Source: a virus
Lineage: Duplodnaviria; Heunggongvirae; Uroviricota; Caudoviricetes
Direction: 5' to 3' (one strand)
Virus record (IMG/VR): IMGVR_UViG_3300042880_000509
DNA length: 64,000 nucleotides
Notes under the pieces: generated by a model
Seen by the model: only the letters and a program-made list of their open reading frames with translations
What the model was told of the DNA's origin: nothing
The model's database searches: none
Translations under genes and position numbers: made by a program
In this document: piece after piece, positions 1 through 64,000 of the stretch
How positions within the stretch are numbered: position 1 is the stretch's first letter
Layout: the number at the start of each line of letters is the position of its first letter

Positions 1-2175
1 TTTTTTATCTTCAACAACATCAACCATAAAGTCATAAAAGTTTTCTGGAAATTCAACACCTCTAGTAAAATAATCAATCATTTTTTTAACCCTTTTTTCC
101 AATGTTTTGTTTTTATTGGTCTCTTCAGTTTCTTCTAATATTGTAGATCCTATTATTCCTTTAAAACTATAATTTATCGTAAAATCTTCAACATCAAGTT
201 TAATTTTTTCACATAATTCTTCTGAAAAATCTCTTAATACATCTCTAATTTCAAATTGTATTTCCCACCAGCTTTCTAGTTCTCTAACATAGTTACCAAA
301 TAAATTATATGGAGTATCATCATCAGTCATAATTAATTCAACAGTTCCTTCTTTAATAGAATAAACAAATTCATGAACATACCCATAATTTTTTACCGAC
401 AGTAGTTCAAATTTAAAATTATATCCCCCAGTTCCTCTTTGAATGTCGTTAGTGGAAAAAGTTTTTTTAGTAAGATATTTTGTTAATAACATTTCCGGAG
501 TTTCATTAAGAATCTTACCTAATCTTTCAATACCATTAACTCTTTGTATTGCCCTTATTAAACCCTCGTTATCAATAATTTTTAACATAGTTGATTTTAA
601 AGATGAACTTTTTTCTTCAGATTCATTTAATGGTTCACCACCAAACATTTTAGATTCTTTTTCCCTTCTTTTTTTTACACCAGGAAATCTGCGGAATGAC
701 CTTGAACTTTCTTTTTTGATTTGTTCTTTTGCTTTGTCCAATTCATTTTGTTTTACATATTTAATAAATTGACTCTTTTTGAAATTACCAATACCCATGT
801 TATACATCATTGAAATCATTGCATTATACATGTCTTGATCTATATCTGGTGTAATCCCGTCTTTTTCCCAATCATCAAGGATTTTATTTAATTGTTCCTT
901 TGTTTTATCAAGATCGTCTCTTAAAACTTCCTCTGCTTGTTTTTTTGTTATCTTTGTTTTACCAACAATAACTTTATTATACTTTGGAATGAATGGATAG
1001 TCTCCTCCGGTATTACCCATACTCTTGTCCCTAAAAATTGCATGACCATATCCTATTGTTTTGGCACCATCACCGATATCATATGCTGTTAAAACAGGTT
1101 CACCTCTATTTTCTATTGATCCCTCTTCATTTTTTATGTGCTGGACCAGTTTTTCATCGTAATCTCTGATTCTTTTTTTTGTTTGTATTTCAGGTTTCTT
1201 TTCGGTCTCTCCTTTTTTTTCACTACCTCCACCACCAGGAGCTTTTATTTGTTCCAAGTTTGGTTCTTCTTTTGTTAGATCATCATAGATATTATTCATT
1301 TGTGTTATTGAAAGTATCCCAACAAATGAATAAATAACATATTTTAAAATCTTATGTTTAATATTGTCACTAACATTTTTTATCTTATCAAATAATGTTT
1401 TGATATATGATATTGCTTGGTCTTTTGTTTTAACCCAATCAAGAGATTTATCAACATTCTTTTTAACTTCAAATTCCCATTCAGCGTCCGGTTTTTTTTC
1501 TTCATTAAGTATTCTACATAACTCAACAACTCTATCAAGATATCTTAAACTTTCTTCGTTCATATCTCTTGTATATTTTCTAAACCTACCAGGATTTGCT
1601 TTGATTGCCGACTTTGGGAATCTTGTTCCAACTCCTTGTCTTCTTGCCATTTTTAATGTTCTACCATATTCATCAAGATCCTTTTTCTTTCTACCTTGAC
1701 AATGTGCTTTTTGAGAAAATCCTTTTGGGTTATTACAATCAATTGATCTTTTATATTTTTCGGACCACTTCTCTGTTAATTCTTCATCTTTATGTTCTGG
1801 AAATATAAATTCAGAAAATGAACTTTTAGTTTCGGGTGTGACGTTTTTTGCAAGTTCTTTCCATTCATCACAATCTACACCACCACCCATCCATTCCCAA
1901 ACTTTAATATTGTTAGGTAAAACAGATTCAATCTTTTTTTTAATCCTTGAAAATTCACTATGTGGTGTGTGAAGTGCGGTAAAGATTGGAAAGATCTTAA
2001 CTTCATTAAAGGTTGGGAAGGCAACAATATAAAAACTACAAACTGACTTATTCGGTCTTACATGTTTTAAAATTAATTTTATTTTCCTTACATCTCGTAA
2101 AGATTTTTCATGTTGTTCTTGAGTGTATTCCTTATCCTCACCTTCTTTTAATATTTTATTCAAATAATCAAACAT
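1..2175 (-). CDS. Large (>725 aa, C-terminus beyond window) protein with internal GH24 T4-lysozyme-like domain; likely virion-associated cell-wall degrading protein
   Basis: Minus-strand ATG at 2175, open to the window edge. Translation contains EEGSIENRGEPVLTAYDIGDGAKTIGYGHAIF, matching the T4 lysozyme E..D..T-IG-GH catalytic motif, and MISMMYNMGIGNFKKSQF (GH24 helix). N-terminus MFDYLNKILKEGEDKE resembles the shared leader. A Gly-rich linker GGGGSEKKGETEKK follows. Confidence 0.7.
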   Translation of the reverse strand, partial: MFDYLNKILKEGEDKEYTQEQHEKSLRDVRKIKLILKHVRPNKSVCSFYIVAFPTFNEVKIFPIFTALHTPHSEFSRIKKKIESVLPNNIKVWEWMGGGVDCDEWKELAKNVTPETKSSFSEFIFPEHKDEELTEKWSEKYKRSIDCNNPKGFSQKAHCQGRKKKDLDEYGRTLKMARRQGVGTRFPKSAIKANPGRFRKYTRDMNEESLRYLDRVVELCRILNEEKKPDAEWEFEVKKNVDKSLDWVKTKDQAISYIKTLFDKIKNVSDNIKHKILKYVIYSFVGILSITQMNNIYDDLTKEEPNLEQIKAPGGGGSEKKGETEKKPEIQTKKRIRDYDEKLVQHIKNEEGSIENRGEPVLTAYDIGDGAKTIGYGHAIFRDKSMGNTGGDYPFIPKYNKVIVGKTKITKKQAEEVLRDDLDKTKEQLNKILDDWEKDGITPDIDQDMYNAMISMMYNMGIGNFKKSQFIKYVKQNELDKAKEQIKKESSRSFRRFPGVKKRREKESKMFGGEPLNESEEKSSSLKSTMLKIIDNEGLIRAIQRVNGIERLGKILNETPEMLLTKYLTKKTFSTNDIQRGTGGYNFKFELLSVKNYGYVHEFVYSIKEGTVELIMTDDDTPYNLFGNYVRELESWWEIQFEIRDVLRDFSEELCEKIKLDVEDFTINYSFKGIIGSTILEETEETNKNKTLEKRVKKMIDYFTRGVEFPENFYDFMVDVVEDKK

Positions 2176-3742
2176 TATTTTCAACCTTGTTTCTTAATAT
2201 TTTAATAAATTCGTTTTGGATTTCTTTAACCAAATCAACAAAAGATTTTTTAGGTGTGTCACTTGTTTGGGTTCCAAGTTTTCCTAACTTACTCATTGCA
2301 ACTTCTATTTGTTTGTCAGAAAGATTACCCCACTTTAATAATTTTCCTTTAATATCATTTAAAAAAGTATCATCACCTACATATGTTGCAATTGGTAATA
2401 GTTCTTCTGGAACATCATCTAATTTTGGTTCTTTTTTATTTCTATATAGATAATTAATTCCTGATATATTTGTTATACATTTGTGTCCACCACTATTTGC
2501 TTTTATAACATCTAAACCACTTACAGTTATTTTATCAAGTAATACTCTTTGTTTTTCAGATAGACTTCTGTATAGCTTTTCAGATACATTATCAAGTATT
2601 TCAAGTAATTTACTTCCACCATCAACTTTGAATGATGGTCTGTCGCTATATATTGCCATTAAGTCTTTTAATGTAAAACCAACTGAACTATATTCTGTTT
2701 CTAATTCTGCAATTCTTTTAAGATCACCGAATGTTATTTTTAAATTACTTAATTCGTTTGAAAATTTATCTAAAACCTCATCTTTGATTTCACCTAGATC
2801 AACACCTTTTAATGCTCTTTCTTTTTTAAATGGATTACAAGATGCTTGGACCATACCCATTGGCATACCAGTAACTAAAAAGTCTGCGTCCGGATTGTTT
2901 TTAAATGGTGTATAACGATCATAAGCTCCAGCTTTTGATGTACCACCAAAACCATATTGTGTAATTATATTTCCAAAAGTTTCAACACCTTTTTCTTTTC
3001 TACTTTGAATATAGTTTTCTTTATTTTTTGTCATCTGTTCAGGATTTGCGTATCCTTTTTCAGTCGCCTCTTTTCTAATGTTATTTAGAATACTAAGTAG
3101 TGATGGTTGTGAATTTAATACTAAACTATCTAAAAACCCTGGTTTATTTTTATATGCTAAAAGTAACTTGTTAACAACAAGACCCATCATCATTTTATTT
3201 CTTTTTAAACTCTCATCTTTGTTGTAATTAAACAAGTAATTCATAACCATTTCTGGTGTTATATCGTGTTTAACAAAGTCAGCAGAGTCAACCGTTGAGA
3301 TTAATAGAATATCTTCAGATGGAAATATCTCTTTTGGTGATATAGATTGAGATATTGTTTCTACATTTGACCTTGACTGTTTAAAGTTTGTTGATGTATT
3401 TTTTTCAACACCGGCTTGCGTATCGTGGTGATCTGTATGTATGACAAACATTGGTTTACCGTGAGCAAAATCAACAAGAACTGGCATCACATCACCTGAA
3501 GCGTCTGGTTTTTTAATTGCAAATTCTTTATTACCATATTGTATTAATTCAGCATCAACAACTTTAATTCCGTTTTGTTCCAAATAATTTTTCATAGCAA
3601 TTGCTGTTGTCACACCATCTAAATCCATGTGATAATAGATCTTTGCTTTCTTATATCTTCTAGCAAGATCTTTTATTCCTCTGATTCCACTCTCAAGAAG
3701 TAATGTTTCTTCTTTAAGTATTTTTCTAATAAGTTCTTTCAT
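2168..3742 (-). CDS. DHH-family phosphoesterase (524 aa) with shared N-terminal leader
   Basis: Motifs HMDLDGVTTAIA (DHH motif I), VLVDFAHG (II), HTDHHD (III) and a C-terminal SGGH (IV). N-terminus MKELIRKILKEET is the leader. Confidence 0.65.
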   Translation of the reverse strand: MKELIRKILKEETLLLESGIRGIKDLARRYKKAKIYYHMDLDGVTTAIAMKNYLEQNGIKVVDAELIQYGNKEFAIKKPDASGDVMPVLVDFAHGKPMFVIHTDHHDTQAGVEKNTSTNFKQSRSNVETISQSISPKEIFPSEDILLISTVDSADFVKHDITPEMVMNYLFNYNKDESLKRNKMMMGLVVNKLLLAYKNKPGFLDSLVLNSQPSLLSILNNIRKEATEKGYANPEQMTKNKENYIQSRKEKGVETFGNIITQYGFGGTSKAGAYDRYTPFKNNPDADFLVTGMPMGMVQASCNPFKKERALKGVDLGEIKDEVLDKFSNELSNLKITFGDLKRIAELETEYSSVGFTLKDLMAIYSDRPSFKVDGGSKLLEILDNVSEKLYRSLSEKQRVLLDKITVSGLDVIKANSGGHKCITNISGINYLYRNKKEPKLDDVPEELLPIATYVGDDTFLNDIKGKLLKWGNLSDKQIEVAMSKLGKLGTQTSDTPKKSFVDLVKEIQNEFIKILRNKVENNV

Positions 3743-3793
3743 ATAAATAATAAATATAAATTAATATCAAATTGTCTATGATATTGATATTTT

Positions 3794-4117
3794 TTGTATA
3801 TTTGTATTATGATAAAGTTAATATTAAAAAACCTATATAGTTTTGTTTTAGAATCTGAAAATGAAAAACAAGAAAAATTAATCGGTAAATGTGTTAATGG
3901 ACATTTCTATAAATTAAATTATGGTTTTTGTAAGTATTGTAACTCAAAAACTAAAACTAAAGAAGTTTTCATACAACCGGTTGTTGAATCTAAAGTAAAA
4001 TCTAAAAAAGATGAACTTATGGAGTCTCTTAACTATTTGAAAAGTAAATCAAAAAGAACTAAACAAGACAATGAGTCTATATACACTCTTGAGATGGTAT
4101 TGAAAAATATGAAATGA
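3794..4117 (+). CDS. Hypothetical small protein with CxxGH...CxxC zinc-ribbon-like motif
   Basis: Plus-strand ORF fills an otherwise empty gap between two minus-strand genes. Contains CVNGH...CKYC. True start may be the internal Met at 3809. Confidence 0.35.
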   Translation: MYICIMIKLILKNLYSFVLESENEKQEKLIGKCVNGHFYKLNYGFCKYCNSKTKTKEVFIQPVVESKVKSKKDELMESLNYLKSKSKRTKQDNESIYTLEMVLKNMK

Positions 4118-4510
4118 TTACCAGTTTCTTTCTGTGTTGGTATTAATTTCTTCCTGGACTCTTACTAATGTTTTAATTTTATACTTTTTGAACATTCTTT
4201 CACCGATTGCGTATCCTATGTTATATAAACCAATTGCGTTTGTCCCACTATAATAATACACATTAATCCACACGATAAACCTTGGGTATTTATTACCGTA
4301 AATATCAAATCTTGATTCTTCTTTATTAATATCATTAATTTCAATTTTATCAATTAAGTTTGCAGCTTCACAATCATCAAATCCCAACCAACCAGGAAAA
4401 GTATCAGCATCCGGATCTTCCTCACAAATACTTTTAATTTCATCAAAGGTTGATAGAACTAATCTTTTAATTGTGTTTGAGAATTGACTTTCAGTTATTA
4501 GAAATTTCAT
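4118..4510 (-). CDS. Hypothetical protein with shared leader (MKFLITESQ...)
   Basis: 130 aa ORF. The N-terminal 20 aa match the leader seen on at least 10 other proteins. Confidence 0.6.
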   Translation of the reverse strand: MKFLITESQFSNTIKRLVLSTFDEIKSICEEDPDADTFPGWLGFDDCEAANLIDKIEINDINKEESRFDIYGNKYPRFIVWINVYYYSGTNAIGLYNIGYAIGERMFKKYKIKTLVRVQEEINTNTERNW

Positions 4511-4555
4511 ACTAATAAGTATTTCTATTGTTGAATAAATTTTTTATACTTTAGT

Positions 4556-4894
4556 ATGTCTTGTTTTAGTTTATACAATTTAACGATTCCAAATGTGAAA
4601 GTTGATCTTAAAGAAGAAAAGGTTAATAGAATTATTACTAATTTTTTAAGAAAAACTAGTAAAGGAAATATAATCGGTATTCGTTCAATAAAATATAAAC
4701 GAACTGTTCTTTATTCTGAAAATGAACCATTTAAAAATGAATTGATTCTTGAGTGTCATTGTAGAGATGGTTTAGGATTTCCAGGTATGAACACTTTACC
4801 CGAAAATATGCACGCAGTACTTAAACCTATCTTGAAAGATTTTTCTGATATAAAACTAGAGTATCATTACTCAATGTACTATTCTCGTGATTAA
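4556..4894 (+). CDS. Hypothetical protein
   Basis: 112 aa plus-strand ORF in a gap between minus-strand genes. Followed by a perfect 16-nt palindrome. Confidence 0.4.
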   Translation: MSCFSLYNLTIPNVKVDLKEEKVNRIITNFLRKTSKGNIIGIRSIKYKRTVLYSENEPFKNELILECHCRDGLGFPGMNTLPENMHAVLKPILKDFSDIKLEYHYSMYYSRD

Positions 4895-4934
4895 CAGATC
4901 CATATGCTTCACAACCAGCTTTTGATGATTTACA

Positions 4935-4950
4935 ACTTGTGATCACAAGT
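4935..4950. terminator. Perfect 16-nt palindrome ACTTGTGATCACAAGT between convergent genes; possible bidirectional terminator
   Basis: Exact inverted repeat read directly. T-rich sequence follows on the plus strand. Confidence 0.3.
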
Positions 4951-4975
4951 AATGTAATTATTAATATTATTTTTT

Positions 4976-5257
4976 TCATATAAATGATTTAGAGTGTATT
5001 TTATATATTAAATATCCTTCAATGTCACGTATCATCTGATCCACTATTGGATATGATTTATTATGACTCACAACCGATCTTGATGATAAGTACTTCATTC
5101 CGTTAGATAGGGTTTTGATTGATACAATGACACCATTTGAGAAATGTATCCTCTTAGGTGTTCTTTTTGTTATTTCAACTTTTTCTCCTCCGGATAAATA
5201 ATAGTCACCAACTTTACCGTTGTAAATAAACAAATTAGATTCTAAATTTAAATTCAT
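4976..5257 (-). CDS. Hypothetical protein
   Basis: 93 aa ORF with non-repetitive composition. Confidence 0.45.
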   Translation of the reverse strand: MNLNLESNLFIYNGKVGDYYLSGGEKVEITKRTPKRIHFSNGVIVSIKTLSNGMKYLSSRSVVSHNKSYPIVDQMIRDIEGYLIYKIHSKSFI

Positions 5258-5436
5258 TGTTCTGTAGTTATAAAGTCCACTAATCCTGGCATATCTTGTT
5301 TAACAAAGTAAAAACAAAATATAAAACCCATTGAAATATAGGTTAAAGGATTTATTCTATTTATGAAAACTCCTTTGTCTTTGAAGTTTTTTAAAATTTT
5401 GGTTTTGAATAAGAATGATTTAATCTGTTTTTTCAT
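5254..5436 (-). CDS. Hypothetical small protein, possible membrane segment
   Basis: 60 aa ORF whose start overlaps the stop of the downstream gene (ATGA). Has a hydrophobic stretch MGFIFCFYFV. Confidence 0.35.
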   Translation of the reverse strand: MKKQIKSFLFKTKILKNFKDKGVFINRINPLTYISMGFIFCFYFVKQDMPGLVDFITTEQ

Positions 5437-5474
5437 ATTTTTTATTTATACAAAGATAATAAAAAATATGAATC

Positions 5475-6395
5475 CTACATCCTGTCTGAATACATTTCGT
5501 AAAACTTTTCTGGCATTTTTAAATGGTCAAGATTTATAGGTTCTGATTGTCCTTTATTTTCCAATCTTTTTATAAATTCACGGATTCTAGGATAACCGCT
5601 CCAGTTTTGCCATTTTGAAATTATTTTTACATTACTAGGTATTGATTCATACGTTTGTTTTGTTGTTGGGTCAATAAGTCCAACAAAGTCAAAATCATCT
5701 TTAATATGTTTCCAAGCTTGTGTTCCTCCAGCAGAAAAACCACTTACAGATTTTATCTTATAATCATTTATTCCATTTTTAGTTAAAACATTTTTTAAAG
5801 TATCCAATGAATTTTCAAAATTACTATAAACTACATTTCTATCCGAAAAATATTTATCACCACCATTATTTTTCATCCATTTTGCACCATAAGTAGAGCT
5901 AGGATAACCGCCCCAAATAACAGTAATATCATCCGAATCGGGATCGTTCATTTCTATAATATATGTTCCACCATTTATTGTTTTACTTTCTTTTTTTGTT
6001 TCTTGTTTTTTTGGTTCTGATTTTTTATTTTTTTCTTCAGTATCTTTTTCTTCTGTTTTTTTTGAGAGTATTGATTTTAATTTTTCAATATCTTCAGTAT
6101 TCATTGTTCCGGTAACTTCTAGTCCTTCTTCTTCTTGGAATTTTTTTACATTTTTTTCTGTTTCATTTCCGTATTTACCATCAATACCAAATTTACCAAA
6201 ACTATAACCTAATTTATCAAGACCGGCTTGAATTGCAGCAACACCTTTAGTAAATGAGTAATTATTCATTCCTTTTCTATGGATTTCTCCACCGTCAATA
6301 ATTTCATCTAAATCATTTATGTAATCTTCAAATGATTTATTTTCAAGTAATCTTATCAATCTAGAAGTTTGACTTTCAGTTAGTATTATTTTCAT
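5475..6395 (-). CDS. Peptidoglycan-binding domain plus serine hydrolase (alpha/beta, G-F-S-A-G nucleophile elbow) with shared leader
   Basis: PG_binding_1-like GLDKLGYSFGKFGIDGKYGNETEKNVKKFQEEEGLEVTG. Lys/Glu-rich linker. C-terminal domain with GFSAGG (GxSxG). N-terminus MKIILTESQTSRLIRLLE. Confidence 0.65.
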   Translation of the reverse strand: MKIILTESQTSRLIRLLENKSFEDYINDLDEIIDGGEIHRKGMNNYSFTKGVAAIQAGLDKLGYSFGKFGIDGKYGNETEKNVKKFQEEEGLEVTGTMNTEDIEKLKSILSKKTEEKDTEEKNKKSEPKKQETKKESKTINGGTYIIEMNDPDSDDITVIWGGYPSSTYGAKWMKNNGGDKYFSDRNVVYSNFENSLDTLKNVLTKNGINDYKIKSVSGFSAGGTQAWKHIKDDFDFVGLIDPTTKQTYESIPSNVKIISKWQNWSGYPRIREFIKRLENKGQSEPINLDHLKMPEKFYEMYSDRM

Positions 6396-6397
6396 AG

Positions 6398-7936
6398 TTA
6401 TGGTTGCATTATTGTTGAAACATATTCATATGTTTCTTTTGGTAATTTATCTTTAAGGTCTTTAAATGATGTCTTGTTTTTTAATGCGTCAAAATAAACT
6501 TGTTTACCTGACTTTGGTGGGTATTGATACCATGCTCCACTATTATATGCGGCAATAGCAAGATCTAATCTTCCTGGGAATCTTCTAACATTTTCTGACA
6601 TTAGTTTTACATAAGCAGGTAAAGCGTCTTCAACCTTACAAGGATCACCTTTACCATATGAAGGCCAAGTTGTTGGCATAAATTGTGCGATACCTCTTGC
6701 TCCGGCTGTAGATGTATTTTTACAACTTATAACAGATGGTGAAAAAGCAGATTCGGCATATAATTGTCTCATGGCATATTTTATTGGGATTCCACCACTT
6801 TCAACCTCTGATTTAAATTTATTAAAATTAACGCCTTGTATATTTTTAAATTGTTCTTCTAAGTTTGATGGTATACTTCTTATTTTCACACCTGGATTTG
6901 TTATAACAAAAGATGTATTTTCTTCTGAACCACCTGACCCTTTTTTAACATCTTCAATTTGTCTACCAGAATATGTTTTAAATATCTTTTGGGTTAATTT
7001 ATCTTGGGTTTTTAAATCAAAAATTCCACTTTCGTTTAATCCATTATTTTTTTGGAATTTAGTAATTGCAACTTTAGTATTTCCATCAAGAATCCCATTA
7101 ATTTCTATTGAGTTATCTTTTGTTACGATAAACAATATTACTTGCATCATTCTTATTTTTTTGTCAGAACTATTTTGGTCAACAACTTCATTAGTTTTTA
7201 AAAATTCAAAGTATCTTTCAAAAAACTTTTTAAACTTTTCTTTTTTATCGTCATTAGTATTACCAGTTGTTTGGGTTTGGTTTGTCTTTTTTGTTTCTTT
7301 GATATAAGTCTCAACATGATCTTTAATTGTTTTGTGGTTTGATGGTCCTATGTGTATTCCATCTCCTGCCGCCCAATTACCATCACCACTTACCGTTGGT
7401 ATTATAATAGCATTTTTAATTTGTGAAGAAAGATCTTTTTGTAATTGGATCATTCTTTCTCTTCCTTTATACATACAATTTTGATCACAAAGGACTCTAC
7501 CATCTGGATATTTAGTTGGTTTTAAATTCTTATCTGTCATAACAGAACCCGCTTCATATCCTAAAAAAACATAAGCCTGACCACCTTGTTCATTAACAAC
7601 ATCTACCATTTTTTGGATGTTTGTTACGGCATTTGATAAATTGGTTCCTACCCAAAAAGCATCATTTGTTCCGCCGTATATGAATACTTTATCGTATTTT
7701 TTTTCTTTTAGTTTTGGTAACATATTACTCAACATCCAGTCTGTTTTTTTTCCTCCTTCAACAACATGAGTAACATTCCAGTCTGGGTGTGCTTTTGATA
7801 ACAAATAATTCCAGGTTTTTCCTCCGGTACTTAAACTGTCGCCAACAAACATGACATTTTCTTTAACTCTATCGTCATTTTCAGTTATTAAATTAACAAG
7901 AAATTTGAATTGGTTTTCAGAGACAAGTATTTTCAT
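6398..7936 (-). CDS. Three-domain cell-wall enzyme: SGNH/GDSL hydrolase, peptidoglycan-binding domain and SLT lytic transglycosylase, with shared leader
   Basis: FVGDSLS (GDS motif) and GGTND (SGNH block III). PG_binding_1-like VAITKFQKNNGLNESG. C-terminal ES...GARGIAQFMPTTW...AAYNSG (SLT family 1). N-terminus MKILVSENQFKFLVNLITE. Confidence 0.75.
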   Translation of the reverse strand: MKILVSENQFKFLVNLITENDDRVKENVMFVGDSLSTGGKTWNYLLSKAHPDWNVTHVVEGGKKTDWMLSNMLPKLKEKKYDKVFIYGGTNDAFWVGTNLSNAVTNIQKMVDVVNEQGGQAYVFLGYEAGSVMTDKNLKPTKYPDGRVLCDQNCMYKGRERMIQLQKDLSSQIKNAIIIPTVSGDGNWAAGDGIHIGPSNHKTIKDHVETYIKETKKTNQTQTTGNTNDDKKEKFKKFFERYFEFLKTNEVVDQNSSDKKIRMMQVILFIVTKDNSIEINGILDGNTKVAITKFQKNNGLNESGIFDLKTQDKLTQKIFKTYSGRQIEDVKKGSGGSEENTSFVITNPGVKIRSIPSNLEEQFKNIQGVNFNKFKSEVESGGIPIKYAMRQLYAESAFSPSVISCKNTSTAGARGIAQFMPTTWPSYGKGDPCKVEDALPAYVKLMSENVRRFPGRLDLAIAAYNSGAWYQYPPKSGKQVYFDALKNKTSFKDLKDKLPKETYEYVSTIMQP

Positions 7937-7985
7937 TATATTGTGTTATTAACAATAAATACTATAAAAAATATAATGTTAAAGT

Positions 7986-8183
7986 TTAGTGATTCAATTT
8001 TACTTTCCAGAAGTTGAAAAGTTCTTTATTGTTATAGTTATTTTTTTTACTGTCCCAACCACACATGTGGCAAAGGTATGGATGTTGATCTTCTTTTTCT
8101 TTACTCCAAGAATGACCACATTTACATTTGATCTTCTCACCAAAAAGTTTTTCAGCTTGTTTTTCTGTGATTAGAATTTTCAT
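7986..8183 (-). CDS. Small Cys/His-rich protein with shared leader
   Basis: MKILITEKQAEKL leader. CKCGH...CHMCGW suggests a zinc-binding fold. Confidence 0.5.
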   Translation of the reverse strand: MKILITEKQAEKLFGEKIKCKCGHSWSKEKEDQHPYLCHMCGWDSKKNNYNNKELFNFWKVKLNH

Positions 8184-9034
8184 AGGTTGTTAAAATTTCC
8201 TTTTTTGATTTTTTTATCGTCCAAAATAAAACATTTGTTTTCAACATCAATTTTATAACTTTTGTTTGGAAATGAAATATAATCACCGGTTGTAATATCA
8301 ACCAACATAATGTTTTCAACCTTCATACCAAGATAATTCTTTGGTAGTGGTGTGTTTAATATTAATTTTCCATCTTCTTCTGACATACCAGTTAATTCCT
8401 TTACTTGGAAACTCTTTCCGTTAATCTCCAAATCAATTCCGTGATCTCTATCTTGTTTAGATCCTGGAGGAAAATATTTGATATCGTATTTAGAGTTTTT
8501 TAATTTGTCAATAACATATTTTTCAGTGATACTTCCTTTATTGTAGGTATTCATATTAGCCCTAATAAGTTCTTTTAAAATAGGACCTTCATTTAATAAC
8601 CTTTCTTTATTATCAACTAACCATTTATAAAAATCTTTTGGTGTTTCACCTTTCTTTTCTTTTTTGAATATGTTTAGCAATCTATCTTTAACAAATTTGT
8701 GACCACCAAAATAATTTAAAATTGACCAACTTGTTAGTTCGTTAAGTGGATGTATGTCAATAATACCGCGTTTACTTTTATCTTCGTTCCAATCCAAATT
8801 ATCTTTATAAATTTCAAACAATAATTTATTTAAAAATTTAGCAAACCTACTATTATTTTGGATAAATTCAATATTTAAATTTCCTGGGTTGTTATCTTCT
8901 GAATCCACAATATTAATATAACCTTCTAATGATTTATCATTATTATTTTGATTAAAGTCAATTTCCATTTGATTTTCTGTTAGTCCCATCAAACTCAAAT
9001 TTCTTTTTATTTCGTTAATTATTGTTTTTTCCAT
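8180..9034 (-). CDS. Hypothetical protein (284 aa)
   Basis: Long ORF in coding-like sequence. Start overlaps the upstream gene stop (ATGA), suggesting translational coupling with the paralog array. Confidence 0.55.
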   Translation of the reverse strand: MEKTIINEIKRNLSLMGLTENQMEIDFNQNNNDKSLEGYINIVDSEDNNPGNLNIEFIQNNSRFAKFLNKLLFEIYKDNLDWNEDKSKRGIIDIHPLNELTSWSILNYFGGHKFVKDRLLNIFKKEKKGETPKDFYKWLVDNKERLLNEGPILKELIRANMNTYNKGSITEKYVIDKLKNSKYDIKYFPPGSKQDRDHGIDLEINGKSFQVKELTGMSEEDGKLILNTPLPKNYLGMKVENIMLVDITTGDYISFPNKSYKIDVENKCFILDDKKIKKGNFNNL

Positions 9035-9705
9035 TATTCAAAATTCTCCTCTTTTAATATTATTGGTTCACCTTTTGTAGTATTTCTTTCAACCCATACA
9101 TGATATAAATAACCATTATTATTTTGATTGTATAATTTTAATACTCCGTTACCACCGGCGTCTTCATCCCAACTATCGGTTTCTAATACTTCACTAATCA
9201 TCATTATTACGTCATAAGCAAAAAATCTGGTGTCTTGACGATTTAATTCCTTATTATTATATGTTATTGTACAGTCAAAATTATTTTCGTGTCCAGAATA
9301 ATCAATTATAAGTTCTTCAAGTTCCATATCTTCCATAAATTTTGATAGTGAATAATAGTCTCTTAATTGTCTCCAATCAAATTTCCTATTATCTTTTGAT
9401 TCTGTATATGTAAAATATTTTGGTATTAACATTATTTCTCTTTTTTTTGGATAAACACTAAAATCAACCCAGTATGCTGGTTCGTGTTTATCTGTTCTAT
9501 TATAAAGTTCTTCACCATAATTGGTTAGTATTGAATGAAAAAACTTTTTAAATATATCAATAATTGTAAATCTATGAGTTCTTTCTGTTACCCAATTTTC
9601 AGGAAAATGCTCAATATCACCAATCAACATATCAATATTTGTTCCTATTGGCCCAATTGGATTAAGGTATGCCATTAGTGCTCTAAATGTTCTTTTTTTT
9701 AACAT
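9034..9705 (-). CDS. Tandem-paralog family member 1 (223 aa), most divergent copy
   Basis: N-terminus MLKKRTFRALMAYLNPIG. Shares the YPKK..I and W-x-DAGGNG motifs with the neighbouring copies. Confidence 0.6.
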   Translation of the reverse strand: MLKKRTFRALMAYLNPIGPIGTNIDMLIGDIEHFPENWVTERTHRFTIIDIFKKFFHSILTNYGEELYNRTDKHEPAYWVDFSVYPKKREIMLIPKYFTYTESKDNRKFDWRQLRDYYSLSKFMEDMELEELIIDYSGHENNFDCTITYNNKELNRQDTRFFAYDVIMMISEVLETDSWDEDAGGNGVLKLYNQNNNGYLYHVWVERNTTKGEPIILKEENFE

Positions 9706-9710
9706 ATTAT

Positions 9711-10388
9711 TTAAGGTAAAGAATCTTCTGTTATTTCAATATCAATTTCATTTGAATCATCGTCCTCAGTATTCCACTCGTGATTAACACTTATTTCATC
9801 TTTTGTAAATACAATATTTCCTTGTGATCCTTCATTTATTTCCCAGCCCCCATATTCTTCGAGTAAATCATAGCAAATATGTTCAATATCTTCATCTATT
9901 TGTCCATTCTTATTTTTAGATGTATAATCACTTTCAATGTATCCGGAATCACCACCACCATTATAACTTATAGTCATATCTTCAATTCCTTCGTGTTCTA
10001 AGAATTTTCTTACTTCCATAAATGTAGAATACATACCATCATCTTCTTCATAATCATCAATATATACTTCATATCCACTATCTGATGTGCCGTATGATGT
10101 AAACCTAACTTGGTTAAAAACAATTTTATTTTCAAACGGATAAATCTCTCCATCAACATAAAAATAATCACTTGCACTTTGTACAGAGCCAGGACCTTCA
10201 TCGTATAATTCATTGGTATATAGTTCAAGAATTGTTTGGAGATGTGATTCAAAATTTGATGTAATATCAACACCGTAATAAATATTTATATCTTCAATAT
10301 GAGTTTCACTTATTGTAATTTCAAAAGGTATTGATTCCTTTTTAAACCCTTTCAGGTATGCCATTAACATTTTAAATTTTTTTTTCAT
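9711..10388 (-). CDS. Tandem-paralog family member 2 (225 aa)
   Basis: MKKKFKMLMAYLKGFKK. Contains IYPFENKIVF, NGGGDSGYIES, GGWEINEGSQGNIVF and HEWNTED. Confidence 0.65.
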   Translation of the reverse strand: MKKKFKMLMAYLKGFKKESIPFEITISETHIEDINIYYGVDITSNFESHLQTILELYTNELYDEGPGSVQSASDYFYVDGEIYPFENKIVFNQVRFTSYGTSDSGYEVYIDDYEEDDGMYSTFMEVRKFLEHEGIEDMTISYNGGGDSGYIESDYTSKNKNGQIDEDIEHICYDLLEEYGGWEINEGSQGNIVFTKDEISVNHEWNTEDDDSNEIDIEITEDSLP

Positions 10389-11086
10389 TATTGGTAAGTA
10401 TCTAAATTTATTTCTAATCTCATATCAGTTGGTTCGTAATCTTGATCTTTGGTAAAACCTTTTACAAAAATACTGTCACCCCAAACTATAATGTTTCCTT
10501 CAGCACCGGCTTCCATATTCCAAAACCTACTATTAGTTATTTTTTGCATAAGTTCATTAGTAATCATCCATAAATCTTCACTCATTTGATTGGTAATTTT
10601 AATTAGTTGTCCATCAAGTTCAAGATCGTAAATATGACCATCATCCCAACGACCATAAAAATCAAATTCAAATTTTACTAGGTCTTCATTATCTTCATAA
10701 AATGATAATATTCTTTCTTTACTTTCTTTTGACATATCACCATAATATGTATCATATTTAAATCTTTCTCTATTTTCAACTTTACATGAAGATGTAAAAA
10801 TAATTTTATTTTCAAATGGATGTATTTCAATATTCAAATACCAATATTCGTCAATATCTAAATCAAGATAGTTATAAAAATCATCCATGTGATTTTTAAT
10901 TAATTCTTCTATGAATTTTTCAAAATGTGATGGTAATAATAGTCTTTTTGTATTTCTTTGTTCATTTGTCACATCAAATCTACCCCAATCTTCAATGTGA
11001 GTCCTATCCATTACAATAGAAGTATCAACAAGATGTCCTTTGAGTCCTCTTAAAAAAGCAAAAAATAATTTTAATCTTTGTTTCAT
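10388..11086 (-). CDS. Tandem-paralog family member 3 (232 aa)
   Basis: MKQRLKLFFAFLRGLKG. Contains IHPFENKIIF and WNMEAGAEGNIIVWG. Shares 1 nt with the neighbouring gene. Confidence 0.65.
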   Translation of the reverse strand: MKQRLKLFFAFLRGLKGHLVDTSIVMDRTHIEDWGRFDVTNEQRNTKRLLLPSHFEKFIEELIKNHMDDFYNYLDLDIDEYWYLNIEIHPFENKIIFTSSCKVENRERFKYDTYYGDMSKESKERILSFYEDNEDLVKFEFDFYGRWDDGHIYDLELDGQLIKITNQMSEDLWMITNELMQKITNSRFWNMEAGAEGNIIVWGDSIFVKGFTKDQDYEPTDMRLEINLDTYQ

Positions 11087-11772
11087 TCTTCTATATTGTC
11101 CGGTGTTACATTTATATTCATTTCTGTCATCTCATGATCTTTGGATTTTGTAAAAAATTCCATTCTTATTGATTTATCTTTCTCAACGTAAATTGTACCG
11201 TAACTACCAGGTCCATCAGTCCACCATCTGTCAAGAATATTTGTCATTAATTGATCTGTTAACTCAATATAATTTATATCGTCATTTATAAAAATATAAA
11301 AATCAAGGTTAACATCTATTTGATCATAATTACCATTAAATTCAAAATTAAATTTATCTTTATCTTTTAGATCTTCATTAAATATTGTATCAACTAAATC
11401 AAGAGTAGTTGTTGATAATTGTGTATTTTTTCTATTTAAACTAAATGTTTGTTGGCCATCATATTCGCTTACTATCTCACATTCGCTTTGAAAATTTATT
11501 CTATTTTGTTTTGGGTAAACATATACAAGTAATGTCCACCATTCACTTTCATCATAATCGTTTTCTCTGTGAAACTTTTGCATATATGATTTTAATATGT
11601 CCTCAAATGTCTCTTGTAATTTTGTTGGTAATTCTATTTCTTTACCTTCTTTGGTTGTAAATTTTAAATCCCAACTTTCCATATGGTTATAGTCAAAATT
11701 GATATATGTATCCAATACATCTGTTTTAAATGCTCTAAAATATGCAAGTAATAATTTTAATTTTTGTTTCAT
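11083..11772 (-). CDS. Tandem-paralog family member 4 (229 aa)
   Basis: MKQKLKLLLAYFRAFKT. Contains VYPKQNRINF and WWTDGPGSYGTIYVE. 4-nt overlap with the neighbouring gene. Confidence 0.65.
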   Translation of the reverse strand: MKQKLKLLLAYFRAFKTDVLDTYINFDYNHMESWDLKFTTKEGKEIELPTKLQETFEDILKSYMQKFHRENDYDESEWWTLLVYVYPKQNRINFQSECEIVSEYDGQQTFSLNRKNTQLSTTTLDLVDTIFNEDLKDKDKFNFEFNGNYDQIDVNLDFYIFINDDINYIELTDQLMTNILDRWWTDGPGSYGTIYVEKDKSIRMEFFTKSKDHEMTEMNINVTPDNIEE

Positions 11773-12437
11773 TCTTCCAGGTCATCTTCTTTAATTTCAA
11801 TTGTATCATGACAATCAACCATTTCTCTCATATTCCATTCGTGAGAAATTACAATTTCCAAATTATTATTTAATTCAATTGTTCCGACAGATCCGTCATC
11901 TATCTCCCAACCACCGTAAGCGTTTTCTAGATTATCATAAAGTGTGTTCCAAATTAATTTATTGTCATCACTATCTGAATGCCAGGTAATGTTTGAACTT
12001 TCACCATCAACTGTTATTGAATCGATATCTCCGCTGTCTCCACCACCACTATATCTTGCTTCAATTATTTCAACACCAGTTGTTTTAAAATAATCTTCTA
12101 ATTCTGGGTTTTTTAATTTTCTTTCATAAGTTTCAGCTTGTGATGTATATTCTTCTGCTTTCATTGAAACCACAATTTTTTTATCTTTCGGGTATATGTC
12201 GGCAATTACATTATAGTAATCGCTTTCACTCCAGCAATCTATATCATTTATTTGATCTTCTATTGACTCTAAAATATCAGTAATAAGGTTAACAATATTT
12301 TTAGGTAGTGATTGTATTTCAACACCAAAAGGCCATTGCCATTCAGTATTACCATCATAATTGTTCCATATAACAGATATTTTGTCCTTTTTGAGTTTAG
12401 ACAAAAAAGACATTAACATTCTAAATTTTCTTTTCAT
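11769..12437 (-). CDS. Tandem-paralog family member 5 (222 aa)
   Basis: MKRKFRMLMSFLSKLKK. Contains IYPKDKKIVV, YSGGGDSGDIDS, GGWEIDDGSVGTIEL and SHEWNMRE. 4-nt overlap with the neighbouring gene. Confidence 0.65.
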   Translation of the reverse strand: MKRKFRMLMSFLSKLKKDKISVIWNNYDGNTEWQWPFGVEIQSLPKNIVNLITDILESIEDQINDIDCWSESDYYNVIADIYPKDKKIVVSMKAEEYTSQAETYERKLKNPELEDYFKTTGVEIIEARYSGGGDSGDIDSITVDGESSNITWHSDSDDNKLIWNTLYDNLENAYGGWEIDDGSVGTIELNNNLEIVISHEWNMREMVDCHDTIEIKEDDLEE

Positions 12438-12450
12438 ATTTTATAAATAC

Positions 12451-12804
12451 TTAGTCATCAAATTTAAGATCAAGTGTTCTCATCATCCACATAGGTTTTT
12501 CTTTGGCTTCAATTGCTTTTATCCATTCTTTTGCCGATGGAATATAATTAAAACAATCTTCTTTTACGTGATCCTCACCAACATATCTGGTATAAACCTT
12601 TTTTCCGTCACTATTTTCAAATGATTCTCCGAATATTTTTTCACATTCAAATATACCTTCTGAATGGTGTCTAAACATTCTGTGTGTTGAATGTCCTATC
12701 CAGGATTTTGTTTGATCAAACCAATTATGGATGTGAATGTAGTCTTCTACTTTTCCCCCGTATTTCTTAACGGAACTTTTTGCATGAATTAATGGGTGTG
12801 CCAT
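12451..12804 (-). CDS. His-rich hypothetical protein (117 aa), first gene of the minus-strand operon containing the paralog array
   Basis: Non-repetitive ORF with multiple His (IHIHNWF, HSTHRMFRHHSEG). Divergent from the plus-strand gene at 12867. Confidence 0.55.
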   Translation of the reverse strand: MAHPLIHAKSSVKKYGGKVEDYIHIHNWFDQTKSWIGHSTHRMFRHHSEGIFECEKIFGESFENSDGKKVYTRYVGEDHVKEDCFNYIPSAKEWIKAIEAKEKPMWMMRTLDLKFDD

Positions 12805-12866
12805 AAGTATTTCTTTTTTTAATAAGTATAGATTTCACAACCCATTTTTGTAGTATTTATATTAAT
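12805..12866. promoter_or_regulatory. Divergent intergenic region between the 12804 (-) and 12867 (+) gene starts; presumed bidirectional promoter region
   Basis: 62-nt AT-rich gap between divergent start codons. No promoter motif was confidently identified. Confidence 0.3.
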
Positions 12867-13559
12867 ATGAAAAACCTTATTAGGAAAATATTAAAAGAAG
12901 AGACATCTGACAGAGCAAAAGAAAAACTTGTAAAGCCATATCTTTCAAAATTTGAAAATGTTGGTTATGTTGAAAACGATGATATACCATATTTTGAATC
13001 TAATAGTTTAAATGAGAATAGTAATCCAGTCAAAAACTTTTGGTTTAAAAAATGGACCAAACAAAAAGAAAAGGGTGAGAATCCATCAATTTATGATATT
13101 GAAAAGTTAGGGTTTTCTAATAAAAGAAATGAGATTGTTCAATACTTTGTAGATTTTATGGGTTACGGTGATGGAAACACAAGATCTAACGCTATTAAAC
13201 AATATCTCTTAAATCATACTTTTACGGAGAAAGAAATTACCGAAATGGATAACTTTGATCAGGGTAAAATTCAAATAAGATTTAATAAAGTTCAATTTTT
13301 AGAAAGTCAAAATAATTACGGTAAAAACTTTTTAGATTTAGATTGCGAATTTGTTGTTTTAAGTGGTTCATTTTATAATAGTGAAGAAGGTGAAACTTAT
13401 AACTTTTCAAGTGACGATAATCCATTTGATGATTTTGTAACATACTTTGAGTTTAAAGAAGAAATAGAACAAGTTGTTGAGAGTTTTGTACATAAAGTTG
13501 TTGAGTTGTTTGGTTTTAATATAAACAATGATTTTGATTATATCAGTGTAAAATGGTAA
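12867..13559 (+). CDS. Hypothetical protein with shared leader (MKNLIRKILKEET)
   Basis: 230 aa. Leader nearly identical to that of the DHH protein. Stop overlaps the next start (TAATG). Confidence 0.6.
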   Translation: MKNLIRKILKEETSDRAKEKLVKPYLSKFENVGYVENDDIPYFESNSLNENSNPVKNFWFKKWTKQKEKGENPSIYDIEKLGFSNKRNEIVQYFVDFMGYGDGNTRSNAIKQYLLNHTFTEKEITEMDNFDQGKIQIRFNKVQFLESQNNYGKNFLDLDCEFVVLSGSFYNSEEGETYNFSSDDNPFDDFVTYFEFKEEIEQVVESFVHKVVELFGFNINNDFDYISVKW

Positions 13560-14134
13560 TGAAAAATTTAATTAAAAAAATATTAAAGGAAGAGGAAGGT
13601 AATAAGGTTGTAAAAAACTATGTTACTAAAATGTTTAAAAAACAAGTTGATTCTGGTTTAACACCACGCATACCATATGAAGATTTACGAAAAAAAAAAC
13701 TTACCCAACATATTGAGCTAATTGATAAATGGTATTTTGAATTTTTGGAAAATCATTATGGTGTTAGTAGTGGTTTTGAAAAAGCTAAAACTTTATATGA
13801 AGAAGCGGTTAAGACTGTTACTGAAAAGGATTTAAAAAGTGTTGACATTGATACTGGCCAAGACAAATTTTTGGTATCAATTCCCTGGATAGAGTTTTAT
13901 GATATAGATTCTGAAAGAAGAAATGTTGTTTTTGGTTTTGCGATAATTGACTGTTATTTAGAAACTGATAATGGAATGAAAACATATGAAGAAATGTTAG
14001 ATAATACGTTTCCAGATTACATGTGGAATGATGTAACTGATATTTTAAGACAACAAATTGAGGAATATGTTCAAATTAGGGGTTACGATTTTGGTCTTGA
14101 TATTCTTGTTTCAGAATCGGTTTGGTCTGATTAA
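13559..14134 (+). CDS. Hypothetical protein with shared leader (MKNLIKKILKEEE)
   Basis: Start taken at the second ATG (13559), overlapping the upstream stop. Followed by a hairpin terminator. Confidence 0.6.
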   Translation: MKNLIKKILKEEEGNKVVKNYVTKMFKKQVDSGLTPRIPYEDLRKKKLTQHIELIDKWYFEFLENHYGVSSGFEKAKTLYEEAVKTVTEKDLKSVDIDTGQDKFLVSIPWIEFYDIDSERRNVVFGFAIIDCYLETDNGMKTYEEMLDNTFPDYMWNDVTDILRQQIEEYVQIRGYDFGLDILVSESVWSD

Positions 14135-14140
14135 AAATAA

Positions 14141-14170
14141 AAAAACCGGACTTTTGATCCGGTTTTAATT
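14141..14170. terminator. Intrinsic terminator hairpin (AACCGGA...TCCGGTT) flanked by A/T runs, between convergent genes
   Basis: Stem of 7 bp with a 7-nt loop. A-run upstream and T-run downstream allow function on both strands. Confidence 0.6.
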
Positions 14171-14419
14171 TTAAAGTGAGTAATTTACTCTTTTATTACC
14201 CAAAGCTTCAATCGCATGTTGTACAGCTTCATCTTTGGTTTTGAAGTTTCCTTTAACTAGTTTTTTTGCATGAAGGATGTTATAAACTGTTGATTTAACA
14301 TCTGGCATTACAAACTTGTACTTTGATTCTTTTTTTGGTTTAAAACTGTCTTTTGCATAAACATCCAAGTAACCAACTTTTGTGATGTAACGTCCTTTGT
14401 TTCCTGATTTTGTTGCCAT
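14171..14419 (-). CDS. Small basic hypothetical protein (82 aa)
   Basis: ORF immediately after the terminator. Lys-rich. Confidence 0.5.
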   Translation of the reverse strand: MATKSGNKGRYITKVGYLDVYAKDSFKPKKESKYKFVMPDVKSTVYNILHAKKLVKGNFKTKDEAVQHAIEALGNKRVNYSL

Positions 14420-14464
14420 TTTTTATTTTTTTGTTTTAATTAATACTTCTACAAATCTACAAAT

Positions 14465-14833
14465 TTATATTTGATCTGACAACATAAAATTTAAAAATTT
14501 TCTAATTGTTCTCATAAATTTTTGTCTTTCTGGGTTATTAACATTTTCAGGACCAAAAAACCAATCACCAACCATATCAGTTTCTTCAACTAACATTTCA
14601 ACAATTTTATATTCCATTTGTTTTTTACTATTAAAAGTATTAAAACCAAACCCAGGAAATCCATCAAAAGTATATTCGGTAACACTTAAAGGTTCAAAAT
14701 CTCCAAAATCACCACCGAGGTTTCTTTTATTTTTTTGAACTCTTCTAATTAAAAAATTAAATATACTAGAATCAAACTCCTCGTTTTGTGAGGAGTTTGA
14801 ATCATTGTTATTTTCTCTTATTCTATATCTCAT
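14465..14833 (-). CDS. Hypothetical protein (122 aa)
   Basis: ORF with a 4-nt start/stop overlap with the upstream gene. Confidence 0.5.
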   Translation of the reverse strand: MRYRIRENNNDSNSSQNEEFDSSIFNFLIRRVQKNKRNLGGDFGDFEPLSVTEYTFDGFPGFGFNTFNSKKQMEYKIVEMLVEETDMVGDWFFGPENVNNPERQKFMRTIRKFLNFMLSDQI

Positions 14834-15372
14834 TTAAGAAATCTTAATTTATAGATTGTTGAGTTAATTAGTTCTTGAACTGTATCAATTTGATTTTGAA
14901 TGTAGCTGTCTTCAACAGAATCTCTATTTTCTTCAATTATATCAAGTAGTCTTTCAAAATAAGAAATTGTTTTCTTTCCATTTCTATATTGTTCTACTTT
15001 GAAAGTTTTGAAATTTTTAATAATTCCATACTTTCCTTGGTATGATTCAACAATCCCATCAAACAATGCTACAACCGCATCATAATAACCATTCAACGCA
15101 ATGTGTTCGGCGTAAGATTTTGTTTGTAAGTGAAACACATGAGCCTGATTTCTTGAGTGTAAGATATTACATACCATTTCACAAAAATCATCATTTGATT
15201 CGTTTTCTACATCATCATCCTCTTCCTCTTGATCATCTTCTTCATCATCAATATCTTCTTCATCCCCTTCGTTTTCATCATCTTCAAAATCCTCATCTTC
15301 TTCATCTTCTTCTTCAAAGATGTTTCTTTTTTTGAGTTCTTCATAAAGTTTTTCTGTTAAATTCTTTTCCAT
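14830..15372 (-). CDS. Highly acidic protein (about 50-aa D/E tract) with a structured C-terminal domain
   Basis: EEDEEDEDFEDDENEGDEEDIDDEEDDQEEEDDDVENESNDD followed by a non-repetitive 120-aa C-terminus. Confidence 0.55.
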   Translation of the reverse strand: MEKNLTEKLYEELKKRNIFEEEDEEDEDFEDDENEGDEEDIDDEEDDQEEEDDDVENESNDDFCEMVCNILHSRNQAHVFHLQTKSYAEHIALNGYYDAVVALFDGIVESYQGKYGIIKNFKTFKVEQYRNGKKTISYFERLLDIIEENRDSVEDSYIQNQIDTVQELINSTIYKLRFLK

Positions 15373-15425
15373 AATTTTATATTTTAATTTATTATAAATA
15401 TTACGGAATTTGTGAATTTAGTAAA

Positions 15426-16124
15426 TTATACTTCAACAAACTCAATTTCATTTGTTTCTGGATCCCAATCAATAGTCAAAGGACGATTACGAAATTCATA
15501 ACGACCATTAAGAACTGCAGCATTTATGTAGTGAGTTGTACCATCAAAAACATAACCATAACCTTCGTGGATGTGACCAAATACGTGGATTTTTGGTTTG
15601 ATTTCTTGAACTTTTAACAACAATTCCTCACAACCAACATTTACATTATCGTATCGTACATAATCTAATTTACCCATTGGTGGTCCGTGAGTGATAAGAA
15701 TGTCAGTATCAACAGGTATCATGTCCCATTTTTCTTTTATCTTTTCACCACGAGGAAGATTGAATGCCCAATTATGAAATTCCGGTTGCCAAGGACTACC
15801 CCAGATTTTAACCATTTTTTCATATTCTTCACCAGCCATCATCCAATCGTCTTGAAGATACTCTATAGTTTTGTAACCGGTAAGGATTCCTTTAACTTTT
15901 TCGTTGTCATCTTGGAACCCAAAATCGTGATTACCACATATGAATACTTTGGTATCGTAGTTATTGATTTTATCATACCACTTAGCGAAGTTTTCTATTT
16001 CAGTAAGATATCCTCGGCTAGTTAAATCACCAGCATGTATTAATATATCACCACCAATCAAGAAACCGTTAAGTTTATCGTGTTTGGTGTGAGTGTCGCT
16101 TATAAATGTGATTCTTTTTTTCAT
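15426..16124 (-). CDS. Calcineurin-like metallophosphoesterase
   Basis: Motifs ISDTHTKHD (DxH), GGDILIHAGDLTSRG (GDxxD), ICGNHD (GNHD/E), ITHGPP and VFGHIHEGYG (GHxH). Confidence 0.8.
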   Translation of the reverse strand: MKKRITFISDTHTKHDKLNGFLIGGDILIHAGDLTSRGYLTEIENFAKWYDKINNYDTKVFICGNHDFGFQDDNEKVKGILTGYKTIEYLQDDWMMAGEEYEKMVKIWGSPWQPEFHNWAFNLPRGEKIKEKWDMIPVDTDILITHGPPMGKLDYVRYDNVNVGCEELLLKVQEIKPKIHVFGHIHEGYGYVFDGTTHYINAAVLNGRYEFRNRPLTIDWDPETNEIEFVEV

Positions 16125-16141
16125 AATACAAATATAGTAAA

Positions 16142-16570
16142 TTATTCTTGATTAATTAAAGTTGATTTGATATTTTGTTCAATTAAAGTTTCAATTCTTC
16201 TTCTACCTTTTTCTCCAACTGGAATTGGGTTACCTTCTTCATCAATATGAACAAATTTTATATTTGTTCTTAATACAATATGTTGTTTTCCGGTATAAAC
16301 ATTATGAGCTCTAGCTTCCATGTATAATGTAATAGATGAGTTTCCGACTTTACTTGGATAACCGTATATTTTTAATAACTGACTTTCTTTTGCTGGTTTT
16401 TCAAAATTACATTTATCTATTGATACTGTAACCATTCTTGGTGTGTCACATAGTTGCATTGCGTAACCAGCAGCTGAAGCGTCAATCCAGGCAAGTAATT
16501 TTCCACCGAAAAGATTTCCGTGAAAACCTAGATCTGATTTTTTAATTGGGTGTGAGTTTAGAAATTCCAT
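16142..16570 (-). CDS. Hotdog-fold acyl-CoA thioesterase (YciA-like)
   Basis: HGNLFGGKLLAWIDASAAGYA matches the YciA/4HBT thioesterase N-terminal signature. Length 142 aa. Confidence 0.65.
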   Translation of the reverse strand: MEFLNSHPIKKSDLGFHGNLFGGKLLAWIDASAAGYAMQLCDTPRMVTVSIDKCNFEKPAKESQLLKIYGYPSKVGNSSITLYMEARAHNVYTGKQHIVLRTNIKFVHIDEEGNPIPVGEKGRRRIETLIEQNIKSTLINQE

Positions 16571-16890
16571 TAGTAAGTATCAATTTGTTTTTTAATTTTA
16601 TTTAATAATTCTTCAGATATATTCTCAACACTTAAAACCTCTTCCAAGAGTTCTTTTATTTCTTTCTTTGATCTTTCTTTTGATTTATGTCTTGTTTTTA
16701 ATTCAACCTGATATAAATGAAATGCTATCTCATCTACAGTTCTAAGCTTAATTAAATACTTTTCAACTCTTTGGTCTAGTTTTCTACTTCTACTAACATC
16801 AACAACTGTTGGTAATGCCTTAAATAGTTCATCTAACCGACCTTTAAGGTATTGTATTTCTCCGAATTTTGAAATTTCTTTATCTGTCAT
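16570..16890 (-). CDS. Hypothetical coiled-coil protein (start reassigned to Met30 of the track ORF)
   Basis: The first 29 codons of the track ORF are F/Y-rich, low-complexity read-through. MTDKEISKFGEIQ looks like a genuine start. Confidence 0.45.
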   Translation of the reverse strand: MTDKEISKFGEIQYLKGRLDELFKALPTVVDVSRSRKLDQRVEKYLIKLRTVDEIAFHLYQVELKTRHKSKERSKKEIKELLEEVLSVENISEELLNKIKKQIDTY

Positions 16891-16981
16891 AACATAAAAA
16901 TAGAATAATTTTACTTTGTAATCAATAAAGAAATTGATCAATTTTAAAATGTGAATATATTTATTAGTTAAAAACATTTAT
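16891..16981. promoter_or_regulatory. Divergent intergenic region (presumed promoters for the 16890 (-) and 16982 (+) genes)
   Basis: About 90-nt AT-rich gap between divergent starts. Confidence 0.3.
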
Positions 16982-17593
16982 ATGAATAGTTGGGTTGAGT
17001 TAGGAGTTGCTTTTACAACAGGTGTGCTGGGTCCTATTTCTGTAATTTTAGTTAAAAATTACATAGATAAGAGAAAGAAAAAACCAGATATGGTTAAAGA
17101 AACTTTAAAAGTTAGTGAATTAATTAATCAAAAAATTGAACATATAAAAGACGAATTTAATGTTGATAGAGTTTGGGTAACCCAATTTCATAATGGTGGT
17201 AACTTCTATCCTACCGGTAAATCAATGGCGAAGTTTTCAGTTATGTATGAATCAGTTAATCCTGGTGTTTCCTCAATTCAAAGTAATTTTCATAATATCC
17301 CAGTTAATTTATTTTCAAAATCAATAAATGAACTTTTACAAAATGACTCAATTGAAATACCTGATTATAAAGATGAGACTATAGGTACGTATGGTTTGAA
17401 ATATATTGCCGAAGAGTCCGGTTGTAAGTCTAGTTACCTTTTTGCAATCAAAACAATTGATGGTAGGTTTATCGGAACATTAGGTCTTGACTATACCAAA
17501 AGAAAAACAAAATTGGATATGGAGTCAATTAACCACCTTATGGTTCATGCGTCATCAATTGGTGGTGTATTAATGACGCATCTTGAACAATAA
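16982..17593 (+). CDS. Hypothetical protein with N-terminal hydrophobic segment (203 aa)
   Basis: ORF. N-terminus GVAFTTGVLGPISVILV is hydrophobic. Confidence 0.55.
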   Translation: MNSWVELGVAFTTGVLGPISVILVKNYIDKRKKKPDMVKETLKVSELINQKIEHIKDEFNVDRVWVTQFHNGGNFYPTGKSMAKFSVMYESVNPGVSSIQSNFHNIPVNLFSKSINELLQNDSIEIPDYKDETIGTYGLKYIAEESGCKSSYLFAIKTIDGRFIGTLGLDYTKRKTKLDMESINHLMVHASSIGGVLMTHLEQ

Positions 17594-17602
17594 GTTATAG
17601 AA

Positions 17603-18208
17603 TTATTTAATATCTGTTGACTCTAATAGAGTGTATGAAAATTTGTTTCCGTGAATTTTAGATGCCTTTTTACATAAAGACATAAATACGTCAAAGTCTT
17701 TTACTCTTTTAAATACCTGACATCCTTCACTCCAATTTTCAACCCATTGTGAATCTTGACCTGCTTTGTGGATGTTAATACCAAAAATACCTGTGTCAGT
17801 TTTTGTTTCTTCAAAAATAAGATCTTTGTTTGCGTCTCTCCAAACAGTTACATTTCCTAATCTCTGACAAAGTGCTTCGTATTTTCCTTGGTGTAAATCA
17901 ATTTTCCACACACCTCTATATTGTCCTGGTACTAACCTTGCAACACCATTTTTATTATGGAATTGTTGAACACCTTTTTTACCTGGGTCACACGTTGCCA
18001 CCCAACAATAGTATTGCCAAACACCTTTTTCATCTTTAAATGATAATGTAAGGTGATCGTCAAATACGTTTGTTACTTTTTTTGCAACTGAAGGTGCGTT
18101 GTTTCTTACTCCTACGATATTCACATCGTAACTTTTGTTTGATGTATCTTCAAACCAAACATAACCTTTGGCTTTTACGGCAGCCTCAACCTGTTCTCTT
18201 GTGTACAT
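17603..18208 (-). CDS. Putative peptidoglycan-active enzyme with YkuD-like (L,D-transpeptidase fold) catalytic motif
   Basis: GINIHKAG...(11 aa)...SEGCQVF fits the YkuD pattern IHGT...S-x-GC-[IV]-[RN], with His then Cys. Weak assignment. Confidence 0.45.
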   Translation of the reverse strand: MYTREQVEAAVKAKGYVWFEDTSNKSYDVNIVGVRNNAPSVAKKVTNVFDDHLTLSFKDEKGVWQYYCWVATCDPGKKGVQQFHNKNGVARLVPGQYRGVWKIDLHQGKYEALCQRLGNVTVWRDANKDLIFEETKTDTGIFGINIHKAGQDSQWVENWSEGCQVFKRVKDFDVFMSLCKKASKIHGNKFSYTLLESTDIK

Positions 18209-18275
18209 AATTTATAATTTTTATTATAAATATATCTTGATTTGAAAAGTAAAGAGTTGGGACATATTTATTAGT
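18209..18275 (+). promoter_or_regulatory. Upstream region of the plus-strand sensor-kinase/lysis operon (presumed promoter)
   Basis: 67-nt AT-rich gap preceding four co-directional, tightly spaced plus-strand genes. No motif called. Confidence 0.3.
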
Positions 18276-19874
18276 ATGATACATTCACGTAAACTAATAT
18301 TATTTTCATCAATATCTTTGATGTTCATATTCCTATTAACTAAAACATTAATTTTATTAAATTTAGTTAGTCCTAGCGACATCACAAGGGTTATTGAAAT
18401 GTTTTGTTTTTTAACATTTTCACCATTATTTTATTTTTTAATGAAAAAACAAAATGTGGACTTGAAAAGTGGTTTATTAAAACAAATTAAAGATAGTGAA
18501 GAATTTATTGATTCCGCAACAATTGTTTCTGTTGCCGATAAGTATGGTAAAATCACATACGTTAATAAAAAATTTGAAGAAGTTTCTGGGTGGTCTTTAG
18601 ATGAGGTTAAAGGTATGGATCATAGTGTTGTTAACTCTGGCTTGCAACCTGATGGGTATTGGGGAAAGATGTATGAGACTGTAATGAAAGGTGAGATATG
18701 GAATGATGTTGTTACAAATAAAGGAAAGTCGGGTGAACTATATTATGTTGATACATACATCAAAGCAAAATTTGATAAGAAGGGTAAGTTAGATGGGTTT
18801 TCATCCATCAGACAAGATGTTACAGAACTTAAAAGAAAAGAAATGGAAATCCGTAATAGAATGAACGCAATAAATAAATCTAATGCTGTTATTGAGTTTG
18901 ATTTAGAAGGAAACATCATTTTTGCTAATGAATTGTTTTTAAATACTATGGGTTATTCTTCGCCGGATGAAGTAATTGGGAAACACCACAGAATTTTTAT
19001 TGATGAAGATCACTTAAAAAGTGAGGAATATTCTATTTTTTGGAAAAAACTAAATGATGGTATATTATTTACTGGTGAAATTACTAGAGTCAAAAAAGAC
19101 GGGTCTTTAGTTTATTTACAAGCAACTTACAACCCAATTATTGGTGTGGATGGTAAGATTTATCGTGTTATGAAAATAGCAACAGACGTAACCAATTCTT
19201 ATGAACAAAAGAAAGAGATAGAAAAGAAAAATACCTATTTAGAACACGCTGCTAAAATATTAAGACACGATATGCACTCTGGTATTAACACATATATGCC
19301 AAGAGGGTTAAGTTCTTTAGAAAGAAGGTTAAGTTCTGAAGATATTACATCGTTAAAGATTGAAGCTCCAATTAGAATGATTAAAGAAGGATTAAAACAT
19401 TCTCAAAAAGTATATAAAGGAGTTTATGAATTTACCAATCTAGTTAAAAAAGATGTTGTTTTAAATAAAACTGAATGTAATTTAAAATCAATTTTATCTG
19501 ATTACCTATCATCAACAGCATATTTAAGTCAAGTAATTATTGAAGACTTACCTACAATAGAAGTAAACGAAGCGTTATTTTGTACCGCAGTTGATAATTT
19601 AATTAGAAACGGTTTAAAATATAACGATTCAGATACCAAATTTGTTAAAATTTATTCCGATGAGAATAATATTTACATACAAGATAACGGTAGAGGAATC
19701 ACACAAGAAGATTTTGATCACTTATCTAAACCATACACAAGAAAAGAAGGGCAAAAAGAATCTGGTACTGGTTTAGGTTTAAATATTTGCGTTGCTATTT
19801 TAGAAGAGCACGGGTTTAATATTACTTGTGAGAAAAATGAAATAGGAACAAAAATGAAAATAAAAATAAAATAA
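18276..19874 (+). CDS. Membrane-anchored sensor histidine kinase with two PAS domains
   Basis: Two N-terminal hydrophobic helices. PAS 1: ATIVSVADKYGKITYVNKKFEEVSGWS...DGFSSIRQDVTE. PAS 2: AVIEFDLEGNIIFANELF...DGKIYRVMKIATDVT. H-box region AAKILRHDMHSG. HATPase_c N-box NLIRNGLKYN, G1 DNGRGI, G2 GTGLGLNI. Confidence 0.8.
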   Translation: MIHSRKLILFSSISLMFIFLLTKTLILLNLVSPSDITRVIEMFCFLTFSPLFYFLMKKQNVDLKSGLLKQIKDSEEFIDSATIVSVADKYGKITYVNKKFEEVSGWSLDEVKGMDHSVVNSGLQPDGYWGKMYETVMKGEIWNDVVTNKGKSGELYYVDTYIKAKFDKKGKLDGFSSIRQDVTELKRKEMEIRNRMNAINKSNAVIEFDLEGNIIFANELFLNTMGYSSPDEVIGKHHRIFIDEDHLKSEEYSIFWKKLNDGILFTGEITRVKKDGSLVYLQATYNPIIGVDGKIYRVMKIATDVTNSYEQKKEIEKKNTYLEHAAKILRHDMHSGINTYMPRGLSSLERRLSSEDITSLKIEAPIRMIKEGLKHSQKVYKGVYEFTNLVKKDVVLNKTECNLKSILSDYLSSTAYLSQVIIEDLPTIEVNEALFCTAVDNLIRNGLKYNDSDTKFVKIYSDENNIYIQDNGRGITQEDFDHLSKPYTRKEGQKESGTGLGLNICVAILEEHGFNITCEKNEIGTKMKIKIK

Positions 19875-19891
19875 AAAACAAAAAAAGAAAA

Positions 19892-20329
19892 ATGATTGAT
19901 TCAATTTTATTGGTGGATGATGAGGATTTATTCCATTTGGTGTTTGAGGATGCTTGTTCGTTATTAGACATAAGTTTGTCTTTAAATGCGTTAAATAGTT
20001 CTGACGAGGCAGCAAAACTATTTCAAAAATGGTTCCAGGATGGTGACAATAATGATAAACCTGAATGTGTGTTTGTTGACTTAAACATAATTGGTAGTTC
20101 TTTTGATGGTATAGAGTTAATTAGAAAAGTTAATTTTGAATATGGTAATCACGTAGTTATTGGTATCATATCATCATCAAACGAACCGGAAGAACAAGCA
20201 AAAGCGCTCCAGGCTGGTGCTCAATTCTGGATTATTAAATCAGATGATATTGAACCTCGTTTAGAAGAGTTCAGAAAAGATTATGATGGGTATAAAAATA
20301 GAACAGCACCATTTAAAGTATATAAATGA
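19892..20329 (+). CDS. Stand-alone response-regulator receiver (REC) domain protein
   Basis: ILLVDDE (acidic pocket), VFVDLNIIG (phospho-acceptor Asp), GIISSS (conserved S/T) and FWIIKS (conserved Lys). No output domain. Confidence 0.75.
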   Translation: MIDSILLVDDEDLFHLVFEDACSLLDISLSLNALNSSDEAAKLFQKWFQDGDNNDKPECVFVDLNIIGSSFDGIELIRKVNFEYGNHVVIGIISSSNEPEEQAKALQAGAQFWIIKSDDIEPRLEEFRKDYDGYKNRTAPFKVYK

Positions 20330-21000
20330 TAAGGTTAGATAAAAATAGTGAAACAGATTTAATTAAACTCTTTGAGTCCAAGAACGTTGGGCTTGAGGGG
20401 AATGTTATTAAATTAATTGAGTCTGATAACGACGAATTTAAAACCTATCTAACTAAATGTACTGATAAAGATAAAGATTCCAGACGTAAACGATTAGAGA
20501 TAACAAAAAAAATACAATTACAAAACAATGAATTATCTGATCTAAACGAACAGAATCAAAAGATGATGGAGGATCTTCAGTCCACACTAAAAGAAGCTGA
20601 AGAACAAAAAGTAAAAATTGAGGCTCAGAATGGTGAGTTAGTCGCTTGGAGAGAAGAGAACGAAAAGATACAACAGGAATTACAAAAGGAGATGATTAAA
20701 TCTGAAAGTGCAAGAATACGTGCCGAAGAAGCAAAGACAAACGCAATCAACGATCTTGACATCCTCCAAAAGAAAAACCAAACGGAATTAATATCAACAA
20801 TTGTAAGGGTTGCCCTTTATATTATTGTTGGTGTTGGTATTGTTACTACCGGAGTATATGTATTCACTATTGTTATGGGTAAAGACACACAAGTTATTAG
20901 TGCCGCTTGGTCAAACATATTTGGTATACTTCTAACAAACGCATTCTCAATTGTGGGAACCATTATGGGTATTAAATACGCAACAGAAAATAAACAATAA
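20326..21000 (+). CDS. Coiled-coil protein with two C-terminal transmembrane helices; possible lysis regulator/holin-like component
   Basis: About 150 aa of heptad-like E/K/Q-rich sequence, then IVRVALYIIVGVGIVTTGVYVFTIVMG and WSNIFGILLTNAFSIVGTIMGI. 4-nt overlap with the REC gene. Lies immediately upstream of the endolysin. Confidence 0.55.
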   Translation: MIRLDKNSETDLIKLFESKNVGLEGNVIKLIESDNDEFKTYLTKCTDKDKDSRRKRLEITKKIQLQNNELSDLNEQNQKMMEDLQSTLKEAEEQKVKIEAQNGELVAWREENEKIQQELQKEMIKSESARIRAEEAKTNAINDLDILQKKNQTELISTIVRVALYIIVGVGIVTTGVYVFTIVMGKDTQVISAAWSNIFGILLTNAFSIVGTIMGIKYATENKQ

Positions 21001-21010
21001 AATAAAAACT

Positions 21011-21835
21011 ATGTTATTAAAAGTAGGATCGAAAGGAGACGATGTAAAAAAACTTCAAGAAAAATTAGGATTAACGGCTGATGGTTCTTTTGGACCTAAA
21101 ACTGAAACGGTGGTAAAAGAATGGCAAACTAAAAACGGATTAACCGCTGATGGTATTGTTGGTGATGGTACTTGGGCTAAAATGTTCGGAACAACTCAAG
21201 TAGTTAAAGAAGATGTTGTGATTACACCAGTTGTAGGACTAAACGTTGAGAAACTAAAAGGTCACATTCCTGATGTTGTTATTGCACAGATAGCGGAAAC
21301 CGCAAAGAAATTTAACATTACAACAAATCTTAGACTTGCTCACTTTTTATCACAATGTGGACATGAGTCAGGAGGATTTAAAGCGGTATCAGAAAATTTA
21401 AACTATTCGGCTGACGGATTAAAAAGAACGTTTGGTAAATACTTTCCTGGTAACTTGGCAGAATCATATGCTAAACAACCAGAAAAGATTGCATCAAGAG
21501 TTTATGCTAACCGTATGAGTAACGGAGATGAAGCGTCAAAAGAGGGTTATAAATTTAGAGGGAGAGGTTATATTCAGTTGACAGGCAAAGGAAACTACAC
21601 AAGTTTTACTAAATTTATTGGTGAAGATTGTGTTGCAAATCCTGATCTTGTTGCTACTAAATACCCATTGGCATCTGCCGCATTTTTCTTTGATTCAAAT
21701 AAACTTTGGTCAATATGTGATAAAGGTGCTGATGATGCTGCGGTAACTGCGGTAACAAAACGAGTAAATGGGGGAACCATAGGACTTGCTGATAGAATCA
21801 AACACTTTAAAGAGTATTATAATTTGTTAAAATAA
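21011..21835 (+). CDS. Endolysin: N-terminal peptidoglycan-binding domain plus GH19 glycoside hydrolase domain
   Basis: PG_binding_1 motif KLQEKLGLTADGSFGPKTETVVKEWQTKNGLTADGIVG. GH19 motifs FLSQCGHESGGF and YKFRGRGYIQLTGKGNY. Start chosen at 21011 (MLLKVGSKGDD). Confidence 0.85.
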   Translation: MLLKVGSKGDDVKKLQEKLGLTADGSFGPKTETVVKEWQTKNGLTADGIVGDGTWAKMFGTTQVVKEDVVITPVVGLNVEKLKGHIPDVVIAQIAETAKKFNITTNLRLAHFLSQCGHESGGFKAVSENLNYSADGLKRTFGKYFPGNLAESYAKQPEKIASRVYANRMSNGDEASKEGYKFRGRGYIQLTGKGNYTSFTKFIGEDCVANPDLVATKYPLASAAFFFDSNKLWSICDKGADDAAVTAVTKRVNGGTIGLADRIKHFKEYYNLLK

Positions 21836-21840
21836 AAAGA

Positions 21841-21868
21841 AAACCCACTTAATCGGTGGGTTTTTTTT
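21841..21868 (+). terminator. Intrinsic terminator after the endolysin (AAACCCAC-TTAATCG-GTGGGTTT plus T8)
   Basis: 8-bp stem followed by TTTTTTTT. Confidence 0.75.
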
Positions 21869-22103
21869 ATGATATAATTTTTATTTCACTATCCGTTTCA
21901 ATAACTACTCTGGCACCACAACTTAATAATGGTTTCTTATCTCCACTACCACAATACTTTATCTTACTCGGTCCAAGTATTTCTACTTCATTACAGTAAG
22001 TATTTGTTTTACCTTCCTTAATTGTAATAACTGGAAGATCTGTGTCCTTTGTTTTATTGGACCTAACGTGGTGTTGGTTAACGTGTATTCGTTTTTTTGA
22101 CAT
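21867..22103 (-). CDS. Small conserved-looking protein (78 aa)
   Basis: ORF containing HVNQHHVRSN...PVITIKEGK...YCNEVEILGPS. Family not identified with certainty. Confidence 0.5.
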   Translation of the reverse strand: MSKKRIHVNQHHVRSNKTKDTDLPVITIKEGKTNTYCNEVEILGPSKIKYCGSGDKKPLLSCGARVVIETDSEIKIIS

Positions 22104-22105
22104 AA

Positions 22106-22738
22106 CTATTCATTATCATAAAACATTCTGTCAGAATCTTCTGTATGCCATTTCTCGTAATCTTCTACATTATAGTTTTCATTACAAACCAGATAGTCAG
22201 GTTTATCTGGAAAAGGTTTGGTAACAAATGAAGGTTCAGACCATTTAATCCTATTGTTTGGTTGAAGGGCAATCTGTCCATTGTCAAGAAGTATAATATG
22301 ATGAGACTTATGTTCATCAGGAGTTTCTGATAATGTAAGATCAGTGTTCATATCATTACTACCCCAGTTAATAGTAGCATAATAACTTCCTTTATACCAC
22401 TTTTTATCTTTAGCATAAAATTCTACGGGAGCGTCTTTTAAATAATTGAGTTGTAACAATGTAAAGTTATACGAGAAACAATTCCATATCTGTAAGTAAT
22501 GAAATGGTAAATCTAAATCTGGTAGTTGAGGTTTGGTCATTAGGGCATGTGAGGGGAGTTTATCTCTAAGCACTCCATTCTCTAATAGTACTTGGAATAA
22601 TGCTGCCTGTCCCGGCATACATCTAACAGAAATTATAACCCCTGGTGTAAATTCTCCTAAACCTTTAGTTTTTTGATATAAATACTCATCCCTAACAAAG
22701 ACCTTCAAAGGAAAAAAATTGTGTTCTATATATGCCAT
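22106..22738 (-). CDS. Hypothetical protein (210 aa)
   Basis: Non-repetitive ORF. No recognised motif. Confidence 0.55.
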   Translation of the reverse strand: MAYIEHNFFPLKVFVRDEYLYQKTKGLGEFTPGVIISVRCMPGQAALFQVLLENGVLRDKLPSHALMTKPQLPDLDLPFHYLQIWNCFSYNFTLLQLNYLKDAPVEFYAKDKKWYKGSYYATINWGSNDMNTDLTLSETPDEHKSHHIILLDNGQIALQPNNRIKWSEPSFVTKPFPDKPDYLVCNENYNVEDYEKWHTEDSDRMFYDNE

Positions 22739-22828
22739 AGTATTTAATAAAATCCTTTACCGGTGTGGATCATCGCGTTTATTCTTTGTTGTTCTAACCA
22801 ACCTAAAAATTTGAATAGCTTTTTCATT

Positions 22829-23146
22829 TTATTCTACTGATTCGCACATATTAGTTATATCGTCTTCAACCTCATCAATCATAGGTTGATTTTCCAATTC
22901 TTCAATTACGATGTTAATTGCTTCTGGATAATGATTTGCACTTCCTGGTTGGAAGTAAATACTGGTAAGACCCAACACTTCATTATTTATGTAATGTCTA
23001 AATTTTCCTTTTGCTTTATTAACTTCCCAGTCCATTGATACATCATTCCAATCTTCTAAAACAAGTCGGTTTCCACCTTTTATCTTGTAATGTAATCTAA
23101 TCAAATTATTATGACTAAATTTTTCTATAAATTCTCTTAGTTTCAT
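22829..23146 (-). CDS. Hypothetical protein (105 aa)
   Basis: ORF. Confidence 0.45.
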   Translation of the reverse strand: MKLREFIEKFSHNNLIRLHYKIKGGNRLVLEDWNDVSMDWEVNKAKGKFRHYINNEVLGLTSIYFQPGSANHYPEAINIVIEELENQPMIDEVEDDITNMCESVE

Positions 23147-23168
23147 TTTATTTATTTTTTAATTTTAT

Positions 23169-23513
23169 TTAAATAATGAATGTTCCTTTTCGGTGTTTAT
23201 CCTCAACCTCACTTGGATCATCATAATATATTGCCATATACTTTGCCAATTTATCAAATGATTCAAATACAAATGTTTGACAACCAACACTAACAATAAA
23301 CCCATTATGTACGTGTTTAATGGTTACATCATATTGAGCTAATTTATCATTCATGTCTACAACAGGCATTGGTCTGCAATCTTCTTCTCTATCATATGCT
23401 TCAAGTGCGGGTTCTTCAACCAGGATAGATTCTTCTAGGTTAATAATACTTTCAACTGCGTCGTGAAATACCCTTCCTAGATCCTCTAATCGTTCTCTTT
23501 GTCTTCTGTTCAT
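23169..23513 (-). CDS. Hypothetical protein (114 aa)
   Basis: ORF. Confidence 0.45.
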   Translation of the reverse strand: MNRRQRERLEDLGRVFHDAVESIINLEESILVEEPALEAYDREEDCRPMPVVDMNDKLAQYDVTIKHVHNGFIVSVGCQTFVFESFDKLAKYMAIYYDDPSEVEDKHRKGTFII

Positions 23514-23514
23514 T

Positions 23515-23745
23515 TTATTTATTTTTTAATTGATTTATAACTTTATTCATATATCCCTCAAGAAGAAAAAGTTTTCTTCTAATACCAATATTATCCATAT
23601 CAGCCAATAACCTCAAATAGTCGTTTAGTTCATCAAGTTGTGTTTGTGGTTCAACTTCCTTTTGAATTTCAAGGTCAGGAAATGTGTTTTTAAGTGCGTT
23701 TTTATGTCTATTTGATAGTTCTTCCATAATTATATTTTTATTCAT
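23515..23745 (-). CDS. Hypothetical protein (76 aa)
   Basis: ORF, 2-nt gap to the neighbouring gene. Confidence 0.4.
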   Translation of the reverse strand: MNKNIIMEELSNRHKNALKNTFPDLEIQKEVEPQTQLDELNDYLRLLADMDNIGIRRKLFLLEGYMNKVINQLKNK

Positions 23746-23998
23746 AAGGTATAATTGATACTTTATATTTCAAGTTAGTTTCGGTGGAAACTAAACCCCA
23801 TACAACTGATAATTCTTCTGGTTTTGCTATAATGGGTGTAACAAAATACCCTTCTACTTTATTTAAAGATTCATCAACAGTTTTAACTAAATCAACTGGT
23901 ATTTTCGTTTCAATTTCTATTTTTTCAAATGATTCGGGACTGTAAAAATCTCCTTTGTAATTTTCCATAATTATACTTTTTCGTAGGTTAATCCCCAT
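23738..23998 (-). CDS. Hypothetical protein (86 aa)
   Basis: ORF with a short overlap with neighbours. Confidence 0.4.
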   Translation of the reverse strand: MGINLRKSIIMENYKGDFYSPESFEKIEIETKIPVDLVKTVDESLNKVEGYFVTPIIAKPEELSVVWGLVSTETNLKYKVSIIPYE

Positions 23999-24264
23999 TT
24001 TTCACTTATCTCAGTGAATTTATCGTTTATTGTTTCTTCTTTAATTCCATTTAAATATGAGAAATCATTCTCAAATTGTAAACCGTGTTCTTGGTTTGCG
24101 TCCGTAATTTTTCGTTTAAGAACGGAAAGTTCGTTTGAAGTATAAAATTCTGTTCCGTGATCAATAATTTTCAGTTCCACAAGGGTCTTATCATCAAAGG
24201 TTTTTATTTGGTGTGTCATATTACTGGGCAATATAAATTTTAGTCGGTCTTTCATTTTCAACAA
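23971..24264 (-). CDS. Hypothetical protein (97 aa)
   Basis: ORF. Confidence 0.4.
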   Translation of the reverse strand: MLKMKDRLKFILPSNMTHQIKTFDDKTLVELKIIDHGTEFYTSNELSVLKRKITDANQEHGLQFENDFSYLNGIKEETINDKFTEISEKWGLTYEKV

Positions 24265-24559
24265 TACTTCCGTTGTCTGAACTGTGCCATTCCATTACTC
24301 TACCGGTGTTTGGTTTCTCTTCACATTTAATCGCATAAAAGATCTGACATCCCGCAATTATAATTTCTTTACCATTTCCACCAACAACCGCATACCAGTT
24401 GGCACTATTCCTGTTGGTTTTAACTCCAAGGATTGCGTCCTCCACGATTTTAACATCACCCCAAACCGCTTGATAGGATAATCCATCTGGTGCTGTAAAG
24501 TATTTTTCTGTTGTTATTAGGTATTTTCCTTCCATACTACTTCTTTTTGAATTGTTCAA
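24221..24559 (-). CDS. Hypothetical protein (112 aa)
   Basis: ORF. Confidence 0.45.
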   Translation of the reverse strand: MNNSKRSSMEGKYLITTEKYFTAPDGLSYQAVWGDVKIVEDAILGVKTNRNSANWYAVVGGNGKEIIIAGCQIFYAIKCEEKPNTGRVMEWHSSDNGSIVENERPTKIYIAQ

Positions 24560-24740
24560 ATAATTGTTGGGTAGTTATAACTCTGTTAGGGTATTTATTA
24601 TCTTGTACTCTACACCAATTAGCAAATTCTAACACTTCTTCCTCACTGTACACTTTTTTAGATTTTCTTTTAGTTTCAATTTTATCTCTTATGGACTTCA
24701 TTCTGTCCTGACATTTTTTCACTAATTCTGCTGTTTTCAT
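24537..24740 (-). CDS. Hypothetical small basic protein (67 aa)
   Basis: ORF. Confidence 0.4.
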   Translation of the reverse strand: MKTAELVKKCQDRMKSIRDKIETKRKSKKVYSEEEVLEFANWCRVQDNKYPNRVITTQQLFEQFKKK

Positions 24741-24857
24741 ATTCTATTTTTTTATTTCTTTTTAAGTATTTTATGGACGAAAAAATGTATTAAATAAACT
24801 GTATTAAAAATTAATATTCCTTGACATATACAAGTTACAATTTTTTCACATATCATG

Positions 24858-25085
24858 TTACTCCGATTTAAAATTAGATATATAATATTGTCCTGCACTA
24901 GAAAAACCATCTCCTCCAGCTGCGCTATTCCAAGCCTCCATTATCTGATCTTCAAACATTTTGTTGGATTGCTCTAATAACAAATCAAGTTGATTTCTAA
25001 ACTCAAGTACATCAATATTTCCTTGTTCTCTTTGTGTCATTAACTCAATTACTTTTAAGTTATACCATTCTACTGCCGTTTTCAT
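24858..25085 (-). CDS. Hypothetical protein (75 aa)
   Basis: ORF. Confidence 0.4.
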   Translation of the reverse strand: MKTAVEWYNLKVIELMTQREQGNIDVLEFRNQLDLLLEQSNKMFEDQIMEAWNSAAGGDGFSSAGQYYISNFKSE

Positions 25086-25106
25086 AATTTTTTATTTTTT
25101 AATTTG

Positions 25107-25225
25107 TAGTCAGGACAGGACTCGAACCCGTACGAATATCTTTACACCTGACCCAACCACAAGGACCAGGATTTCGGTAATATTCACTGTTTTGTCTGTT
25201 GCGTCTACCATTCCGCCACCTGACT
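25107..25225 (-). tRNA. tRNA-like element, non-canonical (about 116-118 nt); type-II (Leu-like) D-arm and canonical T-arm/acceptor but no recognisable anticodon arm
   Basis: Minus-strand read: GTCAGGTGGCGGAATGGTAGACGCA (compare E. coli tRNA-Leu GTGGCGGAATTGGTAGACGCG), then 3' ACGGGTTCGAGTCCTGT-CCTGAC (T-loop GGTTCGAGTCC). The acceptor 5' GTCAGG pairs with the 3' CCTGAC. The 8-mer GTCAGGTG recurs internally. No 7-nt U33-containing anticodon loop was found by eye. Confidence 0.4.
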
Positions 25226-25484
25226 ATAAAGTTACATATTCAATATCTTTTTTACATACAGTCATAAACACATGATGAAAAGTACTCTCTACAGGATTTG
25301 GACCAAAAGGTTGTTTGTGTGTTTTCAACTGCCCGTTAAGTTCTACATCGATAAAATCCTCGTGTAATCTTTCTTTGTATGTACTATCTTTATAAATTTT
25401 CATCTGTGGGTTTTCTTCCCAATTCCACTCTCTAATTACCAACCCTATTTGTCCGTCTTTTAATTTTACTGCTGTTTGTTTCAT
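25224..25484 (-). CDS. Hypothetical protein (86 aa)
   Basis: ORF. Its stop abuts the tRNA-like element. Confidence 0.5.
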   Translation of the reverse strand: MKQTAVKLKDGQIGLVIREWNWEENPQMKIYKDSTYKERLHEDFIDVELNGQLKTHKQPFGPNPVESTFHHVFMTVCKKDIEYVTL

Positions 25485-25508
25485 CTTAATTTATTTTACT
25501 TTTTATTA

Positions 25509-26204
25509 CTAATTTTCTAAATTCATTTTTAAAATTCCAATATGTTTTTTAATTTCATCTCTATATTGTTTAGCGATCACCCAAGGCGCCGTGGTACAAT
25601 TAAAATTATTTTCATTTATAAATTGTTTTACTCTGGTTTGTTCTTCTTCTAACAGATTTATCTGTTTTTTAATTTCTTCGCCCATATTATTTATTTTATT
25701 TAATGTTTCTTGTTTAGGTTCTTCTTGTGGAATGATGATTTTGTAATTCTCGTAAATACCTTCTTTAATAGTACCATCAGCAAATCTATCAATGTATTTA
25801 CCATCTTCCATTCTTTCAATCTCAACACACTCACAACTTGGATTCTTTACAAACCAATTCAAGAACTCATCATCAATAGCTTGAACACCATCTGCAATTA
25901 ACTCTGGGTCTGTTGTTAGAATGATTTTTTTGCAAGCATTTAATACTTCAGTAACTCCATCTTGAAATCTAATTATACCTATATTTGATTTAATTTCTAC
26001 TACTTTATGGACTAATTCTTCAGAACATAAACACCAATCTCCTTCTTTAATTTCTTCATTGGAAGTGATGTAGATATTATAATCTTGAAACCAATCTTCT
26101 TCTATTACATTTTCAAAATCATTATCTATTGTAAATATAGAATCTTTTTTATTGTAAAATAATCTACTTGGTTTTTCTGTTGGTAATAAATGTATGTTTT
26201 TCAT
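25509..26204 (-). CDS. Hypothetical protein, duplicated family (paralog of 29801..30580)
   Basis: The N-terminal 130 aa (MKNIHLLPTEKPSRL...KIILTTDPELIADGVQAIDDEFLNWFVKNPSCECVEI) align with those of the gene at 29801..30580. Confidence 0.6.
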   Translation of the reverse strand: MKNIHLLPTEKPSRLFYNKKDSIFTIDNDFENVIEEDWFQDYNIYITSNEEIKEGDWCLCSEELVHKVVEIKSNIGIIRFQDGVTEVLNACKKIILTTDPELIADGVQAIDDEFLNWFVKNPSCECVEIERMEDGKYIDRFADGTIKEGIYENYKIIIPQEEPKQETLNKINNMGEEIKKQINLLEEEQTRVKQFINENNFNCTTAPWVIAKQYRDEIKKHIGILKMNLEN

Positions 26205-26263
26205 ATTTTTTAAATTTCTTATACAAACTTAAACAATCTATTTTGATTTGAAAAGTATTTTTA

Positions 26264-26293
26264 GTTAAAATGGGTGTAAACCCCTATGAAAAT
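26264..26293 (-). repeat. 30-nt conserved intergenic element (copy 1) upstream of the duplicated gene; contains a GGGT-GTAA-ACCC hairpin
   Basis: GTTAAAATGGGTGTAAACCCCTATGAAAAT is identical at 30645..30674. Both copies lie 60-75 nt upstream of the paralog start codons on the minus strand. Confidence 0.6.
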
Positions 26294-26318
26294 TAGTATA
26301 AATACTGTTCTTAATTTA

Positions 26319-27185
26319 CTATTGACATACCCAATTCCAAGTTGGGAAGTTTTTATTTCTTATCCTATCTCTTACACTACTGTCTGGCATATTAAAATAT
26401 TTTGCAGCTTCAACCGCAGAATTAAATAACAAACCATCAATCATACATTTTTTAGCTTGTGGTTTTGGTGGTTCTATCAATGCGTATTTTTCTTTTCTTT
26501 TTTCATTCGCTAATTTTGATATTTCTTTACCACCAATTCTACCTTTTTTCCATCCCTCTTCAATAATTCTTGGATCATCAGGTAATGTCCTTAAATGTTC
26601 TCCTTTATCATTATAAAACCACAACTTATTTTTGTGTGCGATTGACATTTTTTCTTTTGTTTTGTCAGTGTGTCTGTGATCAGAACTTTTTTTTCTTAAT
26701 ATTTTTAGTGTCTCATCTGTATGTTTTTTTCCGTAGAATGAATTTTTTTCACCGCCATATTTACCAATTCTTGATAAACTAATTTTGTTTCTTTGTTCTT
26801 CTGTAAGTTTTTTACCAAAATTTGGATTATTAGTCCCTCTTATACTTTTAGAATAATCTTCCTTTATTAAATCATATAACCTTGAATTTATTTTATGTCT
26901 TTCTTGGTATTCTCTCTTAACATTACACATATTCCATAATGCAAATCTTAATTTTGTGTTTTTAGGGTAAATTTCACATAAAAGTAAATGACAGATGAAA
27001 TGTTCTCTAGCGGTTAAAACAACTAAATTCCAAACATCATTTGACCCCCCAAGACATTTTGGTATGATGTGATGTGTTTCTGTGTATCCAGTGATAGTTC
27101 TATTTTTACCTCTTTCAACAATACTATTATAAATTTTCAAATAATCCATCGGTTTCCGTATATTATATAAATATATGGAAACCAA
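26319..27185 (-). CDS. Freestanding HNH homing endonuclease with NUMOD-like DNA-binding repeats
   Basis: HNH motif ETHHIIPKCLGGSNDVWNLVVLTAREHFICH. Repeated GKK(L/H)T(E/D)E..-K(I/M)S modules (NPNFGKKLTEEQRNKISLS, NSFYGKKHTDETLKILRKK). Likely start at the internal MDYLKIYNS. Confidence 0.8.
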   Translation of the reverse strand: MVSIYLYNIRKPMDYLKIYNSIVERGKNRTITGYTETHHIIPKCLGGSNDVWNLVVLTAREHFICHLLLCEIYPKNTKLRFALWNMCNVKREYQERHKINSRLYDLIKEDYSKSIRGTNNPNFGKKLTEEQRNKISLSRIGKYGGEKNSFYGKKHTDETLKILRKKSSDHRHTDKTKEKMSIAHKNKLWFYNDKGEHLRTLPDDPRIIEEGWKKGRIGGKEISKLANEKRKEKYALIEPPKPQAKKCMIDGLLFNSAVEAAKYFNMPDSSVRDRIRNKNFPTWNWVCQ

Positions 27186-27193
27186 CGAAAAAC

Positions 27194-28024
27194 CTAAATT
27201 GCCAACTCTAATTTTGAATTTATTTTAGTTATACCGTCAATACCGGTAATCTCAAAATCATCAATTGTATAGTCGTAGAAGTTTTTATTTTCCTTTAAAA
27301 TTAACTTTGGTTGTGTGTCTAATGGTTCCTTGTTTAATAGTTCTGAAACACCATCAAAATGTCTATCATATATATGAAGGTTTTGGACTAAATGACAGAA
27401 CTTACCAACTTTATAACCACAATGTCCCGCAACCATCATTTGTAAAGCCAAATATTGCACTTTATTAATATAACCCGCAACCAAATAATCGTTTGATCTT
27501 TGGACCAACGTCATATCCAAAACCTTATCTTTATCAACTTTTCTAACCGAACAGAGTATTTCATAAGCACAAGGAAATAAACCATTTGTTTCTTCTAAAT
27601 CAACATATTGATACATACTAATAATATGCCTTCTACCAAATGGATCATTAACTAATCCATCAAGTAGTTTATTCATCAAATCATATCTTTTGATTGTTGC
27701 ACCATATCTCTGACCAATACTATTATCTCCAATATTCCATTCTTCCCACCAGTTAATACCCATCTCACGAGCAACATCAAGTGATGAAGTTTGTTTTTGG
27801 TATATCCAAAGTATTTCTTTAATTCCGGTTTTAATTGCAGTATTCCTTAATGTTGTAATTGGAAACTCACCTTTTAAAATATCATATTCTTCAAATACCT
27901 GTGTGATAAACTTTGAGTGTGATGGTGTCCCATCCTCGTATTTTGGTCTTGGGTTTTCATCCCAAGAACCTTCTGACATAATCTTTGATAAGTTCTGAAT
28001 ATAATATTTGTCGGCTTTACTCAT
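27194..28024 (-). CDS. thyA: Thymidylate synthase (ThyA; long T4-td-like form)
   Basis: FPITTLRNTAIKTGIKEILWIYQ. RRHIISMYQ...FPCAYE (catalytic Cys). QRSNDYLVAGYINKVQYLALQMMVAGHCGYKVGKFCHLVQNLHIYDRH matches the ThyA C-terminal block. Confidence 0.9.
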   Translation of the reverse strand: MSKADKYYIQNLSKIMSEGSWDENPRPKYEDGTPSHSKFITQVFEEYDILKGEFPITTLRNTAIKTGIKEILWIYQKQTSSLDVAREMGINWWEEWNIGDNSIGQRYGATIKRYDLMNKLLDGLVNDPFGRRHIISMYQYVDLEETNGLFPCAYEILCSVRKVDKDKVLDMTLVQRSNDYLVAGYINKVQYLALQMMVAGHCGYKVGKFCHLVQNLHIYDRHFDGVSELLNKEPLDTQPKLILKENKNFYDYTIDDFEITGIDGITKINSKLELAI

Positions 28025-28586
28025 AACTTTCTATTGTTTTATCGTTGTATGTCACTGTGATTAGTTTGGTTGGAATATTATAAGGTGTGTTATCTACATT
28101 AGTAGGAACCATCATATTAGCTAAAAGACCGTATTTTTCTTTCCATATTGGGAGGGCTATTTTATACCTTTCTTCCAAACTCAACTCTCGTTCTTCAATT
28201 TTTAATCCCCACTTTTCAGAGAACTCTTTATTGGTTTTACATTTATCGATGAACTCTTCTTTCGATAAAAGTTTTATTAGATCCACTTTAAGACGTTTTC
28301 GTTGACTTCTCAATCTATTAACTTCTTCTTTCTGTAATTCTCTTTGTCTTATAATTTCCTTTTTATAGTTCTCATAAGCCTCATTCAATAAATCTGGTTG
28401 TTCCTCATTATAATGTTCCAATTGATTTTCGTTGAAGATATGTAATAATCCGTATTCATCCATTTCACCAATCACCCGGATGTCGCCATTAATTGTTTCA
28501 AATACACCTACAATTGTACAAGGAAATTTATAACCTTTTGGTTTGTGAGCCTTGTCTCCCACTTTAAATTTTGTTTCTTTATTCAT
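28017..28586 (-). CDS. Hypothetical protein (189 aa) with central coiled-coil
   Basis: ORF. 8-nt overlap with thyA. Confidence 0.5.
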   Translation of the reverse strand: MNKETKFKVGDKAHKPKGYKFPCTIVGVFETINGDIRVIGEMDEYGLLHIFNENQLEHYNEEQPDLLNEAYENYKKEIIRQRELQKEEVNRLRSQRKRLKVDLIKLLSKEEFIDKCKTNKEFSEKWGLKIEERELSLEERYKIALPIWKEKYGLLANMMVPTNVDNTPYNIPTKLITVTYNDKTIESYE

Positions 28587-28594
28587 CTTTTATT

Positions 28595-28822
28595 TTATTT
28601 GTATATTGATGGTCTTGAATTAAGTCTTTGACTCAATAATGTTTCCTTGAAGCACTTAACAAATTCTTCTTTTATGTCTTCAACAACATTATCATTACCC
28701 CACACCATTACATCTTTTTTAACCCTATCTTTCCAGTGATAATTTGTTGGGTAGTTATATAAAAGGAAGTTCTCCATTTCTTCCATAGTAAATGAAAGTT
28801 CTATTTTAATTTGTTCACTCAT
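28595..28822 (-). CDS. Hypothetical protein (75 aa)
   Basis: ORF. Confidence 0.4.
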   Translation of the reverse strand: MSEQIKIELSFTMEEMENFLLYNYPTNYHWKDRVKKDVMVWGNDNVVEDIKEEFVKCFKETLLSQRLNSRPSIYK

Positions 28823-29306
28823 AATCTTTATAATAGTATTTGTCTAATAATTCTCTACATTTTTTTGTAACATATTCCAATGTCCAATTTTGTTTAAAAC
28901 CATCTTTAAATCCTTCTTCACCTTTTGAAATCCATTCAATTGCAAATGCGAAGTTTTCAAAATCTTTTTCCATTTGGCTAAGGTAAGAATTTGTTTCAAG
29001 TAATTCTGTAATATCATAACCATTCTTATGTAACCATAAAACCACTTTGGAATTATCAAAATGTAATATGCAATTGTCCTGACCATCGTGAAACTCAATG
29101 CCTATAATTGAACGGCCACCAAATGTTATTTGTTGTTTACCATTTTCAGTAATCACCGGTTCAAATGATAGTTTCTTAAACCAATAATATTTCTCATTTG
29201 GATAGACAAATTTTAAAATATCTTTTGCTTCGTCTTCTGTTAGTTCTTTAATGTTTTTCATATTTATTTCATTAAAATTCGTGTTTTCCTGGTTTAATTT
29301 TTCCAT
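28815..29306 (-). CDS. Hypothetical protein (163 aa)
   Basis: ORF. Confidence 0.5.
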   Translation of the reverse strand: MEKLNQENTNFNEINMKNIKELTEDEAKDILKFVYPNEKYYWFKKLSFEPVITENGKQQITFGGRSIIGIEFHDGQDNCILHFDNSKVVLWLHKNGYDITELLETNSYLSQMEKDFENFAFAIEWISKGEEGFKDGFKQNWTLEYVTKKCRELLDKYYYKDYE

Positions 29307-29559
29307 CCAGAATATCTTTCATAACTTTTGGTTGGTAATCTTCAAGTAATTGTTTTTGCGTTACTTCCCACCCAATTGGTGGTAATGAATAATCTTCAAA
29401 ATATGTATACCTGATCATTCCTTGAATGTTTTCACCACACTCTTTAACTTCTTCGGTTTCGTGGATTGTTGCCTCAAATTTACCTTCCCCAATATGTTTA
29501 ATTGTGTAACCCATCTTCATCTTTGCTTTGTTATTTAATACCAATTCCCTCTCCGTCAA
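29272..29559 (-). CDS. Hypothetical protein (95 aa; may start at the internal Met, 29523)
   Basis: ORF. Uncertainty over the start comes from a possible small overlapping gene at 29531..29710. Confidence 0.4.
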   Translation of the reverse strand: MTERELVLNNKAKMKMGYTIKHIGEGKFEATIHETEEVKECGENIQGMIRYTYFEDYSLPPIGWEVTQKQLLEDYQPKVMKDILDGKIKPGKHEF

Positions 29560-29710
29560 GGTATATTAACTTTACCGTTTCACCATCACCTATAATTGTT
29601 AAAGTGGGATATTCATCATCTGGAACAGGATGGGTGGGTTTTATTTCATAACGATATTCATAACAAAGTTTATCCACTTTATCAAGAAACTCTTTCATTT
29701 TATTTGTCAT
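29531..29710 (-). CDS. Possible small ORF (59 aa) in an otherwise unannotated 240-nt gap
   Basis: Manual translation gives MTNKMKEFLDKVDKLCYEYRYEIKPTHPVPDDEYPTLTIIGDGETVKLIYLDGEGIGIK. It falls below the track's 60-aa cutoff. Confidence 0.3.
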   Translation of the reverse strand: MTNKMKEFLDKVDKLCYEYRYEIKPTHPVPDDEYPTLTIIGDGETVKLIYLDGEGIGIK

Positions 29711-29800
29711 CTCTTAAATTTTGATTTGAATTTCATCCACACTATTTCAGGATAATTCCATAACCACCAAAAAAATATATAAAATTTTTTCATCAGTCAA

Positions 29801-30580
29801 TCATTTTATATGTTGTTTCTTTTTAAATTGTTCAAATGATTCTTCATTTATTGTAAAGCTCATTACACCAAGTGCTTTAGCAACAGATATTTCAATTGCA
29901 TTCTTTAGTTCTTCCTCACTATACATTCTTTCAGATTGGTATTTAGCACCTAACCTAACTCCATCATAAAAAGATAAATCTATATCATCTTGTAATCCCT
30001 TTTGGTAAGTTCTTTCAGCAGCTTCTTCAAGTGTTTCATCTTTACTAGTACCTGACTTCTCTCTCATCTCTTGTAAGTCCTTAGTAACTTTTTCCTTGTT
30101 TGTTAAAAGATATTCCCTAAGTGCTAATTTAGCATTTTCTAGTGTAGGATCTTGTTTAGGTTTTTCTTGTGGAATGATGATTTTTAGAAAAGAAGTAATT
30201 TCGGAAATATCACTTAAAACGCCACTATGATATTTTCTAATCTCTACAAACTCACAACTTGGATTCTTTACAAACCATTCTAAGAACTCATCATCAATAC
30301 TCTGAACACCCTCTTCAATTAACTCTTGGTCTGTTGTTAGAATAATTTTCTTACCATTATAATTAACACCTGATACTAAACAATATATATTACTATCCTC
30401 ACCTAAATAATATTCGTCAAATTTAATTTCTTCATCAGAAGTTATGTATAAATGATAATTCTTACAATGTCCTTTTGGTGTGTTAGTTAATCCATTAGTA
30501 TAAAGTTTAATGGATGAACTCCCACCAGGTTTAGTTAACCTACTTGGTTTTTCTGTTGGTAATACGTGTATGTTTTTCAT
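29801..30580 (-). CDS. Hypothetical protein, duplicated family (paralog of 25509..26204)
   Basis: MKNIHVLPTEKPSRL...KIILTTDQELIEEGVQSIDDEFLEWFVKNPSCEFVEI. The C-terminal half diverges from the paralog. Confidence 0.6.
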   Translation of the reverse strand: MKNIHVLPTEKPSRLTKPGGSSSIKLYTNGLTNTPKGHCKNYHLYITSDEEIKFDEYYLGEDSNIYCLVSGVNYNGKKIILTTDQELIEEGVQSIDDEFLEWFVKNPSCEFVEIRKYHSGVLSDISEITSFLKIIIPQEKPKQDPTLENAKLALREYLLTNKEKVTKDLQEMREKSGTSKDETLEEAAERTYQKGLQDDIDLSFYDGVRLGAKYQSERMYSEEELKNAIEISVAKALGVMSFTINEESFEQFKKKQHIK

Positions 30581-30644
30581 ATTTCTTATTTTTTAATTGT
30601 TAAGACAAAATTAGGAAAAATATTTGGTTTTAAAAAATTTTTTT

Positions 30645-30674
30645 GTTAAAATGGGTGTAAACCCCTATGAAAAT
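30645..30674 (-). repeat. 30-nt conserved intergenic element (copy 2)
   Basis: Identical to 26264..26293. Flanking bases are also similar over about 45 nt. Confidence 0.6.
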
Positions 30675-30686
30675 AAGGATAAACCC

Positions 30687-31013
30687 CTACTCCTTTTCTA
30701 TTTCTATTTCCGGTTTAACTTTAGTTGGTTTGTGTCCTCGTTTTTTTGAAACAAATTTTTCTTGGAACTTTTTATCTTTCTCAAAGATTTCAATAAATTC
30801 CTCCAATGTAAATTCTCTTACTTTATACTCATTTGGGTCGTCCATCAAATAATCATAATCTGGTTCTTCCAATGTTTTACAAAACTCAAGATATCTTTCA
30901 TAAGATTTTTTAAGTTTTTCATAATCTGTATCGTCTTCAATAACGATTTTTACTGGTTCAGGGAATAACATATTCATTCCAATTCCCAAATTTACTTCTA
31001 TTACTTTTTCCAT
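30687..31013 (-). CDS. Hypothetical acidic protein (108 aa)
   Basis: ORF. Confidence 0.45.
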   Translation of the reverse strand: MEKVIEVNLGIGMNMLFPEPVKIVIEDDTDYEKLKKSYERYLEFCKTLEEPDYDYLMDDPNEYKVREFTLEEFIEIFEKDKKFQEKFVSKKRGHKPTKVKPEIEIEKE

Positions 31014-31036
31014 ATTTAAATTATAATTTATTTATA

Positions 31037-32305
31037 TTATAAAAACAACTTTTTTGATTGTTTTTCTCTGTGAAATTTAATCGCAAAACGGTGAACTTCT
31101 TCCTGGATTTTACCAAACAAAGTAAAGTTTATATCATCTTTTATGTTAAACTCGGATCCATCAATTTTATGTATGATTGATGATTTGTGATTTGAATCTT
31201 TTGAAATTGAAATAAGGTCAACTTGGTCTAAAATTCCAAGATTTTCAAATACTTTTCTGGCAACACCTAATTGACCTTTACCACCATCAATGATTACAAG
31301 ATCCGGAAGTTTTTGTTTTTCATCAAGTAATCTTTTGAATCTACGGTTTAATACCTCATCAAATGATTGGTAGTCATCAACACCGGTAAAACTTCTAATG
31401 ATATATTTACGGTACTCTGATTTATCCGGAGTTTCATTTTTAAATCTAACTGATGCTGCAACATTTGAATCGCCCTGGTTGTGTGAGTTATCAAATGCTT
31501 CAATTGATACTGGAATGTTTTTAAGACCCAGAACATTTTTAATATCAAAAGCTTTTTTGTTATATTTCTGTAATCTTATAACATTCAACTTACTATCAAT
31601 ACTTTCCAAACTTGTAAGTTTTGATAATAAGTCTTGTGCTTTTTCAAACTCCAGATTGTCAGAGTAATACTTCATAGACTTCTTCAACTTTGTTTTAAGA
31701 CTGGAAATATCAAGTGATAGAACTTTTTTCACATCACGAATAATCTCATTGTAATAAAACTTTTTGATGTTATTCACGCAAGGAGCATTACATCTTCCCA
31801 AGTGAAATTCCAAACAGGTCTTGAACTTTTCTTTTGTGATATTTTCTTCCGTTAAATCATAAGAACAACTACGAAGTTCAAAGACATCGTGAATAAGATT
31901 ATAGATCTCACGACATAACATTCCGGAAGTAAAATCCAAACTTACTCTGTCGTCTTGTTTGTCTCTTACAATCTCTAGTTTTGGAAATTCTTCTTCTGTA
32001 AAGCACAAAGACCATTTTCTGGTCTTATCATCTTTTCCTTTGATGTTGAACTTTGGTTTGTATAACTTGATTAGTTCTTCTTCTAGGATAATTGCTTCTT
32101 GTTCTGATGATGTAATCTTGAACTCAACATCAACAATGTTTTCAACAAGGGTTTTTGTTTTGCCTGTATGATTTTTTTGAAAATAAGATGAAACCCTTTT
32201 TGGTAAAAACTTGGACATACCAACATAGATGATTTGTTCTTTGTCGTTTTTGAACAAATAACAACCTGCATTTTTTGGTATGTCTTTAAGTTTTTCTAAT
32301 ATCAT
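31037..32305 (-). CDS. UvrC-like nuclease (GIY-YIG domain plus UvrC RNase-H-like endonuclease domain), lacking the C-terminal HhH region
   Basis: GIY-YIG motif GCYLFKN...IIYVGMSKFLPKRVSSYF. UvrC-homology region LIKLYKPKFN. Cys-rich motif RSCSY...GRCNAPCV. C-terminal IEAFDNSH...YRKY...DDYQSFDEV...PDLVIIDGGKGQL. Only 422 aa compared with about 610 for bacterial UvrC. Confidence 0.8.
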   Translation of the reverse strand: MILEKLKDIPKNAGCYLFKNDKEQIIYVGMSKFLPKRVSSYFQKNHTGKTKTLVENIVDVEFKITSSEQEAIILEEELIKLYKPKFNIKGKDDKTRKWSLCFTEEEFPKLEIVRDKQDDRVSLDFTSGMLCREIYNLIHDVFELRSCSYDLTEENITKEKFKTCLEFHLGRCNAPCVNNIKKFYYNEIIRDVKKVLSLDISSLKTKLKKSMKYYSDNLEFEKAQDLLSKLTSLESIDSKLNVIRLQKYNKKAFDIKNVLGLKNIPVSIEAFDNSHNQGDSNVAASVRFKNETPDKSEYRKYIIRSFTGVDDYQSFDEVLNRRFKRLLDEKQKLPDLVIIDGGKGQLGVARKVFENLGILDQVDLISISKDSNHKSSIIHKIDGSEFNIKDDINFTLFGKIQEEVHRFAIKFHREKQSKKLFL

Positions 32306-32317
32306 TTAACAAAGATA

Positions 32318-32548
32318 CTAAAAAATATCTTCCAAAGTGTCTGTATCACAAAATATTGTTCCACAATTTTTACAGGCCATAATTTCAAATGGTTTGACTT
32401 TGTATGTATCAGTTCTTCTCATTGTTTCAAATACTACTTTACCTGTGTATTGACAATTTGGACATTCAATAGTTTCTGTTCTTGAGATTTCTTCAGATTG
32501 TTCTTCATTTAAGTTTTCTTGTTCTTCTGGTGTGTTTAATTCTTCCAT
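32318..32548 (-). CDS. Zinc-ribbon protein (76 aa)
   Basis: CPNC...(27 aa)...CKNC. Confidence 0.5.
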   Translation of the reverse strand: MEELNTPEEQENLNEEQSEEISRTETIECPNCQYTGKVVFETMRRTDTYKVKPFEIMACKNCGTIFCDTDTLEDIF

Positions 32549-32570
32549 TTTTTATTTTTATTTTAGTTTA

Positions 32571-32777
32571 TTAAAACATTAAACCGACTAGTAAACCAAT
32601 ACCAAATCCGGCTAACATTAAAAGACCTGCTAGAGCTATAATATATTTTTTGAGTTTACCAAACTGAAAAATGTCAGTTGGTTTCGGAACTAGGTTTTTA
32701 TAAGCGTTTGGTTGTAGATTATTCATCATCTCATTGAGATTCTTCATCATGTTTGGGTCAAACATATTTTTATTCAT
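32571..32777 (-). CDS. Small membrane protein (68 aa)
   Basis: C-terminal helix IIALAGLLMLAGFGIGLLVGLMF. Confidence 0.45.
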   Translation of the reverse strand: MNKNMFDPNMMKNLNEMMNNLQPNAYKNLVPKPTDIFQFGKLKKYIIALAGLLMLAGFGIGLLVGLMF

Positions 32778-32778
32778 A

Positions 32779-33006
32779 TCAATTATTTATTACAATGTTA
32801 TTTTGTATTAGATCTCTTCTTTTAAAATCTATTTTGGTTTTTAAGTCAACAATAAACGGTAAAGATAACATACCATCATAATCTTCTTTTTTCATTTGAT
32901 TTTTAAAATTTTCAATCAACTTTTCACAAGTTACCAATTGATCCCATGTGTTGGAAGATTTAATAATATTTTCAATCCACTTTTTAATTTGATATTTTTC
33001 TGTCAT
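32779..33006 (-). CDS. Small protein, paralog of 33313..33540
   Basis: KKWIENIIKSSNTWDQLVTCEKLIENFKNQ aligns with NWIEKIIDSCETIEQTFTAKRLIRNFRKQ. Confidence 0.45.
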   Translation of the reverse strand: MTEKYQIKKWIENIIKSSNTWDQLVTCEKLIENFKNQMKKEDYDGMLSLPFIVDLKTKIDFKRRDLIQNNIVINN

Positions 33007-33310
33007 TTTTTATTATTTTATAATTGTTCAACTTTAACCATTCTAAAAAATCAAGCGCTGTCCATTTATCTGGATCCAGTTCACCTAATGGTCCGTCTCC
33101 GAACTGATCAATAAATCCTTGTAAATAATCTTGTTCAATTTCAAACCCACCTTCTTCACTTTTAATTATTTTAGTTCTAACCATTTCAATAGCACAAGGT
33201 TCACACTGAACGGACCTTTTATCTCCGTGAAATTGTTCTTTACAGGTTACGCATTTACACATATAGTCACCAGGCGCAAAACCACCGATTGGGTATTTTA
33301 TTTCTTCCAT
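32984..33310 (-). CDS. Cys-rich (zinc-binding) protein (108 aa)
   Basis: CKCVTCKEQFHGDKRSVQCEPC. Confidence 0.5.
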   Translation of the reverse strand: MEEIKYPIGGFAPGDYMCKCVTCKEQFHGDKRSVQCEPCAIEMVRTKIIKSEEGGFEIEQDYLQGFIDQFGDGPLGELDPDKWTALDFLEWLKLNNYKIIKNDRKISN

Positions 33311-33312
33311 TA

Positions 33313-33540
33313 TTATTTTAATAATTCTCTTCTTTTATTTTCTATACTCTCTTCAAGTGGCCAAATTACATCATATTGATATGTATTCCAATATTTATCT
33401 GGAGTATTTTTCATCAATTGTTTTCTAAAGTTTCTAATTAATCTCTTAGCGGTAAATGTTTGTTCTATTGTTTCACAAGAATCAATTATCTTTTCAATCC
33501 AGTTTGATACGTCTCCGTAGTGTGTGCTTCTATTTTCCAT
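33313..33540 (-). CDS. Small protein, paralog of 32779..33006
   Basis: See 32779..33006. Confidence 0.45.
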   Translation of the reverse strand: MENRSTHYGDVSNWIEKIIDSCETIEQTFTAKRLIRNFRKQLMKNTPDKYWNTYQYDVIWPLEESIENKRRELLK

Positions 33541-33560
33541 AAGTCAAAGATACAAAACTT

Positions 33561-33600
33561 TTTTTAAAAAAACAAACCCCAACTTTTAGAATTGGGGTTA
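33561..33600 (-). terminator. Intrinsic terminator (AACCCCAA...TTGGGGTT plus T-run on the minus strand)
   Basis: 8-bp stem. Minus-strand downstream sequence is TTTGTTTTTTTAAAAAAAG. Confidence 0.65.
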
Positions 33601-33604
33601 AATA

Positions 33605-33856
33605 TTATTTCTCAATAGGTTTGACCATCTTTATATTGACGGTTGGTGTGTCCATCCATTGTCCGTTACACATTTTTATGGTACTCATTCCACTTTCATA
33701 TGATAATACCTGTGTTGCTTCAATTTGTGATCCGTCATTTAATATTACTAACTCATCACAAACTTTATCATTTTGGATTGAGATGTACACAAACCAACTA
33801 AATAATACAGATGTTAATATTATAAATAAAATTATAAAACTAAAATTTCTTATCAT
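33605..33856 (-). CDS. Small membrane protein (83 aa), co-transcribed with the SPFH protein
   Basis: N-terminal helix FSFIILFIILTSVLFSWFVYISI. 2-nt gap to the SPFH gene. Confidence 0.5.
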   Translation of the reverse strand: MIRNFSFIILFIILTSVLFSWFVYISIQNDKVCDELVILNDGSQIEATQVLSYESGMSTIKMCNGQWMDTPTVNIKMVKPIEK

Positions 33857-33857
33857 A

Positions 33858-34805
33858 TTATTTAATGTTTAAAAATGTTCCTGATCCACCCGCAACTGTT
33901 GTAGGAAGTTTTCCGTCCCAACTTTGTGCTTTCAAATATTCAACATAAAGAGGAGTTATTTCTTTTTGTTTTAATTTCATTGCCAAGGCCAAAGCTTGTG
34001 CGTCAATTATAACTTTTGCCGAATCACCACGGGCAATCGCGATTTTTTCTTGAGCTTCAGCTTCAGCAACTAACTTACGTTGTGTTGCAGCTTGTGCTTC
34101 CTGGACTGCTTTTGTTTTACCTTCAATTGCCTTTTGAAGAGACTCTGGCGGTGTGATATTAGTTCTTAACTGTGATACTTCAAACCATTTAGATAATCTT
34201 TTATTACACTCAGCAACAATTGCAGCTTCAAATTCTTCACGTTTATTAAAAATTGCATCTACCTCCCACTTATTGGCCACGTCATTCACTGAACTAACAA
34301 TCGCATTCATTAACCATCCTTGTTCAATTTGTTTTATATCCAATCTCAAGTTCTCAAACATATTCCCGATTGCTGTTGGTTTAAGTGAGTAGTTAAAACT
34401 TGGTTTAATTGTTGCTGCGAACCCACCTTTTGTAATTACAGTTTGATCCTTGTATTCAATATGTTGTTGGAATGTTGGAAACTCTAACATCTGTTCAGTC
34501 CAGGTATTATACATTACCCAACCAGTTTTATATTCATAACTTGATACACCTCGTTTGTCTCCAGTCAAATTAACTTTGATTCCAACGTGTCCTGCATCAA
34601 CTCTTTCAAGTGCGAATGGTTGAATACTAGAAATTACAATGCCTAACACAAAGATACCAATTGGTTTGAGTATCCACATTGTGTTAAACATTTGTTTACT
34701 ATCGCCCCATCTGTCTGTTCCTGTTACATACATTCGGTCTCTTGTTGTAAATACCACAAACCCGGCAATTACCAATCCTAAAATAAAAATTAAAGTACTA
34801 ATCAT
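33858..34805 (-). CDS. SPFH/Band-7 (HflK/C-prohibitin-like) membrane protein
   Basis: N-terminal TM helix, then ERVDAGHVGIKVN... and a long Ala/Gln/Glu-rich coiled region (KAVQEAQAATQRKLVAEAEAQEKIAIARGDSAKVIIDAQA) typical of the PHB domain and its C-terminal helix. Confidence 0.75.
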   Translation of the reverse strand: MISTLIFILGLVIAGFVVFTTRDRMYVTGTDRWGDSKQMFNTMWILKPIGIFVLGIVISSIQPFALERVDAGHVGIKVNLTGDKRGVSSYEYKTGWVMYNTWTEQMLEFPTFQQHIEYKDQTVITKGGFAATIKPSFNYSLKPTAIGNMFENLRLDIKQIEQGWLMNAIVSSVNDVANKWEVDAIFNKREEFEAAIVAECNKRLSKWFEVSQLRTNITPPESLQKAIEGKTKAVQEAQAATQRKLVAEAEAQEKIAIARGDSAKVIIDAQALALAMKLKQKEITPLYVEYLKAQSWDGKLPTTVAGGSGTFLNIK

Positions 34806-35004
34806 TTTTTTCTTCTTTTTTGTTAAATAATTTTATTGTTTCGTTTATTACATACATAAGGACCCCAACCAACCCAACGAAACTTAACAGTTGGAGGAAC
34901 CCGTTTACTTCTCTGCTGACGATGTATTCGCCAAACATTGTTCCGATTGCGATGAAGCCTAACCACATCAAAAAAACTTTAAAAAACTTCATTTTATTTT
35001 CCAT
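34798..35004 (-). CDS. Small membrane protein (68 aa)
   Basis: Two hydrophobic helices (FKVFLMWLGFIAIGTMFG, LLSFVGLVGVLMYVI). Confidence 0.45.
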   Translation of the reverse strand: MENKMKFFKVFLMWLGFIAIGTMFGEYIVSREVNGFLQLLSFVGLVGVLMYVINETIKLFNKKEEKND

Positions 35005-35006
35005 AT

Positions 35007-35405
35007 TTAATCATTTATAAAAACACAATTCTTAAACTCATAAACTTGTCCGGATCTTGAAGATATTACATCCAATTCAATACTATATCCGATAATGTTT
35101 AATTTTTCCGCCTTAAAGTTTTTACCTATTCCTATTGCTTTTAAATCAAATGGTGGATCAAATACAATCCCCTGTCTATATGATATCCTTTTAACAGTAT
35201 CGGTCCAAGTTGATAATCCGTATTTTCCTTTATACCTAAACTTTCTACCAACAAATCTTGGAATATCAAAACTTTCATCTTCAACATCTTTTGATAGTGG
35301 ATTTTTCTCACCTGTTAATTCTTCGTAATACGGATTAAGTTCTCCTGTGTATGGGTCGTGTGTTGGTATATTATTCATTATAAAGTCTATATAAACTTTC
35401 AGCAA
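35007..35405 (-). CDS. Hypothetical protein (132 aa)
   Basis: ORF. Confidence 0.5.
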   Translation of the reverse strand: MLKVYIDFIMNNIPTHDPYTGELNPYYEELTGEKNPLSKDVEDESFDIPRFVGRKFRYKGKYGLSTWTDTVKRISYRQGIVFDPPFDLKAIGIGKNFKAEKLNIIGYSIELDVISSRSGQVYEFKNCVFIND

Positions 35406-35556
35406 CTAATTTTAATCTTTTCTCAAGTTCGTTAACTTTTTTTCTATCTTCATCAGATATTTCAAAATTCTTTTGTTTAATATCTGAAATTTCATTGATG
35501 ATTTTTGTGTGCATTGTCATCAACTTTCCTTGTAATTCTCTTTTGTCTTGTGCCAT
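35371..35556 (-). CDS. Small coiled-coil protein (61 aa)
   Basis: ORF. Confidence 0.35.
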   Translation of the reverse strand: MAQDKRELQGKLMTMHTKIINEISDIKQKNFEISDEDRKKVNELEKRLKLVAESLYRLYNE

Positions 35557-35559
35557 ATC

Positions 35560-35847
35560 TTATTTTTTTACAATAGCTTTTGTGAGCTGGTTTATCAGTC
35601 CTTGGACTTCTCCGAAATTATTGAACCGGATTTGTGGATCGGTATTAAAAACCTCAACATACCAATTGTCTTCTTTTATTTCTTCATTTGTTGGTGTGAT
35701 AAATGTCAACCCATCAACAATATCAAGGGCATAGTAATACGAATCATCTTCATCGTGTTCTTTAATTTCTTCACTTTTAAAACCTAAAAGTATTAATTCT
35801 CTTTCTGTCATATTATTTTGTTTCAACAATGTTATAAGTTCCTTCAA
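35560..35847 (-). CDS. Hypothetical protein (95 aa)
   Basis: ORF. Confidence 0.45.
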   Translation of the reverse strand: MKELITLLKQNNMTERELILLGFKSEEIKEHDEDDSYYYALDIVDGLTFITPTNEEIKEDNWYVEVFNTDPQIRFNNFGEVQGLINQLTKAIVKK

Positions 35848-36076
35848 TTACCCCATAAGATGATTCTTCCTGAAACTGGTATGTTTCAGCAACATCACTA
35901 GAATCCATAGGTCTTGTTAAGTACCAGACTTGAGTTTCTTTCCAAGTCACTGTAACTAACTTTCTTCCTTTAGGTAGGTTGATTGTTCCTTTTCCACCCC
36001 AAGTTTTTACTCTTTCGTTCTCCGTACAAGATGTTATCATAACACCCATTAAAACCGTTAAAAATACTTTTTTCAT
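35813..36076 (-). CDS. Small lipoprotein (lipobox ITSC)
   Basis: MKKVFLTVLMGVMITSCTE is a signal peptide with a lipobox Cys. Confidence 0.55.
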   Translation of the reverse strand: MKKVFLTVLMGVMITSCTENERVKTWGGKGTINLPKGRKLVTVTWKETQVWYLTRPMDSSDVAETYQFQEESSYGVIEGTYNIVETK

Positions 36077-36327
36077 TTTATTAATTTTACTTTTATTATT
36101 TCACCTTTTCTATTTGTCTTATATTTCATTCTAAACGTGTCAACTAATATTGCGTTTTGTTCTTTCAGATACAAACAATTCCATTCACAACTATCATGAT
36201 GGTATAAATGTACATGTATTTCTTTTAATTTACCACACCTCAAATAGGTTATATCTTTGTAATTCCAATTTGAACAACTGGATAATACCAACAATACAAG
36301 TATAAGGATTTTATTTATCATAATCAA
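36073..36327 (-). CDS. Small lipoprotein (lipobox LSSC)
   Basis: MIMINKILILVLLVLSSCSNW. Confidence 0.55.
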   Translation of the reverse strand: MIMINKILILVLLVLSSCSNWNYKDITYLRCGKLKEIHVHLYHHDSCEWNCLYLKEQNAILVDTFRMKYKTNRKGEIIKVKLIK

Positions 36328-36539
36328 TTAGTTTGTTTAATTACGTATGGAGGACTAATTCTTACTTCACTACTATCGCTATTAAAGTAGTATACCGTAT
36401 CACCATCAAAACTAATTGTGTCTGTGTACCAGATTGCTGGATGTGGTCCTTCTTTAGTTTCAACAGTTCCTTCTATCTTATATTTGTATTCAGTCTGAGT
36501 ACAAGAAGTTAAAAATAATAATGCTAATAATTTTTTCAT
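36324..36539 (-). CDS. Small lipoprotein (lipobox LTSC)
   Basis: MKKLLALLFLTSCTQ. Confidence 0.55.
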   Translation of the reverse strand: MKKLLALLFLTSCTQTEYKYKIEGTVETKEGPHPAIWYTDTISFDGDTVYYFNSDSSEVRISPPYVIKQTN

Positions 36540-36802
36540 ATATCTCTTGATGTTAATTCGTTTAATATTTCTTCAACTTTTAGTTCACATTCTTTTATTT
36601 TTTTTGTGTGTAAAATGTATATCCCAATAATTAAAACCCAAAAAATAACAAAAAATAAAACAGTTGTAAGGTTAAAAATTAAAAGAATAGACTGTATAAT
36701 ACCCAAAATTGAAATTACAATCTGTGACCAGCAATGTGTATCCATTTTACGAACTTCAATGTATGCCATATCAATTAATTCACTATCCGTTAGATTCTTC
36801 AT
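36536..36802 (-). CDS. Small membrane protein (88 aa)
   Basis: Two TM helices (IVISILGIIQSILLIF, VLFFVIFWVLIIGIYIL). Confidence 0.5.
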   Translation of the reverse strand: MKNLTDSELIDMAYIEVRKMDTHCWSQIVISILGIIQSILLIFNLTTVLFFVIFWVLIIGIYILHTKKIKECELKVEEILNELTSRDI

Positions 36803-37037
36803 TTTTATTTTCTTTTGTGATTTTTTTGTGTTTAGTATAAAATTTCATCAATATCCCAATTAACTCTGGAATATTATCAAAGGCCCATCTTTCTGTTTCT
36901 ATAACATAGAAATCACCACCACCACCATCTTGAGTTTTAATTGTAAGATATTGTTCTTCACTACTACAACAATCTGCTTCTTGTGTGAAAGTCATCTGTA
37001 GTTCTTGATTTAAAAGATATGTTTTCTTATCTGTCAT
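36783..37037 (-). CDS. Hypothetical protein (84 aa)
   Basis: ORF. Confidence 0.4.
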   Translation of the reverse strand: MTDKKTYLLNQELQMTFTQEADCCSSEEQYLTIKTQDGGGGDFYVIETERWAFDNIPELIGILMKFYTKHKKITKENKNEESNG

Positions 37038-37139
37038 GGTTTATTCTTTAGACAAATATAATTCTTTTTTTTTGATTACACAAGTTTTATAATAATTTCC
37101 TAAGTAAAACAATTTAAATGTTTTTGTAAGTCCGAGTGT

Positions 37140-37346
37140 TTAATCCCGTGTAGATCCAACGAGTTCGTCTTTGAATAGTTCTTTTGTAAAAATGTTGTTC
37201 TTTGGGTCGTGTTCACCAAGATTGTATCCGGTAAAGGTACCATCATCAAAAGCAAACTTAACCATTAAAAAACCAAGTTCTGACACATAGATCTTATCTA
37301 GCTTACCAACTCCTTTTGGTGTTTCAATTAAAACTTCTTTTATCAT
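37140..37346 (-). CDS. Hypothetical protein (68 aa)
   Basis: ORF. Confidence 0.4.
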   Translation of the reverse strand: MIKEVLIETPKGVGKLDKIYVSELGFLMVKFAFDDGTFTGYNLGEHDPKNNIFTKELFKDELVGSTRD

Positions 37347-37648
37347 ATCACGTAAGTTATAACACCATTTTCTTCAACTACTTCTAAAACCCCATCATTT
37401 TCTGAAAGTTTTTCTAATTGATCTGGAGTTAAATTCACACTATCTGGTCCTTGAAACACTTTAAATGGTTGTGTTAATTTTAATCTTGAATCTGTAATCA
37501 AATTCAAAGTCATTTCATTTTCGCATTCAACCAAAGTTGGGTATTGTCCTCCAACTGTAACAATTACCTTATCACCAACATTAATTTCATCAAGAGATGC
37601 TAGGTATGGTTTTTCATCAACGATGAATAATTTTACTTTCTTTGTCAT
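37343..37648 (-). CDS. Hypothetical protein (101 aa)
   Basis: ORF. Confidence 0.45.
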   Translation of the reverse strand: MTKKVKLFIVDEKPYLASLDEINVGDKVIVTVGGQYPTLVECENEMTLNLITDSRLKLTQPFKVFQGPDSVNLTPDQLEKLSENDGVLEVVEENGVITYVI

Positions 37649-38031
37649 TTTTCAATATTAAAATTTAATAGAGTTTCAACTTCTTGATTTTTTGTTTCAA
37701 CAATTGGTCCCCACTCTCCTTTATACGTTATACCTCTTACAGGTTTATTATCAATCCAAACATATTCTTCATCTTCAGAACATCTTGGTTTATCAGTTAT
37801 CAAATCATTAAACTTAAATCCGTGTCTCCATAACCAGGCGAGTGTAGTTCCTTTATCTTTATATTCTCTGGCGGTAAAGAAAACTATTTTATTTCCTTCA
37901 TCATAAAGTTTATTTATTTCTTCTTTGGATCCTTCGTATGGTTTTGCGATTGGGTATAGATAGCTATCCTCATTTTTAATGTCGTCACATACAGTTCCAT
38001 CAATGTCAATTAAATAAACTCTTTTTTTCAT
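37645..38031 (-). CDS. HAD-superfamily phosphatase (small, 128 aa)
   Basis: Motif I LIDIDGTV (DxDGT). Motif II VFFTAR. Confidence 0.55.
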   Translation of the reverse strand: MKKRVYLIDIDGTVCDDIKNEDSYLYPIAKPYEGSKEEINKLYDEGNKIVFFTAREYKDKGTTLAWLWRHGFKFNDLITDKPRCSEDEEYVWIDNKPVRGITYKGEWGPIVETKNQEVETLLNFNIEK

Positions 38032-38342
38032 AACCTCAAATCGTTTTTAGCGTTCATAGTTATAATATAATCCATTAAATTTTTAACTAAAGAATCGGCA
38101 TCAACTTTTTCGTATAATTCTGGGTATCTGTCTTGAAGTAGTTTATTCTCTTCATACTCTCTACAACTTGAGAGGATGTCTGAAAGCATTGATCTTAACA
38201 TATGTTCTTTATCATATGTATCTTCAACTTTTCTTTCCAATACTTGACCTTCAAGTTCTTGAGTATATTCAATAAGTTCTTGGACTTCAGGTTTTTCAAG
38301 AAGATCAGGTCGTCTACGAAATAGTTGTTTTATGTTTTTCAT
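38028..38342 (-). CDS. Hypothetical protein (104 aa)
   Basis: ORF. Confidence 0.45.
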   Translation of the reverse strand: MKNIKQLFRRRPDLLEKPEVQELIEYTQELEGQVLERKVEDTYDKEHMLRSMLSDILSSCREYEENKLLQDRYPELYEKVDADSLVKNLMDYIITMNAKNDLRL

Positions 38343-38884
38343 TCCAAAAACTTTAATATTTTTTCTTTAATACCTGATTGTTTTATTCCTTCGTTGTGTG
38401 GTCGTTTACAATGAATAAAGTTCTCAAGTCCCCAACCATCTCGTTTTGACATATCAAGATCATCAACAGCAACCCAATTTGTTACTTCCGGATGTTCTTT
38501 TAACCAATGTAAAATTTCAATATGTCGTTCGTATTCTATTTTATTAAAATATGGTAAAAGAAAATCATCCGGCAATTTACCTTCACGAAATAGAACACTA
38601 CAAAATGCTGTTATATCAATTGGTGGTTTAATTCCACGAGTAACAAACATTTCTTTTATTTGTTCTAATGTTCCGTGTTTTTTCCAATCAGATGAAATAA
38701 CTAATTCACAACCGGTTTTTTCTACGATTTCATTTAATACTTTAACAGCTTTTTGATTGAAGCTGTCCATTCGGATATCCATGGGAGTTTCCGGATTTGA
38801 GTCAAATCCTTTTTTCTTGTATCGTCCGCCCCATTCAGAAGAAAGACAAATTACACCATCGTGATCTAAGAACATTACTTTCAT
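38339..38884 (-). CDS. Putative HAD-like phosphatase (181 aa)
   Basis: N-terminal MFLDHDGVI fits DxDG[TV]. The rest is unassigned. Confidence 0.4.
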   Translation of the reverse strand: MKVMFLDHDGVICLSSEWGGRYKKKGFDSNPETPMDIRMDSFNQKAVKVLNEIVEKTGCELVISSDWKKHGTLEQIKEMFVTRGIKPPIDITAFCSVLFREGKLPDDFLLPYFNKIEYERHIEILHWLKEHPEVTNWVAVDDLDMSKRDGWGLENFIHCKRPHNEGIKQSGIKEKILKFLE

Positions 38885-38921
38885 AGATACAAAGATAATA
38901 AATTAAAATTGAATTTACAAA

Positions 38922-39650
38922 TTAATAAATGTTAAACTTAATTGGTATGTTTAACCTTGATCTAACATTCACTTTATTAATTCTACCTGGAATCCATTTA
39001 GGCGAACTTTTAATTACCCTTCTTGCTTCTCTGTCTACTTCAAAGCTAACCCCTTTTGTTACTTTTACATCACCAATACTTCCATCAGTTTCAACTATAA
39101 ACATAACATATACAGTTCCTTGATCCCCATTCTCAATTGCAATCTCAGGATATTTCATTTCCTTTAAAAGATATTTTTTCCATTCCTCATATCCTCCAGG
39201 AAATTCAGCTTCAATATCAGGAAAATCCTCAACCTTATCTGGAGCCACAACAGGGACAGGATCTACATTAACAAGTACAGTTGTATCTCCTTTTGGTAAA
39301 CCTAAATCAACAAAAGGATTGTTATCGGTGGGTCCGGTGTTTGATGTAGTGTCAACATCACTATTTAAATCCAAAGTTTCATCTTTTTGTGATTCTGATT
39401 GTGGTTGTGGTTGTTCTTTTGGTGGTTCAACAACTGGTGGTTTTTCGGTTGCGTCAACCAATAAATTGGTGTTTTCGGGTGATAATCTTTTGAATTTTTC
39501 TTCAATTGGTTCTGTTTTTCCGTATGAGACTGCAGCTAAAACAATCCCGCTAATAAAACAAAGACCAGCCATAAAATTACCTAATTTTTTTTCTTCTAAA
39601 TTGTGATTACTTTTCTTTTCCATAACTATTATTTTCGTTATGGAATACAA
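38922..39650 (-). CDS. TonB-like protein: N-terminal TM anchor, Pro-rich spacer, TonB C-terminal domain
   Basis: TM helix LGNFMAGLCFISGIVLAAV. Spacer KPPVVEPPKEQPQPQSESQ. C-terminus EFPGGYEEWKKYLLKEMKYPEIAIENGDQGTVYVMFIVETDGSIGDVKVTKGVSFEVDREARRVIKSSPKWIPG matches the TonB_C signature. Confidence 0.6.
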   Translation of the reverse strand: MYSITKIIVMEKKSNHNLEEKKLGNFMAGLCFISGIVLAAVSYGKTEPIEEKFKRLSPENTNLLVDATEKPPVVEPPKEQPQPQSESQKDETLDLNSDVDTTSNTGPTDNNPFVDLGLPKGDTTVLVNVDPVPVVAPDKVEDFPDIEAEFPGGYEEWKKYLLKEMKYPEIAIENGDQGTVYVMFIVETDGSIGDVKVTKGVSFEVDREARRVIKSSPKWIPGRINKVNVRSRLNIPIKFNIY

Positions 39651-39668
39651 TTAGAGTGCCAAGAATCT

Positions 39669-39971
39669 TTATTCTTGTGGTTTAACACCAACTAAATCAA
39701 TACAATCTACTCCGAATTTACATTTGATCCAATCTTTAACAAAATCATATGTTTCGGAGTAATCAGTTTTAAATATTTTAAGTATTGGATCAATAACAAC
39801 ATCAGAATTACAAAAAATCATATCGTGTTTTTCTTCATAAAGAAATATATTTTTTTTGGAGTTTTTTAACTTCAAGGTTTTGTATTTACCATCCTTAAAT
39901 TCAGACAATGTCAGATCACCAAACCTACGGTTAAGGAATTTTTCTACAAGTATTTTTTCTTTATCGGTCAT
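39669..39971 (-). CDS. Hypothetical protein (100 aa)
   Basis: ORF. Confidence 0.45.
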   Translation of the reverse strand: MTDKEKILVEKFLNRRFGDLTLSEFKDGKYKTLKLKNSKKNIFLYEEKHDMIFCNSDVVIDPILKIFKTDYSETYDFVKDWIKCKFGVDCIDLVGVKPQE

Positions 39972-39983
39972 TTAGTTTAACTA

Positions 39984-40018
39984 AATAAACCCCCACTTTT
40001 TACGTTGGGGGTTTTTAT
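39984..40018. terminator. Bidirectional intrinsic terminator (AAACCCCCAC-TTTTTACG-TTGGGGGTTT with T/A runs on both sides)
   Basis: 9-10 bp G/C-rich stem, which is rare in this AT-rich sequence. TTTTTAT follows on the plus strand and TTTATTT on the minus. Confidence 0.7.
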
Positions 40019-40186
40019 GAGTTGAGTCGATTATGTCTATCTGTTTTAAATGAATTTTAAGATTTGACACGAAGACCTTTGAATTGTTGACTTTTGAGTT
40101 TTGACTGGTTAATCAAATCATATTATCAAGAAGTTCTGAACAATTGTAGTTTTTTAATAAACAAAAATCTATCAACTCAATATTTA
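40019..40186 (-). promoter_or_regulatory. Non-coding gap with three spaced GTCAA/TTGAC direct repeats; candidate regulatory region
   Basis: TTGAC occurs at 40064, 40087 and 40101. No ORF is present. The largest gene-free stretch adjacent to a strong terminator. Confidence 0.25.
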
Positions 40187-40627
40187 TTACCCAATCTGGG
40201 TTGCGATATTATGTTCGTCTAACTCGTCTTGGAGTTGTTCAATTCTTGACTCCAAGAACTTAATCTCATTATCTCTTTCTACCACTGAAATCTCAGAGTT
40301 TTTAGTAACTGTTGATTCAGATCTACGGCTGTAAAAATCAGTGTCAACACCTTCAGCACAGTCCATCATTTTAAGATGTTTAATTAATGATTTTAATTCT
40401 GCCATTAAGAAAATCTTATCATACACCGGAGCGTTTGCTCTATGTATTTGTGTTTTTAACACGTTTATTTCTTCTATTTTTTTATAAACCTGACCCAAGG
40501 TTTCTTTTGAGGAATATGGTCTTTGGTTACCTTCAATAACTGTGTTATTGATTACCATTCTTTGAACTAATTGGTTTAGTTCCTGAACCAACTTATTCTT
40601 TTGTTTTAGTGCGTTTTTTATATTCAT
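40187..40627 (-). CDS. Coiled-coil hypothetical protein (146 aa)
   Basis: ORF. Confidence 0.5.
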   Translation of the reverse strand: MNIKNALKQKNKLVQELNQLVQRMVINNTVIEGNQRPYSSKETLGQVYKKIEEINVLKTQIHRANAPVYDKIFLMAELKSLIKHLKMMDCAEGVDTDFYSRRSESTVTKNSEISVVERDNEIKFLESRIEQLQDELDEHNIATQIG

Positions 40628-40651
40628 AATTCAATTATAGATTTTTTATTT

Positions 40652-40993
40652 TTAATAGTCAACATCTTTTGTTAAACAAATTTCGGTTTTTGCTAAATCA
40701 TTATAAACCCAAATATCCCAACCTAATCCACCGGTTGATTTGAAGGTGTAATCAAAGTTGCCATACTTACCATAAACACCTCTAATATGTCCCATCCAAT
40801 TATTTAATATTTCAACCTCATTTGGATGAATAGTAAATGTCATTGGTACAAATTTGTTATCAACTTCTTTTTTTTCTTGGTATTTTTTTGTGGTTTCCTC
40901 ACTTGTAAAATATGAAAGGTCTACAATTCTTTCCTCCATCTTTGAAAGTCTCTCATTTTCTTTTTCAATAATTTTTTCTTCAAACTTACTCAT
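40652..40993 (-). CDS. Hypothetical protein (113 aa)
   Basis: ORF. Confidence 0.5.
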   Translation of the reverse strand: MSKFEEKIIEKENERLSKMEERIVDLSYFTSEETTKKYQEKKEVDNKFVPMTFTIHPNEVEILNNWMGHIRGVYGKYGNFDYTFKSTGGLGWDIWVYNDLAKTEICLTKDVDY

Positions 40994-41002
40994 ATAAAAA
41001 TT

Positions 41003-41590
41003 TTAATCATTATTTTTTATAACTTCAATAACTTTTAAGGACCAGGGATCAAAAAAGTTATCAGTTTTACAAATTTCAATTGTATTTGTTAGTGCGTTAA
41101 AGTAAATGTCACCGTTTTTAATTGGTTCCATAAGTTTTTTTAGATATCTTTTTCCTTCATATTCAACATAAAGTTTTTCATTTCTATGTTCATCACAAAG
41201 GGTATAAACCCACCCATTAATTTTGTGTTGTTCTCCAGGTTCACCACACACTTCACAAACTTGGAATGTTTCTCTTTCGGCTTCAGCAACAAAATAAAAT
41301 CCATTTTCTGGTAGGTTATCCAAAAATATACTCATACCACCAAATTTTTCTTTTACATTAATAAAACTTTTATCCCAACCAAGTTTTATTAAAACTTCAA
41401 ATAATCTTTGTACTATACCCAACCAACCATTACCAATTCCAAATTGATTTCGTTTAAGGATTGGTCCTTTATCTACCCTATATGTTCTTTGAAGTCCCTC
41501 AATTTTTTCAAGGAAGTTTTCAAACTCTGCGTCTGTTCTATGATTATTGTTCATTCGTATTCCCATCTTTTCTTTGGTGTCTAACAACAC
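41003..41590 (-). CDS. Hypothetical protein with CxxC...C..H motif (195 aa)
   Basis: CEVCGEPGEQHKINGWVYTLCDEH. Confidence 0.5.
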   Translation of the reverse strand: MLLDTKEKMGIRMNNNHRTDAEFENFLEKIEGLQRTYRVDKGPILKRNQFGIGNGWLGIVQRLFEVLIKLGWDKSFINVKEKFGGMSIFLDNLPENGFYFVAEAERETFQVCEVCGEPGEQHKINGWVYTLCDEHRNEKLYVEYEGKRYLKKLMEPIKNGDIYFNALTNTIEICKTDNFFDPWSLKVIEVIKNND

Positions 41591-41975
41591 TTAAAGCATT
41601 TGATAGTGTCCAGTAAGCATCCCAAAATCCACCACGGTCATCAAGGAAGATATTTGCATACAACTTTCCGTTAACACCATAAGGTTTATTCCATTCTGGG
41701 TGCATTTCATTTACTCCGTGTACTTCAATACCTAAAGCTTCAACCTGTTCTTTTCCTTTCTGTAATTGATCCTTACTTCTTGCAGTATTTATCAAAAAGT
41801 ATATACCTTCTTCTTGACACTCCAAAATTAAATCAACCATTTTTTTACAGTTTTCTTTAAGTTCTTCATTGTAAGGAATGATTGTATCATCAAGATCACA
41901 AGCTATAATAATCTTACCATTTCTCAACCATTCCTTGACTAATCTGTTTGTATAAAAATTTGCGTGATGTCTCAT
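41544..41975 (-). CDS. HAD-like phosphatase (143 aa)
   Basis: IIACDLDDTII (DxDxT motif I). FLINTARS (motif II). Confidence 0.5.
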   Translation of the reverse strand: MRHHANFYTNRLVKEWLRNGKIIIACDLDDTIIPYNEELKENCKKMVDLILECQEEGIYFLINTARSKDQLQKGKEQVEALGIEVHGVNEMHPEWNKPYGVNGKLYANIFLDDRGGFWDAYWTLSNALSVVRHQRKDGNTNEQ

Positions 41976-41991
41976 TTTACAAATATATTAA

Positions 41992-43029
41992 TTAATTTCC
42001 AAACCCTACTTTACCACCACCTTTAATTGTTGGTGTTTTTTTCAACCCTTCAAGATTATCAATTGTTTCTTCAAAAGTTCTACCCATAACAATAACAGAA
42101 ATTACAACTTCTTTTAAGTGCGACAAAGACATTCCTTCAGTTTTTTTAATCCACTCTTCAATATCAATACCTTTCAAATCATCCTCACTTAATTTGTGTT
42201 CAATATATGCTCTTCTAATATCTTCATTTGGGAGTTCCACTTTATATCTTCTATCAAAACGAGATGGTCTATTTGTAATTCTTTCCTGTAGTTTCTCCGG
42301 GTAGTTTGTTGTTGCAATATAAACAACACCTTCAATTTGTTTTACACCATCAAGAATGTTTAATAATCTGGCGGTCTGACTTCTTCCTTCACCAGCGAGT
42401 GAATCAATATCTTCTAATAAAACAATTAATGGTCTGTTAGGTTCAATTTTTCTAAATGTTGCAATAAATGATGTAAACCTTTCAACATCTTCTTCATCTT
42501 TAACATTGATCACAATACCATCTTTTTCAATTATTTGTTGCGATATTAGTTGAATGATACCTGACTTACCACAACCTGGTTCACCATACATCAATATACC
42601 TCTTTTGTGGATATAGTTATACTTCTTATAGTTGTCCGCTCTATTCCAGAAATTATCAATATCTTTTAAAATGTCTGTAATTTCATATGACGGTAAATGG
42701 TATAACTCATCTGTCTTGAATGGTTGTTTCTTAACAGTATATGTTGATAGACTACTATTCCAGCCTATTTCATAAACACCGGCAGGAACCTTTGGTACTG
42801 TTTGGTACGCTGGAGCGTATTCATTATTTTTTAAATTACTCCAACAAGAAGGAATATCTAAATCTTTTTTTTCTTCTTCAACCGGTTTACTGATAATAGG
42901 TTCGTCCATTCTTTCATCATCAGTATATTCTACCGTTTCTTCAATATATTCTTCACTCATATTATTTTTTATTAAAATTTTTCTTAATTCTTTTTTCCAG
43001 TTTATTTCCATTGTTCTAACGTATTCCAA
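41992..43029 (-). CDS. AAA+ ATPase (classic AAA family)
   Basis: Walker A ILMYGEPGCGKSG. Walker B LIVLLEDIDSL. Sensor/second region of homology ILDGV...ATTNYPEKL...RPSRFDRR. Confidence 0.8.
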   Translation of the reverse strand: MEYVRTMEINWKKELRKILIKNNMSEEYIEETVEYTDDERMDEPIISKPVEEEKKDLDIPSCWSNLKNNEYAPAYQTVPKVPAGVYEIGWNSSLSTYTVKKQPFKTDELYHLPSYEITDILKDIDNFWNRADNYKKYNYIHKRGILMYGEPGCGKSGIIQLISQQIIEKDGIVINVKDEEDVERFTSFIATFRKIEPNRPLIVLLEDIDSLAGEGRSQTARLLNILDGVKQIEGVVYIATTNYPEKLQERITNRPSRFDRRYKVELPNEDIRRAYIEHKLSEDDLKGIDIEEWIKKTEGMSLSHLKEVVISVIVMGRTFEETIDNLEGLKKTPTIKGGGKVGFGN

Positions 43030-43253
43030 TCTTCTTTTTTCATTGCCACCCTAATACCGTCAATTGTTACAAATACCTCATCTGTAAAAACCATTGGGTC
43101 TTCCATTTTTGTGGGGTCTATTTTAATTTTATTGTAATAGACACTCTCATTTGCAAACCTAACTAATACTTCAACTTTCTCTGACATAACTTTTGTGAAA
43201 TGATATATGTTCTTCAATTTGTTTTTCCAATTCCTCTTTAGCAATTTCAACAC
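43002..43253 (-). CDS. Hypothetical small protein (83 aa; possibly starting at the internal Met)
   Basis: ORF overlapping the end of 43171..44310. Confidence 0.35.
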   Translation of the reverse strand: MLKLLKRNWKNKLKNIYHFTKVMSEKVEVLVRFANESVYYNKIKIDPTKMEDPMVFTDEVFVTIDGIRVAMKKEDWNTLEQWK

Positions 43254-44310
43254 GAATTTTTAAATCTTCATCAAATTTCTTTTTTTCTTCCATTATTTCT
43301 TCCGTTTCAGATTCAACATCTTCTTCGTATGGTTCAAGAACGGGCATTGGTATTAATCTTGCGGTTCTTCTTAAACGACGAAGTGCTGGTGCTGGTGCGT
43401 CTATATATCCTGGTAATTCATCCGATATCTTCATTTCTTCTACACAAAGATTATCTTCCGGTAATGATCCATTGTATTTTCTCATTTCATTTTTTTCATC
43501 TTCAGAAAATAACCTATAATTTGGAATTGTTGTTGGTGATTTTAAATCACATTCCATTAAAATTATCTGGAGGATATTCATTGGAAGACCGGTCTGTATT
43601 GTATCAATTTGTTTATCTTCCTGGTTATATGTTTTAAACACATATTGTTCGTGATCATCCATCATTTCATATGGTTGTGGGAAACTTCTATAAAAAGCAA
43701 ACTTTTTATTTTCTTTTTTATCAATAAGATAAATTAAGATTCCTCTTGAATGGTTGTAGAAATAACCGGGATCATTAATCATTGCTGTACACCATTTTGT
43801 TTGATACCCATATGAACAAGATGACGCATAGGTCAATGGTTTAAAAATCATATAATTATCGTCTTCAAAAATCTTGTGAATTTCTTTTTTTGATTTTTTA
43901 AACAACTCACGATTCTTGGCTTCAAATAATTGTGTTTCCAACATATCCCAGGAATCGTATTTACTGATGTCTTTTTCATCAATCACACCTTTTTCCATTA
44001 ATTCTGTAAACTCAACAAATCTTTCCATACTATTCCAAGTAAATACGAAATCACAAAAAAAGATTCTTGATAACATGTTTTCAAAAGAATTATTTGGTAC
44101 AACTCTTTCTAATGGAGGTTGGTTTGTTTCTTGTATTCTAAATTTTCTATTTTCATCTTGTTCTTTTTGCCACGATTCAATTCTTTTATTAATCATTTTA
44201 ACCAAAAACTGTGAATATTTTTTGGTTTTACTTGTATCAAATCTTTCCAACATATTGGCAAGATTTAAATTTAAAATTTCATTTTCTTTTTTTAATTTCT
44301 TAATTCCCAT
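43171..44310 (-). CDS. Hypothetical protein (379 aa), paralog of 54542..55603; acidic C-terminal tail
   Basis: Shared block FEDDNYMIFKPLTYASSCSYGYQTKWCT vs HEDDTWLVLTPLSFDASRVYGSNTKWCT. N-terminal blocks are also similar. Confidence 0.6.
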   Translation of the reverse strand: MGIKKLKKENEILNLNLANMLERFDTSKTKKYSQFLVKMINKRIESWQKEQDENRKFRIQETNQPPLERVVPNNSFENMLSRIFFCDFVFTWNSMERFVEFTELMEKGVIDEKDISKYDSWDMLETQLFEAKNRELFKKSKKEIHKIFEDDNYMIFKPLTYASSCSYGYQTKWCTAMINDPGYFYNHSRGILIYLIDKKENKKFAFYRSFPQPYEMMDDHEQYVFKTYNQEDKQIDTIQTGLPMNILQIILMECDLKSPTTIPNYRLFSEDEKNEMRKYNGSLPEDNLCVEEMKISDELPGYIDAPAPALRRLRRTARLIPMPVLEPYEEDVESETEEIMEEKKKFDEDLKIRVEIAKEELEKQIEEHISFHKSYVRES

Positions 44311-44506
44311 TTTCTTCTTTATTTTCTATTAAACAACTTCCTAACACATATAACTGAAATAATACGAATATAACAATCATAAAAAAATTATTCCAGATTG
44401 TCCAATTCAAAGGATTAAATTCATCCTGAAAAAAACATATAATTGCATACCAAAAAAATTCTTTGGCAAAAAACTCTTGTTTATTAAGTTTATGTTGATT
44501 TTCCAC
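44300..44506 (-). CDS. Small membrane protein (68 aa)
   Basis: Hydrophobic FFWYAIICFF...FFMIVIFVLFQLYVLG. Confidence 0.35.
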   Translation of the reverse strand: MENQHKLNKQEFFAKEFFWYAIICFFQDEFNPLNWTIWNNFFMIVIFVLFQLYVLGSCLIENKEENGN

Positions 44507-44748
44507 TATCTTAAAACAAAAGGATGAATAATAACCACAATTTGCTCAACTCTACCTTCCTGTGGTATTATGGCTCTATCTTCTTTTACAATAATATCCA
44601 TAAATCCAAGATCTTCTTTTAATCTATTGGCTTGGATTTCAACTTCTTTTTTTGCTTCTTCTTCATTTTTAAAGAACCCAAAATATGAATCACAATTTCC
44701 GGTTTTATCACAAACTCCAAAAATCACTTCTCTTGCTGGTTTTATCAT
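44506..44748 (-). CDS. Hypothetical protein (80 aa)
   Basis: ORF. Confidence 0.45.
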   Translation of the reverse strand: MIKPAREVIFGVCDKTGNCDSYFGFFKNEEEAKKEVEIQANRLKEDLGFMDIIVKEDRAIIPQEGRVEQIVVIIHPFVLR

Positions 44749-44885
44749 AATCTATTTGCTATTTGTTTTATTAATAATTCTTCTTCATTTGTTAATCGGT
44801 AATAAGAGTTCCATATTTTACTTAAATCGTCTCTTAATTCTTTTTCTCCGTTTGATTCTTCATCACCCCTAACAATTTTTCTTAT

Positions 44886-44944
44886 TCATCTTTAAAACCT
44901 TGTTTTTCAGTTGTTTTTAAATGGGTGTTGATATATATTAGTTA
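44886..44944 (-). repeat. 59-nt intergenic repeat, copy 1 (begins exactly at the stop codon of the methyltransferase gene)
   Basis: TCATCTTTAAAACCTTGTTTTTCAGTTGTTTTTAAATGGGTGTTGATATATATTAGTTA on the plus strand. The copy at 50801..50859 differs at one position. Confidence 0.7.
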
Positions 44945-45736
44945 GTTGCAATACTGCGAAGCCCTCCGAACAGCAACATCGTAATATTGTTTTTCCTTTT
45001 CTATTCCAATTGATTTGCGATTTAATTTGATACAAGCCAAATTGGTAGTTCCTGAACCCATTGTATTATCCAATACCATATCACCTTCGTTTGTGTATGA
45101 TTTCACAAGCATTTCAAGTAAAGCAAGCGGCTTCTGAGTTGGATGTATCGTTCCATCAAGCTTTGTTTTTTGTTTATCTGAAGCAAAAACTTGTACACTT
45201 CTTGGGTATCTGTCAGTTTCTCCACCACCACTTACATCTTGCTTTACTTTCCCATACACTTCTGTTTTATTACAAACTTCGGCTTTCTTGGTATAGGTAT
45301 TTACAGGCTTATGTCCTTCTGTTTTTTGTGGATTAAACTTTGGGGTTTTATTGTAAAATACTAAAATATTTTCGTGTGCTTTCATAGGCATTTTCTTTGC
45401 ATTAAAATATCCTGTTGCTTGTGTTTTCTCCCAAATCCATTCGTATTTTAACCATTCCAAATTTGAGCAACCAAGCACTTTATCAAATGGTGTTTGTGCA
45501 AATAAAACTACCACTCCATTATCTTTTAGTATTCTTTTGTATTGCTCCCAAAGTTTATTTAAGTCTAAAACAGAATCCCATTTGCAGTTAGTAGTTCCAT
45601 AAGGCAAATCGCAAATAATAGCATCAATTGATTTATCATCAATAAAAGGAAAAACATCAAAGCAATCAGCTTTCACAAAAGTACTGCCACTAACACGTGT
45701 TTGGCAAAATGGCTGTTCAGTAATTCTATCAATCAT
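44942..45736 (-). CDS. DNA methyltransferase (N6-adenine/N4-cytosine family, beta-class order)
   Basis: Motif IV DAIICDLPYGT (DPPY-like) is N-terminal. The C-terminal AdoMet motif VLDNTMGSGTT places it in PF01555-like architecture. Confidence 0.8.
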   Translation of the reverse strand: MIDRITEQPFCQTRVSGSTFVKADCFDVFPFIDDKSIDAIICDLPYGTTNCKWDSVLDLNKLWEQYKRILKDNGVVVLFAQTPFDKVLGCSNLEWLKYEWIWEKTQATGYFNAKKMPMKAHENILVFYNKTPKFNPQKTEGHKPVNTYTKKAEVCNKTEVYGKVKQDVSGGGETDRYPRSVQVFASDKQKTKLDGTIHPTQKPLALLEMLVKSYTNEGDMVLDNTMGSGTTNLACIKLNRKSIGIEKEKQYYDVAVRRASQYCN

Positions 45737-45919
45737 TCGTTCTTAATTTTAAAGTTTAGTAATTCTATTTAAGTTCTGGTTCAGCCACTTCGCCAAGCCC
45801 GATAACGTTATAACCATTCGGCCATATTATTTTTATCACTTCTACCCATTTGGTCATAAACCTCATCCAAATAAACATCTATTCTAACGTAACTCATTTT
45901 TTATCTTTTTACAAAGTTA

Positions 45920-45958
45920 ATAAAAAAAAGTGACTCAACCAAGTTAATGGGAGTCACC
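45920..45958 (-). terminator. Intrinsic terminator overlapping the last codons of the RNA ligase gene (GTGACTC...GAGTCAC plus T8)
   Basis: 7-bp stem with a 14-nt loop. The minus strand continues with TTTTTTTT. Confidence 0.65.
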
Positions 45959-47077
45959 TACGTTATTTTTTTCACCATATATCAAGTAATCAGGATTTAT
46001 TACCTTACTTACTTTTCTACGGTCACCAGTTATAGATTTAACAACAACACCTTCGTGTGGTACTTTGGTGCCTTCTATGTTATTATTGAAGACGAATTTA
46101 TCTTGTTCTTCTTTATTCCAATTACCCTGGTATAACAATTCAACTTGTGGTAATTGTAAACAATCAAAATGTACGGTTTCATTTATGTAAGGCTGGTATA
46201 CACCATCAACTTCAACATCAAACCCGGCGAATTTAACATCAGTTAAACCGTACTCATAGTTTTTTTGTATACCAGCTCCATATATCTCACCATATATTAC
46301 AACACCTTCAGTTAGGTCAGATGGTTCGTAAGTATCTTTTACGTGATCCCACAATTTACCTCTTATGTCGTATGTGCTACCAACAGTTTTCCATACATCG
46401 GTGTCATAGAAGCCTTGAGAATCGGATCCTTTCTCAACATTATGTGAGCCGTAAACATATTCAAATGCAACCCATTGATTTCCGAAAAACATTTTAACAC
46501 GGTCCCATAGAGAAAGTTTTTTCTTTCTAACTATTCCGTAACGAGCATTGGTTCCGTGAAGTTTACGAGTTATAACAACTTCGTCTTCTTCACTAAACAT
46601 ATCCGGAACATTCTTCTGGTTTGGAAATTTGTAATAAACATGGAAGTTAGGGTTTTGATGGTATTTTACTTTACGTCCACCAACACTTAACTGAACGGTT
46701 TTAACTGGTGGTTCGTATTTAGTTATACCAAGTATTCCCATCATATCATCGCCTTCGTTTACGTTATTCTCCAAAGATTTTGGAGCTAAGTACTTGAATG
46801 GTATTAACAAACATTCAGAGTAAACACCACGAAGTTTTACGGTTCTAACTCTTTGCCCTTTACGAAGGTAATTAGTTACACCCATTAAATCAGATAAATC
46901 CTGTGGTATTACAGCATCGGTAGTTGCTACAACAACCTTATCACCAACCTGGTATTCTCCTTTTTTAGTTATGGCGTTCCATCCACCAACAGTTACTAAT
47001 TCTATATTATCAGCACCCGGTATTTCAGACACGGATCCTATTTTTCCTACGTATGCAACACTATTTAAATTTTTCAT
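45944..47077 (-). CDS. RNA ligase (Rnl2-like nucleotidyltransferase) with N-terminal tRNA-binding OB-fold (Myf/Trbp111-like) domain
   Basis: N-terminus AYVGKIGSVSEIPGADNIELVTVGGW...KGEYQVGDKVVVA matches the tRNA_bind fold. Motif I KLHGTN (Rnl2 KIHGTN). EGVVIYGE, GFDV and a C-terminal PHEGVVVKS...RRKVSKV (motifs IV/V). Confidence 0.6.
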   Translation of the reverse strand: MKNLNSVAYVGKIGSVSEIPGADNIELVTVGGWNAITKKGEYQVGDKVVVATTDAVIPQDLSDLMGVTNYLRKGQRVRTVKLRGVYSECLLIPFKYLAPKSLENNVNEGDDMMGILGITKYEPPVKTVQLSVGGRKVKYHQNPNFHVYYKFPNQKNVPDMFSEEDEVVITRKLHGTNARYGIVRKKKLSLWDRVKMFFGNQWVAFEYVYGSHNVEKGSDSQGFYDTDVWKTVGSTYDIRGKLWDHVKDTYEPSDLTEGVVIYGEIYGAGIQKNYEYGLTDVKFAGFDVEVDGVYQPYINETVHFDCLQLPQVELLYQGNWNKEEQDKFVFNNNIEGTKVPHEGVVVKSITGDRRKVSKVINPDYLIYGEKNNVGDSH

Positions 47078-47079
47078 TT

Positions 47080-47340
47080 TTATATATTTTCAAATTCTTC
47101 TTTTACTGAATCAATTTCTTCTTTCAATCTTTCAAGTTCTTTGGATAACATCTCTTTAATGGCTCCTTTGTTATAAAGACTAACCTCATCTTTTCTTGGA
47201 AAAGATCCTCCTATTGAGTAACCAATTGTCACACCTAAAGAACAAGATTTTAACGCAGATTCCAATTTATACTTCTGTCTTTCCAACCTATCAAGATCTT
47301 CTTTAATTTTTTTTGCTTTTTCAAATTTTTCTAATTCCAT
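47080..47340 (-). CDS. Small coiled-coil protein (86 aa)
   Basis: ORF. Heptad-rich. Confidence 0.45.
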   Translation of the reverse strand: MELEKFEKAKKIKEDLDRLERQKYKLESALKSCSLGVTIGYSIGGSFPRKDEVSLYNKGAIKEMLSKELERLKEEIDSVKEEFENI

Positions 47341-47495
47341 CAGTCATTCATTTTTAAACTAGGTGTTAATAACAAGGCAAAAAGACACATAGCACTTCCT
47401 GTAAAGTAAACCGCGGTTCCTATTAATCCAAAGAAACCTAAATAAATCAAACTAATTCCTAAATATTTCATATCACAAAGGTATAAATAATTTTT

Positions 47496-48305
47496 TTAAT
47501 TATCACTATCTTCTTCAAAATTTATCAATAAATCAAACTCTTTTTCTTTTCTTTTTTCTTCCACCCTCTTTAAAGAAATATTAAAATAATCCATACTATT
47601 CTCAATTCCGATAAAGTTTCGGTTGGTATTTATACAAGCAATTCCTGTTGTACAACTACCAAATGTATTATCTAAAATAGTATCACCATCATTACTGTAT
47701 GAGTTTATCAACCATTCAATCAATTCAACAGGTTTTTGTGTGCTATGTAATTGGTCTTGTCTTCTCCATTTTTGTTGAAAAAATTGTACAGTTGAAGGAT
47801 ACCTAAATCCATCATTAATAGTTTCACTTTCAGAAATTACACCAAGTTTATGATTGTTTGGTTTATCTCCTTTATTCGCTTTTCGCTTTCTATAATATGG
47901 TTTGCCTTCTTCAAGTTGTGGATTATAAACAACTTTACCTTTACCAAATATTAAAATGTTTTCGTGTTTTTGAACAGGTCTATATTTAGCGGTAAATGAA
48001 CTACCACTTTTAGATTTGTGCCAAATTATTTCATACTTATACATTTTTTCATTCGATAATGCTAATTTGTAAGCAAACAAACCTGTTCCAAATAAAGCAA
48101 TAGCACCATCATCTTTTATAATCCTTTTATATTGTTCCCAAAGTTGTTCAAATGGAATTACAATATCCCAATAGTTTTTAGTTGAACCATAAGGTAAATC
48201 ACAGCAAATAAAGTCAATACTTTTATCAGGTATCAATTTCATTTGTTCTATTGTATCTCCGTATCTTAAATCTATTGTCATAATTTTATTCAACGTCGTC
48301 TTCAA
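47496..48305 (-). CDS. DNA methyltransferase, second copy of the same family
   Basis: DFICCDLPYGST and ILDNTFGSCTT. About 35-40% identical by eye to 44942..45736 over conserved blocks. Confidence 0.8.
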   Translation of the reverse strand: MKTTLNKIMTIDLRYGDTIEQMKLIPDKSIDFICCDLPYGSTKNYWDIVIPFEQLWEQYKRIIKDDGAIALFGTGLFAYKLALSNEKMYKYEIIWHKSKSGSSFTAKYRPVQKHENILIFGKGKVVYNPQLEEGKPYYRKRKANKGDKPNNHKLGVISESETINDGFRYPSTVQFFQQKWRRQDQLHSTQKPVELIEWLINSYSNDGDTILDNTFGSCTTGIACINTNRNFIGIENSMDYFNISLKRVEEKRKEKEFDLLINFEEDSDN

Positions 48306-48804
48306 AATATTTCTTCATAGATCTTGGTTCGGTAAAATCCCACTTCTTACTTTCAAATTCTTCAATCCATTCTTTCAAATCTTCTCTTGTCCATATTGGC
48401 CCAAAAGAAGGTCTGTATTGGAATGGTACATTATCTTTATTTTCCCACTCATCAAGTCGTTGTGTTACATCATCAATAAAGTTTTTAGTTTTAGTGTGTT
48501 TAATCCACTCTCTGTAATCGTCTTCAGATTTAATAAACATAACATCACCATAATTATAAAACTCCATTTCAGGAAATTCCAAATTGGGGTTGTTGGTATA
48601 AACATCAACAATACCATTGTCACCGTAATATGAATCACAAAGTTCTCTTAAAGCATATATACTACTTGGTCTTTCTTCCCATACACTACCGAACTGACGT
48701 ACAGAACAAATATACAAATAACCATCTTCATAAGAATTTATTTTATATTCAATTTTATTTCGTAATGAAATAAGTTCGTCCATTGTTAGTTTATCTAAGT
48801 TCAT
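48286..48804 (-). CDS. Hypothetical protein (172 aa)
   Basis: ORF. Confidence 0.5.
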   Translation of the reverse strand: MNLDKLTMDELISLRNKIEYKINSYEDGYLYICSVRQFGSVWEERPSSIYALRELCDSYYGDNGIVDVYTNNPNLEFPEMEFYNYGDVMFIKSEDDYREWIKHTKTKNFIDDVTQRLDEWENKDNVPFQYRPSFGPIWTREDLKEWIEEFESKKWDFTEPRSMKKYFEDDVE

Positions 48805-49049
48805 ATTATTTGTGAGCTATTTGCGTTTCTAATTAATCTAATTTTTTCAATTATTTCTTCAGGTGTTTCTTCAACTTTGAATCCTCCGTTATTATGTGTT
48901 GTTACACCAACCACAGTATGTTTTTTTGATGTTGGTTCTCCTTGATGCCACATTTGACTTGCCTTTACTTCGTAAAAATGTCCAATTTCATTAATATTAA
49001 CATAAATGAAACTATCGTCTTTATGGGATGTTAATTTAATTATTTTCAT
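48801..49049 (-). CDS. Hypothetical protein (82 aa)
   Basis: ORF. Confidence 0.45.
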   Translation of the reverse strand: MKIIKLTSHKDDSFIYVNINEIGHFYEVKASQMWHQGEPTSKKHTVVGVTTHNNGGFKVEETPEEIIEKIRLIRNANSSQII

Positions 49050-49054
49050 CTTTT

Positions 49055-49468
49055 TTATTTATACACACCATGCTCTGTCATCTCGGCGTTTGTTTGTTCT
49101 ACAATTTCAATTAACTTTTCAAGACAAGCAAGTTCTGCTTCTTCATATGAATCATAAACTTCTGAAGTCCAACTTCCCCAATTTGCCCACCATTTAGTTT
49201 CATCATATTTTTCAATTCTGATATGGATATTATACTTCTCTCTAAACCATCTAAATGCTTGTGAGTAGGTTGGTGCCGATGTAAAATGTTCAGGAATTTC
49301 AGAGTTCTTACAAGTGGCAAAACCTGTTCTAATATACTCATCTCTATCATCAACACCACAAGGTTTTTCTTCAAAGTTCTCTACTTGATAAAAAGCAAAA
49401 CAAGGACCATTATACCCAAGTTTTTTCATCCTTAATGCAAGTGAGTATATAACAAATTCTTTTTCCAT
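49055..49468 (-). CDS. Hypothetical protein (137 aa; start reassigned to MEKEF)
   Basis: The first about 90 codons of the track ORF overlap the upstream gene out of frame and look like read-through. MEKEFVIYSLALRMKKLGYNGPC reads as a genuine start. Confidence 0.5.
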   Translation of the reverse strand: MEKEFVIYSLALRMKKLGYNGPCFAFYQVENFEEKPCGVDDRDEYIRTGFATCKNSEIPEHFTSAPTYSQAFRWFREKYNIHIRIEKYDETKWWANWGSWTSEVYDSYEEAELACLEKLIEIVEQTNAEMTEHGVYK

Positions 49469-49469
49469 A

Positions 49470-49883
49470 TCACAAAGATAAATGTTTTTTTGCATTTTCC
49501 AAAAATAATTCAATATTTTTTTTACCAACAGGATTTGCCGAATGGACCAAATATTCCGGCAATGGTTGGTTCTCATCCGCACAGTATTCAACAAGAAATT
49601 TAGCACAGTCAAGTCCAGTTTTTTCTTTGATGTTGTCGTAATCCAAAGTTCCTTTGGTTGCAACATTTCTAAAATATTCATCCATTGCAGTATCACCAAG
49701 ATCGTGATCAAATGAAACAAATTCAGGAGCACCATTTACTTCTAAGTATTGTACGAACTCGTCATAGTTTCTTACAACATCCCAATCATTCTCCCAATAA
49801 AATTTATTATGTTTATCCGGAACCAATCCAATTGCGTCTTTTGGTGAACGCACATCATCCAAGAACAATTTATTATTTTTCAT
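49470..49883 (-). CDS. Hypothetical protein (137 aa)
   Basis: ORF. Confidence 0.55.
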   Translation of the reverse strand: MKNNKLFLDDVRSPKDAIGLVPDKHNKFYWENDWDVVRNYDEFVQYLEVNGAPEFVSFDHDLGDTAMDEYFRNVATKGTLDYDNIKEKTGLDCAKFLVEYCADENQPLPEYLVHSANPVGKKNIELFLENAKKHLSL

Positions 49884-50145
49884 TTTCTAATTCTTTTAGT
49901 TGTTTTTGTAAAGGTTCCATATAAGATTCAAAAGTTTCAAATCCTACACCATCATTGAAATGGGTTCTTAATTGGTTTAACTGTTCAATCTTTGCTTTAA
50001 TTTTTTCAACTTGGACCCATTTTGATTCTCTAACAAAATTTGCTATTTGAAATGGTAGTTCTTCGTAATCGTTTGACCAAAGTTCACCTAATTCTTCATC
50101 TTTTTTAAAGCACCAACCCATAGCTTCATCTTCAAGTGTTTTCAT
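49873..50145 (-). CDS. Hypothetical protein (90 aa)
   Basis: ORF. Confidence 0.45.
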   Translation of the reverse strand: MKTLEDEAMGWCFKKDEELGELWSNDYEELPFQIANFVRESKWVQVEKIKAKIEQLNQLRTHFNDGVGFETFESYMEPLQKQLKELENEK

Positions 50146-50158
50146 CTTCTAATCTCTT

Positions 50159-50692
50159 TTAAATTTCTTCATAAAATCCATTTTCTTCGTCATCTTTCAT
50201 CATTTGAATCAACCTAGCTTCTCTCGAATACTTTCGTATAAGTTTGAATATCTCTGTAATATCTGTAAATTCAGATACAGGACTATCGTTTCTACCAGGA
50301 AGAAATATTAAAGTGAATCCGTGGTTTGCTTGAAATCTTTCTGTAACTCTAATTCCACAGATTTCATCAATATAAACCCAAGGAAAGTTTCCTGATAGTT
50401 TTACGTCAATACCAATTTTTTTCAATCTTTCAACAAACCTTGTGATTTTATCACCGGTTAGTTTTGTTGGGCTTTCTTTTTCCATATAAGTTCCAAATTT
50501 AGTTTCTTTTGTTTTCATACTAGAATTTTTCCATTCTTTCCAAACATCAAAGTCTTTAAGTTTTTCTAAAAACTCATCATCCATTTCTTTGGCCTTTCTA
50601 AATAGAGTGTCCGTATATTCTTTATCTTCTTTATTTAAGTAAGGATATAGAGTGTCTTTTAACCATTCTACTGTTGTCTGTTTTACTTCCAT
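50159..50692 (-). CDS. Hypothetical protein (about 177 aa, start at MEVKQTT)
   Basis: ORF. The upstream 15 codons overlap the terminator. Confidence 0.5.
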   Translation of the reverse strand: MEVKQTTVEWLKDTLYPYLNKEDKEYTDTLFRKAKEMDDEFLEKLKDFDVWKEWKNSSMKTKETKFGTYMEKESPTKLTGDKITRFVERLKKIGIDVKLSGNFPWVYIDEICGIRVTERFQANHGFTLIFLPGRNDSPVSEFTDITEIFKLIRKYSREARLIQMMKDDEENGFYEEI

Positions 50693-50720
50693 ATTACAAA
50701 GATATAAAACTTTTTTTAAT

Positions 50721-50753
50721 AAAACAAAAAACCCCAATTTTTATTTTTGGGGC
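50721..50753 (-). terminator. Intrinsic terminator (CCCCAA-AAATAAAAA-TTGGGG plus T-run on the minus strand)
   Basis: 6-bp G/C stem. Minus-strand TTTTTTGTTTT follows. Confidence 0.6.
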
Positions 50754-50800
50754 TGGTGTTTTCAATTTTTAATCACAAATTTTGTAATAATTTGTCTTAG

Positions 50801-50859
50801 TCATCTTTAAAACCTTGTTTTTCAGTTGTTTTTGAATGGGTGTTGATATATATTAGTTA
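50801..50859 (-). repeat. 59-nt intergenic repeat, copy 2 (begins exactly at the stop codon of the Cys-rich protein gene)
   Basis: 58/59 identical to 44886..44944. Confidence 0.7.
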
Positions 50860-51153
50860 TGCCCCATTGTAGTGGACACAACCGAAGTGACTGTGAAACC
50901 TTAGACTATTTGCCAAAAATCGAGCATTTGACTTCTTGTCTTTATCAGTATCCCCAGCCACAAATCTTTCAATCAATTCTTCGCTCATCATTGATACTTG
51001 CTCTATGACAATTGGATTATCACATTTACCAATACCTTCATCGCCATCCCATCCTTTATCTCGCCAAAAACGACAAGAAGAACAACGGGGCATAACAGCA
51101 CCTAAACAAGATGGCTGGCTTTCTGTTTCTAATGAAGTTTTTTCTGTATTCAT
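50857..51153 (-). CDS. Cys-rich small protein (98 aa) in a locally GC-richer segment
   Basis: CLGAVMPRCSSCRFW...GKCDNP...HSHFGCVHY. Local base composition is visibly less AT-rich than the flanks. Confidence 0.5.
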   Translation of the reverse strand: MNTEKTSLETESQPSCLGAVMPRCSSCRFWRDKGWDGDEGIGKCDNPIVIEQVSMMSEELIERFVAGDTDKDKKSNARFLANSLRFHSHFGCVHYNGA

Positions 51154-51200
51154 AATTTAGTTTCGAGGTGTAATCAGCCACCTCGTTTAGCTGCAATCCG

Positions 51201-51470
51201 TTAGTGAGAATAAAGAAGAATATAGATTTTATCATCTTCTGGTAGTTTTATATAACCAACATCTTCCATAATAGGAATACCAGATTTTATTTTATCATGT
51301 AAATTTGATATTTCAGATAAAGATGATAAAATCTTCTTGTATTTTTTACCACCGATTTTAATCGTTTCTTCTTTACTCTCACTAACATCAGATATATTCA
51401 ATTTTTCCTTTGAATTTTCAATTAAGAAGTCCTTAAATTTGTTAATTTCTTTTCTCATTTCGTGTTCCAT
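51201..51470 (-). CDS. Hypothetical protein (89 aa)
   Basis: ORF. Confidence 0.45.
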   Translation of the reverse strand: MEHEMRKEINKFKDFLIENSKEKLNISDVSESKEETIKIGGKKYKKILSSLSEISNLHDKIKSGIPIMEDVGYIKLPEDDKIYILLYSH

Positions 51471-51946
51471 AATTTTCTTTTATATATAAATATCAGAAAA
51501 CCTAAATATATCTGAGCATCGTTAGGTTCAATCATTAATTTGTTTTGAGTTTATTTCTTTTTTCATATAATACATTGCAAAACCACACCAAATTAATTGT
51601 AGTGTTAAATAAATAATTATTCCTTTTTCCATACTTATATTTTTTACAAAGGTAAAACAAATTAATGACAAAACCTAACAAATGATAAACAACATTAAAA
51701 CGATTGTTTATCATCGGACGTTAGAGATAATATTAAAAATCCAAAAACGATTTTAAGAATTCATTTCTACTTTCCATATCTTCTATATGACTTTGTATTT
51801 TGGTATTGATATGAAATCATTGTACCATTTAAAATTATCTAAATCCTCGTCCTTCATTGTAACTAAAAGACTTTGGTATTCCATACCACTCTCATAATAG
51901 TTTTCAACAAACCATGCGATTCTTTCTTCGTATGTCAATTCAGTTT

Positions 51947-52129
51947 TCATACCATTTTATTTTTACTTCCATAACATTCTAATTTTTTATCTTTAACATT
52001 CCATAAATCTTTTTTCCCTTCTGTCATATGACAATTGTGTTTCTTACCGGTTCTATCGGCAAAATCAACAATCATATCGTTGTGACGATTACGAATAAAG
52101 TGAGGACATTCTTTACAGGGTTTTTTCAC
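51947..52129 (-). CDS. Small Cys/His-rich protein (60 aa)
   Basis: CKECPHF...HNCHM...LECYG. Confidence 0.4.
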   Translation of the reverse strand: MKKPCKECPHFIRNRHNDMIVDFADRTGKKHNCHMTEGKKDLWNVKDKKLECYGSKNKMV

Positions 52130-52165
52130 CTTACAAAGGTAAGAAACTAATTTGAATTAAACAAA

Positions 52166-52600
52166 TTATTTTGGTGTGATTCTATATTTGAAGAAGGGTA
52201 TGTTTGTTTTTACTTTTTTTACATCGTGATGATCATTATAATCCATCTTAACCATTTCTTCATAATCAATGGTGTATTTGTTGTCATTATAATTTGATGT
52301 TAATTCATCGCCTTTTTTAATATCTTTGATTGTTTTACCATAAATTTTATTACCAACTTTGGTATTTTTGATATTTGGATCAAAACTATGATTAAGGTAT
52401 CTAACCGGTTCTCCACCAAAATAGGACCCATCTTTGATTATAACATAAAGATATTCAGTATTTTTTTTAATATCTTCTTTAGCAAAAACACCTTTTCCGG
52501 CAATTTTACTTTTTTTTACTTCAATTTTATCATAAAAAGAATTATCTAACTTTTTTTTATTAGTCTCCTCAGTTAAAATTCTTTTTATAATTGATTTCAT
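52166..52600 (-). CDS. SET-domain protein (putative protein-lysine methyltransferase) with shared leader
   Basis: SKIAGKGVFAKEDIKKNTEY (GxG motif), RYLNHSFDPN (NHSxxPN) and GDELTSNY (ELxxxY). N-terminus MKSIIKRILTEET. Confidence 0.65.
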   Translation of the reverse strand: MKSIIKRILTEETNKKKLDNSFYDKIEVKKSKIAGKGVFAKEDIKKNTEYLYVIIKDGSYFGGEPVRYLNHSFDPNIKNTKVGNKIYGKTIKDIKKGDELTSNYNDNKYTIDYEEMVKMDYNDHHDVKKVKTNIPFFKYRITPK

Positions 52601-52611
52601 AATAATAAATA

Positions 52612-53847
52612 TTATGATCTACGAAAATTATATGTGGTTTGAATCGGCCTTTTACCATATCTTTTTTCCATAAGTTTTTGGTGTAGTTCCCAATCTAATA
52701 TAGATTCATTTGTTTGTTCTTTTTCATCTGGGATTAATGAATAAACTTTTGATATTCTTTTAATTAGTTTTGTTGCAACATAATTAAATCTTTCACATTC
52801 ATCTTTAAAAAAGTCCATCTCTCTATCAGCGTATTTTGTAACGTGATTTTTATATTTTTTAAGAACTTTTGATTTATCTTCTGTTGGTTCTTTTCCACCA
52901 AAAAGTTGTGATAAAGGTCCCATTTTTGAAAACATTTGTTCTTCGTGTGACAATACCATATTTTCAAAAAACCCAACTTTAAGACCTGATAAGTTAATAT
53001 AAACCAATTCTAAGACTATTTTTATATTTTCTTCGGGTGAGTTTTCTTTTGGTTTTTCTCCAGCATGTTCAAGTAATTCAAATACTTTATCCATTTGATT
53101 ATATAAACTTTGAATCAAGTATTCAAATGAAAAGTTTTGTATTTTTTTTAATTCTTTAATTGTTTCATCTTTCATTATAAACTCATAAAACTTTTCTTTT
53201 GTTATTCCATTTTGTATCATTCTTGATGCAATCTCTGTCGGCCTAACAACATTTTCTTCGTTCTGAATAAAATAACTATATCTCATAAATTCATTTATAA
53301 CTGGTATTCCAAAATTTAACCTTCCAGATGCGTATGTCTGATAATCGGCGGTATTGCCGGCCAAACCTTTTGACTTTTTAGTTCTTCTAAATCTGTGCAT
53401 TAATTCGTGGGCCATTATAGAAGTATTATGTATTTTTTGTTCTATAAAAACCATATATAAATCACTTGCTTCCCAACCTTCAGGAACTACGAAATGGATG
53501 TGTAAATCTATTGTTGATGTTTCTTTATTTAATTGCATCAATATACCTTCATCAAAATCAAATTCATTTCCAACACCCATAGCGGCAATTACAGGTTCAA
53601 CACCTTCGTAACCCTCTAATTCATCAACTCTAACAATTAAATTTAAATGTGTAAAATTTACATCAGAAACAGTTAAATCAATTTTAATATCCTCAAACAA
53701 ATATTCTTCTTTATCGGTTGAGTTTATTTCCTTTAATTTATCTTTAACAATATTGTATAATACTCTGGCTTCGTTTAGAATATTTTCTGGAACACCTGCA
53801 GCTTCTTTAATTAATTTCAATTGACTTTCTGTTATAATGATTTTCAT
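52612..53847 (-). CDS. Putative zinc metalloprotease (HEXXH) with shared leader
   Basis: SIMAHELMHRF, a single HExxH. N-terminus MKIIITESQLKLIKE. Length 411 aa. Confidence 0.55.
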   Translation of the reverse strand: MKIIITESQLKLIKEAAGVPENILNEARVLYNIVKDKLKEINSTDKEEYLFEDIKIDLTVSDVNFTHLNLIVRVDELEGYEGVEPVIAAMGVGNEFDFDEGILMQLNKETSTIDLHIHFVVPEGWEASDLYMVFIEQKIHNTSIMAHELMHRFRRTKKSKGLAGNTADYQTYASGRLNFGIPVINEFMRYSYFIQNEENVVRPTEIASRMIQNGITKEKFYEFIMKDETIKELKKIQNFSFEYLIQSLYNQMDKVFELLEHAGEKPKENSPEENIKIVLELVYINLSGLKVGFFENMVLSHEEQMFSKMGPLSQLFGGKEPTEDKSKVLKKYKNHVTKYADREMDFFKDECERFNYVATKLIKRISKVYSLIPDEKEQTNESILDWELHQKLMEKRYGKRPIQTTYNFRRS

Positions 53848-53873
53848 AATAATAAATATAATGGAGTTGTGAT

Positions 53874-54527
53874 TTAACCCACAACTCCAATTAAATCATC
53901 TAGGTGGTGATCTCCAGACATATCTGATCCTACTGGTCTTTTATCCATCATTTTAATGATATCGTCAATACTATATGGATCCATACCATTTCCATCCATT
54001 CCAACATCCAATCTTTTTCCGTTACCAAATTTCTTTTCTCTACCTAAATGTACGTGACCGTGCAAATGGATTACGCCTTTATTTAGACCATGCCAGCTCT
54101 GTAATGGATAATGACATAAAACAAAGTTTCTATCATTTATTTTAACTTCAAGGTAGTGGTTTACACTTAAAAACTTACGTTGTATGGCCATTCTATCATT
54201 TTCAATATGGTGATCGTGATTTCCTAATATAAGATGAATGTTTTTACAAACCAATCTATCAAGAAATAATCCGATATTATCAAAACCACCAAATGAAACA
54301 TCGCCTAACATTATTAGTGTGTCGTCTTGTCCTACCATATTGTTAATGCCATCAATAAGTCTTTCGTTCATTTGTTCAATAGTTTCAAAATCCCTCACCG
54401 AATCAACTGGTATTTGTCCATCCTGGGTTCTCCAGTTTGTTACACCTCGTACAATATTTTTGTGTCCGTAATGTGTATCCGATGTTATGAATACTTTTCC
54501 TGTTGTTAATATTTTTTTAAAACTCAT
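53874..54527 (-). CDS. Calcineurin-like metallophosphoesterase (second one in the window)
   Basis: VFITSDTHYGH, IMLGDVSFGG, LILGNHDHH, HLHGHVH. Confidence 0.8.
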   Translation of the reverse strand: MSFKKILTTGKVFITSDTHYGHKNIVRGVTNWRTQDGQIPVDSVRDFETIEQMNERLIDGINNMVGQDDTLIMLGDVSFGGFDNIGLFLDRLVCKNIHLILGNHDHHIENDRMAIQRKFLSVNHYLEVKINDRNFVLCHYPLQSWHGLNKGVIHLHGHVHLGREKKFGNGKRLDVGMDGNGMDPYSIDDIIKMMDKRPVGSDMSGDHHLDDLIGVVG

Positions 54528-54541
54528 AATTTTTTTTATTC

Positions 54542-55603
54542 CTAATAATTAATTGTTCCACCAGTAAATGAAGTTATTGGTCTTACGTCATGTTCTGACA
54601 CTAAACTTGGTGTTGTATGATTAAAATATGTTAAATAATCATTAATATCCATAGTCATATTTCTAGGATAGTCTGTAATTCTTCTTCTTATAACAGTTTC
54701 TCCATTCACAATTTGTTCAGTTTGTTCTTCTGTTGGTAAATCATCGTTTGGTCCTACTGGTGCCATATACGGTTCAGATATCCACGTGCTTTTATAACGA
54801 TTAAGATCCATTAAACTTCTTATTCTGTCAACTATGTTTGAATGGTCAGTTGTTTCATTATTGCCTTGGTAAGTATTAATTATATCTGAAACAGAAACTG
54901 GTTTATTTCTTTTTTTACCATAAATCAAATCAATTGTTCTTTCATTTTTTTGTAATTCTTTTCTAATCTTTAAAAAGATTTCATCCGGAATAAAATTCAC
55001 AAACATTGGACTAACTTCACTATCGTCCGCGGTCCAAGCTTGGAATTTATCATCACCGTAATCTCTTGAAAAAGCTATTTTAGTATCAGTTTTTTTATTA
55101 ATACAATAAACTAACCTATGTGTTTTTAAATATTTGTCCCAATATCTTTCTTGTGTTGTACACCATTTTGTATTTGATCCATAAACTCTTGAGGCATCAA
55201 AACTTAAAGGTGTTAATACTAACCAGGTATCATCTTCGTGTATTTTCAAAATTTGTTTTTCAACTTCTTTTTGTTTTTCAATATCTTTGGCAATCTTAAC
55301 TTGTTCGTTTAACTCTTTAAAATTTTTATATTTACTAATGTCTTTTTCTTTTATTCTATTAGCTCTTGAGTGTCTTTCAAATTCATTTAAAACTTCAATT
55401 TCATTTGAACCGAACAAAAATACTCCCAGATAACCTTTAAGCTCATCCAAATTTGGACTGTAATATTGGTTATCCCTTTTAAAGTTTTTAATTAAAAACT
55501 CGGTATACTTGTAAGTGCCAGTCGGATCTAATGATGTTATGATATCAATTAATGATACATTTAAATCCGGATGTTGTTCTTTAAGTTTGTCTAATCTACT
55601 CAT
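54542..55603 (-). CDS. Hypothetical protein (353 aa), paralog of 43171..44310
   Basis: See 43171..44310. Confidence 0.6.
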   Translation of the reverse strand: MSRLDKLKEQHPDLNVSLIDIITSLDPTGTYKYTEFLIKNFKRDNQYYSPNLDELKGYLGVFLFGSNEIEVLNEFERHSRANRIKEKDISKYKNFKELNEQVKIAKDIEKQKEVEKQILKIHEDDTWLVLTPLSFDASRVYGSNTKWCTTQERYWDKYLKTHRLVYCINKKTDTKIAFSRDYGDDKFQAWTADDSEVSPMFVNFIPDEIFLKIRKELQKNERTIDLIYGKKRNKPVSVSDIINTYQGNNETTDHSNIVDRIRSLMDLNRYKSTWISEPYMAPVGPNDDLPTEEQTEQIVNGETVIRRRITDYPRNMTMDINDYLTYFNHTTPSLVSEHDVRPITSFTGGTINY

Positions 55604-55992
55604 AACTTTACTTCAAATCTATTTTTCATTTGTTCTATTTTATCTTCTGGAACATTGTGAACATTTGTTCCTCCGTGTCTATTTTCAACAATTATAGTAA
55701 AAACTTTATAACCATATTTTTTTGCTAATTCAAAATATTTTTCTAACTCCCATTCTTGTGTAAAGGTGTTAGAAACAACTATTTTATCCACATTTAATAC
55801 CATATCCCCTTCTACTCGGTTTTGACACCATTCGTGTGCTAGTTTAATTTTGGATCCGTCAAATTTATATTCTCCCGAAATTGGATCTATAAAAAACATA
55901 TCAGCTTCGTAGTGTCTCCCACCTAATGTTTTAGCAAATGTTGATTTTCCTGATCCTACAACCCCTCTAACACAGTATAATATTTTTTCCAT
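55600..55992 (-). CDS. Small P-loop kinase (AAA_33/polynucleotide-kinase-like)
   Basis: Walker A GVVGSGKST four residues from the N-terminus. 130 aa. Resembles the T4 Pnk kinase module and zeta-toxin/AAA_33 kinases. Confidence 0.6.
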   Translation of the reverse strand: MEKILYCVRGVVGSGKSTFAKTLGGRHYEADMFFIDPISGEYKFDGSKIKLAHEWCQNRVEGDMVLNVDKIVVSNTFTQEWELEKYFELAKKYGYKVFTIIVENRHGGTNVHNVPEDKIEQMKNRFEVKL

Positions 55993-56026
55993 ATTACAAA
56001 ATTAAGAAATAAAGTTTAATAAAACA

Positions 56027-56058
56027 AGAAAGGGAACAAATTTGTTCCCTTAATTTGG
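56027..56058 (-). terminator. Intrinsic terminator (AGGGAACAA-AT-TTGTTCCCT plus T-run on the minus strand)
   Basis: 9-bp stem. Minus-strand TTCTTGTTTTATT follows. A second imperfect hairpin (GTCGACATT/AATGTCAAC) lies at 56059-56080. Confidence 0.6.
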
Positions 56059-56110
56059 GTCGACATTGAATGTCAACTCTCCACCACCTTGTTTTTATAG
56101 AACAAGGAAA

Positions 56111-56401
56111 CTAGTTTGTAACCAACGCCTCAATCTTACTCTTAACCTGTTCGGTTATTGATATTTCTTTTGTATTTGTAACTATAATACAGTCAACCAA
56201 AGTTTTTGCTGGTATGTTTACATAAAATGTATCTCCATTAAAAAAAGATAAATTTTCTTTTAACTCAACACTTGCATGGACCATTTTCAAAAACAATCTA
56301 AATTGTGTTTGATCCATAAATGTTTCATTCAATAACTCACCAAAGTTTTCGTGTAATATTCTTATGTTAAATCCTATTTTCATAATACAAATATAGAACA
56401 A
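56111..56401 (-). CDS. Hypothetical protein (96 aa)
   Basis: ORF. Confidence 0.45.
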   Translation of the reverse strand: MFYICIMKIGFNIRILHENFGELLNETFMDQTQFRLFLKMVHASVELKENLSFFNGDTFYVNIPAKTLVDCIIVTNTKEISITEQVKSKIEALVTN

Positions 56402-56410
56402 ATTTTAATA

Positions 56411-56453
56411 TAAAACAAAAAATCCCATGAATTATTTTACTAATCTATGGGAT
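56411..56453 (-). terminator. Intrinsic terminator after the Nudix gene (ATCCCAT...ATGGGAT, long loop, T-run)
   Basis: 7-bp stem. Minus-strand TTTTTTGTTTT follows. Confidence 0.45.
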
Positions 56454-56544
56454 TATTTTTTTAGTAACCAACTAATAAATTTGAAAGGGGTGGTTTTTTT
56501 GTTTTGTGTATTATAAATACATCTAAATTTTCAAAAATTCAATT

Positions 56545-56964
56545 TTAATTGAAGATTTTTTCAATTATTTTCTTTAATTGATCATTATTTTTGTTAATTG
56601 GTATCTCATCTTTACCAAAATACTCACACATAGTGTGTTCGTGTCCATCTTTTGCTTTTTCAAGATCTGGTTCCAACTTACTTTTTGAGTTATGGTAAAA
56701 TACAAACATTACACCTTTTTTATCTTTTAGATTGTTTTTATAGATATGTAATAACCCTGCCAGATCTAGCTTACCATTTATTTTTAAATTGGTCTCTTCT
56801 TTAAATTCTCTTAAAGCACCATCCTTTGGGTCCTCACCTTTTTCTAGGTGTCCTGAAGGAACTGACCACTCATTTGGTAACGACTCCTTTGGTCCTCTTT
56901 TACAAAGAAGAACTTTATCTCTGTATTTTACTATTATACCACCGTATCTTTTGAATTGACTCAT
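56545..56964 (-). CDS. Nudix hydrolase (139 aa; start reassigned to MSQFKRYGG)
   Basis: Nudix box GHLEKGEDPKDGALREFKEETNL (G-x5-E-x7-REUxEExGU). The upstream 70 codons of the track ORF are low-complexity read-through. Confidence 0.75.
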   Translation of the reverse strand: MSQFKRYGGIIVKYRDKVLLCKRGPKESLPNEWSVPSGHLEKGEDPKDGALREFKEETNLKINGKLDLAGLLHIYKNNLKDKKGVMFVFYHNSKSKLEPDLEKAKDGHEHTMCEYFGKDEIPINKNNDQLKKIIEKIFN

Positions 56965-56974
56965 ATTTATAAAT

Positions 56975-57322
56975 ATGGAATTAGTTATAAATAATAATTT
57001 ATTTAATGTAAAGACTGTCATGACCCGAAAAGATATTGAAAGGGGTATGATGGGTAAAAAATTCAATAAAGATTTTAATGGTATGTTATTTTTAATGGAT
57101 GATAAAGAACATTCTTTCTGGATGAAGGATTGTATTACATCACTTGATATAATCTTTATTAAAAATAATAAGATAACCAAAATCCATAAAAATTGTAAAC
57201 CGTGTAGAACTGATGATTGTGAAAGATATACCGGTAAAGGTGATATGATCTTAGAAATAAATGGTGGTGACTGCGATAAATACGATATTGTTGTTGGTGA
57301 TAAACTAATTTTCCAGGATTAA
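56975..57322 (+). CDS. DUF192-like protein (COG1430 family)
   Basis: MLFLMDDKEHSFWMKDCITSLDIIFIKNNKITKI...CKPC...ILEINGG matches the DUF192 signature. Lone plus-strand gene. Confidence 0.5.
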   Translation: MELVINNNLFNVKTVMTRKDIERGMMGKKFNKDFNGMLFLMDDKEHSFWMKDCITSLDIIFIKNNKITKIHKNCKPCRTDDCERYTGKGDMILEINGGDCDKYDIVVGDKLIFQD

Positions 57323-57973
57323 TTATTTTATACTCACAGTATTATCTAATATATTTGGGTTTTCAATTAATTTATCCGGAGTTGTTTTAACCATTAAAGC
57401 TGTCCCACTTTTAGATTTAGTTGCCAACTTATTTGTATAATTATCAATCAAATTATCAAATCTTACAATAGAAGTATATGTTCCAGCTTTCAACTTTTCA
57501 TAATGGTTTCCTGTGATTTTATTTAAAAAAGTTAATGAATAATCAGGAACCGATTTTGAAAGTTTTTTATCGGAATACTTAACCCATGTTTTATCATCTT
57601 GTTTAATATTCTTATCCATTTTAGAAATCGCTCCTTTGATTGCCCTTTCAAGAATTTCAATATTTTTGAATTTACACTCAATTTTAATTATGTATTCAGT
57701 ATAATTTTCAGTTATAATAACATTTGAAATTCCCTCTTCTTTTGATAAATGTTCTTTGAATGTTTTAATATTCTCTTTTATTTCAGGAAGTTTCATAACC
57801 TTTTTCCCATCCAAACTATCTAAAGCAAGTATTGATGTTACACTTGTTTTACTTTGACTTAAATTGATTGTGTATTTAAAAACACCACTACCATCAAGGT
57901 TTAATTTTATGTCGTCAATAATTTCAACACAAGAAGTTAAGGTAAAGATTAAAAGTAGATAAAGGTATTTCAT
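57323..57973 (-). CDS. Lipoprotein (216 aa)
   Basis: MKYLYLLLIFTLTSCVE is a signal peptide with a lipobox. Confidence 0.6.
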   Translation of the reverse strand: MKYLYLLLIFTLTSCVEIIDDIKLNLDGSGVFKYTINLSQSKTSVTSILALDSLDGKKVMKLPEIKENIKTFKEHLSKEEGISNVIITENYTEYIIKIECKFKNIEILERAIKGAISKMDKNIKQDDKTWVKYSDKKLSKSVPDYSLTFLNKITGNHYEKLKAGTYTSIVRFDNLIDNYTNKLATKSKSGTALMVKTTPDKLIENPNILDNTVSIK

Positions 57974-58227
57974 TTTTGTTCTAATTGGTTGATGTGATGT
58001 TCCAAATACCAGGCCGCTTTCTTCAAATCTTCCAATTCTTTTTCTTTATTTTTTTTACCAGCTCTTGAGATATATTTTACCGTATTACCTAAAGCAAATC
58101 CTAATTGCCAGGCATCTATCACTTTTATTGCTTCGTAAAGATTTTCTTCACCACCATAATGATTTGGGTGGTTTACCATTTCATTTTCAGAATTATGTTT
58201 CTTGTGTTTTCCCATAGTGCGTTTCAA
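57970..58227 (-). CDS. DUF3310-like small phage protein
   Basis: VNHPNHYGGEENLYEAIKVIDAWQLGFALGNTVKYISRAGKK...LEDLKKAAWYLE matches the DUF3310 signature common in phages. Confidence 0.55.
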   Translation of the reverse strand: MKRTMGKHKKHNSENEMVNHPNHYGGEENLYEAIKVIDAWQLGFALGNTVKYISRAGKKNKEKELEDLKKAAWYLEHHINQLEQK

Positions 58228-58969
58228 TAACTTGTTTTTGGCTCACATATGAAATCAATTTTCTTTTGAAAAGTGGTAATAATGTTTCATTTATTGGAAA
58301 ATTTCCTCTACTTATCATTTCAACCACCGGAAGTTTTGATTTACCTTCTGTGTTCCATTGACTAAATGTAGTTATTATTTTGGGTATTGTCAAATCATTT
58401 TTTTCTTCACCATAAATAAGATTAACAACTACTTTGTTTTCTGGTGATCCTTTGGCCGCTGGTTTATTCTCATATTCCCAAACAAATAATTTATTTATTT
58501 CTTTATCAAAATAATAAAAATAACCTTTTGATGATAAAACATTTTTAATGTTCTTTTTAACTTTCAAATGAATACTATCAAAAACTAATTCCCAAACCGA
58601 TTTTGCAATTCCAAAATACTCAAACATTCTTGGTGCTGAGTAAGTTAAAATCTTAATAAATTCTTCATACTCATCATGTGACATTTGTGGTACTTCTTTT
58701 ATTTTAAGATCCTTAACAAGTAACTCATCATCAACCGATGTAAATCTTTTTGTTGTATATAAGAGTTTTTTATCTTTGACTAAAGTTTGTAAGTTTGCTA
58801 AATGTAATGACAACTCAATAAAACTTGGATATAACTCCATTTTATCTAGTTTTTCACCCATTTTTTGGAAGTATGATAGTAACTTGTATTCTTTGTGTTC
58901 TCTGTCAATTGGTTTTTCAAACATCCAGTCGGTGCTCATCAAAAATTCTATTTTCTTTTTTCTTGCCAT
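58193..58969 (-). CDS. Hypothetical protein (258 aa)
   Basis: ORF. Confidence 0.55.
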   Translation of the reverse strand: MARKKKIEFLMSTDWMFEKPIDREHKEYKLLSYFQKMGEKLDKMELYPSFIELSLHLANLQTLVKDKKLLYTTKRFTSVDDELLVKDLKIKEVPQMSHDEYEEFIKILTYSAPRMFEYFGIAKSVWELVFDSIHLKVKKNIKNVLSSKGYFYYFDKEINKLFVWEYENKPAAKGSPENKVVVNLIYGEEKNDLTIPKIITTFSQWNTEGKSKLPVVEMISRGNFPINETLLPLFKRKLISYVSQKQVIETHYGKTQET

Positions 58970-59007
58970 TTGACATAATAATAATCATTTAATATAACCT
59001 GTAAATA

Positions 59008-60534
59008 TTAATTAGTTCTCATTACAATATAATCATTACCATTTATTCTTATTTCGTCATAACCTCCATCGTAACTATTTAAAACATTACCATAATCAGC
59101 GTCATTAACTAATTGTTCTTTTAACTTTCTGGTGTCAATATAATCTCCAATATCATAACCATAATTTTTTAACCAACGATATGGGTCGTCACCGATCTCA
59201 TCATCTAGATAGTTTTCAACAGCATCATTAATACTATCTTCATCTGGATCACCATCTGGATTATCTTTTATTTCTTGGATTTCATATTCAATGTCTGATA
59301 TTCTACTTTCTTTATCATCTTGTTGGTCACTAGTATCTTCATCATCATATATTTTGTTAGGATCTACTCTCACACCATCTTTATCTAAAACCCAATTACC
59401 ACCTTCATTATAATATTGGAACCCATTATCTTCTTCATCCGTAAAATCAAATACATTGCCATCCTCTTTAGTTTGGTATTTAATTGGAAATCTTACACCG
59501 GTATTTTCAAAGATATATTTTTCCATTTCAAGTAACCAAATTTCTTCTTTTTGACTTCTACTTAATTCTTTATCCACCCCATAGTCTTCAGGAGAATCTC
59601 TAATCCAATCTTCAACAACATGTCTAAATTGGTCTTTAATTTCTTCTTCGTCAATGTAGTAGGAAAGATAATCTTTGGAAAAATAATCCGTTGGTCTTTC
59701 TATAATCTCTTCATAATAATCTTCAACTGATTGATCTGCTTCATCTATTGTTCCAACAGCATATTCTTGACCAGTTGATAAAGATTCAAAAGAAGTCATG
59801 TTATAATGACTACCACTTGGATATAAATCATAAACATCAACTTTATCTGTTAATAATTCTTCCATCTCTTCATTTAAATTATCTATCCTTTCTTCAATTG
59901 CCGACCACTCATCATCATAACTTTCTTCTCCAGCATCAAGATTTTTTTGTTGTTCTTCTAATTCAGTAATTTCAATTTTTATTTCATTAACTCTTTCTTT
60001 TTCTTCATCCTTTAACACTTCAAGGTCACCTTGTTGTTCGGCATATTCAAAAGCAGCATGCGCCTTTTCTCCTTCTTCATCCGTATCATTTAAATTCCAT
60101 TCATCGTCTTCTCTTTTAGAATCCTGCTCTCTTTCCTTAACTTTTTGTCTTCTTGCTTTCATCACACCGTCATATGGTGTTTGGAAATAACTACTATATC
60201 CGGTAATTTCAACATTGTCTAAAGATTTAATGTTAGTATAGCTAATATCAATGTTTCCAATAACTTTAATTGGTCCAAGATCTGTTAAAAATTTTTGATG
60301 TCTAAAAGTTCTTAAATCAAGATTACCAACAATTACTAGTTTTTTTCCTTTAAATCTGGATAATCTAGGAATTGCTTGTGATTTATAATAAACAGCTTTT
60401 AAAAAATCATAATATTGTTGGGGGGTAATTCTTACTTCCTCCAATTCTTCCTCCTTTATTAATCTTTTAATTCTTTTAATTAAAAATGACTCTGTTATTT
60501 TTGATAACTTTTTCATATAATAATAAATACCCAA
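59008..60534 (-). CDS. Large acidic protein (508 aa) with leader-like N-terminus
   Basis: MKKLSKITESFLIKRIKRLIKEEE combines both leader variants. Asp/Glu-rich throughout. Confidence 0.6.
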   Translation of the reverse strand: MGIYYYMKKLSKITESFLIKRIKRLIKEEELEEVRITPQQYYDFLKAVYYKSQAIPRLSRFKGKKLVIVGNLDLRTFRHQKFLTDLGPIKVIGNIDISYTNIKSLDNVEITGYSSYFQTPYDGVMKARRQKVKEREQDSKREDDEWNLNDTDEEGEKAHAAFEYAEQQGDLEVLKDEEKERVNEIKIEITELEEQQKNLDAGEESYDDEWSAIEERIDNLNEEMEELLTDKVDVYDLYPSGSHYNMTSFESLSTGQEYAVGTIDEADQSVEDYYEEIIERPTDYFSKDYLSYYIDEEEIKDQFRHVVEDWIRDSPEDYGVDKELSRSQKEEIWLLEMEKYIFENTGVRFPIKYQTKEDGNVFDFTDEEDNGFQYYNEGGNWVLDKDGVRVDPNKIYDDEDTSDQQDDKESRISDIEYEIQEIKDNPDGDPDEDSINDAVENYLDDEIGDDPYRWLKNYGYDIGDYIDTRKLKEQLVNDADYGNVLNSYDGGYDEIRINGNDYIVMRTN

Positions 60535-60598
60535 AACTTGACAAATATGAATGGTGTATGATATTTATAATAAAATAAACATAATAAAAACAATTGTT

Positions 60599-60742
60599 AT
60601 GGGATGTGGCTGCAAAAACAAAGGAAATCAACAAGCTGCTCAAACAGCTAGACCAGTTCAGGAACAAAAAAATACCGTTCCTAATCAAACTGTTCAAGAT
60701 TCAGTTAAAAAAATAGTTGAGAAATACTATAATAAAAAATAA
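60599..60742 (+). CDS. Possible small peptide (47 aa, MGCGCKNKG...) followed by a strong terminator
   Basis: The internal ATG of the track ORF gives a compact peptide. A hairpin plus T7 lies immediately downstream. Confidence 0.3.
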   Translation: MGCGCKNKGNQQAAQTARPVQEQKNTVPNQTVQDSVKKIVEKYYNKK

Positions 60743-60764
60743 TTTCCTTTGCGCAAAGAAAACT

Positions 60765-60793
60765 AAAGGTGGATAATTTTCCACCTTTTTTTG
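60765..60793 (+). terminator. Intrinsic terminator (AGGTGGA-TAATTT-TCCACCT plus T7), preceded by the palindrome TTTGCGCAAA
   Basis: 7-bp stem followed by TTTTTTT. Confidence 0.7.
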
Positions 60794-60805
60794 TATTTAT
60801 AATAT

Positions 60806-61915
60806 ATGGCAAGTTTAGATAGATTTATTGAGTGGTTTCATTCCGGCTATGATGAAGATTTTGAAAAGGTTTTAAAAGTATTTAAAAGAACCAGAAATTT
60901 TTTAAAATTGGTTGCTAGTCGTAAAATGCAAGATAAGATTGATATTGGTTATATTCCAAATAGAGAATTTAAAAATGATCCGGAACTTTTTAATTACCTA
61001 GGTGAAAATGGGTTTTTAGACAATGTAAGTTATACAAATATTTATGAAGAACAAAAAAATTACTACCTACTTTGGTTAATTGAAAAGGATCAAACTGAGG
61101 GTTTAAAATTTATATGTGACAATATATTATCTGATGTTGAAATAAGGTCAGACGGTTACTGGTTAAAGTTAGCTGGAAGAGAAGAGCTTGCAGAATTTTT
61201 TAGAAGCTATAGTAGAGAGACAAGTCCGGAAGATATTGCAAAACAAGTTTTCAGTGAAGAAGGTTTAGATTATGGTAGGTTTTGGGACACATCAGATGAT
61301 GTCTATGTGGATGTCATTGAAACTCTTGATGGTGCAAATACGGAAATTCTTAAAAAATACATAATTAGACATATTGGAAACCAGGATTTAAACATTGAGA
61401 ATTATAGTGCTGATTTTTTTCATGAACTTATGAAATCTCAAGGAAGAGAAGATTTTTTTCAAATAACGGACAATGATGTAAAAAATTTAATTGATGATTC
61501 GGAAGCTATGAATGAATTACTTGATGGTGATTTATCTGAGTTGGAGGGTGAGTTATATTCTATTCATAGTAACGCATACAATGCTGCTTATGAATCCGAA
61601 GTATATGATCTTGTAATGGGAGGTCTTGGTGAGTATTTTTCATCTAGAATTAATGAGGTTGAAAAACAGATTGGTGAAAAAACAAGATATATTCCATATA
61701 TTAAAATAAGTGATTTTTACAATAATGTTATGACTTTTTTAAATGAATATAAAGGTTATACAGATACATTAGAATATTATGGTAATTATACTGAAATGAT
61801 GAAACAATTATTTAATGATGGTACATATGAACCTATTGATTTTAGAATCCCTGAATATGCTGACTGGAGTTTAATTGATAAGTACATAAATGAAATTTTT
61901 CCAGATTATATATAA
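60806..61915 (+). CDS. Hypothetical protein (369 aa)
   Basis: ORF. First gene of a plus-strand block. Confidence 0.55.
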   Translation: MASLDRFIEWFHSGYDEDFEKVLKVFKRTRNFLKLVASRKMQDKIDIGYIPNREFKNDPELFNYLGENGFLDNVSYTNIYEEQKNYYLLWLIEKDQTEGLKFICDNILSDVEIRSDGYWLKLAGREELAEFFRSYSRETSPEDIAKQVFSEEGLDYGRFWDTSDDVYVDVIETLDGANTEILKKYIIRHIGNQDLNIENYSADFFHELMKSQGREDFFQITDNDVKNLIDDSEAMNELLDGDLSELEGELYSIHSNAYNAAYESEVYDLVMGGLGEYFSSRINEVEKQIGEKTRYIPYIKISDFYNNVMTFLNEYKGYTDTLEYYGNYTEMMKQLFNDGTYEPIDFRIPEYADWSLIDKYINEIFPDYI

Positions 61916-62892
61916 TGAATTTAGATAATTTAATAACTGGTTTAAACCAAGGAGATAACAAGGCTGTTAATAGAATTAGGGATATGTTTGGTTCTCTAAC
62001 CAAGTTTGTTAAATATTATGTAAAAAAAAGAAAAAAATTAACGGAAATAAATCTTAACAGTTATTGGCAACAGTGTAATTCTGATGAAGAACGCTATTTT
62101 AACACACTTTGTTTAGATATATTAAATGAAGCTGGTCCAAGTTATTTTATTCATTATTTATCGGATGTTGTTTACGAAAATGAAACGTATTATGTTACAC
62201 CTTGGCATTTAAAAGATTTATCCTCTTTATTTTTAAGAAACGAATCGGAAATTGTTGATAGTGTTTTTGATAGTGACAATTACGAACATTTTAATATTGA
62301 ACCTAGATATATTAATTACTACTACGATATTGTAAACATTCTTAATGATAGGAACAAAAAATACTTAAAAGAAAGGATTTTAGAACTAACAGATGGTCAT
62401 AATTTTAGTGAGGATGATTTTGAGAACCCGCCTTATGATTATTTTGTTGAAAAGGAATATTTTAAAATTTCTGAAAATATTGACGATATATTAAAAATAA
62501 GTGATTTATTTAATGAAATTATGGAATTAGAACCTCTATTTAATATAAAACTTGAGATGGAAAATTTGTATAATTACGCATACAATGAATCCTGGGGTGA
62601 GGTTATGTTTAAAAGGATTTTTGATTCAATGTCTGATATTTTTTATCCTGATTTTACTTGGGAGGGTGACAAACCAAAAATTAGAATAGTTGACTTTCCA
62701 GGATTTTTAAGAACATTTTTTAATTGTGCAGACGAAGAAAATATAATAGATCAGTATGATTTTATATCATTTCTTTATACGATTATGGGTCTCGGTTGTA
62801 TTGAACGCCCAGATTTTAGAACCCTTGATTATCCCCCAACAGATAAAGTTGATGAGTATATCAACGATTTATTTATTGATTATCTCTCCTAA
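61915..62892 (+). CDS. Hypothetical protein (325 aa)
   Basis: ORF. Start overlaps the upstream stop (ATGA). Confidence 0.55.
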   Translation: MNLDNLITGLNQGDNKAVNRIRDMFGSLTKFVKYYVKKRKKLTEINLNSYWQQCNSDEERYFNTLCLDILNEAGPSYFIHYLSDVVYENETYYVTPWHLKDLSSLFLRNESEIVDSVFDSDNYEHFNIEPRYINYYYDIVNILNDRNKKYLKERILELTDGHNFSEDDFENPPYDYFVEKEYFKISENIDDILKISDLFNEIMELEPLFNIKLEMENLYNYAYNESWGEVMFKRIFDSMSDIFYPDFTWEGDKPKIRIVDFPGFLRTFFNCADEENIIDQYDFISFLYTIMGLGCIERPDFRTLDYPPTDKVDEYINDLFIDYLS

Positions 62893-62942
62893 CTATTTAA
62901 TTATTTAATTAAAACCTATATCCATTATAAAAAAAATGGAAT

Positions 62943-63638
62943 ATGAGAAAAATTAACAAAAATTCAAGAAGAGGTATTGTAAATTTACTTGCCGATTTTA
63001 TTCTTACAAGAATAGACAAAAAAGAAAACTCAATTATCCAGGTTACAGATTGTGAAGCTTTTATGGTTATTCATGGTCAAACAACATCAAAAGATGTTCT
63101 GGATCTGGATAAGATTAAAGCTGACTTCTTTGAGTGGTTCAAAGACATACTAGATGAGGTTGGAATTGAAAACATAAATACTATTGATATTATCAGATAC
63201 GATCAAGAAGTTAATAGTATTGAAAAAGGTTGGGTTAATGTAAATAAGGAGGTCTTTGTTGAGGAACTAGAACCGGTCCATGAGTTAAACGTATCTTCAG
63301 AATTTCCTTATGGGTATAGTTTAAATTGTGGTCGCTTAATGACATACTACTCACACTATGTTTTTAACCATATGTATAGTTTAATGGGTGTTGATAATGT
63401 AAAGTTTTATTTTACAAAGGAAGAAGATGAAAATGAAGATCTTAAAATAAAGATTGTTTCTGATTCCAAATATAATAAAGACATTATTAACTCTTTGGTT
63501 TTAGATGTATTTTCCTTTGATCTAGAAAACTTTAAAGACTATGTTAAGGATTATGACCTATTACAAGATATTCTCTTTCCTGGTAAAGATAAACCCTACA
63601 CAAAACAAGATAAGTTAGAACACGTAATAGTATTTTAA
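62943..63638 (+). CDS. Hypothetical protein (231 aa)
   Basis: ORF. Confidence 0.55.
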   Translation: MRKINKNSRRGIVNLLADFILTRIDKKENSIIQVTDCEAFMVIHGQTTSKDVLDLDKIKADFFEWFKDILDEVGIENINTIDIIRYDQEVNSIEKGWVNVNKEVFVEELEPVHELNVSSEFPYGYSLNCGRLMTYYSHYVFNHMYSLMGVDNVKFYFTKEEDENEDLKIKIVSDSKYNKDIINSLVLDVFSFDLENFKDYVKDYDLLQDILFPGKDKPYTKQDKLEHVIVF

Positions 63639-63698
63639 TAAAACCTCCGGTTTGGAATGTTTTTTTATCTTTTAATGTATTTATTAAAAAACGCATTA

Positions 63699-64000
63699 AT
63701 GAATAAAGATAGGTTTTTACAACTTTTAGAGTCTAAACTAGGTAATGTTAAGCCATTACTTAATGAAACCTATGTTAATTATGCCGGTCAAACACAAAAT
63801 GTTGGAACCGTTGACCCTTATGGTGGCATGGCTAAAGTTGACACAAAAAACGGTACAGTAACATTAAATATACGAGTTGATTTTGAAGCTCAAGAGGATG
63901 GGGGATGGCCAGAAATGAGATTATCTAAAGGAACAACTTTTAAAAAACAAAATAACGGCACACTAGTTAGCTCAAATCAAACATATCAACTTGTTTCTGA
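63699..64000 (+). CDS. Hypothetical protein, partial (continues past window end)
   Basis: ATG at 63699 (MNKDRFLQLLESKLGN...). Open to the window edge. Confidence 0.45.
   Translation, partial: MNKDRFLQLLESKLGNVKPLLNETYVNYAGQTQNVGTVDPYGGMAKVDTKNGTVTLNIRVDFEAQEDGGWPEMRLSKGTTFKKQNNGTLVSSNQTYQLVS

Follow-up and report, generated by a model that had tools for sequence, protein, structure and literature searches.

The gene considered here occupies positions 31037..32305 on the minus strand of the window, i.e., the whole 64,000-nucleotide stretch of viral DNA that was analyzed, and is complete from ATG to TAA, encoding a 422-aa reduced homolog of the excinuclease subunit UvrC (hereafter mini-UvrC). 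Over its entire length, the protein matches the NCBIfam uvrC model TIGR00194 with 354.5 bits, above the curated equivalog cut-off of 285.45. The gene is tightly packed among small open reading frames (ORFs) of the same strand, being separated by 12 nt from the upstream ORF (76 aa) and by 23 nt from the downstream one (108 aa), neither of which has relevant Pfam matches, and no Shine-Dalgarno motif precedes it. All motifs quoted in the initial annotation of the locus are present in this ORF, namely, GCYLF (aa 14-18), IIYVGMS (aa 25-31), RSCSY (aa 145-149), GRCNAPCV (aa 170-177), IEAFDNSH (aa 268-275), and PDLVIIDGGKGQL (aa 334-346).

The domain layout, with all coordinates referring to the minus strand, begins with a GIY-YIG 3′-incision nuclease domain (aa 1-95; 32021..32305), which was recognized by Pfam (PF01541, aa 13-87, E = 3e-11), by comparison with the PDB (1yd6, E = 1e-23), and by a Foldseek search with the predicted structure (1yd6, TM-score of 0.75 normalized to the target). 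It is followed by a linker motif predicted as a three-stranded β-sheet (aa 96-135; 31901..32020), with AlphaFold2 (AF2) strands at residues 98-102, 110-114, and 122-125; the published model of full-length UvrC displays a comparable three-stranded linker (PMC10085695). The next segment (aa 136-195; 31721..31900) combines the Cys-rich, putative Fe-S motif with the helices that open the four-helix bundle, as judged from the alignment with Escherichia coli UvrC and the precomputed PF27096 (UvrC_M) assignment. The presumed UvrB-binding half of this bundle is a UVR-type helical hairpin (aa 196-259; 31529..31720), for which AF2 predicts helices at residues 201-216, 220-239, and 241-259 with pLDDT values of about 89-96; the Pfam UVR score of 15.6 bits lies under the 21.5 cut-off. 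A short junction (aa about 260-265; 31511..31528), corresponding to the site of the RNase H1 platform in canonical UvrC and visible as a gap in the alignment with the E. coli protein, leads into the catalytic RNase-H-like 5′-incision domain (aa 260-410; 31076..31528). The latter is matched by UvrC_RNaseH_dom (PF08459, aa 257-409, E = 7e-47), by the PDB chains 3c65 (E = 5e-32) and 2nrt (E = 6e-18), and, in the Foldseek search, by 8b0q, 2nrt, and 3c65. The gene ends with a basic, conserved C-terminal tail (FHRxKxxKKLxx) and the stop codon (31037..31075), an endpoint delimited by the 3c65 alignment and shared by the related loci. The stop codon falls where canonical UvrC runs on into a linker and the (HhH)2 DNA-binding region: the match to 3c65, the C-terminal chain of Bacillus stearothermophilus UvrC, stops at residue 171 of 226, right before (HhH)2, and no HhH was detected by Pfam in the 422-aa protein. 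Thus, Pfam, TIGR00194, and the 3c65 alignment agree with the original description of a UvrC homolog that possesses both nuclease domains and lacks (HhH)2.

The missing tail is only part of the difference from canonical UvrC. Loss of (HhH)2 alone would yield a protein of about 550 aa, so that the actual length of 422 aa implies a second, larger internal loss, which was overlooked when the gene was described as merely truncated. Compared with the 610-aa UvrC of E. coli, mini-UvrC is missing some 120 aa that follow the UVR motif and precede the catalytic RNase H domain, so that the four-helix bundle is joined directly to this domain. The absent segment is PF22920, the inactive RNase H1 (‘UvrC Ribonuclease H-like domain’), which spans E. 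coli residues 251-368; this family was found in the E. coli UvrC control and in the canonical P0124, and was absent from the phage protein. Consistently, canonical UvrCs align to the phage query in two stretches (in P0124, query residues 249-419 correspond to target residues 371-539). Neither module is supplied from elsewhere at the loci: custom hidden Markov models (HMMs) for HhH2 and for RNase H1 (PF22920), run over the window and 610 kb of related loci, yielded nothing (best E = 1.7 and 0.098, respectively), whereas an RNase H2 model used as positive control scored 1e-55. A split gene, or provision of either domain by a neighbor, was accordingly rejected, given that the flanking ORFs have no relevant Pfam matches and no neighboring gene covaries with mini-UvrC. 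According to the model of full-length UvrC in the literature, the GIY-YIG site is covered by the RNase H1 platform and the RNase H2 site by (HhH)2, and RNase H1 has been proposed to provide additional contacts with UvrB (PMC10085695).

Mini-UvrC is a real, maintained gene rather than a pseudogene. The phage clade comprises 142 distinct sequences of 421-430 aa with a common stop point, and the gene is intact and ends at the same residue in 40 of the 42 related loci, the endpoints lying within 1-5 residues of this point. The median dN/dS is 0.092 and stays below 0.25 in every segment, being lowest in the GIY-YIG domain (0.048), followed by the Cys-rich segment (0.068), the RNase H domain (0.096), and the UVR hairpin, which is the least constrained (0.225). 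Seven GIY-YIG residues, Y16, Y27, K32, R37 (aligned with R42 of E. coli UvrC), Y41, E75, and N87, are invariant in all 142 members. The same holds for the four cysteines of the putative Fe-S motif, C147, C164, C172, and C176 (E. coli C154, C166, C174, and C178), and for the RNase H residues D272, D311, D340, and H405, among which D272, D340, and H405 map to the catalytic D-D-H residues D399, D466, and H538 of the E. coli protein. The UVR turn, E219-[F/Y]220-E221-x-A223, is likewise invariant, and its F220 corresponds to F213 of Deinococcus radiodurans UvrC and F652 of UvrB, a key interface residue (PMC10085695). A second published interface residue, R230 of E. coli UvrC (R659 of UvrB), is altered: Leu occupies this position in 121 members (85%), His in 14, Lys in 7, and Arg in none, whereas 92% of 127 canonical UvrCs have a basic residue there. 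In one relative (L016), an otherwise intact gene carries a single in-frame stop at codon 116. This nonsense codon represents an isolated point change, and decay of the gene, which the initial annotation had envisaged as a possible refutation, is ruled out by the low dN/dS, by active-site residues that never vary, and by the shared position of the stop codon.

The phage setting of the gene, also recognized at the outset, was borne out by several lines of evidence. Mini-UvrC is carried by 47 viral contigs in IMG/VR, up to 321 kb in size, some of which share a Band_7 ... UvrC ... ThyA synteny, and the clade is confined to viral or metagenomic contigs. PHROG matches in its surroundings include lysins, an RNA ligase, a homing endonuclease, and DNA methyltransferases, and a scan of roughly 50 ORFs of the window yielded no cellular housekeeping genes. 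The clade is monophyletic, with scores falling from 585 to 271 bits between its members and all cellular UvrCs, and has no close relatives in the genomes of 185,579 species, where the best match is 33% identical; the viral context and this absence rule out host contamination. The carrier is a large, uncultured phage with Bacteroidota as its probable hosts. Relatives are annotated by JGI as ‘excinuclease ABC subunit C’. Among described viruses, the gene is indeed unusual, as originally stated. The clade is absent from GenBank phage isolates, and GenBank ‘phage’ matches to UvrC are less than 40% identical and occur in unverified or contaminated records; 24 kb of the window, compared by megablast with the phages in GenBank, had no matches there. 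No structural match at E ≤ 1e-3 was obtained in BFVD, which contains only single-domain GIY-YIG matches, and the literature searches on UvrC in phages and jumbo phages turned up single, stand-alone GIY-YIG domains and nothing more. Within one uncultured phage lineage, by contrast, the gene is common, as the 142 sequences attest, and the same reduced architecture is found as chromosomal uvrC in some bacteria.

The canonical UvrCs of E. coli (b1913) and D. radiodurans are 32-41% identical to the phage protein and share with it the GIY-YIG domain, the β motif, the four-Cys motif, the four-helix bundle (predicted in the phage protein) with the UVR turn, and the RNase H2 D-D-H residues. The phage protein differs in lacking both RNase H1 (PF22920, about 120 aa) and (HhH)2 (about 55 aa), in the replacement of the UVR-helix interface Arg by Leu, and in that neither UvrA nor UvrB was detected in the phage. 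Its closest counterparts in architecture are equally reduced chromosomal proteins of streamlined bacteria, without RNase H1 and HhH: P0225 (Endomicrobium MAG, MDR3306724.1, 433 aa), P0233 (GCA_023247705.1, 429 aa), and L111 (Patescibacteria, 428 aa), in the last of which Pfam finds no UVR. Two ‘midi’ forms, L110 from Patescibacteria (521 aa) and P0172 from Chlamydiota (479 aa), lack RNase H1 only. The P0225 and P0233 contigs display ordinary bacterial neighborhoods (murJ, mutS/mutL, lptE, secA); the fact that this architecture serves as the chromosomal uvrC in bacteria indicates that it is compatible with cellular life. The chromosomal mini and midi forms are 32-38% identical to the phage protein, i.e., no nearer to it than canonical UvrCs, and a neighbor-joining tree and the distances, examined for a common origin with the bacterial mini forms, agree with this; in the large multiple sequence alignment, the deletion shows up as a fragmented gap. 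Moreover, most of these chromosomal forms keep the canonical UVR motif with the Arg that the phage clade lacks.

Other proteins with UvrC-like nuclease domains are more distant. Cho, the UvrC homolog of the E. coli ydjQ type, is a natural derivative without (HhH)2 that acts with UvrB-DNA complexes. It lacks the entire C-terminal nuclease half that is present in the phage protein, which scores 40 bits against the Cho model NF007833 (cut-off 367) and is not Cho. Models of DEDD exonuclease-Cho fusions (PRK07883) reach at best 146.5 bits against a cut-off of 495, matching only the UvrC-N-like part, and no exonuclease domain was found in the phage protein by Pfam. Stand-alone phage ‘UvrC-like’ proteins, such as ORF31 of Vibrio phage R16F and the 191-aa gp33 of Burkholderia phage AH2, are likewise phage-encoded and annotated as UvrC/Cho-like GIY-YIG proteins, but consist of this single domain and lack the Cys motif, the UVR bundle, and the RNase H nuclease. 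Mini-UvrC is also not a homing endonuclease of the I-TevI/Seg type, as no NUMOD or I-TevI domain was detected in it by Pfam. A role as an anti-phage defense component was rejected, because neither mini-UvrC nor its two neighbors match PADLOC-DB at E ≤ 0.01. The nearest experimental counterpart is an engineered protein, D. radiodurans UvrC-Δ(HhH)2, which retains UvrAB-dependent dual incision with a partly impaired 5′ cut; Cho is mentioned in the same study (PMC10085695). Both the engineered and the phage protein lack (HhH)2 and keep the nuclease domains and the bundle, presumed in the phage protein to bind UvrB, so that, by analogy, UvrC-Δ(HhH)2 is the best experimental proxy for the phage protein. 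The former retains RNase H1, whereas the natural protein lacks it; the phage form, long under selection, may have compensated for the domain loss.

Which partner, if any, would direct these nuclease domains to DNA? We lean, by a modest degree, towards the view that mini-UvrC is a functional, streamlined UvrC recruited by host UvrB to repair damaged phage DNA. During infection, host UvrA and UvrB would locate lesions, e.g., UV photoproducts, in the DNA of the phage (and of the host), UvrB would be loaded there, and the phage protein would then make the incisions. The homology, domain content, purifying selection, and distribution described above are observations; that host UvrB recruits the protein, that it cuts on both sides of a lesion, and that the phage profits are inferred. 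A phage-borne supply would raise the level of a subunit that is scarce and not damage-inducible, at least in E. coli, where 10-20 UvrC molecules per cell face about 2000 of UvrB (PMC10085695). The phage would thereby boost the host-cell reactivation of its own very large genome, which is exposed to UV; some relatives pair mini-UvrC with a phage translesion polymerase.

Recruitment by host UvrB is suggested by the retention of a predicted UvrB-binding four-helix bundle, with confidently modeled helices and an invariant turn, by the behavior of UvrC-Δ(HhH)2, and by the lack of a detectable phage UvrB. As regards the last point, a motif probe for UvrB in IMG/VR yielded 51 loci, none of them on the 47 UvrC contigs, including those of 317-321 kb; the probe consisted of two ultra-conserved peptide motifs, which a very divergent phage UvrB would escape. 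The window holds no ORF of at least 540 aa, and GenBank ‘phage’ UvrB matches were discarded as candidate phage genes, being actually host or transduced DNA. A repair role is further supported by a Y-family translesion polymerase, which in L041 is located 10 bp upstream of UvrC and in L007/L008 follows it at a distance of about 620 bp, since the UvrCs of these relatives, 50% and 89% identical to that of the window, respectively, belong to two divergent branches. Several observations point the other way. The predominant Leu at the R230/R659-equivalent position appears to weigh against docking to UvrB, as do the sub-cut-off Pfam match of the UVR segment and its dN/dS, and, by analogy with the characterized proteins, the loss of the UvrB contacts proposed for RNase H1 and the impaired 5′ incision without (HhH)2 may also count against this explanation.

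The initial annotation proposed that the protein, lacking HhH, might be independent of host UvrB. A deregulated, structure-specific nuclease that by itself cuts bubbles, flaps, and nicked or otherwise damaged DNA, serving phage replication or recombination, or the degradation of the host chromosome for nucleotides, appears possible but rather unlikely. T4 endonuclease II, a GIY-YIG enzyme, degrades host DNA in this manner. Both modules that would be auto-inhibitory under the published model are absent, the UVR motif is degenerate, and the genes surrounding mini-UvrC, ThyA being one of them, are of the nucleotide-metabolism and early type. Against these points stand the complete invariance of the UVR turn, the confident prediction of the bundle, and the finding that UvrC constructs or isolated nuclease fragments without the UvrB-binding region do not incise (PMC10085695). 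Furthermore, loss of (HhH)2 takes away autonomous DNA binding and adds none, UvrC-Δ(HhH)2 still depends on UvrAB, and the linkage to a translesion polymerase points to damage processing. Tolerance of the same architecture on bacterial chromosomes argues against inherent toxicity, and degradation of host DNA would require neither two nuclease sites nor an Fe-S motif, all of which are strictly constrained here. UvrB independence as a consequence of the missing HhH is thus disfavored.

A more elaborate variant, to which we attach similarly tentative weight, holds that the loss of RNase H1 and (HhH)2, together with a remodeled UVR, would ‘unlock’ UvrC, yielding a constitutively open dual nuclease that either outcompetes host UvrC for UvrB-DNA or acts UvrB-free and, in the lineages with the Y-family polymerase, forms part of a phage-run UV-damage response. 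If so, nature would offer in this clade a means of testing the auto-inhibition model published for UvrC, and the protein would represent the first virus-encoded UvrABC-type nucleotide-excision-repair nuclease.

It is improbable that mini-UvrC instead acts with a phage-encoded, divergent or non-orthologous damage-recognition partner in a self-contained excision-repair module. The Leu-for-Arg substitution at the UVR interface could reflect adaptation to another partner, and the genomes are large, with genes mostly of unknown function, the related contigs having been read over about 20 kb around mini-UvrC. Yet no flanking gene co-occurs with UvrC where UvrC identity falls below about 70%, the UvrB probe matched no UvrC-bearing contig, and no candidate partner emerged. 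Finally, although GenBank does contain ‘phage’ uvrC and uvrB records that truly are host contamination or transduced DNA, and L016 carries its nonsense codon, the view that the gene has no function in the phage, being either in decay or host DNA placed in a viral contig by faulty assembly or binning, is scarcely credible given the 142 distinct intact sequences under purifying selection, their location within phage-type arrays on 47 viral contigs, the monophyly of the clade with its sharp drop in scores, and the lack of close cellular relatives.

UV damage ranks among the main causes of phage death in sunlit water, and phages were thought to depend on host UvrABC (host-cell reactivation), on photolyase, or on T4 DenV or UvdE-type enzymes. 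Under the preferred reading of mini-UvrC as a helper of host UvrAB, a conserved phage UvrC would mean that viruses also exploit the UvrABC pathway through its scarcest subunit. Alongside the cellular mini forms, the clade represents a natural minimal UvrC, with two nuclease sites, a putative Fe-S motif, and a predicted UvrB-type bundle, and the 422-aa protein makes the platform and auto-inhibition roles proposed for RNase H1 and (HhH)2 directly testable. For annotation, the implication is that ‘excinuclease ABC subunit C’ on viral contigs does not always signify contamination. Two other genes of the region deserve mention. A PAS histidine kinase is encoded near mini-UvrC; a LOV-type blue-light role for it was rejected, as the flavin cysteine of the NCRFLQ type is absent. 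The window also contains a separate GIY-YIG homing endonuclease with NUMOD/I-TevI-type modules at 26319-27185.

The gene at 31037-32305 (minus strand) encodes a protein of 422 aa, denoted mini-UvrC, in which Pfam recognized a GIY-YIG domain (aa 13-87; E = 3e-11) and the catalytic UvrC RNase H domain (aa 257-409; E = 7e-47), with a sub-threshold UVR match and no HhH matches. The protein scores above the cut-off of the NCBI UvrC equivalog model TIGR00194 (354.5 versus 285.45 bits) and far under those of the Cho and DEDD-Cho models. Both of its ends are matched by solved UvrC fragments (PDB), and the alignment with the C-terminal half of Bacillus stearothermophilus UvrC ends at chain residue 171 of 226, directly before the DNA-binding (HhH)2 region. 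The initial annotation, a UvrC homolog with GIY-YIG and RNase-H-like domains but no HhH, is thus correct, and all the motifs it quoted are present.

With respect to domain loss, however, that description was incomplete, recognizing the absence of (HhH)2 but overlooking a second missing domain. Pairwise alignment with E. coli UvrC shows that mini-UvrC lacks both the (HhH)2 tail and a block of ~120 residues that in E. coli UvrC separates the UVR motif from the catalytic RNase H domain. In an exhaustive HMMER search, canonical UvrCs of ~600 aa align in two stretches, one covering the first ~250 query residues and the other the C-terminal part of the query, as exemplified by the library protein P0124 (query 249-419 to target 371-539). 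In a Pfam control, the UvrC Ribonuclease H-like domain (PF22920) was found at the missing site in E. coli UvrC (251-368) and in a canonical relative; mini-UvrC has no PF22920 match. This module has been described as the central, catalytically inactive RNase H1 platform, which packs on and occludes the GIY-YIG site, while (HhH)2 folds over the site of RNase H2, the catalytic 5′-incision domain, the two jointly producing a closed, auto-inhibited UvrC (Seck et al. 2023, PMC10085695). In contrast to that full-length enzyme, mini-UvrC has neither domain, and custom HMMs for RNase H1 and (HhH)2 retrieved nothing from the window and 610 kb of related DNA (best E = 0.098 and 1.7, respectively; positive control, RNase H2, 1e-55). 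A confident AlphaFold2 model built on the family alignment (pLDDT 84.4, pTM 0.77), matched by Foldseek to solved UvrC domains, has the published N-half layout of GIY-YIG, three-strand beta motif, Cys motif, and four-helix bundle, with RNase H2 joined straight to the bundle.

A search of a large protein collection yielded 7,960 matches to mini-UvrC at E ≤ 1e-10; among the best 120, nearly all are 422-430 aa long (66-93% identity) and three are fragments of 393-395 aa. The ORF is intact in 40 of the 42 loci examined, ending within a few residues of the common …FHRxKxxKK tail, whereas one of the remaining two is cut by a contig end and the other, L016, carries one in-frame nonsense codon. Median pairwise dN/dS across 27 distinct sequences is 0.092, with values of 0.048 for the GIY-YIG segment, 0.068 for the Cys region, 0.096 for RNase H2, and 0.225 for the UVR segment, the least constrained. 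The 142 distinct full-length clade members (421-430 aa) are 100% invariant at seven GIY-YIG positions, R37 (E. coli R42) among them, at all four cysteines (E. coli C154/166/174/178), and at D272, D311, D340, and H405 (E. coli D399, probably D438, D466, and H538). The intact loci and low dN/dS show that the gene is not a pseudogene frameshifted in its relatives. A relic or contamination is effectively excluded. The single TAA of L016 (6346-6348; codon 116), in an otherwise intact relative with 78% identity, stems from either a sequencing error or an inactivation that occurred very recently.

The proposal that a UvrC without HhH acts independently of UvrB is not favored, given that D. radiodurans UvrC-Δ(HhH)2 retains UvrAB-dependent dual incision, with the 3′ cut intact and the 5′ cut partly impaired, and that the UvrB-binding region, without which DrUvrC fragments are inactive (PMC10085695), appears to be kept in mini-UvrC. 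In the AlphaFold2 model, the UVR hairpin comprises helices 201-216 and 220-239 (pLDDT ~90-96), and the E219-[F/Y]220-E221-x-A223 turn is invariant across the 142 clade members, F220 being equivalent to a published interface residue (UvrB F652/DrUvrC F213; PMC10085695). At the second published interface position (UvrB R659/E. coli UvrC R230), 92% of 127 canonical UvrCs have a basic residue, whereas the 142 members of the phage clade have Leu (121), His (14), or Lys (7). This change, the weaker constraint on the UVR segment, and the absence of RNase H1, which has been proposed to provide extra UvrB contacts (PMC10085695), keep a UvrB-independent, "unlocked" nuclease a live rival, albeit an unlikely one in view of the behavior of DrUvrC-Δ(HhH)2 and the retained hairpin and turn. 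As for a UvrB-dependent mini-UvrC, UvrC is the scarce, non-inducible subunit in E. coli (10-20 copies versus ~2000 of UvrB; PMC10085695), and a phage-supplied copy could plausibly accelerate repair of the phage's own DNA.

All ORFs in the window are shorter than 540 aa; therefore, UvrA and UvrB are absent from it. A probe derived from six diverse UvrBs, applied to 2.9 million viral contigs, detected no more than 51 UvrB loci, and no UvrC-bearing contig was among those hit. Below ~70% UvrC identity, the association with mini-UvrC is lost for each of 15 flanking genes. A divergent phage-encoded partner for mini-UvrC is unlikely. In IMG/VR, 47 viral contigs, some of 317-321 kb, carry the gene (50-96% identity), and a 290-kb contig encodes an 88%-identical relative in the synteny of the window. 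No close relative of the clade was found among 185,579 species represented by one genome each (best match, 33% identity) or in GenBank phages, where matches are <40% identical and come from unverified or contaminated records; BFVD holds no structural counterpart at E ≤ 1e-3. In a library clustered at 50%, two clusters make up the clade, after which scores fall from 585 to 271 bits, and in a neighbor-joining tree the clade is monophyletic with a long stem. Collectively, the distribution, UvrB-probe, custom-HMM, and flanking-gene results indicate that the mini-UvrC gene belongs to a diverse phage lineage, in which it is solitary and conserved to an unusual degree.

Many "phage"-labelled GenBank records bear full-length host uvrC and uvrB (for example, OR848985, OR846593, OR844990, CAKLQF020000005/7, MT83xxxx). 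These are unverified multi-contig assemblies or, in the case of MF374379 (phage DN1), a transduced bio-uvrB locus. Such records are a contamination trap when counting phage repair genes.

In two divergent branches of the family, a Y-family translesion polymerase (IMS, IMS_C, and DUF4113; UmuC/DinB-like) is encoded next to mini-UvrC: 10 bp upstream in the most divergent member (L041:4765-5970, plus strand), and, as a 46%-identical copy, ~620 bp downstream in L007 and L008 (7892-9085, plus strand). No such polymerase was found in the 64-kb window. This linkage provides independent support for a damage-response role. Also close to mini-UvrC in L041 are a patatin-like phospholipase (10086-11045) and a poly(A) polymerase/CCA-adding head-domain protein (1518-2699).

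The doubly reduced architecture also occurs as chromosomal uvrC in bacterial MAGs, beside murJ, mutS/mutL, lptE, and secA, and in Patescibacteria, and so is compatible with ordinary cellular life. Chromosomal UvrCs without RNase H1, some also without (HhH)2, are encoded at L110:7980-9545, L111:2334-3620, L050:10001-11290, and L051:10001-11302 (Patescibacteria, an Endomicrobium MAG, and another MAG). We found no description of such cellular forms in the literature. All short bacterial UvrCs are 34-38% identical to the phage protein, and canonical UvrCs are no more distant. In both loci examined, murJ lies directly upstream of the reduced uvrC.

In JGI data, members of the family already carry the automatic annotation "excinuclease ABC subunit C," and the family matches a PHROG of unknown function. 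In the literature, we found stand-alone GIY-YIG domains but no two-nuclease UvrC described for any phage, and in one metagenome survey the count of viral uvrC genes was zero. The main value of mini-UvrC is twofold: it suggests that phages draw on the UvrABC pathway, and it is a naturally minimal UvrC with which the roles of RNase H1 and (HhH)2 can be probed.

The ORFs of the window (GC ~29%) are small, densely packed, and mostly on one strand, and encode lysins, an RNA ligase, thymidylate synthase beside an I-TevI-type homing endonuclease, two DNA methyltransferases, and an SPFH protein. By a wide margin, the latter has its best match in Flavobacterium phage FL-1 (46% identity over the full length); crAss-like and Prevotella Lak phages come next. 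A Shine-Dalgarno core precedes only 1 of 74 genes, with A/T-rich upstream regions; this scarcity and the SPFH match point to a likely Bacteroidota host. No tRNA genes were found in the window. The I-TevI/NUMOD3-type endonuclease (26319-27185, minus) lies immediately downstream of thymidylate synthase (27194-28024, minus), a pairing repeated in the 290-kb relative, and paralogous methyltransferases (phrog_67; 44942-45736 and 47496-48305, minus) flank the RNA ligase (45944-47077). Three separate ORFs within 16 kb (5475-6395, 6398-7936, and 20951-21835) have lysin/peptidoglycan-hydrolase-type PHROG matches. A sensor histidine kinase of 532 aa (18276-19874, plus) combines a hydrophobic N-terminus, two PAS domains, neither with the LOV flavin-cysteine signature, and HATPase_c. 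Finally, five consecutive ORFs of ~222-232 aa (9034-12437, minus) are divergent tandem paralogs (21-34% identity), two of which carry a C-terminal DUF6878 (Pfam).

Follow-up and report, generated by a model that had tools for sequence, protein, structure and literature searches.

The window, i.e., the complete 64,000-nt stretch of viral DNA analysed here, is confirmed to carry a gene for a TonB-family protein, combining a membrane anchor, a linker and a TonB_C domain far beyond chance. With a probability of roughly 0.55, this protein is a host-derived TonB of the Bacteroidota class comprising TonB4 and TonB6, which sustains, boosts or re-targets energised import in infected cells by means of the ExbBD motors and transporters of the host. 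Energising of host receptors is the best-supported functional reading, ahead of blocking them and of DNA entry; within it, we infer the membrane topology, the docking to ExbBD, the binding to transporters and the energising rather than blocking direction.

Gene Structure and the C-Terminal TonB Domain

The gene is located on the minus strand within an ORF extending from 38922 to 39650, which encodes 242 aa if begun at TTG. The true start is most likely the ATG at 39623, resulting in a 233-aa protein with the stop codon at 38922–38924 (Table 1), because homologues comprise 230–248 aa, mostly 233–235 aa, and nearly all of them begin with MEKK or METK. Gene calls in related contigs begin at this ATG as well. 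All residue numbers given in the following refer to the 233-aa form.

Table 1. Features of the TonB-like gene in the window.
Feature	Position	Strand	Basis and status
TonB-like CDS, 233 codons plus stop	38922..39623	minus	ORF, lengths and starts of homologues, dN/dS; most likely the true CDS
Nine-codon TTG extension, MYSITKIIV	39624..39650	minus	Missing in most homologues; probably untranslated
Putative cytoplasmic N-terminal tail, residues 1–15, MEKKSNHNLEEKKLG	39579..39623	minus	Class B motif ME-KK...LE-KK
Transmembrane signal-anchor helix, residues 16–35, NFMAGLCFISGIVLAAVSYG	39519..39578	minus	Kyte-Doolittle, AlphaFold2, family conservation
Candidate motor box NLLVDAT, residues 53–59	39447..39467	minus	Assigned by position; short hydrophobic stretch before the Pro-rich segment
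Pro-rich segment, residues 60–79, EKPPVVEPPKEQPQPQSESQ	39387..39446	minus	Direct sequence reading; inside the disordered linker 36–139
Phage-family linker motif, residues 104–119, FVDLGLPKGDTTVLVN	39267..39314	minus	Alignment conservation
C-terminal TonB domain, residues 140–233	38925..39206	minus	Pfam/TIGRFAM, AlphaFold2, Foldseek, PDB sequence matches

A match to the TonB_C HMM, on which the preliminary description of this gene had made its TonB reading depend, was found with PF03544 at residues 155–232 (59.1 bits versus a cut-off of 24.6, E 6e-16, profile positions 2–79 of 79) and also with TIGR01352 (41.8 bits versus a cut-off of 27.1), and no further Pfam domain scored above cut-off. The C-terminal domain (CTD) is modelled by AlphaFold2 at a pLDDT of about 90. 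When this predicted fold was compared with the PDB by Foldseek, the best 17 matches were all CTDs of the TonB family (TMt 0.40–0.79, with at least 0.57 for 15 of them), the closest ones at an rmsd of about 2 Å; among the best matches are CTDs solved in the state bound to FoxA, TbpA, BtuB and FhuA. PDB matches obtained with the domain sequence are TonB CTDs, too. Moreover, the 18 family sequences all share Y158-P159, G169, G181 and W210. By motif context in an alignment made by eye, these residues are paired with Y163-P164, G174, G186 and W213 of the Escherichia coli protein, and the YP, Gly174, Gly186 and Trp213 positions are reported to be fully conserved in functional TonBs (PMC10350073). 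The CTD presumably binds the TonB box of outer-membrane transporters.

Membrane Anchor and Linker

The full TonB architecture claimed in the preliminary description was borne out, as transmembrane (TM) segment, linker and TonB_C domain are all present and homology to cellular TonBs extends to the N-terminal module. A single strongly hydrophobic segment at about residues 14–35 (Kyte-Doolittle maximum over 19 residues of 2.04 at 14–32, with no value above 1.6 outside the segment) is modelled by AlphaFold2 as part of a helix comprising residues 7–35, and the anchor is conserved throughout the alignment of the phage family. This TM helix is presumed to be the docking helix for the ExbB/ExbD motor of the host. 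As a separate observation, the TM module comes in variants, a window-type LGNFMAGLCFISGIVLAAV and an L007-type FSNFMVGFCFMSAVVLAAA.

The SHLS motif (Ser-x3-His-x6-Leu-x3-Ser) is missing, with no TM histidine in any member of the phage family. This is the motor-binding TM motif of proteobacterial TonB and TolA (PMC12204202). Its absence is not disqualifying, since SHLS is likewise missing from the consensus derived from 31 N-termini of the cellular TonB4 class; SHLS appears to mark the proteobacterial type and not this Bacteroidota class, leaving its absence as weak counter-evidence.

The linker (residues 36–139) comprises 104 residues, among them 15 prolines, and is rich in proline and acidic residues. 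The Pro-rich spacer noted earlier does exist, but it is short, does not represent the polyproline region of enterobacteria (a Pfam search gave no PF16031 match in the phage protein) and belongs to a linker predicted to be disordered (AlphaFold2 pLDDT below 50 over residues 39–104). Bacteroides TonBs, including those of B. thetaiotaomicron, are reported likewise to show no PF16031 match (PMC10350073). Just upstream of the Pro-rich segment, NLLVDAT occupies the position equivalent to EIIPITEQ...PPPP of cellular class B proteins and is a candidate for the motor box, conceived as a beta-strand shortly after the TM helix (PMC12204202); AlphaFold2 predicts no strand there, which counts against an energising role. 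In alignment A1, the linker motif DLGLPKGDTTV further downstream hardly varies among the 15 rows of the phage family, and the cellular-type rows P0040, P0044 and P0047 have gaps at this place.

Assignment to the TonB4/TonB6 Class

Since a tree of the approximately 95-residue CTD would not be robust, the N-terminus was used for assigning the protein to a class; cellular CTDs of class A and class B are similar to the phage CTD alike, at about 50%. Against a profile established from 31 cellular class B TonBs (the N-terminal 48 aa of each), the N-terminus encoded in the window reaches 23.6 bits (E 2.9e-6) and all 18 family rows reach 20.7–39.8 bits, compared to 9.1 bits for the best of 2000 shuffles and at most 6.7 bits for class A N-termini. 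These scores support an assignment of the whole protein, tail and TM segment included, to the TonB4/TonB6 type rather than a reading as mere TonB_C carrier, by which the initial label of a short TonB variant is sharpened.

A Bacteroides class B protein (L100) has 227 aa with TonB_C at 149–226 and is encoded in the neighbourhood tonB-polyprenyl synthase-TatD-ExbB-hypothetical protein-ExbD-ExbD, where Pfam confirmed both ExbB and ExbD; in size, location of the domain and gene neighbourhood, it equals B. thetaiotaomicron TonB4/BT2059 as published (PMC10350073). The link from the phage protein to the studied TonB4 consists in shared architecture and this Bacteroides class B synteny, full-length identity being just 29–34%. 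For TonB4 and TonB6 of B. thetaiotaomicron, members of this class, importance for glycan uptake has been established experimentally, and without tonB4 this species grows more slowly on starch and further glycans.

Compared to TonB4 (BT2059) and TonB6 (BT2762) of B. thetaiotaomicron and TonB3 of B. fragilis, the phage protein is of like size (233 versus 227 aa). With these class B TonBs, it shares the single TonB_C domain at the extreme C-terminus (155–232 versus 149–226 in TonB4 and TonB6), the N-terminal module ME-KK-(K/N)(A)(D/N)LE-K(K/R) followed by one TM segment, the acidic and Pro-rich linker without PF16031, the YP, Gly, Gly and Trp positions and the lack of the SHLS histidine. It differs from them in being encoded by a phage and not by a chromosome and in carrying the motif DLGLPKGDTTV. 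Furthermore, tonB4 is located about 3 kb from exbB-exbD-exbD, whereas no exbB or exbD is within reach of the phage gene.

Cellular Relatives and Likely Host

The best 80 loci from a scan of cellular genomes, one per species from 185,579 species, belong to Bacteroidota except for four MAG contigs labelled otherwise, and the top of this list is made up of Flavobacteriales, mostly Crocinitomicaceae, in agreement with the Bacteroidetes affinity and host phylum initially proposed. Among these best 80 loci, whole-protein identity does not exceed 34% and the best domain-only match reaches 53%. As no copy more than 53% identical was present among the best 80 loci of the cellular genomes scanned, the phage lineage appears to be old and not a recent capture.

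By CTD and architecture taken together, the closest cellular relatives are chromosomal class B TonBs of Crocinitomicaceae and other Flavobacteriales in the arrangement gcvH-tonB-endonuclease-gyrB (P0121, L027). The CTD of L027 is 51% identical to that of the phage protein and its TM segment (GLNYVAGLVLAVFTYG) is very similar to the phage one (GLCFISGIVLAAVSYG), while P0121 ('energy transducer TonB [Crocinitomicaceae bacterium]') and its group show a full-length identity of 32–34%. In contrast to the phage gene, the cellular one resides in a fixed housekeeping locus, and the middle of the linker is unalignable. The closest Crocinitomicaceae class B genes are not adjacent to exbBD, so that their own function is putative, which counts against an energising role of the phage protein.

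Class A TonBs (exbB-exbD-exbD-tonB, corresponding to the TonB5 type of B. thetaiotaomicron) have CTDs 45–52% identical to the phage CTD (L028 from Fluviicola, with ExbB and ExbD of the locus confirmed by Pfam, L040 and L056), but are longer (270–295 aa) and possess an N-terminus with the motif RNKEYGAY that scores at most 6.7 bits against the class B profile. With E. coli TonB, the phage protein has in common the three-domain plan and the CTD fold (the fold matches include 1xx3, 1u07, 2gsk_B and 2grx_C), whereas it lacks both SHLS and the long (EP)n(KP)n polyproline region and scores only 13.5 bits against the NCBIfam equivalog PRK10819 (cut-off 265).

The GC content of the window (29.6%), noted before as consistent with Bacteroidetes, is indeed close to the 32–33% of the Crocinitomicaceae contigs L021, L023, L024, L035 and L038, compared to 35–39% in other Flavobacteriales relatives (L027 itself 38%). 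A Shine-Dalgarno-like motif is found in 5% of the window genes, also agreeing with a Bacteroidota host. The host of this large, low-GC phage is most likely a member of freshwater Flavobacteriales, with Crocinitomicaceae as the best candidate.

A Phage-Resident Gene Family

At least 39 full-length homologues sharing 56–96% identity constitute a phage-resident family, and the contigs examined (L001–L011) are all viral-type. In seven pairwise comparisons, dN/dS amounts to 0.12–0.32, and at dS values of 0.5–1.6 it is about 0.1–0.4 in tail/TM, linker (0.10–0.32) and CTD alike. Purifying selection is acting in every region, and anchor and linker are likely more than passive, as dN/dS is low there, too. 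The homologues occur in two unrelated phage backbones; in the second one (L004), a putative promoter (TTTG-N20-TATATTTG), a small ORF, the gene and a terminator form a self-contained unit. Taken together, the gene seems to be host-derived, resident in phage genomes and kept by selection, as is characteristic of auxiliary metabolic genes and morons. In the window, a canonical host-type promoter is absent directly upstream of the gene, counting against the energising role, and a host-type promoter site is present in front of the next gene; a generic sigma-70 scan resulted in sites no commoner than in shuffles.

Searches of the 64-kb window did not identify any gene for capsid, terminase or tail, and 7 kb around the gene gave no megablast match among 50,697 phage records. 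Both findings would fit a fragment of cellular or plasmid DNA or a wrongly binned host contig bearing an ordinary tonB, an origin that is highly improbable in view of the remaining content. A tRNA scan of the window was negative and cellular housekeeping genes are lacking; instead, about 119 mostly small co-directional ORFs are present, among them accessory genes typical of large phages, i.e., a thymidylate synthase gene with adjoining HNH/NUMOD3 homing endonuclease, two DNA methylases, the RNA ligase phrog_968, DUF3310 and endolysin-like genes. In addition, the contigs sharing synteny are viral ones of 45–62 kb from IMG/VR, a family member adjoins genes for a T4 gp13/Ad2 head-tail adaptor, RNR and a T4-type Rnl1, and the AAA ATPase of the window is closest to uncultured phages of 460–595 kb, all of which substantiates the earlier statement that the gene is phage-encoded. 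The low cellular identities given above (at most 34% for the whole protein and 53% for the domain) also speak against an ordinary tonB. PHROGs searches gave nothing meaningful for the TonB-like protein and only the Ad2 adaptor for the large neighbouring proteins of related contigs, and PADLOC matched neither the protein nor its immediate neighbours to a defence system.

Three small lipoprotein-like ORFs as well as a membrane protein are encoded 2–3 kb downstream of the gene. Together with an inner-membrane anchor, a periplasm-spanning linker and an outer membrane-facing domain resembling an i-spanin, they could belong to a system in which the TonB fold is reused as an inner-membrane-anchored periplasmic tether, be it a spanin-like lysis factor, an anchor to peptidoglycan or outer membrane or an organiser of membrane processes. 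TonB_C domains are found in many non-transducer architectures in Bacteroidota, both in our data and elsewhere (PMC10350073). Nevertheless, we regard a tether function as improbable: there is no lysis cassette at the gene, the linker has no coiled coil in the AlphaFold2 model, and the residues for TonB function as well as the TonB4-type N-terminus have all been kept. Two findings led us to reject a role as spanin or in lysis: the endolysin-like genes (5475–7936 and 20951–21835) are more than 17 kb away, and no partner gene accompanies the TonB gene into the L004 backbone.

Proposed Energising of Host Import and Competing Explanations

ExbB, ExbD and TonB-dependent transporters (TBDTs) were not found in the window by Pfam search of ORFs of at least 75 aa, partly run as concatenated pseudo-proteins, and signature regexes for ExbB and ExbD applied to all loci had no match in phage sequences, while matching beside cellular class A tonB. 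The phage TonB would therefore have to use host partners. After infection, it would insert into the inner membrane of the host with the N-terminus inside and the C-terminus outside, and cytoplasmic tail and TM helix would dock on the proton-driven ExbB-ExbD motors of the host, the phage region bringing none. The disordered Pro/acid-rich linker of about 100 residues could then cross the periplasm, enabling the CTD to pair with the TonB box of SusC-like and other host TBDTs. In this way, import of glycans, iron or vitamins might be maintained, boosted or re-targeted during phage replication, following the logic of auxiliary metabolic genes by which phages replace a limiting or short-lived host component.

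A full-length TonB in a phage has a precedent in the unrelated 735-kb phage LR756501. With its class A N-terminus, scoring no higher than 6.7 bits against the class B profile, it appears to be an independent acquisition of another class. SusC-like receptors of megaphages (Mar_Mega_1, LR745206) have been interpreted as auxiliary metabolic genes for uptake (PMC9723777). Like these receptors and the lipoprotein Llp of phage T5, the gene described here belongs to the cases in which phages carry or target the same import system; unlike the outer-membrane barrel of the megaphages or the T5 lipoprotein, however, it provides the energy transducer itself.

In E. coli, transport by way of TonB is inhibited when TonB or its periplasmic fragment is over-produced. 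A dominant-negative protein, which likewise has to engage ExbBD and TonB boxes, would retain the same features as an active TonB. The phage protein might be a decoy occupying ExbBD and/or TonB boxes unproductively, in line with the sabotage of TonB-dependent uptake considered in the preliminary description; it would thereby shut TBDTs, either excluding other phages or bacteriocins that require energised TBDTs (superinfection exclusion) or shutting down nutrient signalling. We consider this possible, but rather unlikely. The protein has all parts for competing with host TonB, yet without the SHLS histidine, although this loss is not specific to the phage, as the cellular TonB4 class does without it, too. 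Its linker motif, absent from cellular relatives, could alter coupling. The L004 cassette is moron-like and includes a host-type promoter and a terminator of its own, a format typical of exclusion genes. The lipoprotein-like ORFs downstream in the window might also fit, and the T5 Llp lipoprotein is reported to block the TBDT FhuA, interpreted as superinfection exclusion (PMC9586334). Furthermore, a 142-aa protein with signal peptide and TonB_C but no anchor, encoded in other viral contigs, resembles a pure decoy. On the other hand, blocking needs the CTD or the TM segment alone, whereas selection keeps tail, TM segment, linker length and CTD intact, and no receptor is known for this phage or its competitors.

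A more speculative and still less likely variant is a switch function: the phage TonB might out-compete host TonBs for ExbBD and TonB boxes and so close or re-target gates, with TM module and linker motif tuning which motor is captured. Superinfection exclusion or anti-bacteriocin protection would then operate in a new way, at the energy-transduction step instead of the receptor, and would have been acquired convergently, through a class B TonB in this family, a class A TonB in the 735-kb phage and anchor-less TonB_C decoys in other viral contigs.

In principle, phage entry can depend on TonB, as some coliphages (T1, phi80) require the TonB of their host to adsorb irreversibly. The preliminary description had suggested that the phage copy powers entry of its own DNA or gates the adsorption receptor. 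This is very unlikely, because the protein is made only once the genome is already inside and carries an inner-membrane signal-anchor, and because its gene in the window has small non-structural neighbours (RNA ligase, HAD phosphatases and ATPase) and not virion genes around it. A virion or entry role was rejected on these grounds of topology and gene context.

Implications

The literature searched contains no characterised phage TonB and the BFVD set of viral structures no TonB-CTD fold, and public databases label the proteins only automatically as 'protein TonB'. TBDTs of the SusC-like type are the main uptake route of Bacteroidota for polysaccharides, iron and vitamins and frequently serve as phage receptors; TonB supplies such importers with energy from the inner membrane. 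A complete phage transducer of the TonB4 type suggests that viruses can act at the energy-coupling step, beyond receptors or metabolism. As a natural divergent TonB with swapped TM segment and novel linker motif, it may be of use for dissecting how the SHLS-less TonB4 class docks to ExbBD, and the gene may serve as host marker linking an uncultured phage lineage to Bacteroidota, probably Crocinitomicaceae. If the protein blocks transporters, a new principle of exclusion would be at hand. If it is energising them, outer-membrane nutrient import would join the processes that phages sustain in infected Bacteroidota of aquatic habitats, and carbon turnover would be affected.

Phage Context and Host Signals

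The 64-kb window (29.6% GC) contains some 119 ORFs, most of them small and almost all on the same strand, and no tRNA genes were found in it. As neither a capsid nor a terminase gene lies within the 64 kb, the assignment to a phage rests on context. Besides the nucleotide- and DNA-modifying enzymes listed in the table, the window encodes an RNA ligase (phrog_968), several HAD phosphatases, a UvrC-like nuclease, SPFH, NUDIX and DUF3310 proteins and two endolysin-like proteins. Contigs syntenic with the window share 26-28 proteins each with it, and two of these contigs, 62 and 45 kb long, are viral genomes from IMG/VR. Moreover, one member of the phage family (the TonB-like protein of the window and its full-length metagenomic homologues) adjoins a T4 gp13/Ad2 head-tail adaptor, the small subunit of RNR, DnaJ/GrpE and a T4-type RNA ligase, and a window AAA ATPase shows 37-40% identity to proteins from uncultured phages of 460-595 kb. 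A close DNA relative was not found among deposited phage genomes. A non-phage origin of the TonB-like gene is considered very improbable.

With respect to the host, just 6 out of 112 genes (5%) of the window have a Shine-Dalgarno-like 4-mer at -20 to -5, and such scarcity is typical of Bacteroidota. Within 100 nt upstream of gene starts, the Bacteroidota -7 motif TAnnTTTG is present 17 times versus 7.1±2.6 in shuffles, a signal that is only modest since the antisense control gives 12.

Features of the window and of compared contigs (L-numbers)
Feature	Position	Strand	Remark
Five tandem paralogues, ~225 aa each	9034-12437	-	one matches DUF6878; related gene in L001, L010
PAS-PAS-HATPase histidine kinase	18276-19874	+	two-component pair with next
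Response-regulator receiver protein	19892-20329	+	
Coiled-coil/TM protein	20326-21000		3' of the pair
PG_binding+GH19 endolysin-like protein	20951-21835		3' of the pair
Two paralogues	25509-26204, 29801-30580	-	common N-terminal MKNIH(L/V)LPTEKPSRL and central region; no family match
Thymidylate synthase, abutting HNH/NUMOD3 homing endonuclease	26319-28024	-	
Three consecutive small lipoprotein-like ORFs	35813-36076, 36073-36327, 36324-36539	-	signal peptides end ...SC
Small membrane protein	36536-36802	-	
RNA-repair-like gene set	37645-38884, 41544-41975, 45944-47077, 53874-55992	-	order conserved in L001, L007, L010
Promoter-like site TTTG-N20-TATCTTTG	38890-38921	-	Bacteroidota-type
TonB-like open frame	38922-39650	-	
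Linker motif F/VDLGLPKGDTTV(I/L)VN	39267-39314	-	
TM region of TonB-like gene	39519-39582	-	LGNFMAGLCFISGIVLAAV against FSNFMVGFCFMSAVVLAAA in L007
AAA ATPase	41992-43029	-	PADLOC IetA models, 55.7 bits; phrog_7485
Two paralogous N6/N4 DNA methylases	44942-45736, 47496-48305	-	
SET-domain protein	52166-52600	-	
Further lipoprotein-like ORF	57323-57973		
L004, promoter-like site TTTG-N20-TATATTTG	9743-9774		Bacteroidota-type
L004, 59-codon ORF	9781-9960		between promoter-like site and TonB-like gene
L004, TonB-like gene	10001-10705		
L004, bidirectional terminator	10711-10740		12-bp stem; 3' of TonB-like gene
L007, TonB-like gene	1987-2688		
L106 (LR756501.1), class A TonB	2464-3264		

Several other genes of the window deserve mention. 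The two-component pair is phage-borne, and sensor kinases are unusual in phages. The RNA-repair-like set scattered around the TonB-like gene consists of the RNA ligase, two HAD phosphatases besides HAD_SAK_2, an AAA_33 kinase-like protein and a metallophosphatase. The HAD_SAK_2 'Swiss-army-knife RNA repair' phosphatase gene follows immediately downstream of the TonB-like gene, and the promoter-like site in the 37-nt gap after the TonB-like stop ends 5 nt before its ATG, implying a near-leaderless transcript. The IetA models matched by the AAA ATPase describe the ATPase component of the defence system IetAS. The ORFs at 35813-36802, which lie 2-3 kb further downstream than the TonB-like gene, are partly conserved in the relatives L007 and L011. 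They may encode lipoproteins acting in exclusion, or parts of a spanin.

Architecture of the TonB-Like Protein

Counted from TTG, the TonB-like frame has 242 open codons. However, since at least 39 full-length metagenomic homologues range from 230 to 248 aa (233-235 in most cases) and almost all of them start with MEKK or METK, the ATG at 39623 is most likely the true start, predicting a protein of 233 aa to which all residue numbers refer. This protein matches Pfam TonB_C from end to end (59.1 bits at a cut-off of 24.6, E 6e-16) and TIGR01352 (41.8 bits at a cut-off of 27.1), corroborating the preliminary description of a TonB-like ORF. Likewise, the membrane anchor and Pro-rich spacer proposed there correspond to residues 14-35, the sole strongly hydrophobic segment, and to a string at residues 60-79 within a linker of 104 residues bearing 15 prolines. 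AlphaFold2, supplied with the family alignment, predicts a helix at 7-35 and disorder at 39-104, and it models the C-terminal domain at a pLDDT around 90. The top 17 Foldseek matches in PDB are TonB-family C-terminal domains, matches including chains solved with FoxA, TbpA, BtuB and FhuA (TM-score (target) ≤0.79), and a profile search over PDB sequences returned only TonB/HasB.

Assignment to the TonB4 Class

For identifying cellular relatives, one genome per species was scanned (185,579 species) and the best 80 loci were kept. All of these are from Bacteroidota, as had been proposed from the C-terminal domain, except four MAG contigs labelled Lentimonas, Lachnospiraceae, Actinomycetota and Paratractidigestivibacter, which are probably mis-binned. 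The top of this list is dominated by Flavobacteriales, mostly Crocinitomicaceae (Fluviicola, Wandonia and Crocinitomix; family membership checked). Among the 80 loci, whole-protein identity is at most 34%, and the best domain-only match reaches 53%.

The cellular relatives split into two N-terminal classes. Class A proteins (270-295 aa, 'RNKEYGAY' N-terminus), encoded by the final gene of exbB-exbD-exbD-tonB operons according to a signature scan (Fluviicola locus Pfam-confirmed), are similar to the phage protein in the C-terminal domain alone (45-52% identity). In contrast, class B proteins (220-240 aa) have a ME-KKS-KADLE-KR start followed by one TM helix, an architecture matching that of the phage protein, with which they align across the full length at 29-34% identity. 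A Bacteroides class B protein (227 aa, TonB_C at 149-226), whose gene is followed 3' by polyprenyl synthase, TatD hydrolase, ExbB, a hypothetical gene and two ExbD, agrees in size, domain position and neighbourhood with TonB4 (BT2059) of B. thetaiotaomicron (Pollet et al., PMC10350073). TonB6 has the same size as TonB4, whereas TonB5 has 270 aa and lies within an exbBD operon (PMC10350073). When TonB4 is deleted, starch, pectic galactan and chondroitin sulfate support slower growth, and its B. fragilis counterpart is reported to be essential for growth on polysaccharides (PMC10350073).

A profile built from the N-terminal 48 residues of 31 class B proteins of cellular origin recovers 18/18 rows of the family alignment at 20.7-39.8 bits (window 23.6, E 2.9e-6), compared to 9.1 bits for the best of 2000 composition-matched shuffles and at most 6.7 bits for class A N-termini. 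Hence, judged by these sequence profiles, homology of the phage protein to TonB4-class TonBs extends to both of its ends. The class B gene of Crocinitomicaceae and further Flavobacteriales occupies a fixed gcvH-tonB-endonuclease-gyrB locus. One protein of this type (L027) has a C-terminal domain 51% identical to that of the phage protein and a strikingly similar TM helix (GLNYVAGLVLAVFTYG vs GLCFISGIVLAAVSYG in the phage). The Crocinitomicaceae contigs L021, L023 and L024 have 32-33% GC, near the phage value.

Spread, Module Exchange and Selection

The window and the unrelated phage backbone L004 have only the TonB-like gene in common. In L004, it lies on the strand opposite to its neighbours (T4 gp13/Ad2 adaptor, RNR, DnaJ, GrpE and Rnl1), and the stretch 9743-10740 reads as a self-contained unit of classic moron layout. 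L007, a nearly identical relative of the window, encodes neighbouring proteins with 99-100% identity to the window's, and the differences in its TonB-like protein are mainly 8-9 substitutions clustered in the TM region. This concentration, together with a synonymous divergence of 0.26 in the TM region versus 0.02 elsewhere, indicates an exchange of the N-terminal module by recombination.

Within the phage family, dN/dS amounts to 0.12-0.32 overall (at dS 0.5-1.6) and is similarly low across tail/TM, post-TM segment, linker and C-terminal domain. YP, two Gly and Trp, which are reported to be conserved throughout functional TonBs (PMC10350073), are invariant. The nearly invariant linker motif is specific to the phage family, being absent from cellular class B TonBs, and has no predicted structure in the AlphaFold2 model.

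Other viral TonB_C proteins (LR756501.1; L012-L020) are independent acquisitions. Among them, LR756501.1, a 735-kb uncultured phage, encodes a complete class A TonB with TM, PPPPPP linker and TonB_C, its RNKEYGSY N-terminus being found also in L012, and L013-L015 encode anchor-less 142-aa proteins of signal peptide and TonB_C.

Possible Function

Genes for ExbB, ExbD or a TonB-dependent receptor were found neither in the window nor in the related phage loci examined and, therefore, any activity must run via host partners. The TM of the phage protein lacks the SHLS motif binding the motor in proteobacterial TonB/TolA (PMC12204202); since the cellular TonB4-class consensus lacks it too, its absence is more informative on the class than on the phage copy. 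NLLVDAT (residues 53-59), where AlphaFold2 predicts no strand, is proposed by position only as a candidate for the 'motor box' strand (PMC12204202).

The best-supported reading, with a probability of roughly 0.55, is a working TonB energising import. Inserted into the inner membrane of the host, the phage protein would dock on host ExbBD, reach across the periplasm and interact with TonB boxes of host transporters, and energised import would thus be kept or boosted while infection proceeds. A dominant-negative or exclusion role is the main rival, albeit a clearly less probable one; the features cited for an energiser are compatible with blocking too, which gains some colour from the moron format, from the small lipoprotein-like ORFs close by and from the anchor-less proteins of other viral contigs. 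Activity is favoured over mere blocking because selection has preserved all modules, the N-terminal one can still be recognised as TonB4-type, complete TonBs were captured by phages at least two times independently and megaphages also carry SusC-like receptors (PMC9723777). A tether or lysis role is very improbable, and an entry role is hardly to be expected either.

In public databases, members of the phage family bear the automatic label 'protein TonB', and a characterised phage-encoded TonB was not found in the literature searched. The only related entries there were a KEGG tonB match given for three gut viruses of lambda-like type (PMC7288430) and phage-borne TonB-dependent receptors (PMC9723777). 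The viral protein structures of BFVD contain no TonB-CTD fold at E ≤ 0.001, with the same query finding PDB TonB CTDs at 1e-5. As a protein, the phage TonB does not stand out within its well-known family; the new part is its viral residence, with TonB4-class identity, spread across backbones and modular TM exchange.

Follow-up and report, generated by a model that had tools for sequence, protein, structure and literature searches.

Here we present evidence that two nearly identical repeats in a 64-kb viral window (the whole stretch of DNA analysed) are probably the remains of a phage-borne, integron-like system. With a probability of roughly 0.75, sequence comparison identifies both as relic attI-like sites, each made up of a docking site, a leader and the first codons of a recombinase gene that has otherwise been deleted. 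Seen directly in the comparison are the match of the repeat to the 5′ flank of a recombinase gene, the precision of the junctions, the rows of cassettes, the geometry of the hairpins and their covariation. In the literature we came upon no account of an integron-like cassette system of this kind in phages.

A search of the 64-kb window returned exactly two matches to the 59-nt repeat, at 44886..44944 and 50801..50859, with no further copies; they are identical at 58 of 59 positions (the sole mismatch is A/G on the plus strand), and 100 dinucleotide-preserving shuffles gave none, so that the repeat of the original prediction is real. Both copies open with TAA on the minus strand, as had been described, and these triplets are the stops of a methyltransferase ORF (44942..45736) and of a 98-aa Cys-rich ORF (50857..51153). 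Alignment of the 60 nt upstream of each copy confirmed that the preceding coding sequences are unrelated. The next minus-strand start follows after about 138 nt (copy 1) or 108 nt (copy 2), close to the distances first given, and the terminator reported behind copy 2 only was seen again, as a terminator-like hairpin (CCCCAA, 9 nt, TTGGGG and then T6, at about 50754-50721). The pair can be extended to 75 nt (44870-44944 and 50785-50859, 95%); in copy 1 the last 16 nt of this match are not simply repeat, and from about 44879 downstream the sequence is that of a different gene, joined through an AATAAGA microhomology.

Exact-core scans of IMG/VR place the same ~55 nt directly 5′ of an intact 266-aa Xer-like tyrosine recombinase ORF (ATG...NYYEICNQKLKYLNYS...), as in contigs L004-L007, L020 and L025-L027. 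In the relatives the sequence always precedes this one particular gene, and over 15 loci the docking site has the conserved form ATTGnnnnTAAC↓TAnnATATAT. The end of the repeat, a point missed at first reading, is the start codon and first codons of the deleted recombinase gene. Equally overlooked was the source of the stop-codon coincidence, the TAAC crossover box: the repeat begins on the stops of two unrelated genes because the box contains TAA and cassette ORFs often stop there.

Three interpretations had been offered for the repeat, and comparative data back only the last of them, a recombination or mobile-cassette boundary. A phage-specific promoter or activator-binding site would suit a coding-strand position between genes, with the next start 108-138 nt further on, but is very improbable: there are only two copies in 64 kb, the repeat has no match to TTG...TAnnTTTG and lacks the TAnnTTTG motif seen before other window genes, a terminator-like hairpin stands between copy 2 and the next gene, and the ORF that follows the sequence in relatives is in every case the recombinase. 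Scarcely credible is a structured RNA or 3′ UTR element, or a transposon or MITE end, which the position immediately after stop codons might suggest, since the repeat folds no better than its shuffles on either strand (z -0.8, -0.2 and +0.3), no Rfam family is significant on it (best E 0.19) or reaches the gathering score, and neither terminal inverted repeats nor target duplications were found around the two copies.

The recombinase matches PF00589 and PF13495, its catalytic motifs (GLRVSE, KGxKDR, HxLRHS, GHS and IYTHV) align with those of XerA 4a8e, and its closest relatives by sequence are XerA (4a8e, E 6e-40) and XerD. It nevertheless scores below every curated NCBIfam cutoff, with 155.5 bits against 265 for TIGR02249, 92 against 435 for PRK15417, 185.5 against 220 for XerA and 146.9 against 329.6 for XerD. 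When it is aligned with VchIntIA (2a3v), residues 18-176 correspond to 17-179 and residues 214-265 to 265-316, about 48 residues are missing, and the IntI-specific domain is not there. A single scan of 185,579 representative bacterial genomes gave only one close match, on a 2-kb MAG contig. The 64-kb window holds no intact recombinase gene, 3 codons being kept at copy 1 and 11 at copy 2, and the only trace in a similarity search of the window was 15 aa at copy 2.

At the left edge of the repeat the neighbouring DNA changes. From TAAC on, loci L020, L027 and L030 share 100% identity for 850 nt, and upstream of it the identity falls to 20-46%; the corresponding figures are 98.9% versus 30% for L025/L026 and 99.5% versus 40% for L005/L006, and every one of about 13 different upstream contexts breaks at TAAC. 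By these alignments the left repeat edge (TAAC) is a recombination junction. A comparison of insertion polymorphism in related phages, which the original prediction had proposed, disclosed precise single-gene indels at the site. L002 is the window plus a 297-nt cassette (GACTGC...TTTTATAAC) between CATAAC and TAATATAT; Polaribacter phage Freya_10 is Freya_9 plus a one-gene insert of ~300 nt, and Freya_6 is Freya_5 plus one of ~470 nt, both at ...AAC↓ACCCC, immediately ahead of the integrase, in isolates that are 99.7-100% identical around it. The difference between L002 and the window could have originated in a donor genome and then been transferred by homologous recombination. The 3′ ends of HSPs do not cluster at junctions, so whole-cassette mobility is read from a handful of clear cases and not from a statistic.

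Upstream of the recombinase in L004-L007, L009 and L011 there are 2 to 10 TAAC↓G junctions with one small ORF after each, and in the window three such junctions precede copy 2 (51723, 51524 and 51203). The 5′ end of a cassette is an attC-like imperfect hairpin made up of TAAC, a spacer, a 12-nt L″ arm, a loop of 11-300 nt, an L′ arm and GTTA, and its 3′ end reads ATTGnnnnTAAC. The two arms pair at 11 or more of 12 positions in 34 of 44 junctions, versus 12% at random positions, and among the junctions listed (T)GTTA follows most L′ arms that are paired this well. The 12-bp stem is 98% paired, with compensatory changes in 8 of its 12 pairs, which 0 of 500 shuffles reached; fold z-scores go down to -9. 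The simple structural pattern is not rare in itself (a mean of 1.8 matches per shuffled window), and the attC-like sites were called by this pattern, our own, rather than by the standard attC covariance model; in the window it gives three consecutive sites at 51723-51090 and one at 45810-45688. A scan for the hairpin geometry found it at only one junction in Freya.

The two loci of the window can be read in these terms (Table 1). Copy 2 would be a platform of three cassettes whose recombinase gene has been cut to 11 codons, with a terminator-like hairpin in its place; L004 3835-3934 matches window 50860-50761 at 93%. This hairpin was left uncalled by the terminator scan because its loop exceeds 8 nt. 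The L′ arm of the attC-like site lies within codons PSCLGAVM in cassette 3 and KLNISDV in cassette 2, and the site of cassette 1 has a DNA fold z of -4.4 and stem covariation.

Table 1. Features at the two repeat loci of the window.
Feature	Position	Strand	Details
attI-like docking site, copy 1	44890..44944	-	TAAC crossover box 44944-44941, conserved TAATATATATCAACACC block, leader to recombinase ATG; same sequence 5′ of intact recombinase genes in relatives
Remnant ORF ATGAATAAGAAAAATTGTTAG	44869..44889	-	ATG and ~3 recombinase codons fused to 3′ part of older gene
Single-gene cassette, N6/N4 DNA methyltransferase	44941..45806	-	ORF 45736-44942; PF01555, E 7e-35
attC-like hairpin site of methyltransferase cassette	45688..45810	-	TAAC↓GTTAT, L″ CGGGCTTGGCGA, 82-nt loop, L′ TTGCCAAACACG, T, GTTAGTG; 10/12 pairs; DNA fold z -2.7
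Split gene, N-terminal fragment	45808..45897	-	29 codons, MSYVRIDVYLDEVYDQMGRSDKNNMAEWL and stop; colinear with intact L004 gene (from L004 8724)
Split gene, C-terminal fragment	44745..44885	-	46 codons, IRKIVRGDEES...IANRL and stop; L004 homology resumes at window 44886
attI-like docking site, copy 2	50805..50859	-	TAAC box 50859-50856; TAA is stop of 98-aa Cys-rich ORF
Recombinase gene remnant	50761..50804	-	ATG and 10 codons (MTKTNYYKICD), then TAA; intact-gene homology ends at 50761
Terminator-like hairpin and T-run	50721..50754	-	in place of deleted recombinase body; conserved in L002
Cassette 3	50856..51199	-	98-aa Cys-rich ORF (51153-50857)
Cassette 3 attC-like site	51203-51090	-	L″ GCAGCTAAACGA, 73-nt loop, L′ TTGTTTAGGTGC, T, GTTATGC
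Cassette 2	51200..51520	-	89-aa ORF (51470-51201)
Cassette 2 attC-like site	51524-51380	-	L″ TCAGATATATTT, 104-nt loop, L′ GAATATATCTGA, T, GTTAGTG
Cassette 1	51521..51719	-	34-aa ORF behind promoter-like motif TTTG...TACCTTTG
Cassette 1 attC-like site	51723-51673	-	TAAC↓GTCC, GATGATAAACAA, loop TCGTTTTAATG, TTGTTTATCATT, T, GTTAGGT

Copy 1 would belong to a second platform, of which a piece with the methyltransferase cassette, the attI-like site and the recombinase ATG landed inside another gene; the left junction falls on a TAAC↓G box, and the right one is an illegitimate join at the AATAAGA microhomology. The fusion emerges when window copy 1 is set against both the start of the L004 recombinase and the L004 gene in its uninterrupted form. 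The methyltransferase cassette lies between TAAC↓G at 45810-45806 and the TAAC of copy 1; the syntenic contig L004 lacks it, and in Flavobacterium phage mumin6-1 the gp006 cassette matches it at ~82% identity, the homology beginning exactly at the junction. Its attC-like site, with the L′ arm and GTTA box inside methyltransferase codons 10-18, has the same geometry as those of mumin. The N-terminal fragment of the split gene stops at the TAA of the junction box, while the C-terminal fragment has no ATG, GTG or TTG start and its own stop overlaps the ATG of the next gene.

Could homologous shuffling between conserved intergenic regulatory repeats, with the recombinase a coincidental neighbour, produce such rows? 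In the promoter-early stem-loop (PeSL) cassettes of T4-type phages and in phage morons, small accessory ORFs sit in hyperplastic regions, flanked by repeated promoters and stem-loops, and are shuffled by homologous recombination between these repeats. The 5′ regions of our cassettes do fall into families of conserved sequence (types whose loop reads TCGTTTTAATG or ...TATATGTAG...), arrays begin to resemble one another sharply at the junction, some hairpin loops contain promoter-like TTTG...TAnnTTTG motifs, and arrays exist that have no integrase. Yet the recombinase-proximal site and the cassette ends joined to it have only 3-5 nt in common (AAC or ATAAC), which is too little for homologous recombination; the recombinase gene abuts the array in all ~12 independent loci; and the stems covary while their geometry is kept, which points to a structure-recognising protein. 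We therefore consider shuffling of this kind quite improbable.

An ordinary lysogeny module is also unlikely. Under this explanation the recombinase is a phage integrase, TAAC...ATATAT is attP, the window copies are inert integrase scars, and the variable upstream DNA reflects ordinary mosaicism or imprecise excision with no capture of cassettes. An attP normally lies adjacent to int, as the docking site does, and the part about scars is certainly true, both window genes being deleted. Source records annotate the gene only as integrase or XerD, and Bartlau et al., who isolated the Freya phages, treat their integrase as a marker of lysogeny (PMC8776804). However, neither mosaicism nor imprecise excision predicts rows of up to 10 one-gene units with the same box and hairpin, nor does the explanation predict three different neighbours breaking at a single nucleotide on a 100%-identical integrase allele, or that co-isolated Freya phages differ by the gain or loss of single genes at precisely this site. 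Hairpin junctions of the same TAAC↓G kind also lie between the methyltransferase genes of the cultured phages mumin6-1 and P12002L, which have no integrase, and the recombinase family is nearly absent from the representative bacterial genomes.

In related flavobacterial phages the one-gene cassettes form a row, all in one orientation, with the intact recombinase at its downstream end. In the integron-like reading that we prefer, strand exchange would take place within or beside the AAC of the TAAC box, and circularised cassettes would be inserted at the recombinase-proximal site TAAC↓TAnnATATATCAACACC and later excised, in the way that integron integrases work on attI and attC. Catalysis by the recombinase, folding of the sites as single strands and whatever activity the two orphan sites may still have are inferred. 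With no intact recombinase in the window, its two docking sites may be inert. There is perhaps an even chance that a broader picture holds as a whole: that flavobacterial phages of sizes between 37 kb (siphoviruses) and more than 250 kb (contigs) carry self-contained integron-like gene capture run by a compact Xer-like recombinase lacking the IntI domain, that a hairpin site can take in an ORF start or a whole ORF, that counter-defence cargo such as DNA methyltransferases is traded between phages, and that orphan docking sites are still usable in trans by a recombinase from a co-infecting phage or from a copy outside the window.

The usual view of integrons is that they are bacterial devices and require IntI with its special domain. 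If our reading is true, hairpin-cassette capture evolved, or diversified, outside the IntI family, with a different and smaller phage recombinase. It would account for the hypervariable small-gene regions of aquatic Bacteroidota phages, for the size range (44.0-48.9 kb) of otherwise identical Freya isolates (PMC8776804), and for Muminvirus methyltransferase repertoires, whose variation tracks plating efficiency across hosts (PMC7077304); the "CALINs" reported in virulent phages would be re-read as belonging to a system of the phages' own. Since Freya, Muminvirus and P12002L phages are in culture, as are their hosts, the idea can be put to a direct test. Annotators should note that a gene called "integrase" in such phages does not have to mean a temperate lifestyle.

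Among known systems, PeSL regions resemble ours in the modular shuffling of small flanked ORFs, but the junctions here are precise to a single nucleotide, with 3-5 nt of common sequence, and are tied to a recombinase gene, where PeSL exchange uses repeats of tens of nucleotides and no dedicated recombinase. The likeness to Xer/dif systems lies in the recombinase, nearest XerA/XerD, and in the pdif modules of Acinetobacter plasmids, in which small units of genes likewise lie between Xer-type sites. In contrast, there are no 28-bp dif-like sites here (two 11-bp arms and a 6-bp spacer), the docking site shows no dyad with inverted arms of ~11 bp and a spacer of 6-8 bp, the XerA/C/D models all score below cutoff, and one asymmetric docking site is combined with structured hairpin sites and a recombinase borne by the element.

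Lacking an intact recombinase, the window formally resembles a CALIN (a cluster of attC sites with no integrase) to which orphan attI sites are added, having at least two attC-like sites in a row, by our own pattern, and no integrase nearby. CALINs have been reported in phage genomes, that of the Polaribacter phage P12002L among them, where TAAC↓G hairpin junctions like ours part the methyltransferase genes. With IntegronFinder and HattCI, Qi et al. 2023 (PMC9892861) detected no more than two sites in P12002L; in E. coli, IntI1 recombined into attI1 a predicted attC that is placed here no more finely than the two-methyltransferase cluster of this phage. They took the sites for components of integrons that the phage shares with bacteria, and reported no cognate phage recombinase, attI-like site or multi-cassette platforms.

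Finally, with integrons themselves the differences are several. The phage recombinase, at 266 aa, lacks ~48 residues including the IntI-specific domain and falls below the TIGR02249 and PRK15417 cutoffs. This domain is thought necessary for recognition of attC, which in integrons recombines as a folded single strand with a double-stranded attI. Integron ORFs are followed by their attC, mostly promoterless, expressed from Pc and pointing away from intI, whereas phage cassette ORFs lie on the recombinase-sense strand and are directed at the recombinase, their hairpin is upstream of, overlaps or encloses the ORF, and some cassettes seem to be equipped with a promoter. Phages, among them contigs above 250 kb, carry the system. 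The likeness is nevertheless extensive: a tyrosine recombinase gene beside a docking site and then a row of one-gene cassettes, kept in relatives (L004-L007, L009, L011, L020, L025-L027 and Freya), the recombinase being reduced to 3- and 11-codon remnants in the window; a putatively unique attI-type insertion site, indicated by indels, neighbour swaps and the 15-locus consensus; imperfect-hairpin cassette sites of the R″-L″...L′-R′ type by our own pattern, in which structure is conserved over sequence, with outer AAC/GTT boxes, an asymmetric spacer, bulged inner L arms and a variable loop; an apparent crossover in the AAC/GTT box, new cassettes seeming to enter recombinase-proximally; and, on the recombinase-sense strand, the geometry of the integron bottom strand (5′-RYYYAA↓C...GTTRRRY-3′).

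The two copies of the 59-nt repeat, each read on the minus strand as TAACTAATATATATCAACACCCATT(T/C)AAAAACAACTGAAAAACAAGGTTTTAAAGATGA, are best explained as relic docking sites of an integron-like phage system, a reading that comparative sequence puts at a probability of about 0.75. By docking site we mean an attI-like site, a TAAC box with its leader, directly 5' of a Xer-like tyrosine recombinase gene; a cassette is a one-gene unit between TAAC|G boxes, and its attC-like site is an imperfect hairpin of L'' and L' arms ending in GTTA. The original prediction had described two copies with one mismatch, each starting on a stop codon and preceded by unrelated DNA, and this description proved correct: a pattern search of the window returned these two copies only, with one base different between them, while shuffles predict none, the initial TAA terminates a methyltransferase ORF at copy 1 and a 98-aa Cys-rich ORF at copy 2, and the DNA 5' of the two is unrelated. 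A short-word BLAST search of the window with the repeat as query added only chance 8-14-mers and no other partial copy, an Rfam scan of 44000-52000 with E up to 10 gave merely sub-threshold snoRNA/sRNA noise, and sigma-70 promoter and terminator scans gave no signal exceeding shuffle expectation. The repeat itself is without structure, in line with expectation for an attI-type site.

Three contigs came up in an exact-core scan of IMG/VR, and in one of them, a related phage contig (L001/L004), an identical 55 nt is followed by ATG AAT AAG ACA AAT TAT TAT GAA ATT TGT AAT CAA AAA TTG AAG TAT TTA AAC TAC TCG..., a reading frame that encodes a tyrosine recombinase N-terminus. Searching with this protein brought up intact 266-aa genes in L005, L006, L007, L009/L010 and L011 and remoter ones in L012-L016, with domains PF13495 and PF00589 and catalytic motifs that align with Pyrococcus XerA (4a8e, E 6e-40). 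The recombinase falls under the curated cutoff of every NCBIfam Xer/IntI model, and it aligns with Vibrio IntIA in two pieces, skipping about 48 IntIA residues in the region with the IntI-specific domain. The family comprises more than 120 metagenome clusters at 77% identity or above, named only 'XerD', on contigs of up to 354 kb; it is nearly missing from representative bacterial genomes, and the closest cultured homologues of this recombinase, at 38-41%, belong to Polaribacter phages Freya_1-10 and Cellulophaga phage Ingeline. The 64-kb window holds no intact copy. Copy 2 retains the ATG and 10 codons (MTKTNYYKICD*), with homology to the recombinase gene stopping at 50761 and a terminator-like hairpin after the remnant, and copy 1 retains only ATGAATAAGA. 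Almost certainly, the repeat derives from a deleted recombinase gene, of which it preserves the 5' flank and the opening codons.

That the left edge of the repeat would be a site-specific cassette junction of the integron-like phage system is well supported comparatively. A relaxed scan yielded 21 loci, in which similarity begins at TAAC in about 13 different upstream contexts. Starting at TAAC and running into the recombinase gene, L020, L027 and L030 are 100% identical over 850 nt; upstream they are unrelated (20-46%). The corresponding values are 98.9% versus 30% for L025/L026 and 99.5% versus 40% for L005/L006. L002, elsewhere 88-99.5% identical to the window and 98% across the flanking Cys-rich gene, has an additional unit of 297 nt that carries a single 71-aa ORF, sits exactly between CATAAC and TAATATAT and terminates in TATAAC. 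The Freya isolates show 99.7-100% identity around the integrase, yet the immediate upstream neighbour differs: Freya_9 reads ...TTTTTACCAAC|ACCCCTATAAC..., at this junction Freya_10 carries an insert of one gene, GTTCTACAGC...TTGTTGCTAAC, the same kind of difference separates Freya_5 from Freya_6, and Freya_1 has a third kind of neighbour. Since the L002 and Freya joins share only AAC (or ATAAC), homologous recombination is ruled out there, and the joins point to site-specific exchange in or adjoining the AAC. Fifteen aligned recombinase-proximal sites, whose recombinases are 32-100% identical, give the docking-site consensus ATTGnnnnTAAC|TAnnATATAT.

Each intact recombinase is preceded, on its own strand, by 2-10 more TAAC|G junctions with one small ORF after each, and the box TAA is the ORF stop in roughly 40% of cassettes. 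The cassettes of L005 and L006 are largely different despite recombinases 99.5% identical, so cassette turnover far outpaces change in the backbone. An endpoint statistic intended to show whole-cassette mobility does not discriminate between models, because HSP starts alone cluster at junctions. Co-isolated near-identical phages (Freya_1-10, MT732463-MT732472; mumin, MN812220-MN812226) vary in genome length by hundreds to thousands of nucleotides. For Freya this variation maps to the row of cassettes 5' of the integrase, and the gene immediately 3' of the integrase encodes an HNH endonuclease in all Freya isolates. L002 carries two diverged copies of one window gene start, one upstream of its cassette row and the other downstream of the docking site, and L004 has a block homologous to the window downstream of its recombinase; the breakpoints of these blocks fall in common promoter-like sequence.

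A cassette starts with a 4-5 nt spacer, a 12-nt L'' arm, a variable insert, the complementary L' arm, T and GTTA(T/G). The arms pair at 11/12 or better at 34 of 44 junctions versus 12% at random positions, and (T)GTTA follows L' in most sites paired at least 11/12, among the output listed; a G opposite TT recurs just past the 12-bp arm and looks like a conserved bulge. In a compact class with loop TCGTTTTAATG (17 distinct sites), the 12-bp stem is 98% paired with compensatory changes at 8 of its 12 pairs; 0 of 500 shuffles reached the stem values and register-slid controls drop to 36-63%. Whole-site fold z-scores go down to -9. The insert runs from 11 nt to about 300 nt and can contain a TTTG...TAnnTTTG promoter-like motif, a start codon and the first ~20 codons, the L' arm and GTTA box then lying within the ORF (KLNISDV in ORF89, PSCLGAVM in the Cys-rich ORF, QPFCQTRVSG in the methyltransferase); elsewhere, as in the L002 cassette, it holds the whole ORF. 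For cassettes in which L'' and L' flank the ORF, a terminal-inverted-repeat transposon was considered and rejected, since L' is inside the ORF in most cassettes and the flanks are inverted (TAAC/GTTA), not duplicated. A window-wide scan for the hairpin pattern found just three sites, all on the minus strand and all before copy 2; the methyltransferase attC-like site scores 10/12. By itself the pattern gives 1.8 matches per shuffled window, so the weight rests on the clustering and position of the real matches, and in the Freya arrays a scan for the hairpin geometry came back mostly negative. Where L' follows the ORF, the cassette is closed at its 3' end by a second hairpin kind, GTTAnnnnn-TCGTTTTAATG-nnnnnTAAC|; its 11-nt loop is invariant in 23 instances and the stems vary.

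Copy 1 belongs to an insertion into an older gene. L004 is syntenic with the window and has one unbroken small gene (MSSIRVYVDLDNVYDEMDRHDKKTIAEWLYEDGILDTHPNPEIRKMVRGDQES...) at this locus, where the window has 922 nt instead of ~36 nt. The split gene breaks off at ...GAATGGTTATAAC, followed by GTTATCGGGC..., the methyltransferase, ...TTGCAACTAAC, the 55-nt site and the recombinase remnant, after which it picks up again at AATAAGAAAAATTGTTAGGGGT. The left junction of the insert is TAAC|G; the right one is evidently an AATAAGA microhomology join of the recombinase's fourth codon to the target gene, because of which the repeat finder lengthens the copy pair to 75 nt at 95%. The methyltransferase unit is ~82% identical to the gp006 unit of the cultured Flavobacterium phage mumin6-1, with homology beginning exactly at the TAAC|G junction, and mumin6-1 has ...TAAC|GTTnTCG... 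between successive methyltransferase genes. A reading in which the downstream 46-codon ORF begins at ATGAATAAGAAAAATTG, through a programmed frameshift or a homopolymer error, was dropped, as L004 shows the ORF to be the 3' half of the split gene. This C-terminal fragment is open over 46 codons in the window and L003 (2 aa differences), is without ATG/GTG/TTG, lies in the +1 frame relative to the 6-codon remnant ORF, has a stop that overlaps the ATG of the following gene, and could still be expressed.

Loss of the recombinase gene with the site kept is recurrent. Both window remnant alleles are common to L002 and L003, a third truncated allele (MGNYYEIQNKN*) occurs in L029, L034 and L035 with a different upstream cassette in each, and in L004 and L008 a GIY-YIG endonuclease stands in place of the middle of the gene. 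Different cassettes beside the same truncated allele give a hint that orphan docking sites may still be used in trans; alternatively, the cassettes may have been brought there by homologous-recombination transfer from a donor genome. The GIY-YIG homing endonuclease (262 aa, opposite strand) replaces recombinase residues ~139-234 in two contigs that are otherwise different. The third allele and its docking site form a ~120-nt module with different upstream DNA in its three contigs, and the DNA downstream of it in L034 is also unlike that in L029 and L035.

The genes around the repeats are all on the minus strand, and the ~30% G+C together with TAnnTTTG-type motifs before many genes of this region (families D2/D8/D10/D17) fits a Bacteroidota phage. 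When the 8-kb region was compared with cultured phages by megablast, similarity was to Flavobacterium phages only, and its patchiness indicates that the window's phage is absent from the cultured-phage collection. TTTG...TAnnTTTG is the Bacteroidota promoter type, and such motifs ~15-25 nt 5' of the ATG in many window intergenic regions support a Flavobacteriia-type host. Elsewhere in the window, colinear direct repeats 87-90% identical (families D6, D15, D16, D19) indicate that a gene start and its upstream region, TTAAAATGGGTGTAAACCCCTATGAAAAT included, were duplicated ~4.4 kb apart, and repeated TCATCATC/TCTTC units most likely represent the antisense strand of a low-complexity acidic (Asp/Glu-rich) coding stretch.

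Coordinates of repeats, junctions and neighbouring features in the window and in related phage contigs
Sequence	Feature	Position	Strand
Window	Repeat copy 1	44886-44944	minus
Window	Repeat copy 2	50801-50859	minus
Window	TAAC|G junction before copy 1	45810	
Window	TAAC|G junctions before copy 2 (50859)	51723, 51524, 51203	
Window	C-terminal fragment of split gene	44745-44885	minus
Window	TTTG...TAnnTTTG motifs (examples)	45897-45927, 50684-50720, 51625-51663	
Window	Colinear direct repeats	25818-26302, 30239-30683	
Window	TCATCATC/TCTTC run	15188-15316	
L002	Copies (97%, 88%) of gene start at window 50693-50495	6970-7168, 8407-8953	
L002	Second hairpin kind	8215-8243	
L004	Block homologous to window 52166-51961		
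L004	Whole ORF inside insert	3105-3462	
L004	Second hairpin kind	3437-3465	
L004	GIY-YIG gene	4308-5257	
L007	TAAC|G junctions	4628, 4839, 5183, 5288, 5594, 6249, 6569, 6841, 7142, 7642	
L007	Docking site	7945	
L007	Whole ORF inside insert	4839-5183	
L008	GIY-YIG gene	8527-9426	
L029	Second hairpin kind	~5211	
L029	~120-nt module	6135-6256	
L034	Second hairpin kind	~557	
L034	~120-nt module	2636-2757	
L035	~120-nt module	271-385	
L038 (Freya_10)	HNH endonuclease gene	4969-5592	

Applying integron tools to 10,705 phage genomes, Qi et al. (PMC9892861) described in Polaribacter phage P12002L a two-site CALIN with two methyltransferase genes, one predicted attC site of which was recombined by IntI1. 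In P12002L, a phage that has no annotated integrase, eight intergenic positions carry TAAC|G hairpin junctions like those described here, and these may include the site tested with IntI1. A phage recombinase with docking site and cassette rows is not described in Qi et al. or in the Freya (PMC8776804) and Muminvirus (PMC7077304) papers; in a literature search not spanning all journals, Qi et al. 2023 was the only publication on phage integron-like systems, and an earlier description is possible. The likeness to integrons lies in the order, in the sense of the recombinase, of cassettes, docking site and recombinase, and in the cassette site, 5'-...YTAA|C...GTTAYRY-3' with exchange in the 5' box, which corresponds to the canonical integron bottom strand. 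Unlike in integrons, however, the recombinase is not an IntI, the cassette ORFs are on the recombinase-sense strand and directed towards the recombinase, the ORF is overlapped or enclosed by the hairpin, some cassettes seem to bring their own promoter, and the carriers are phages.
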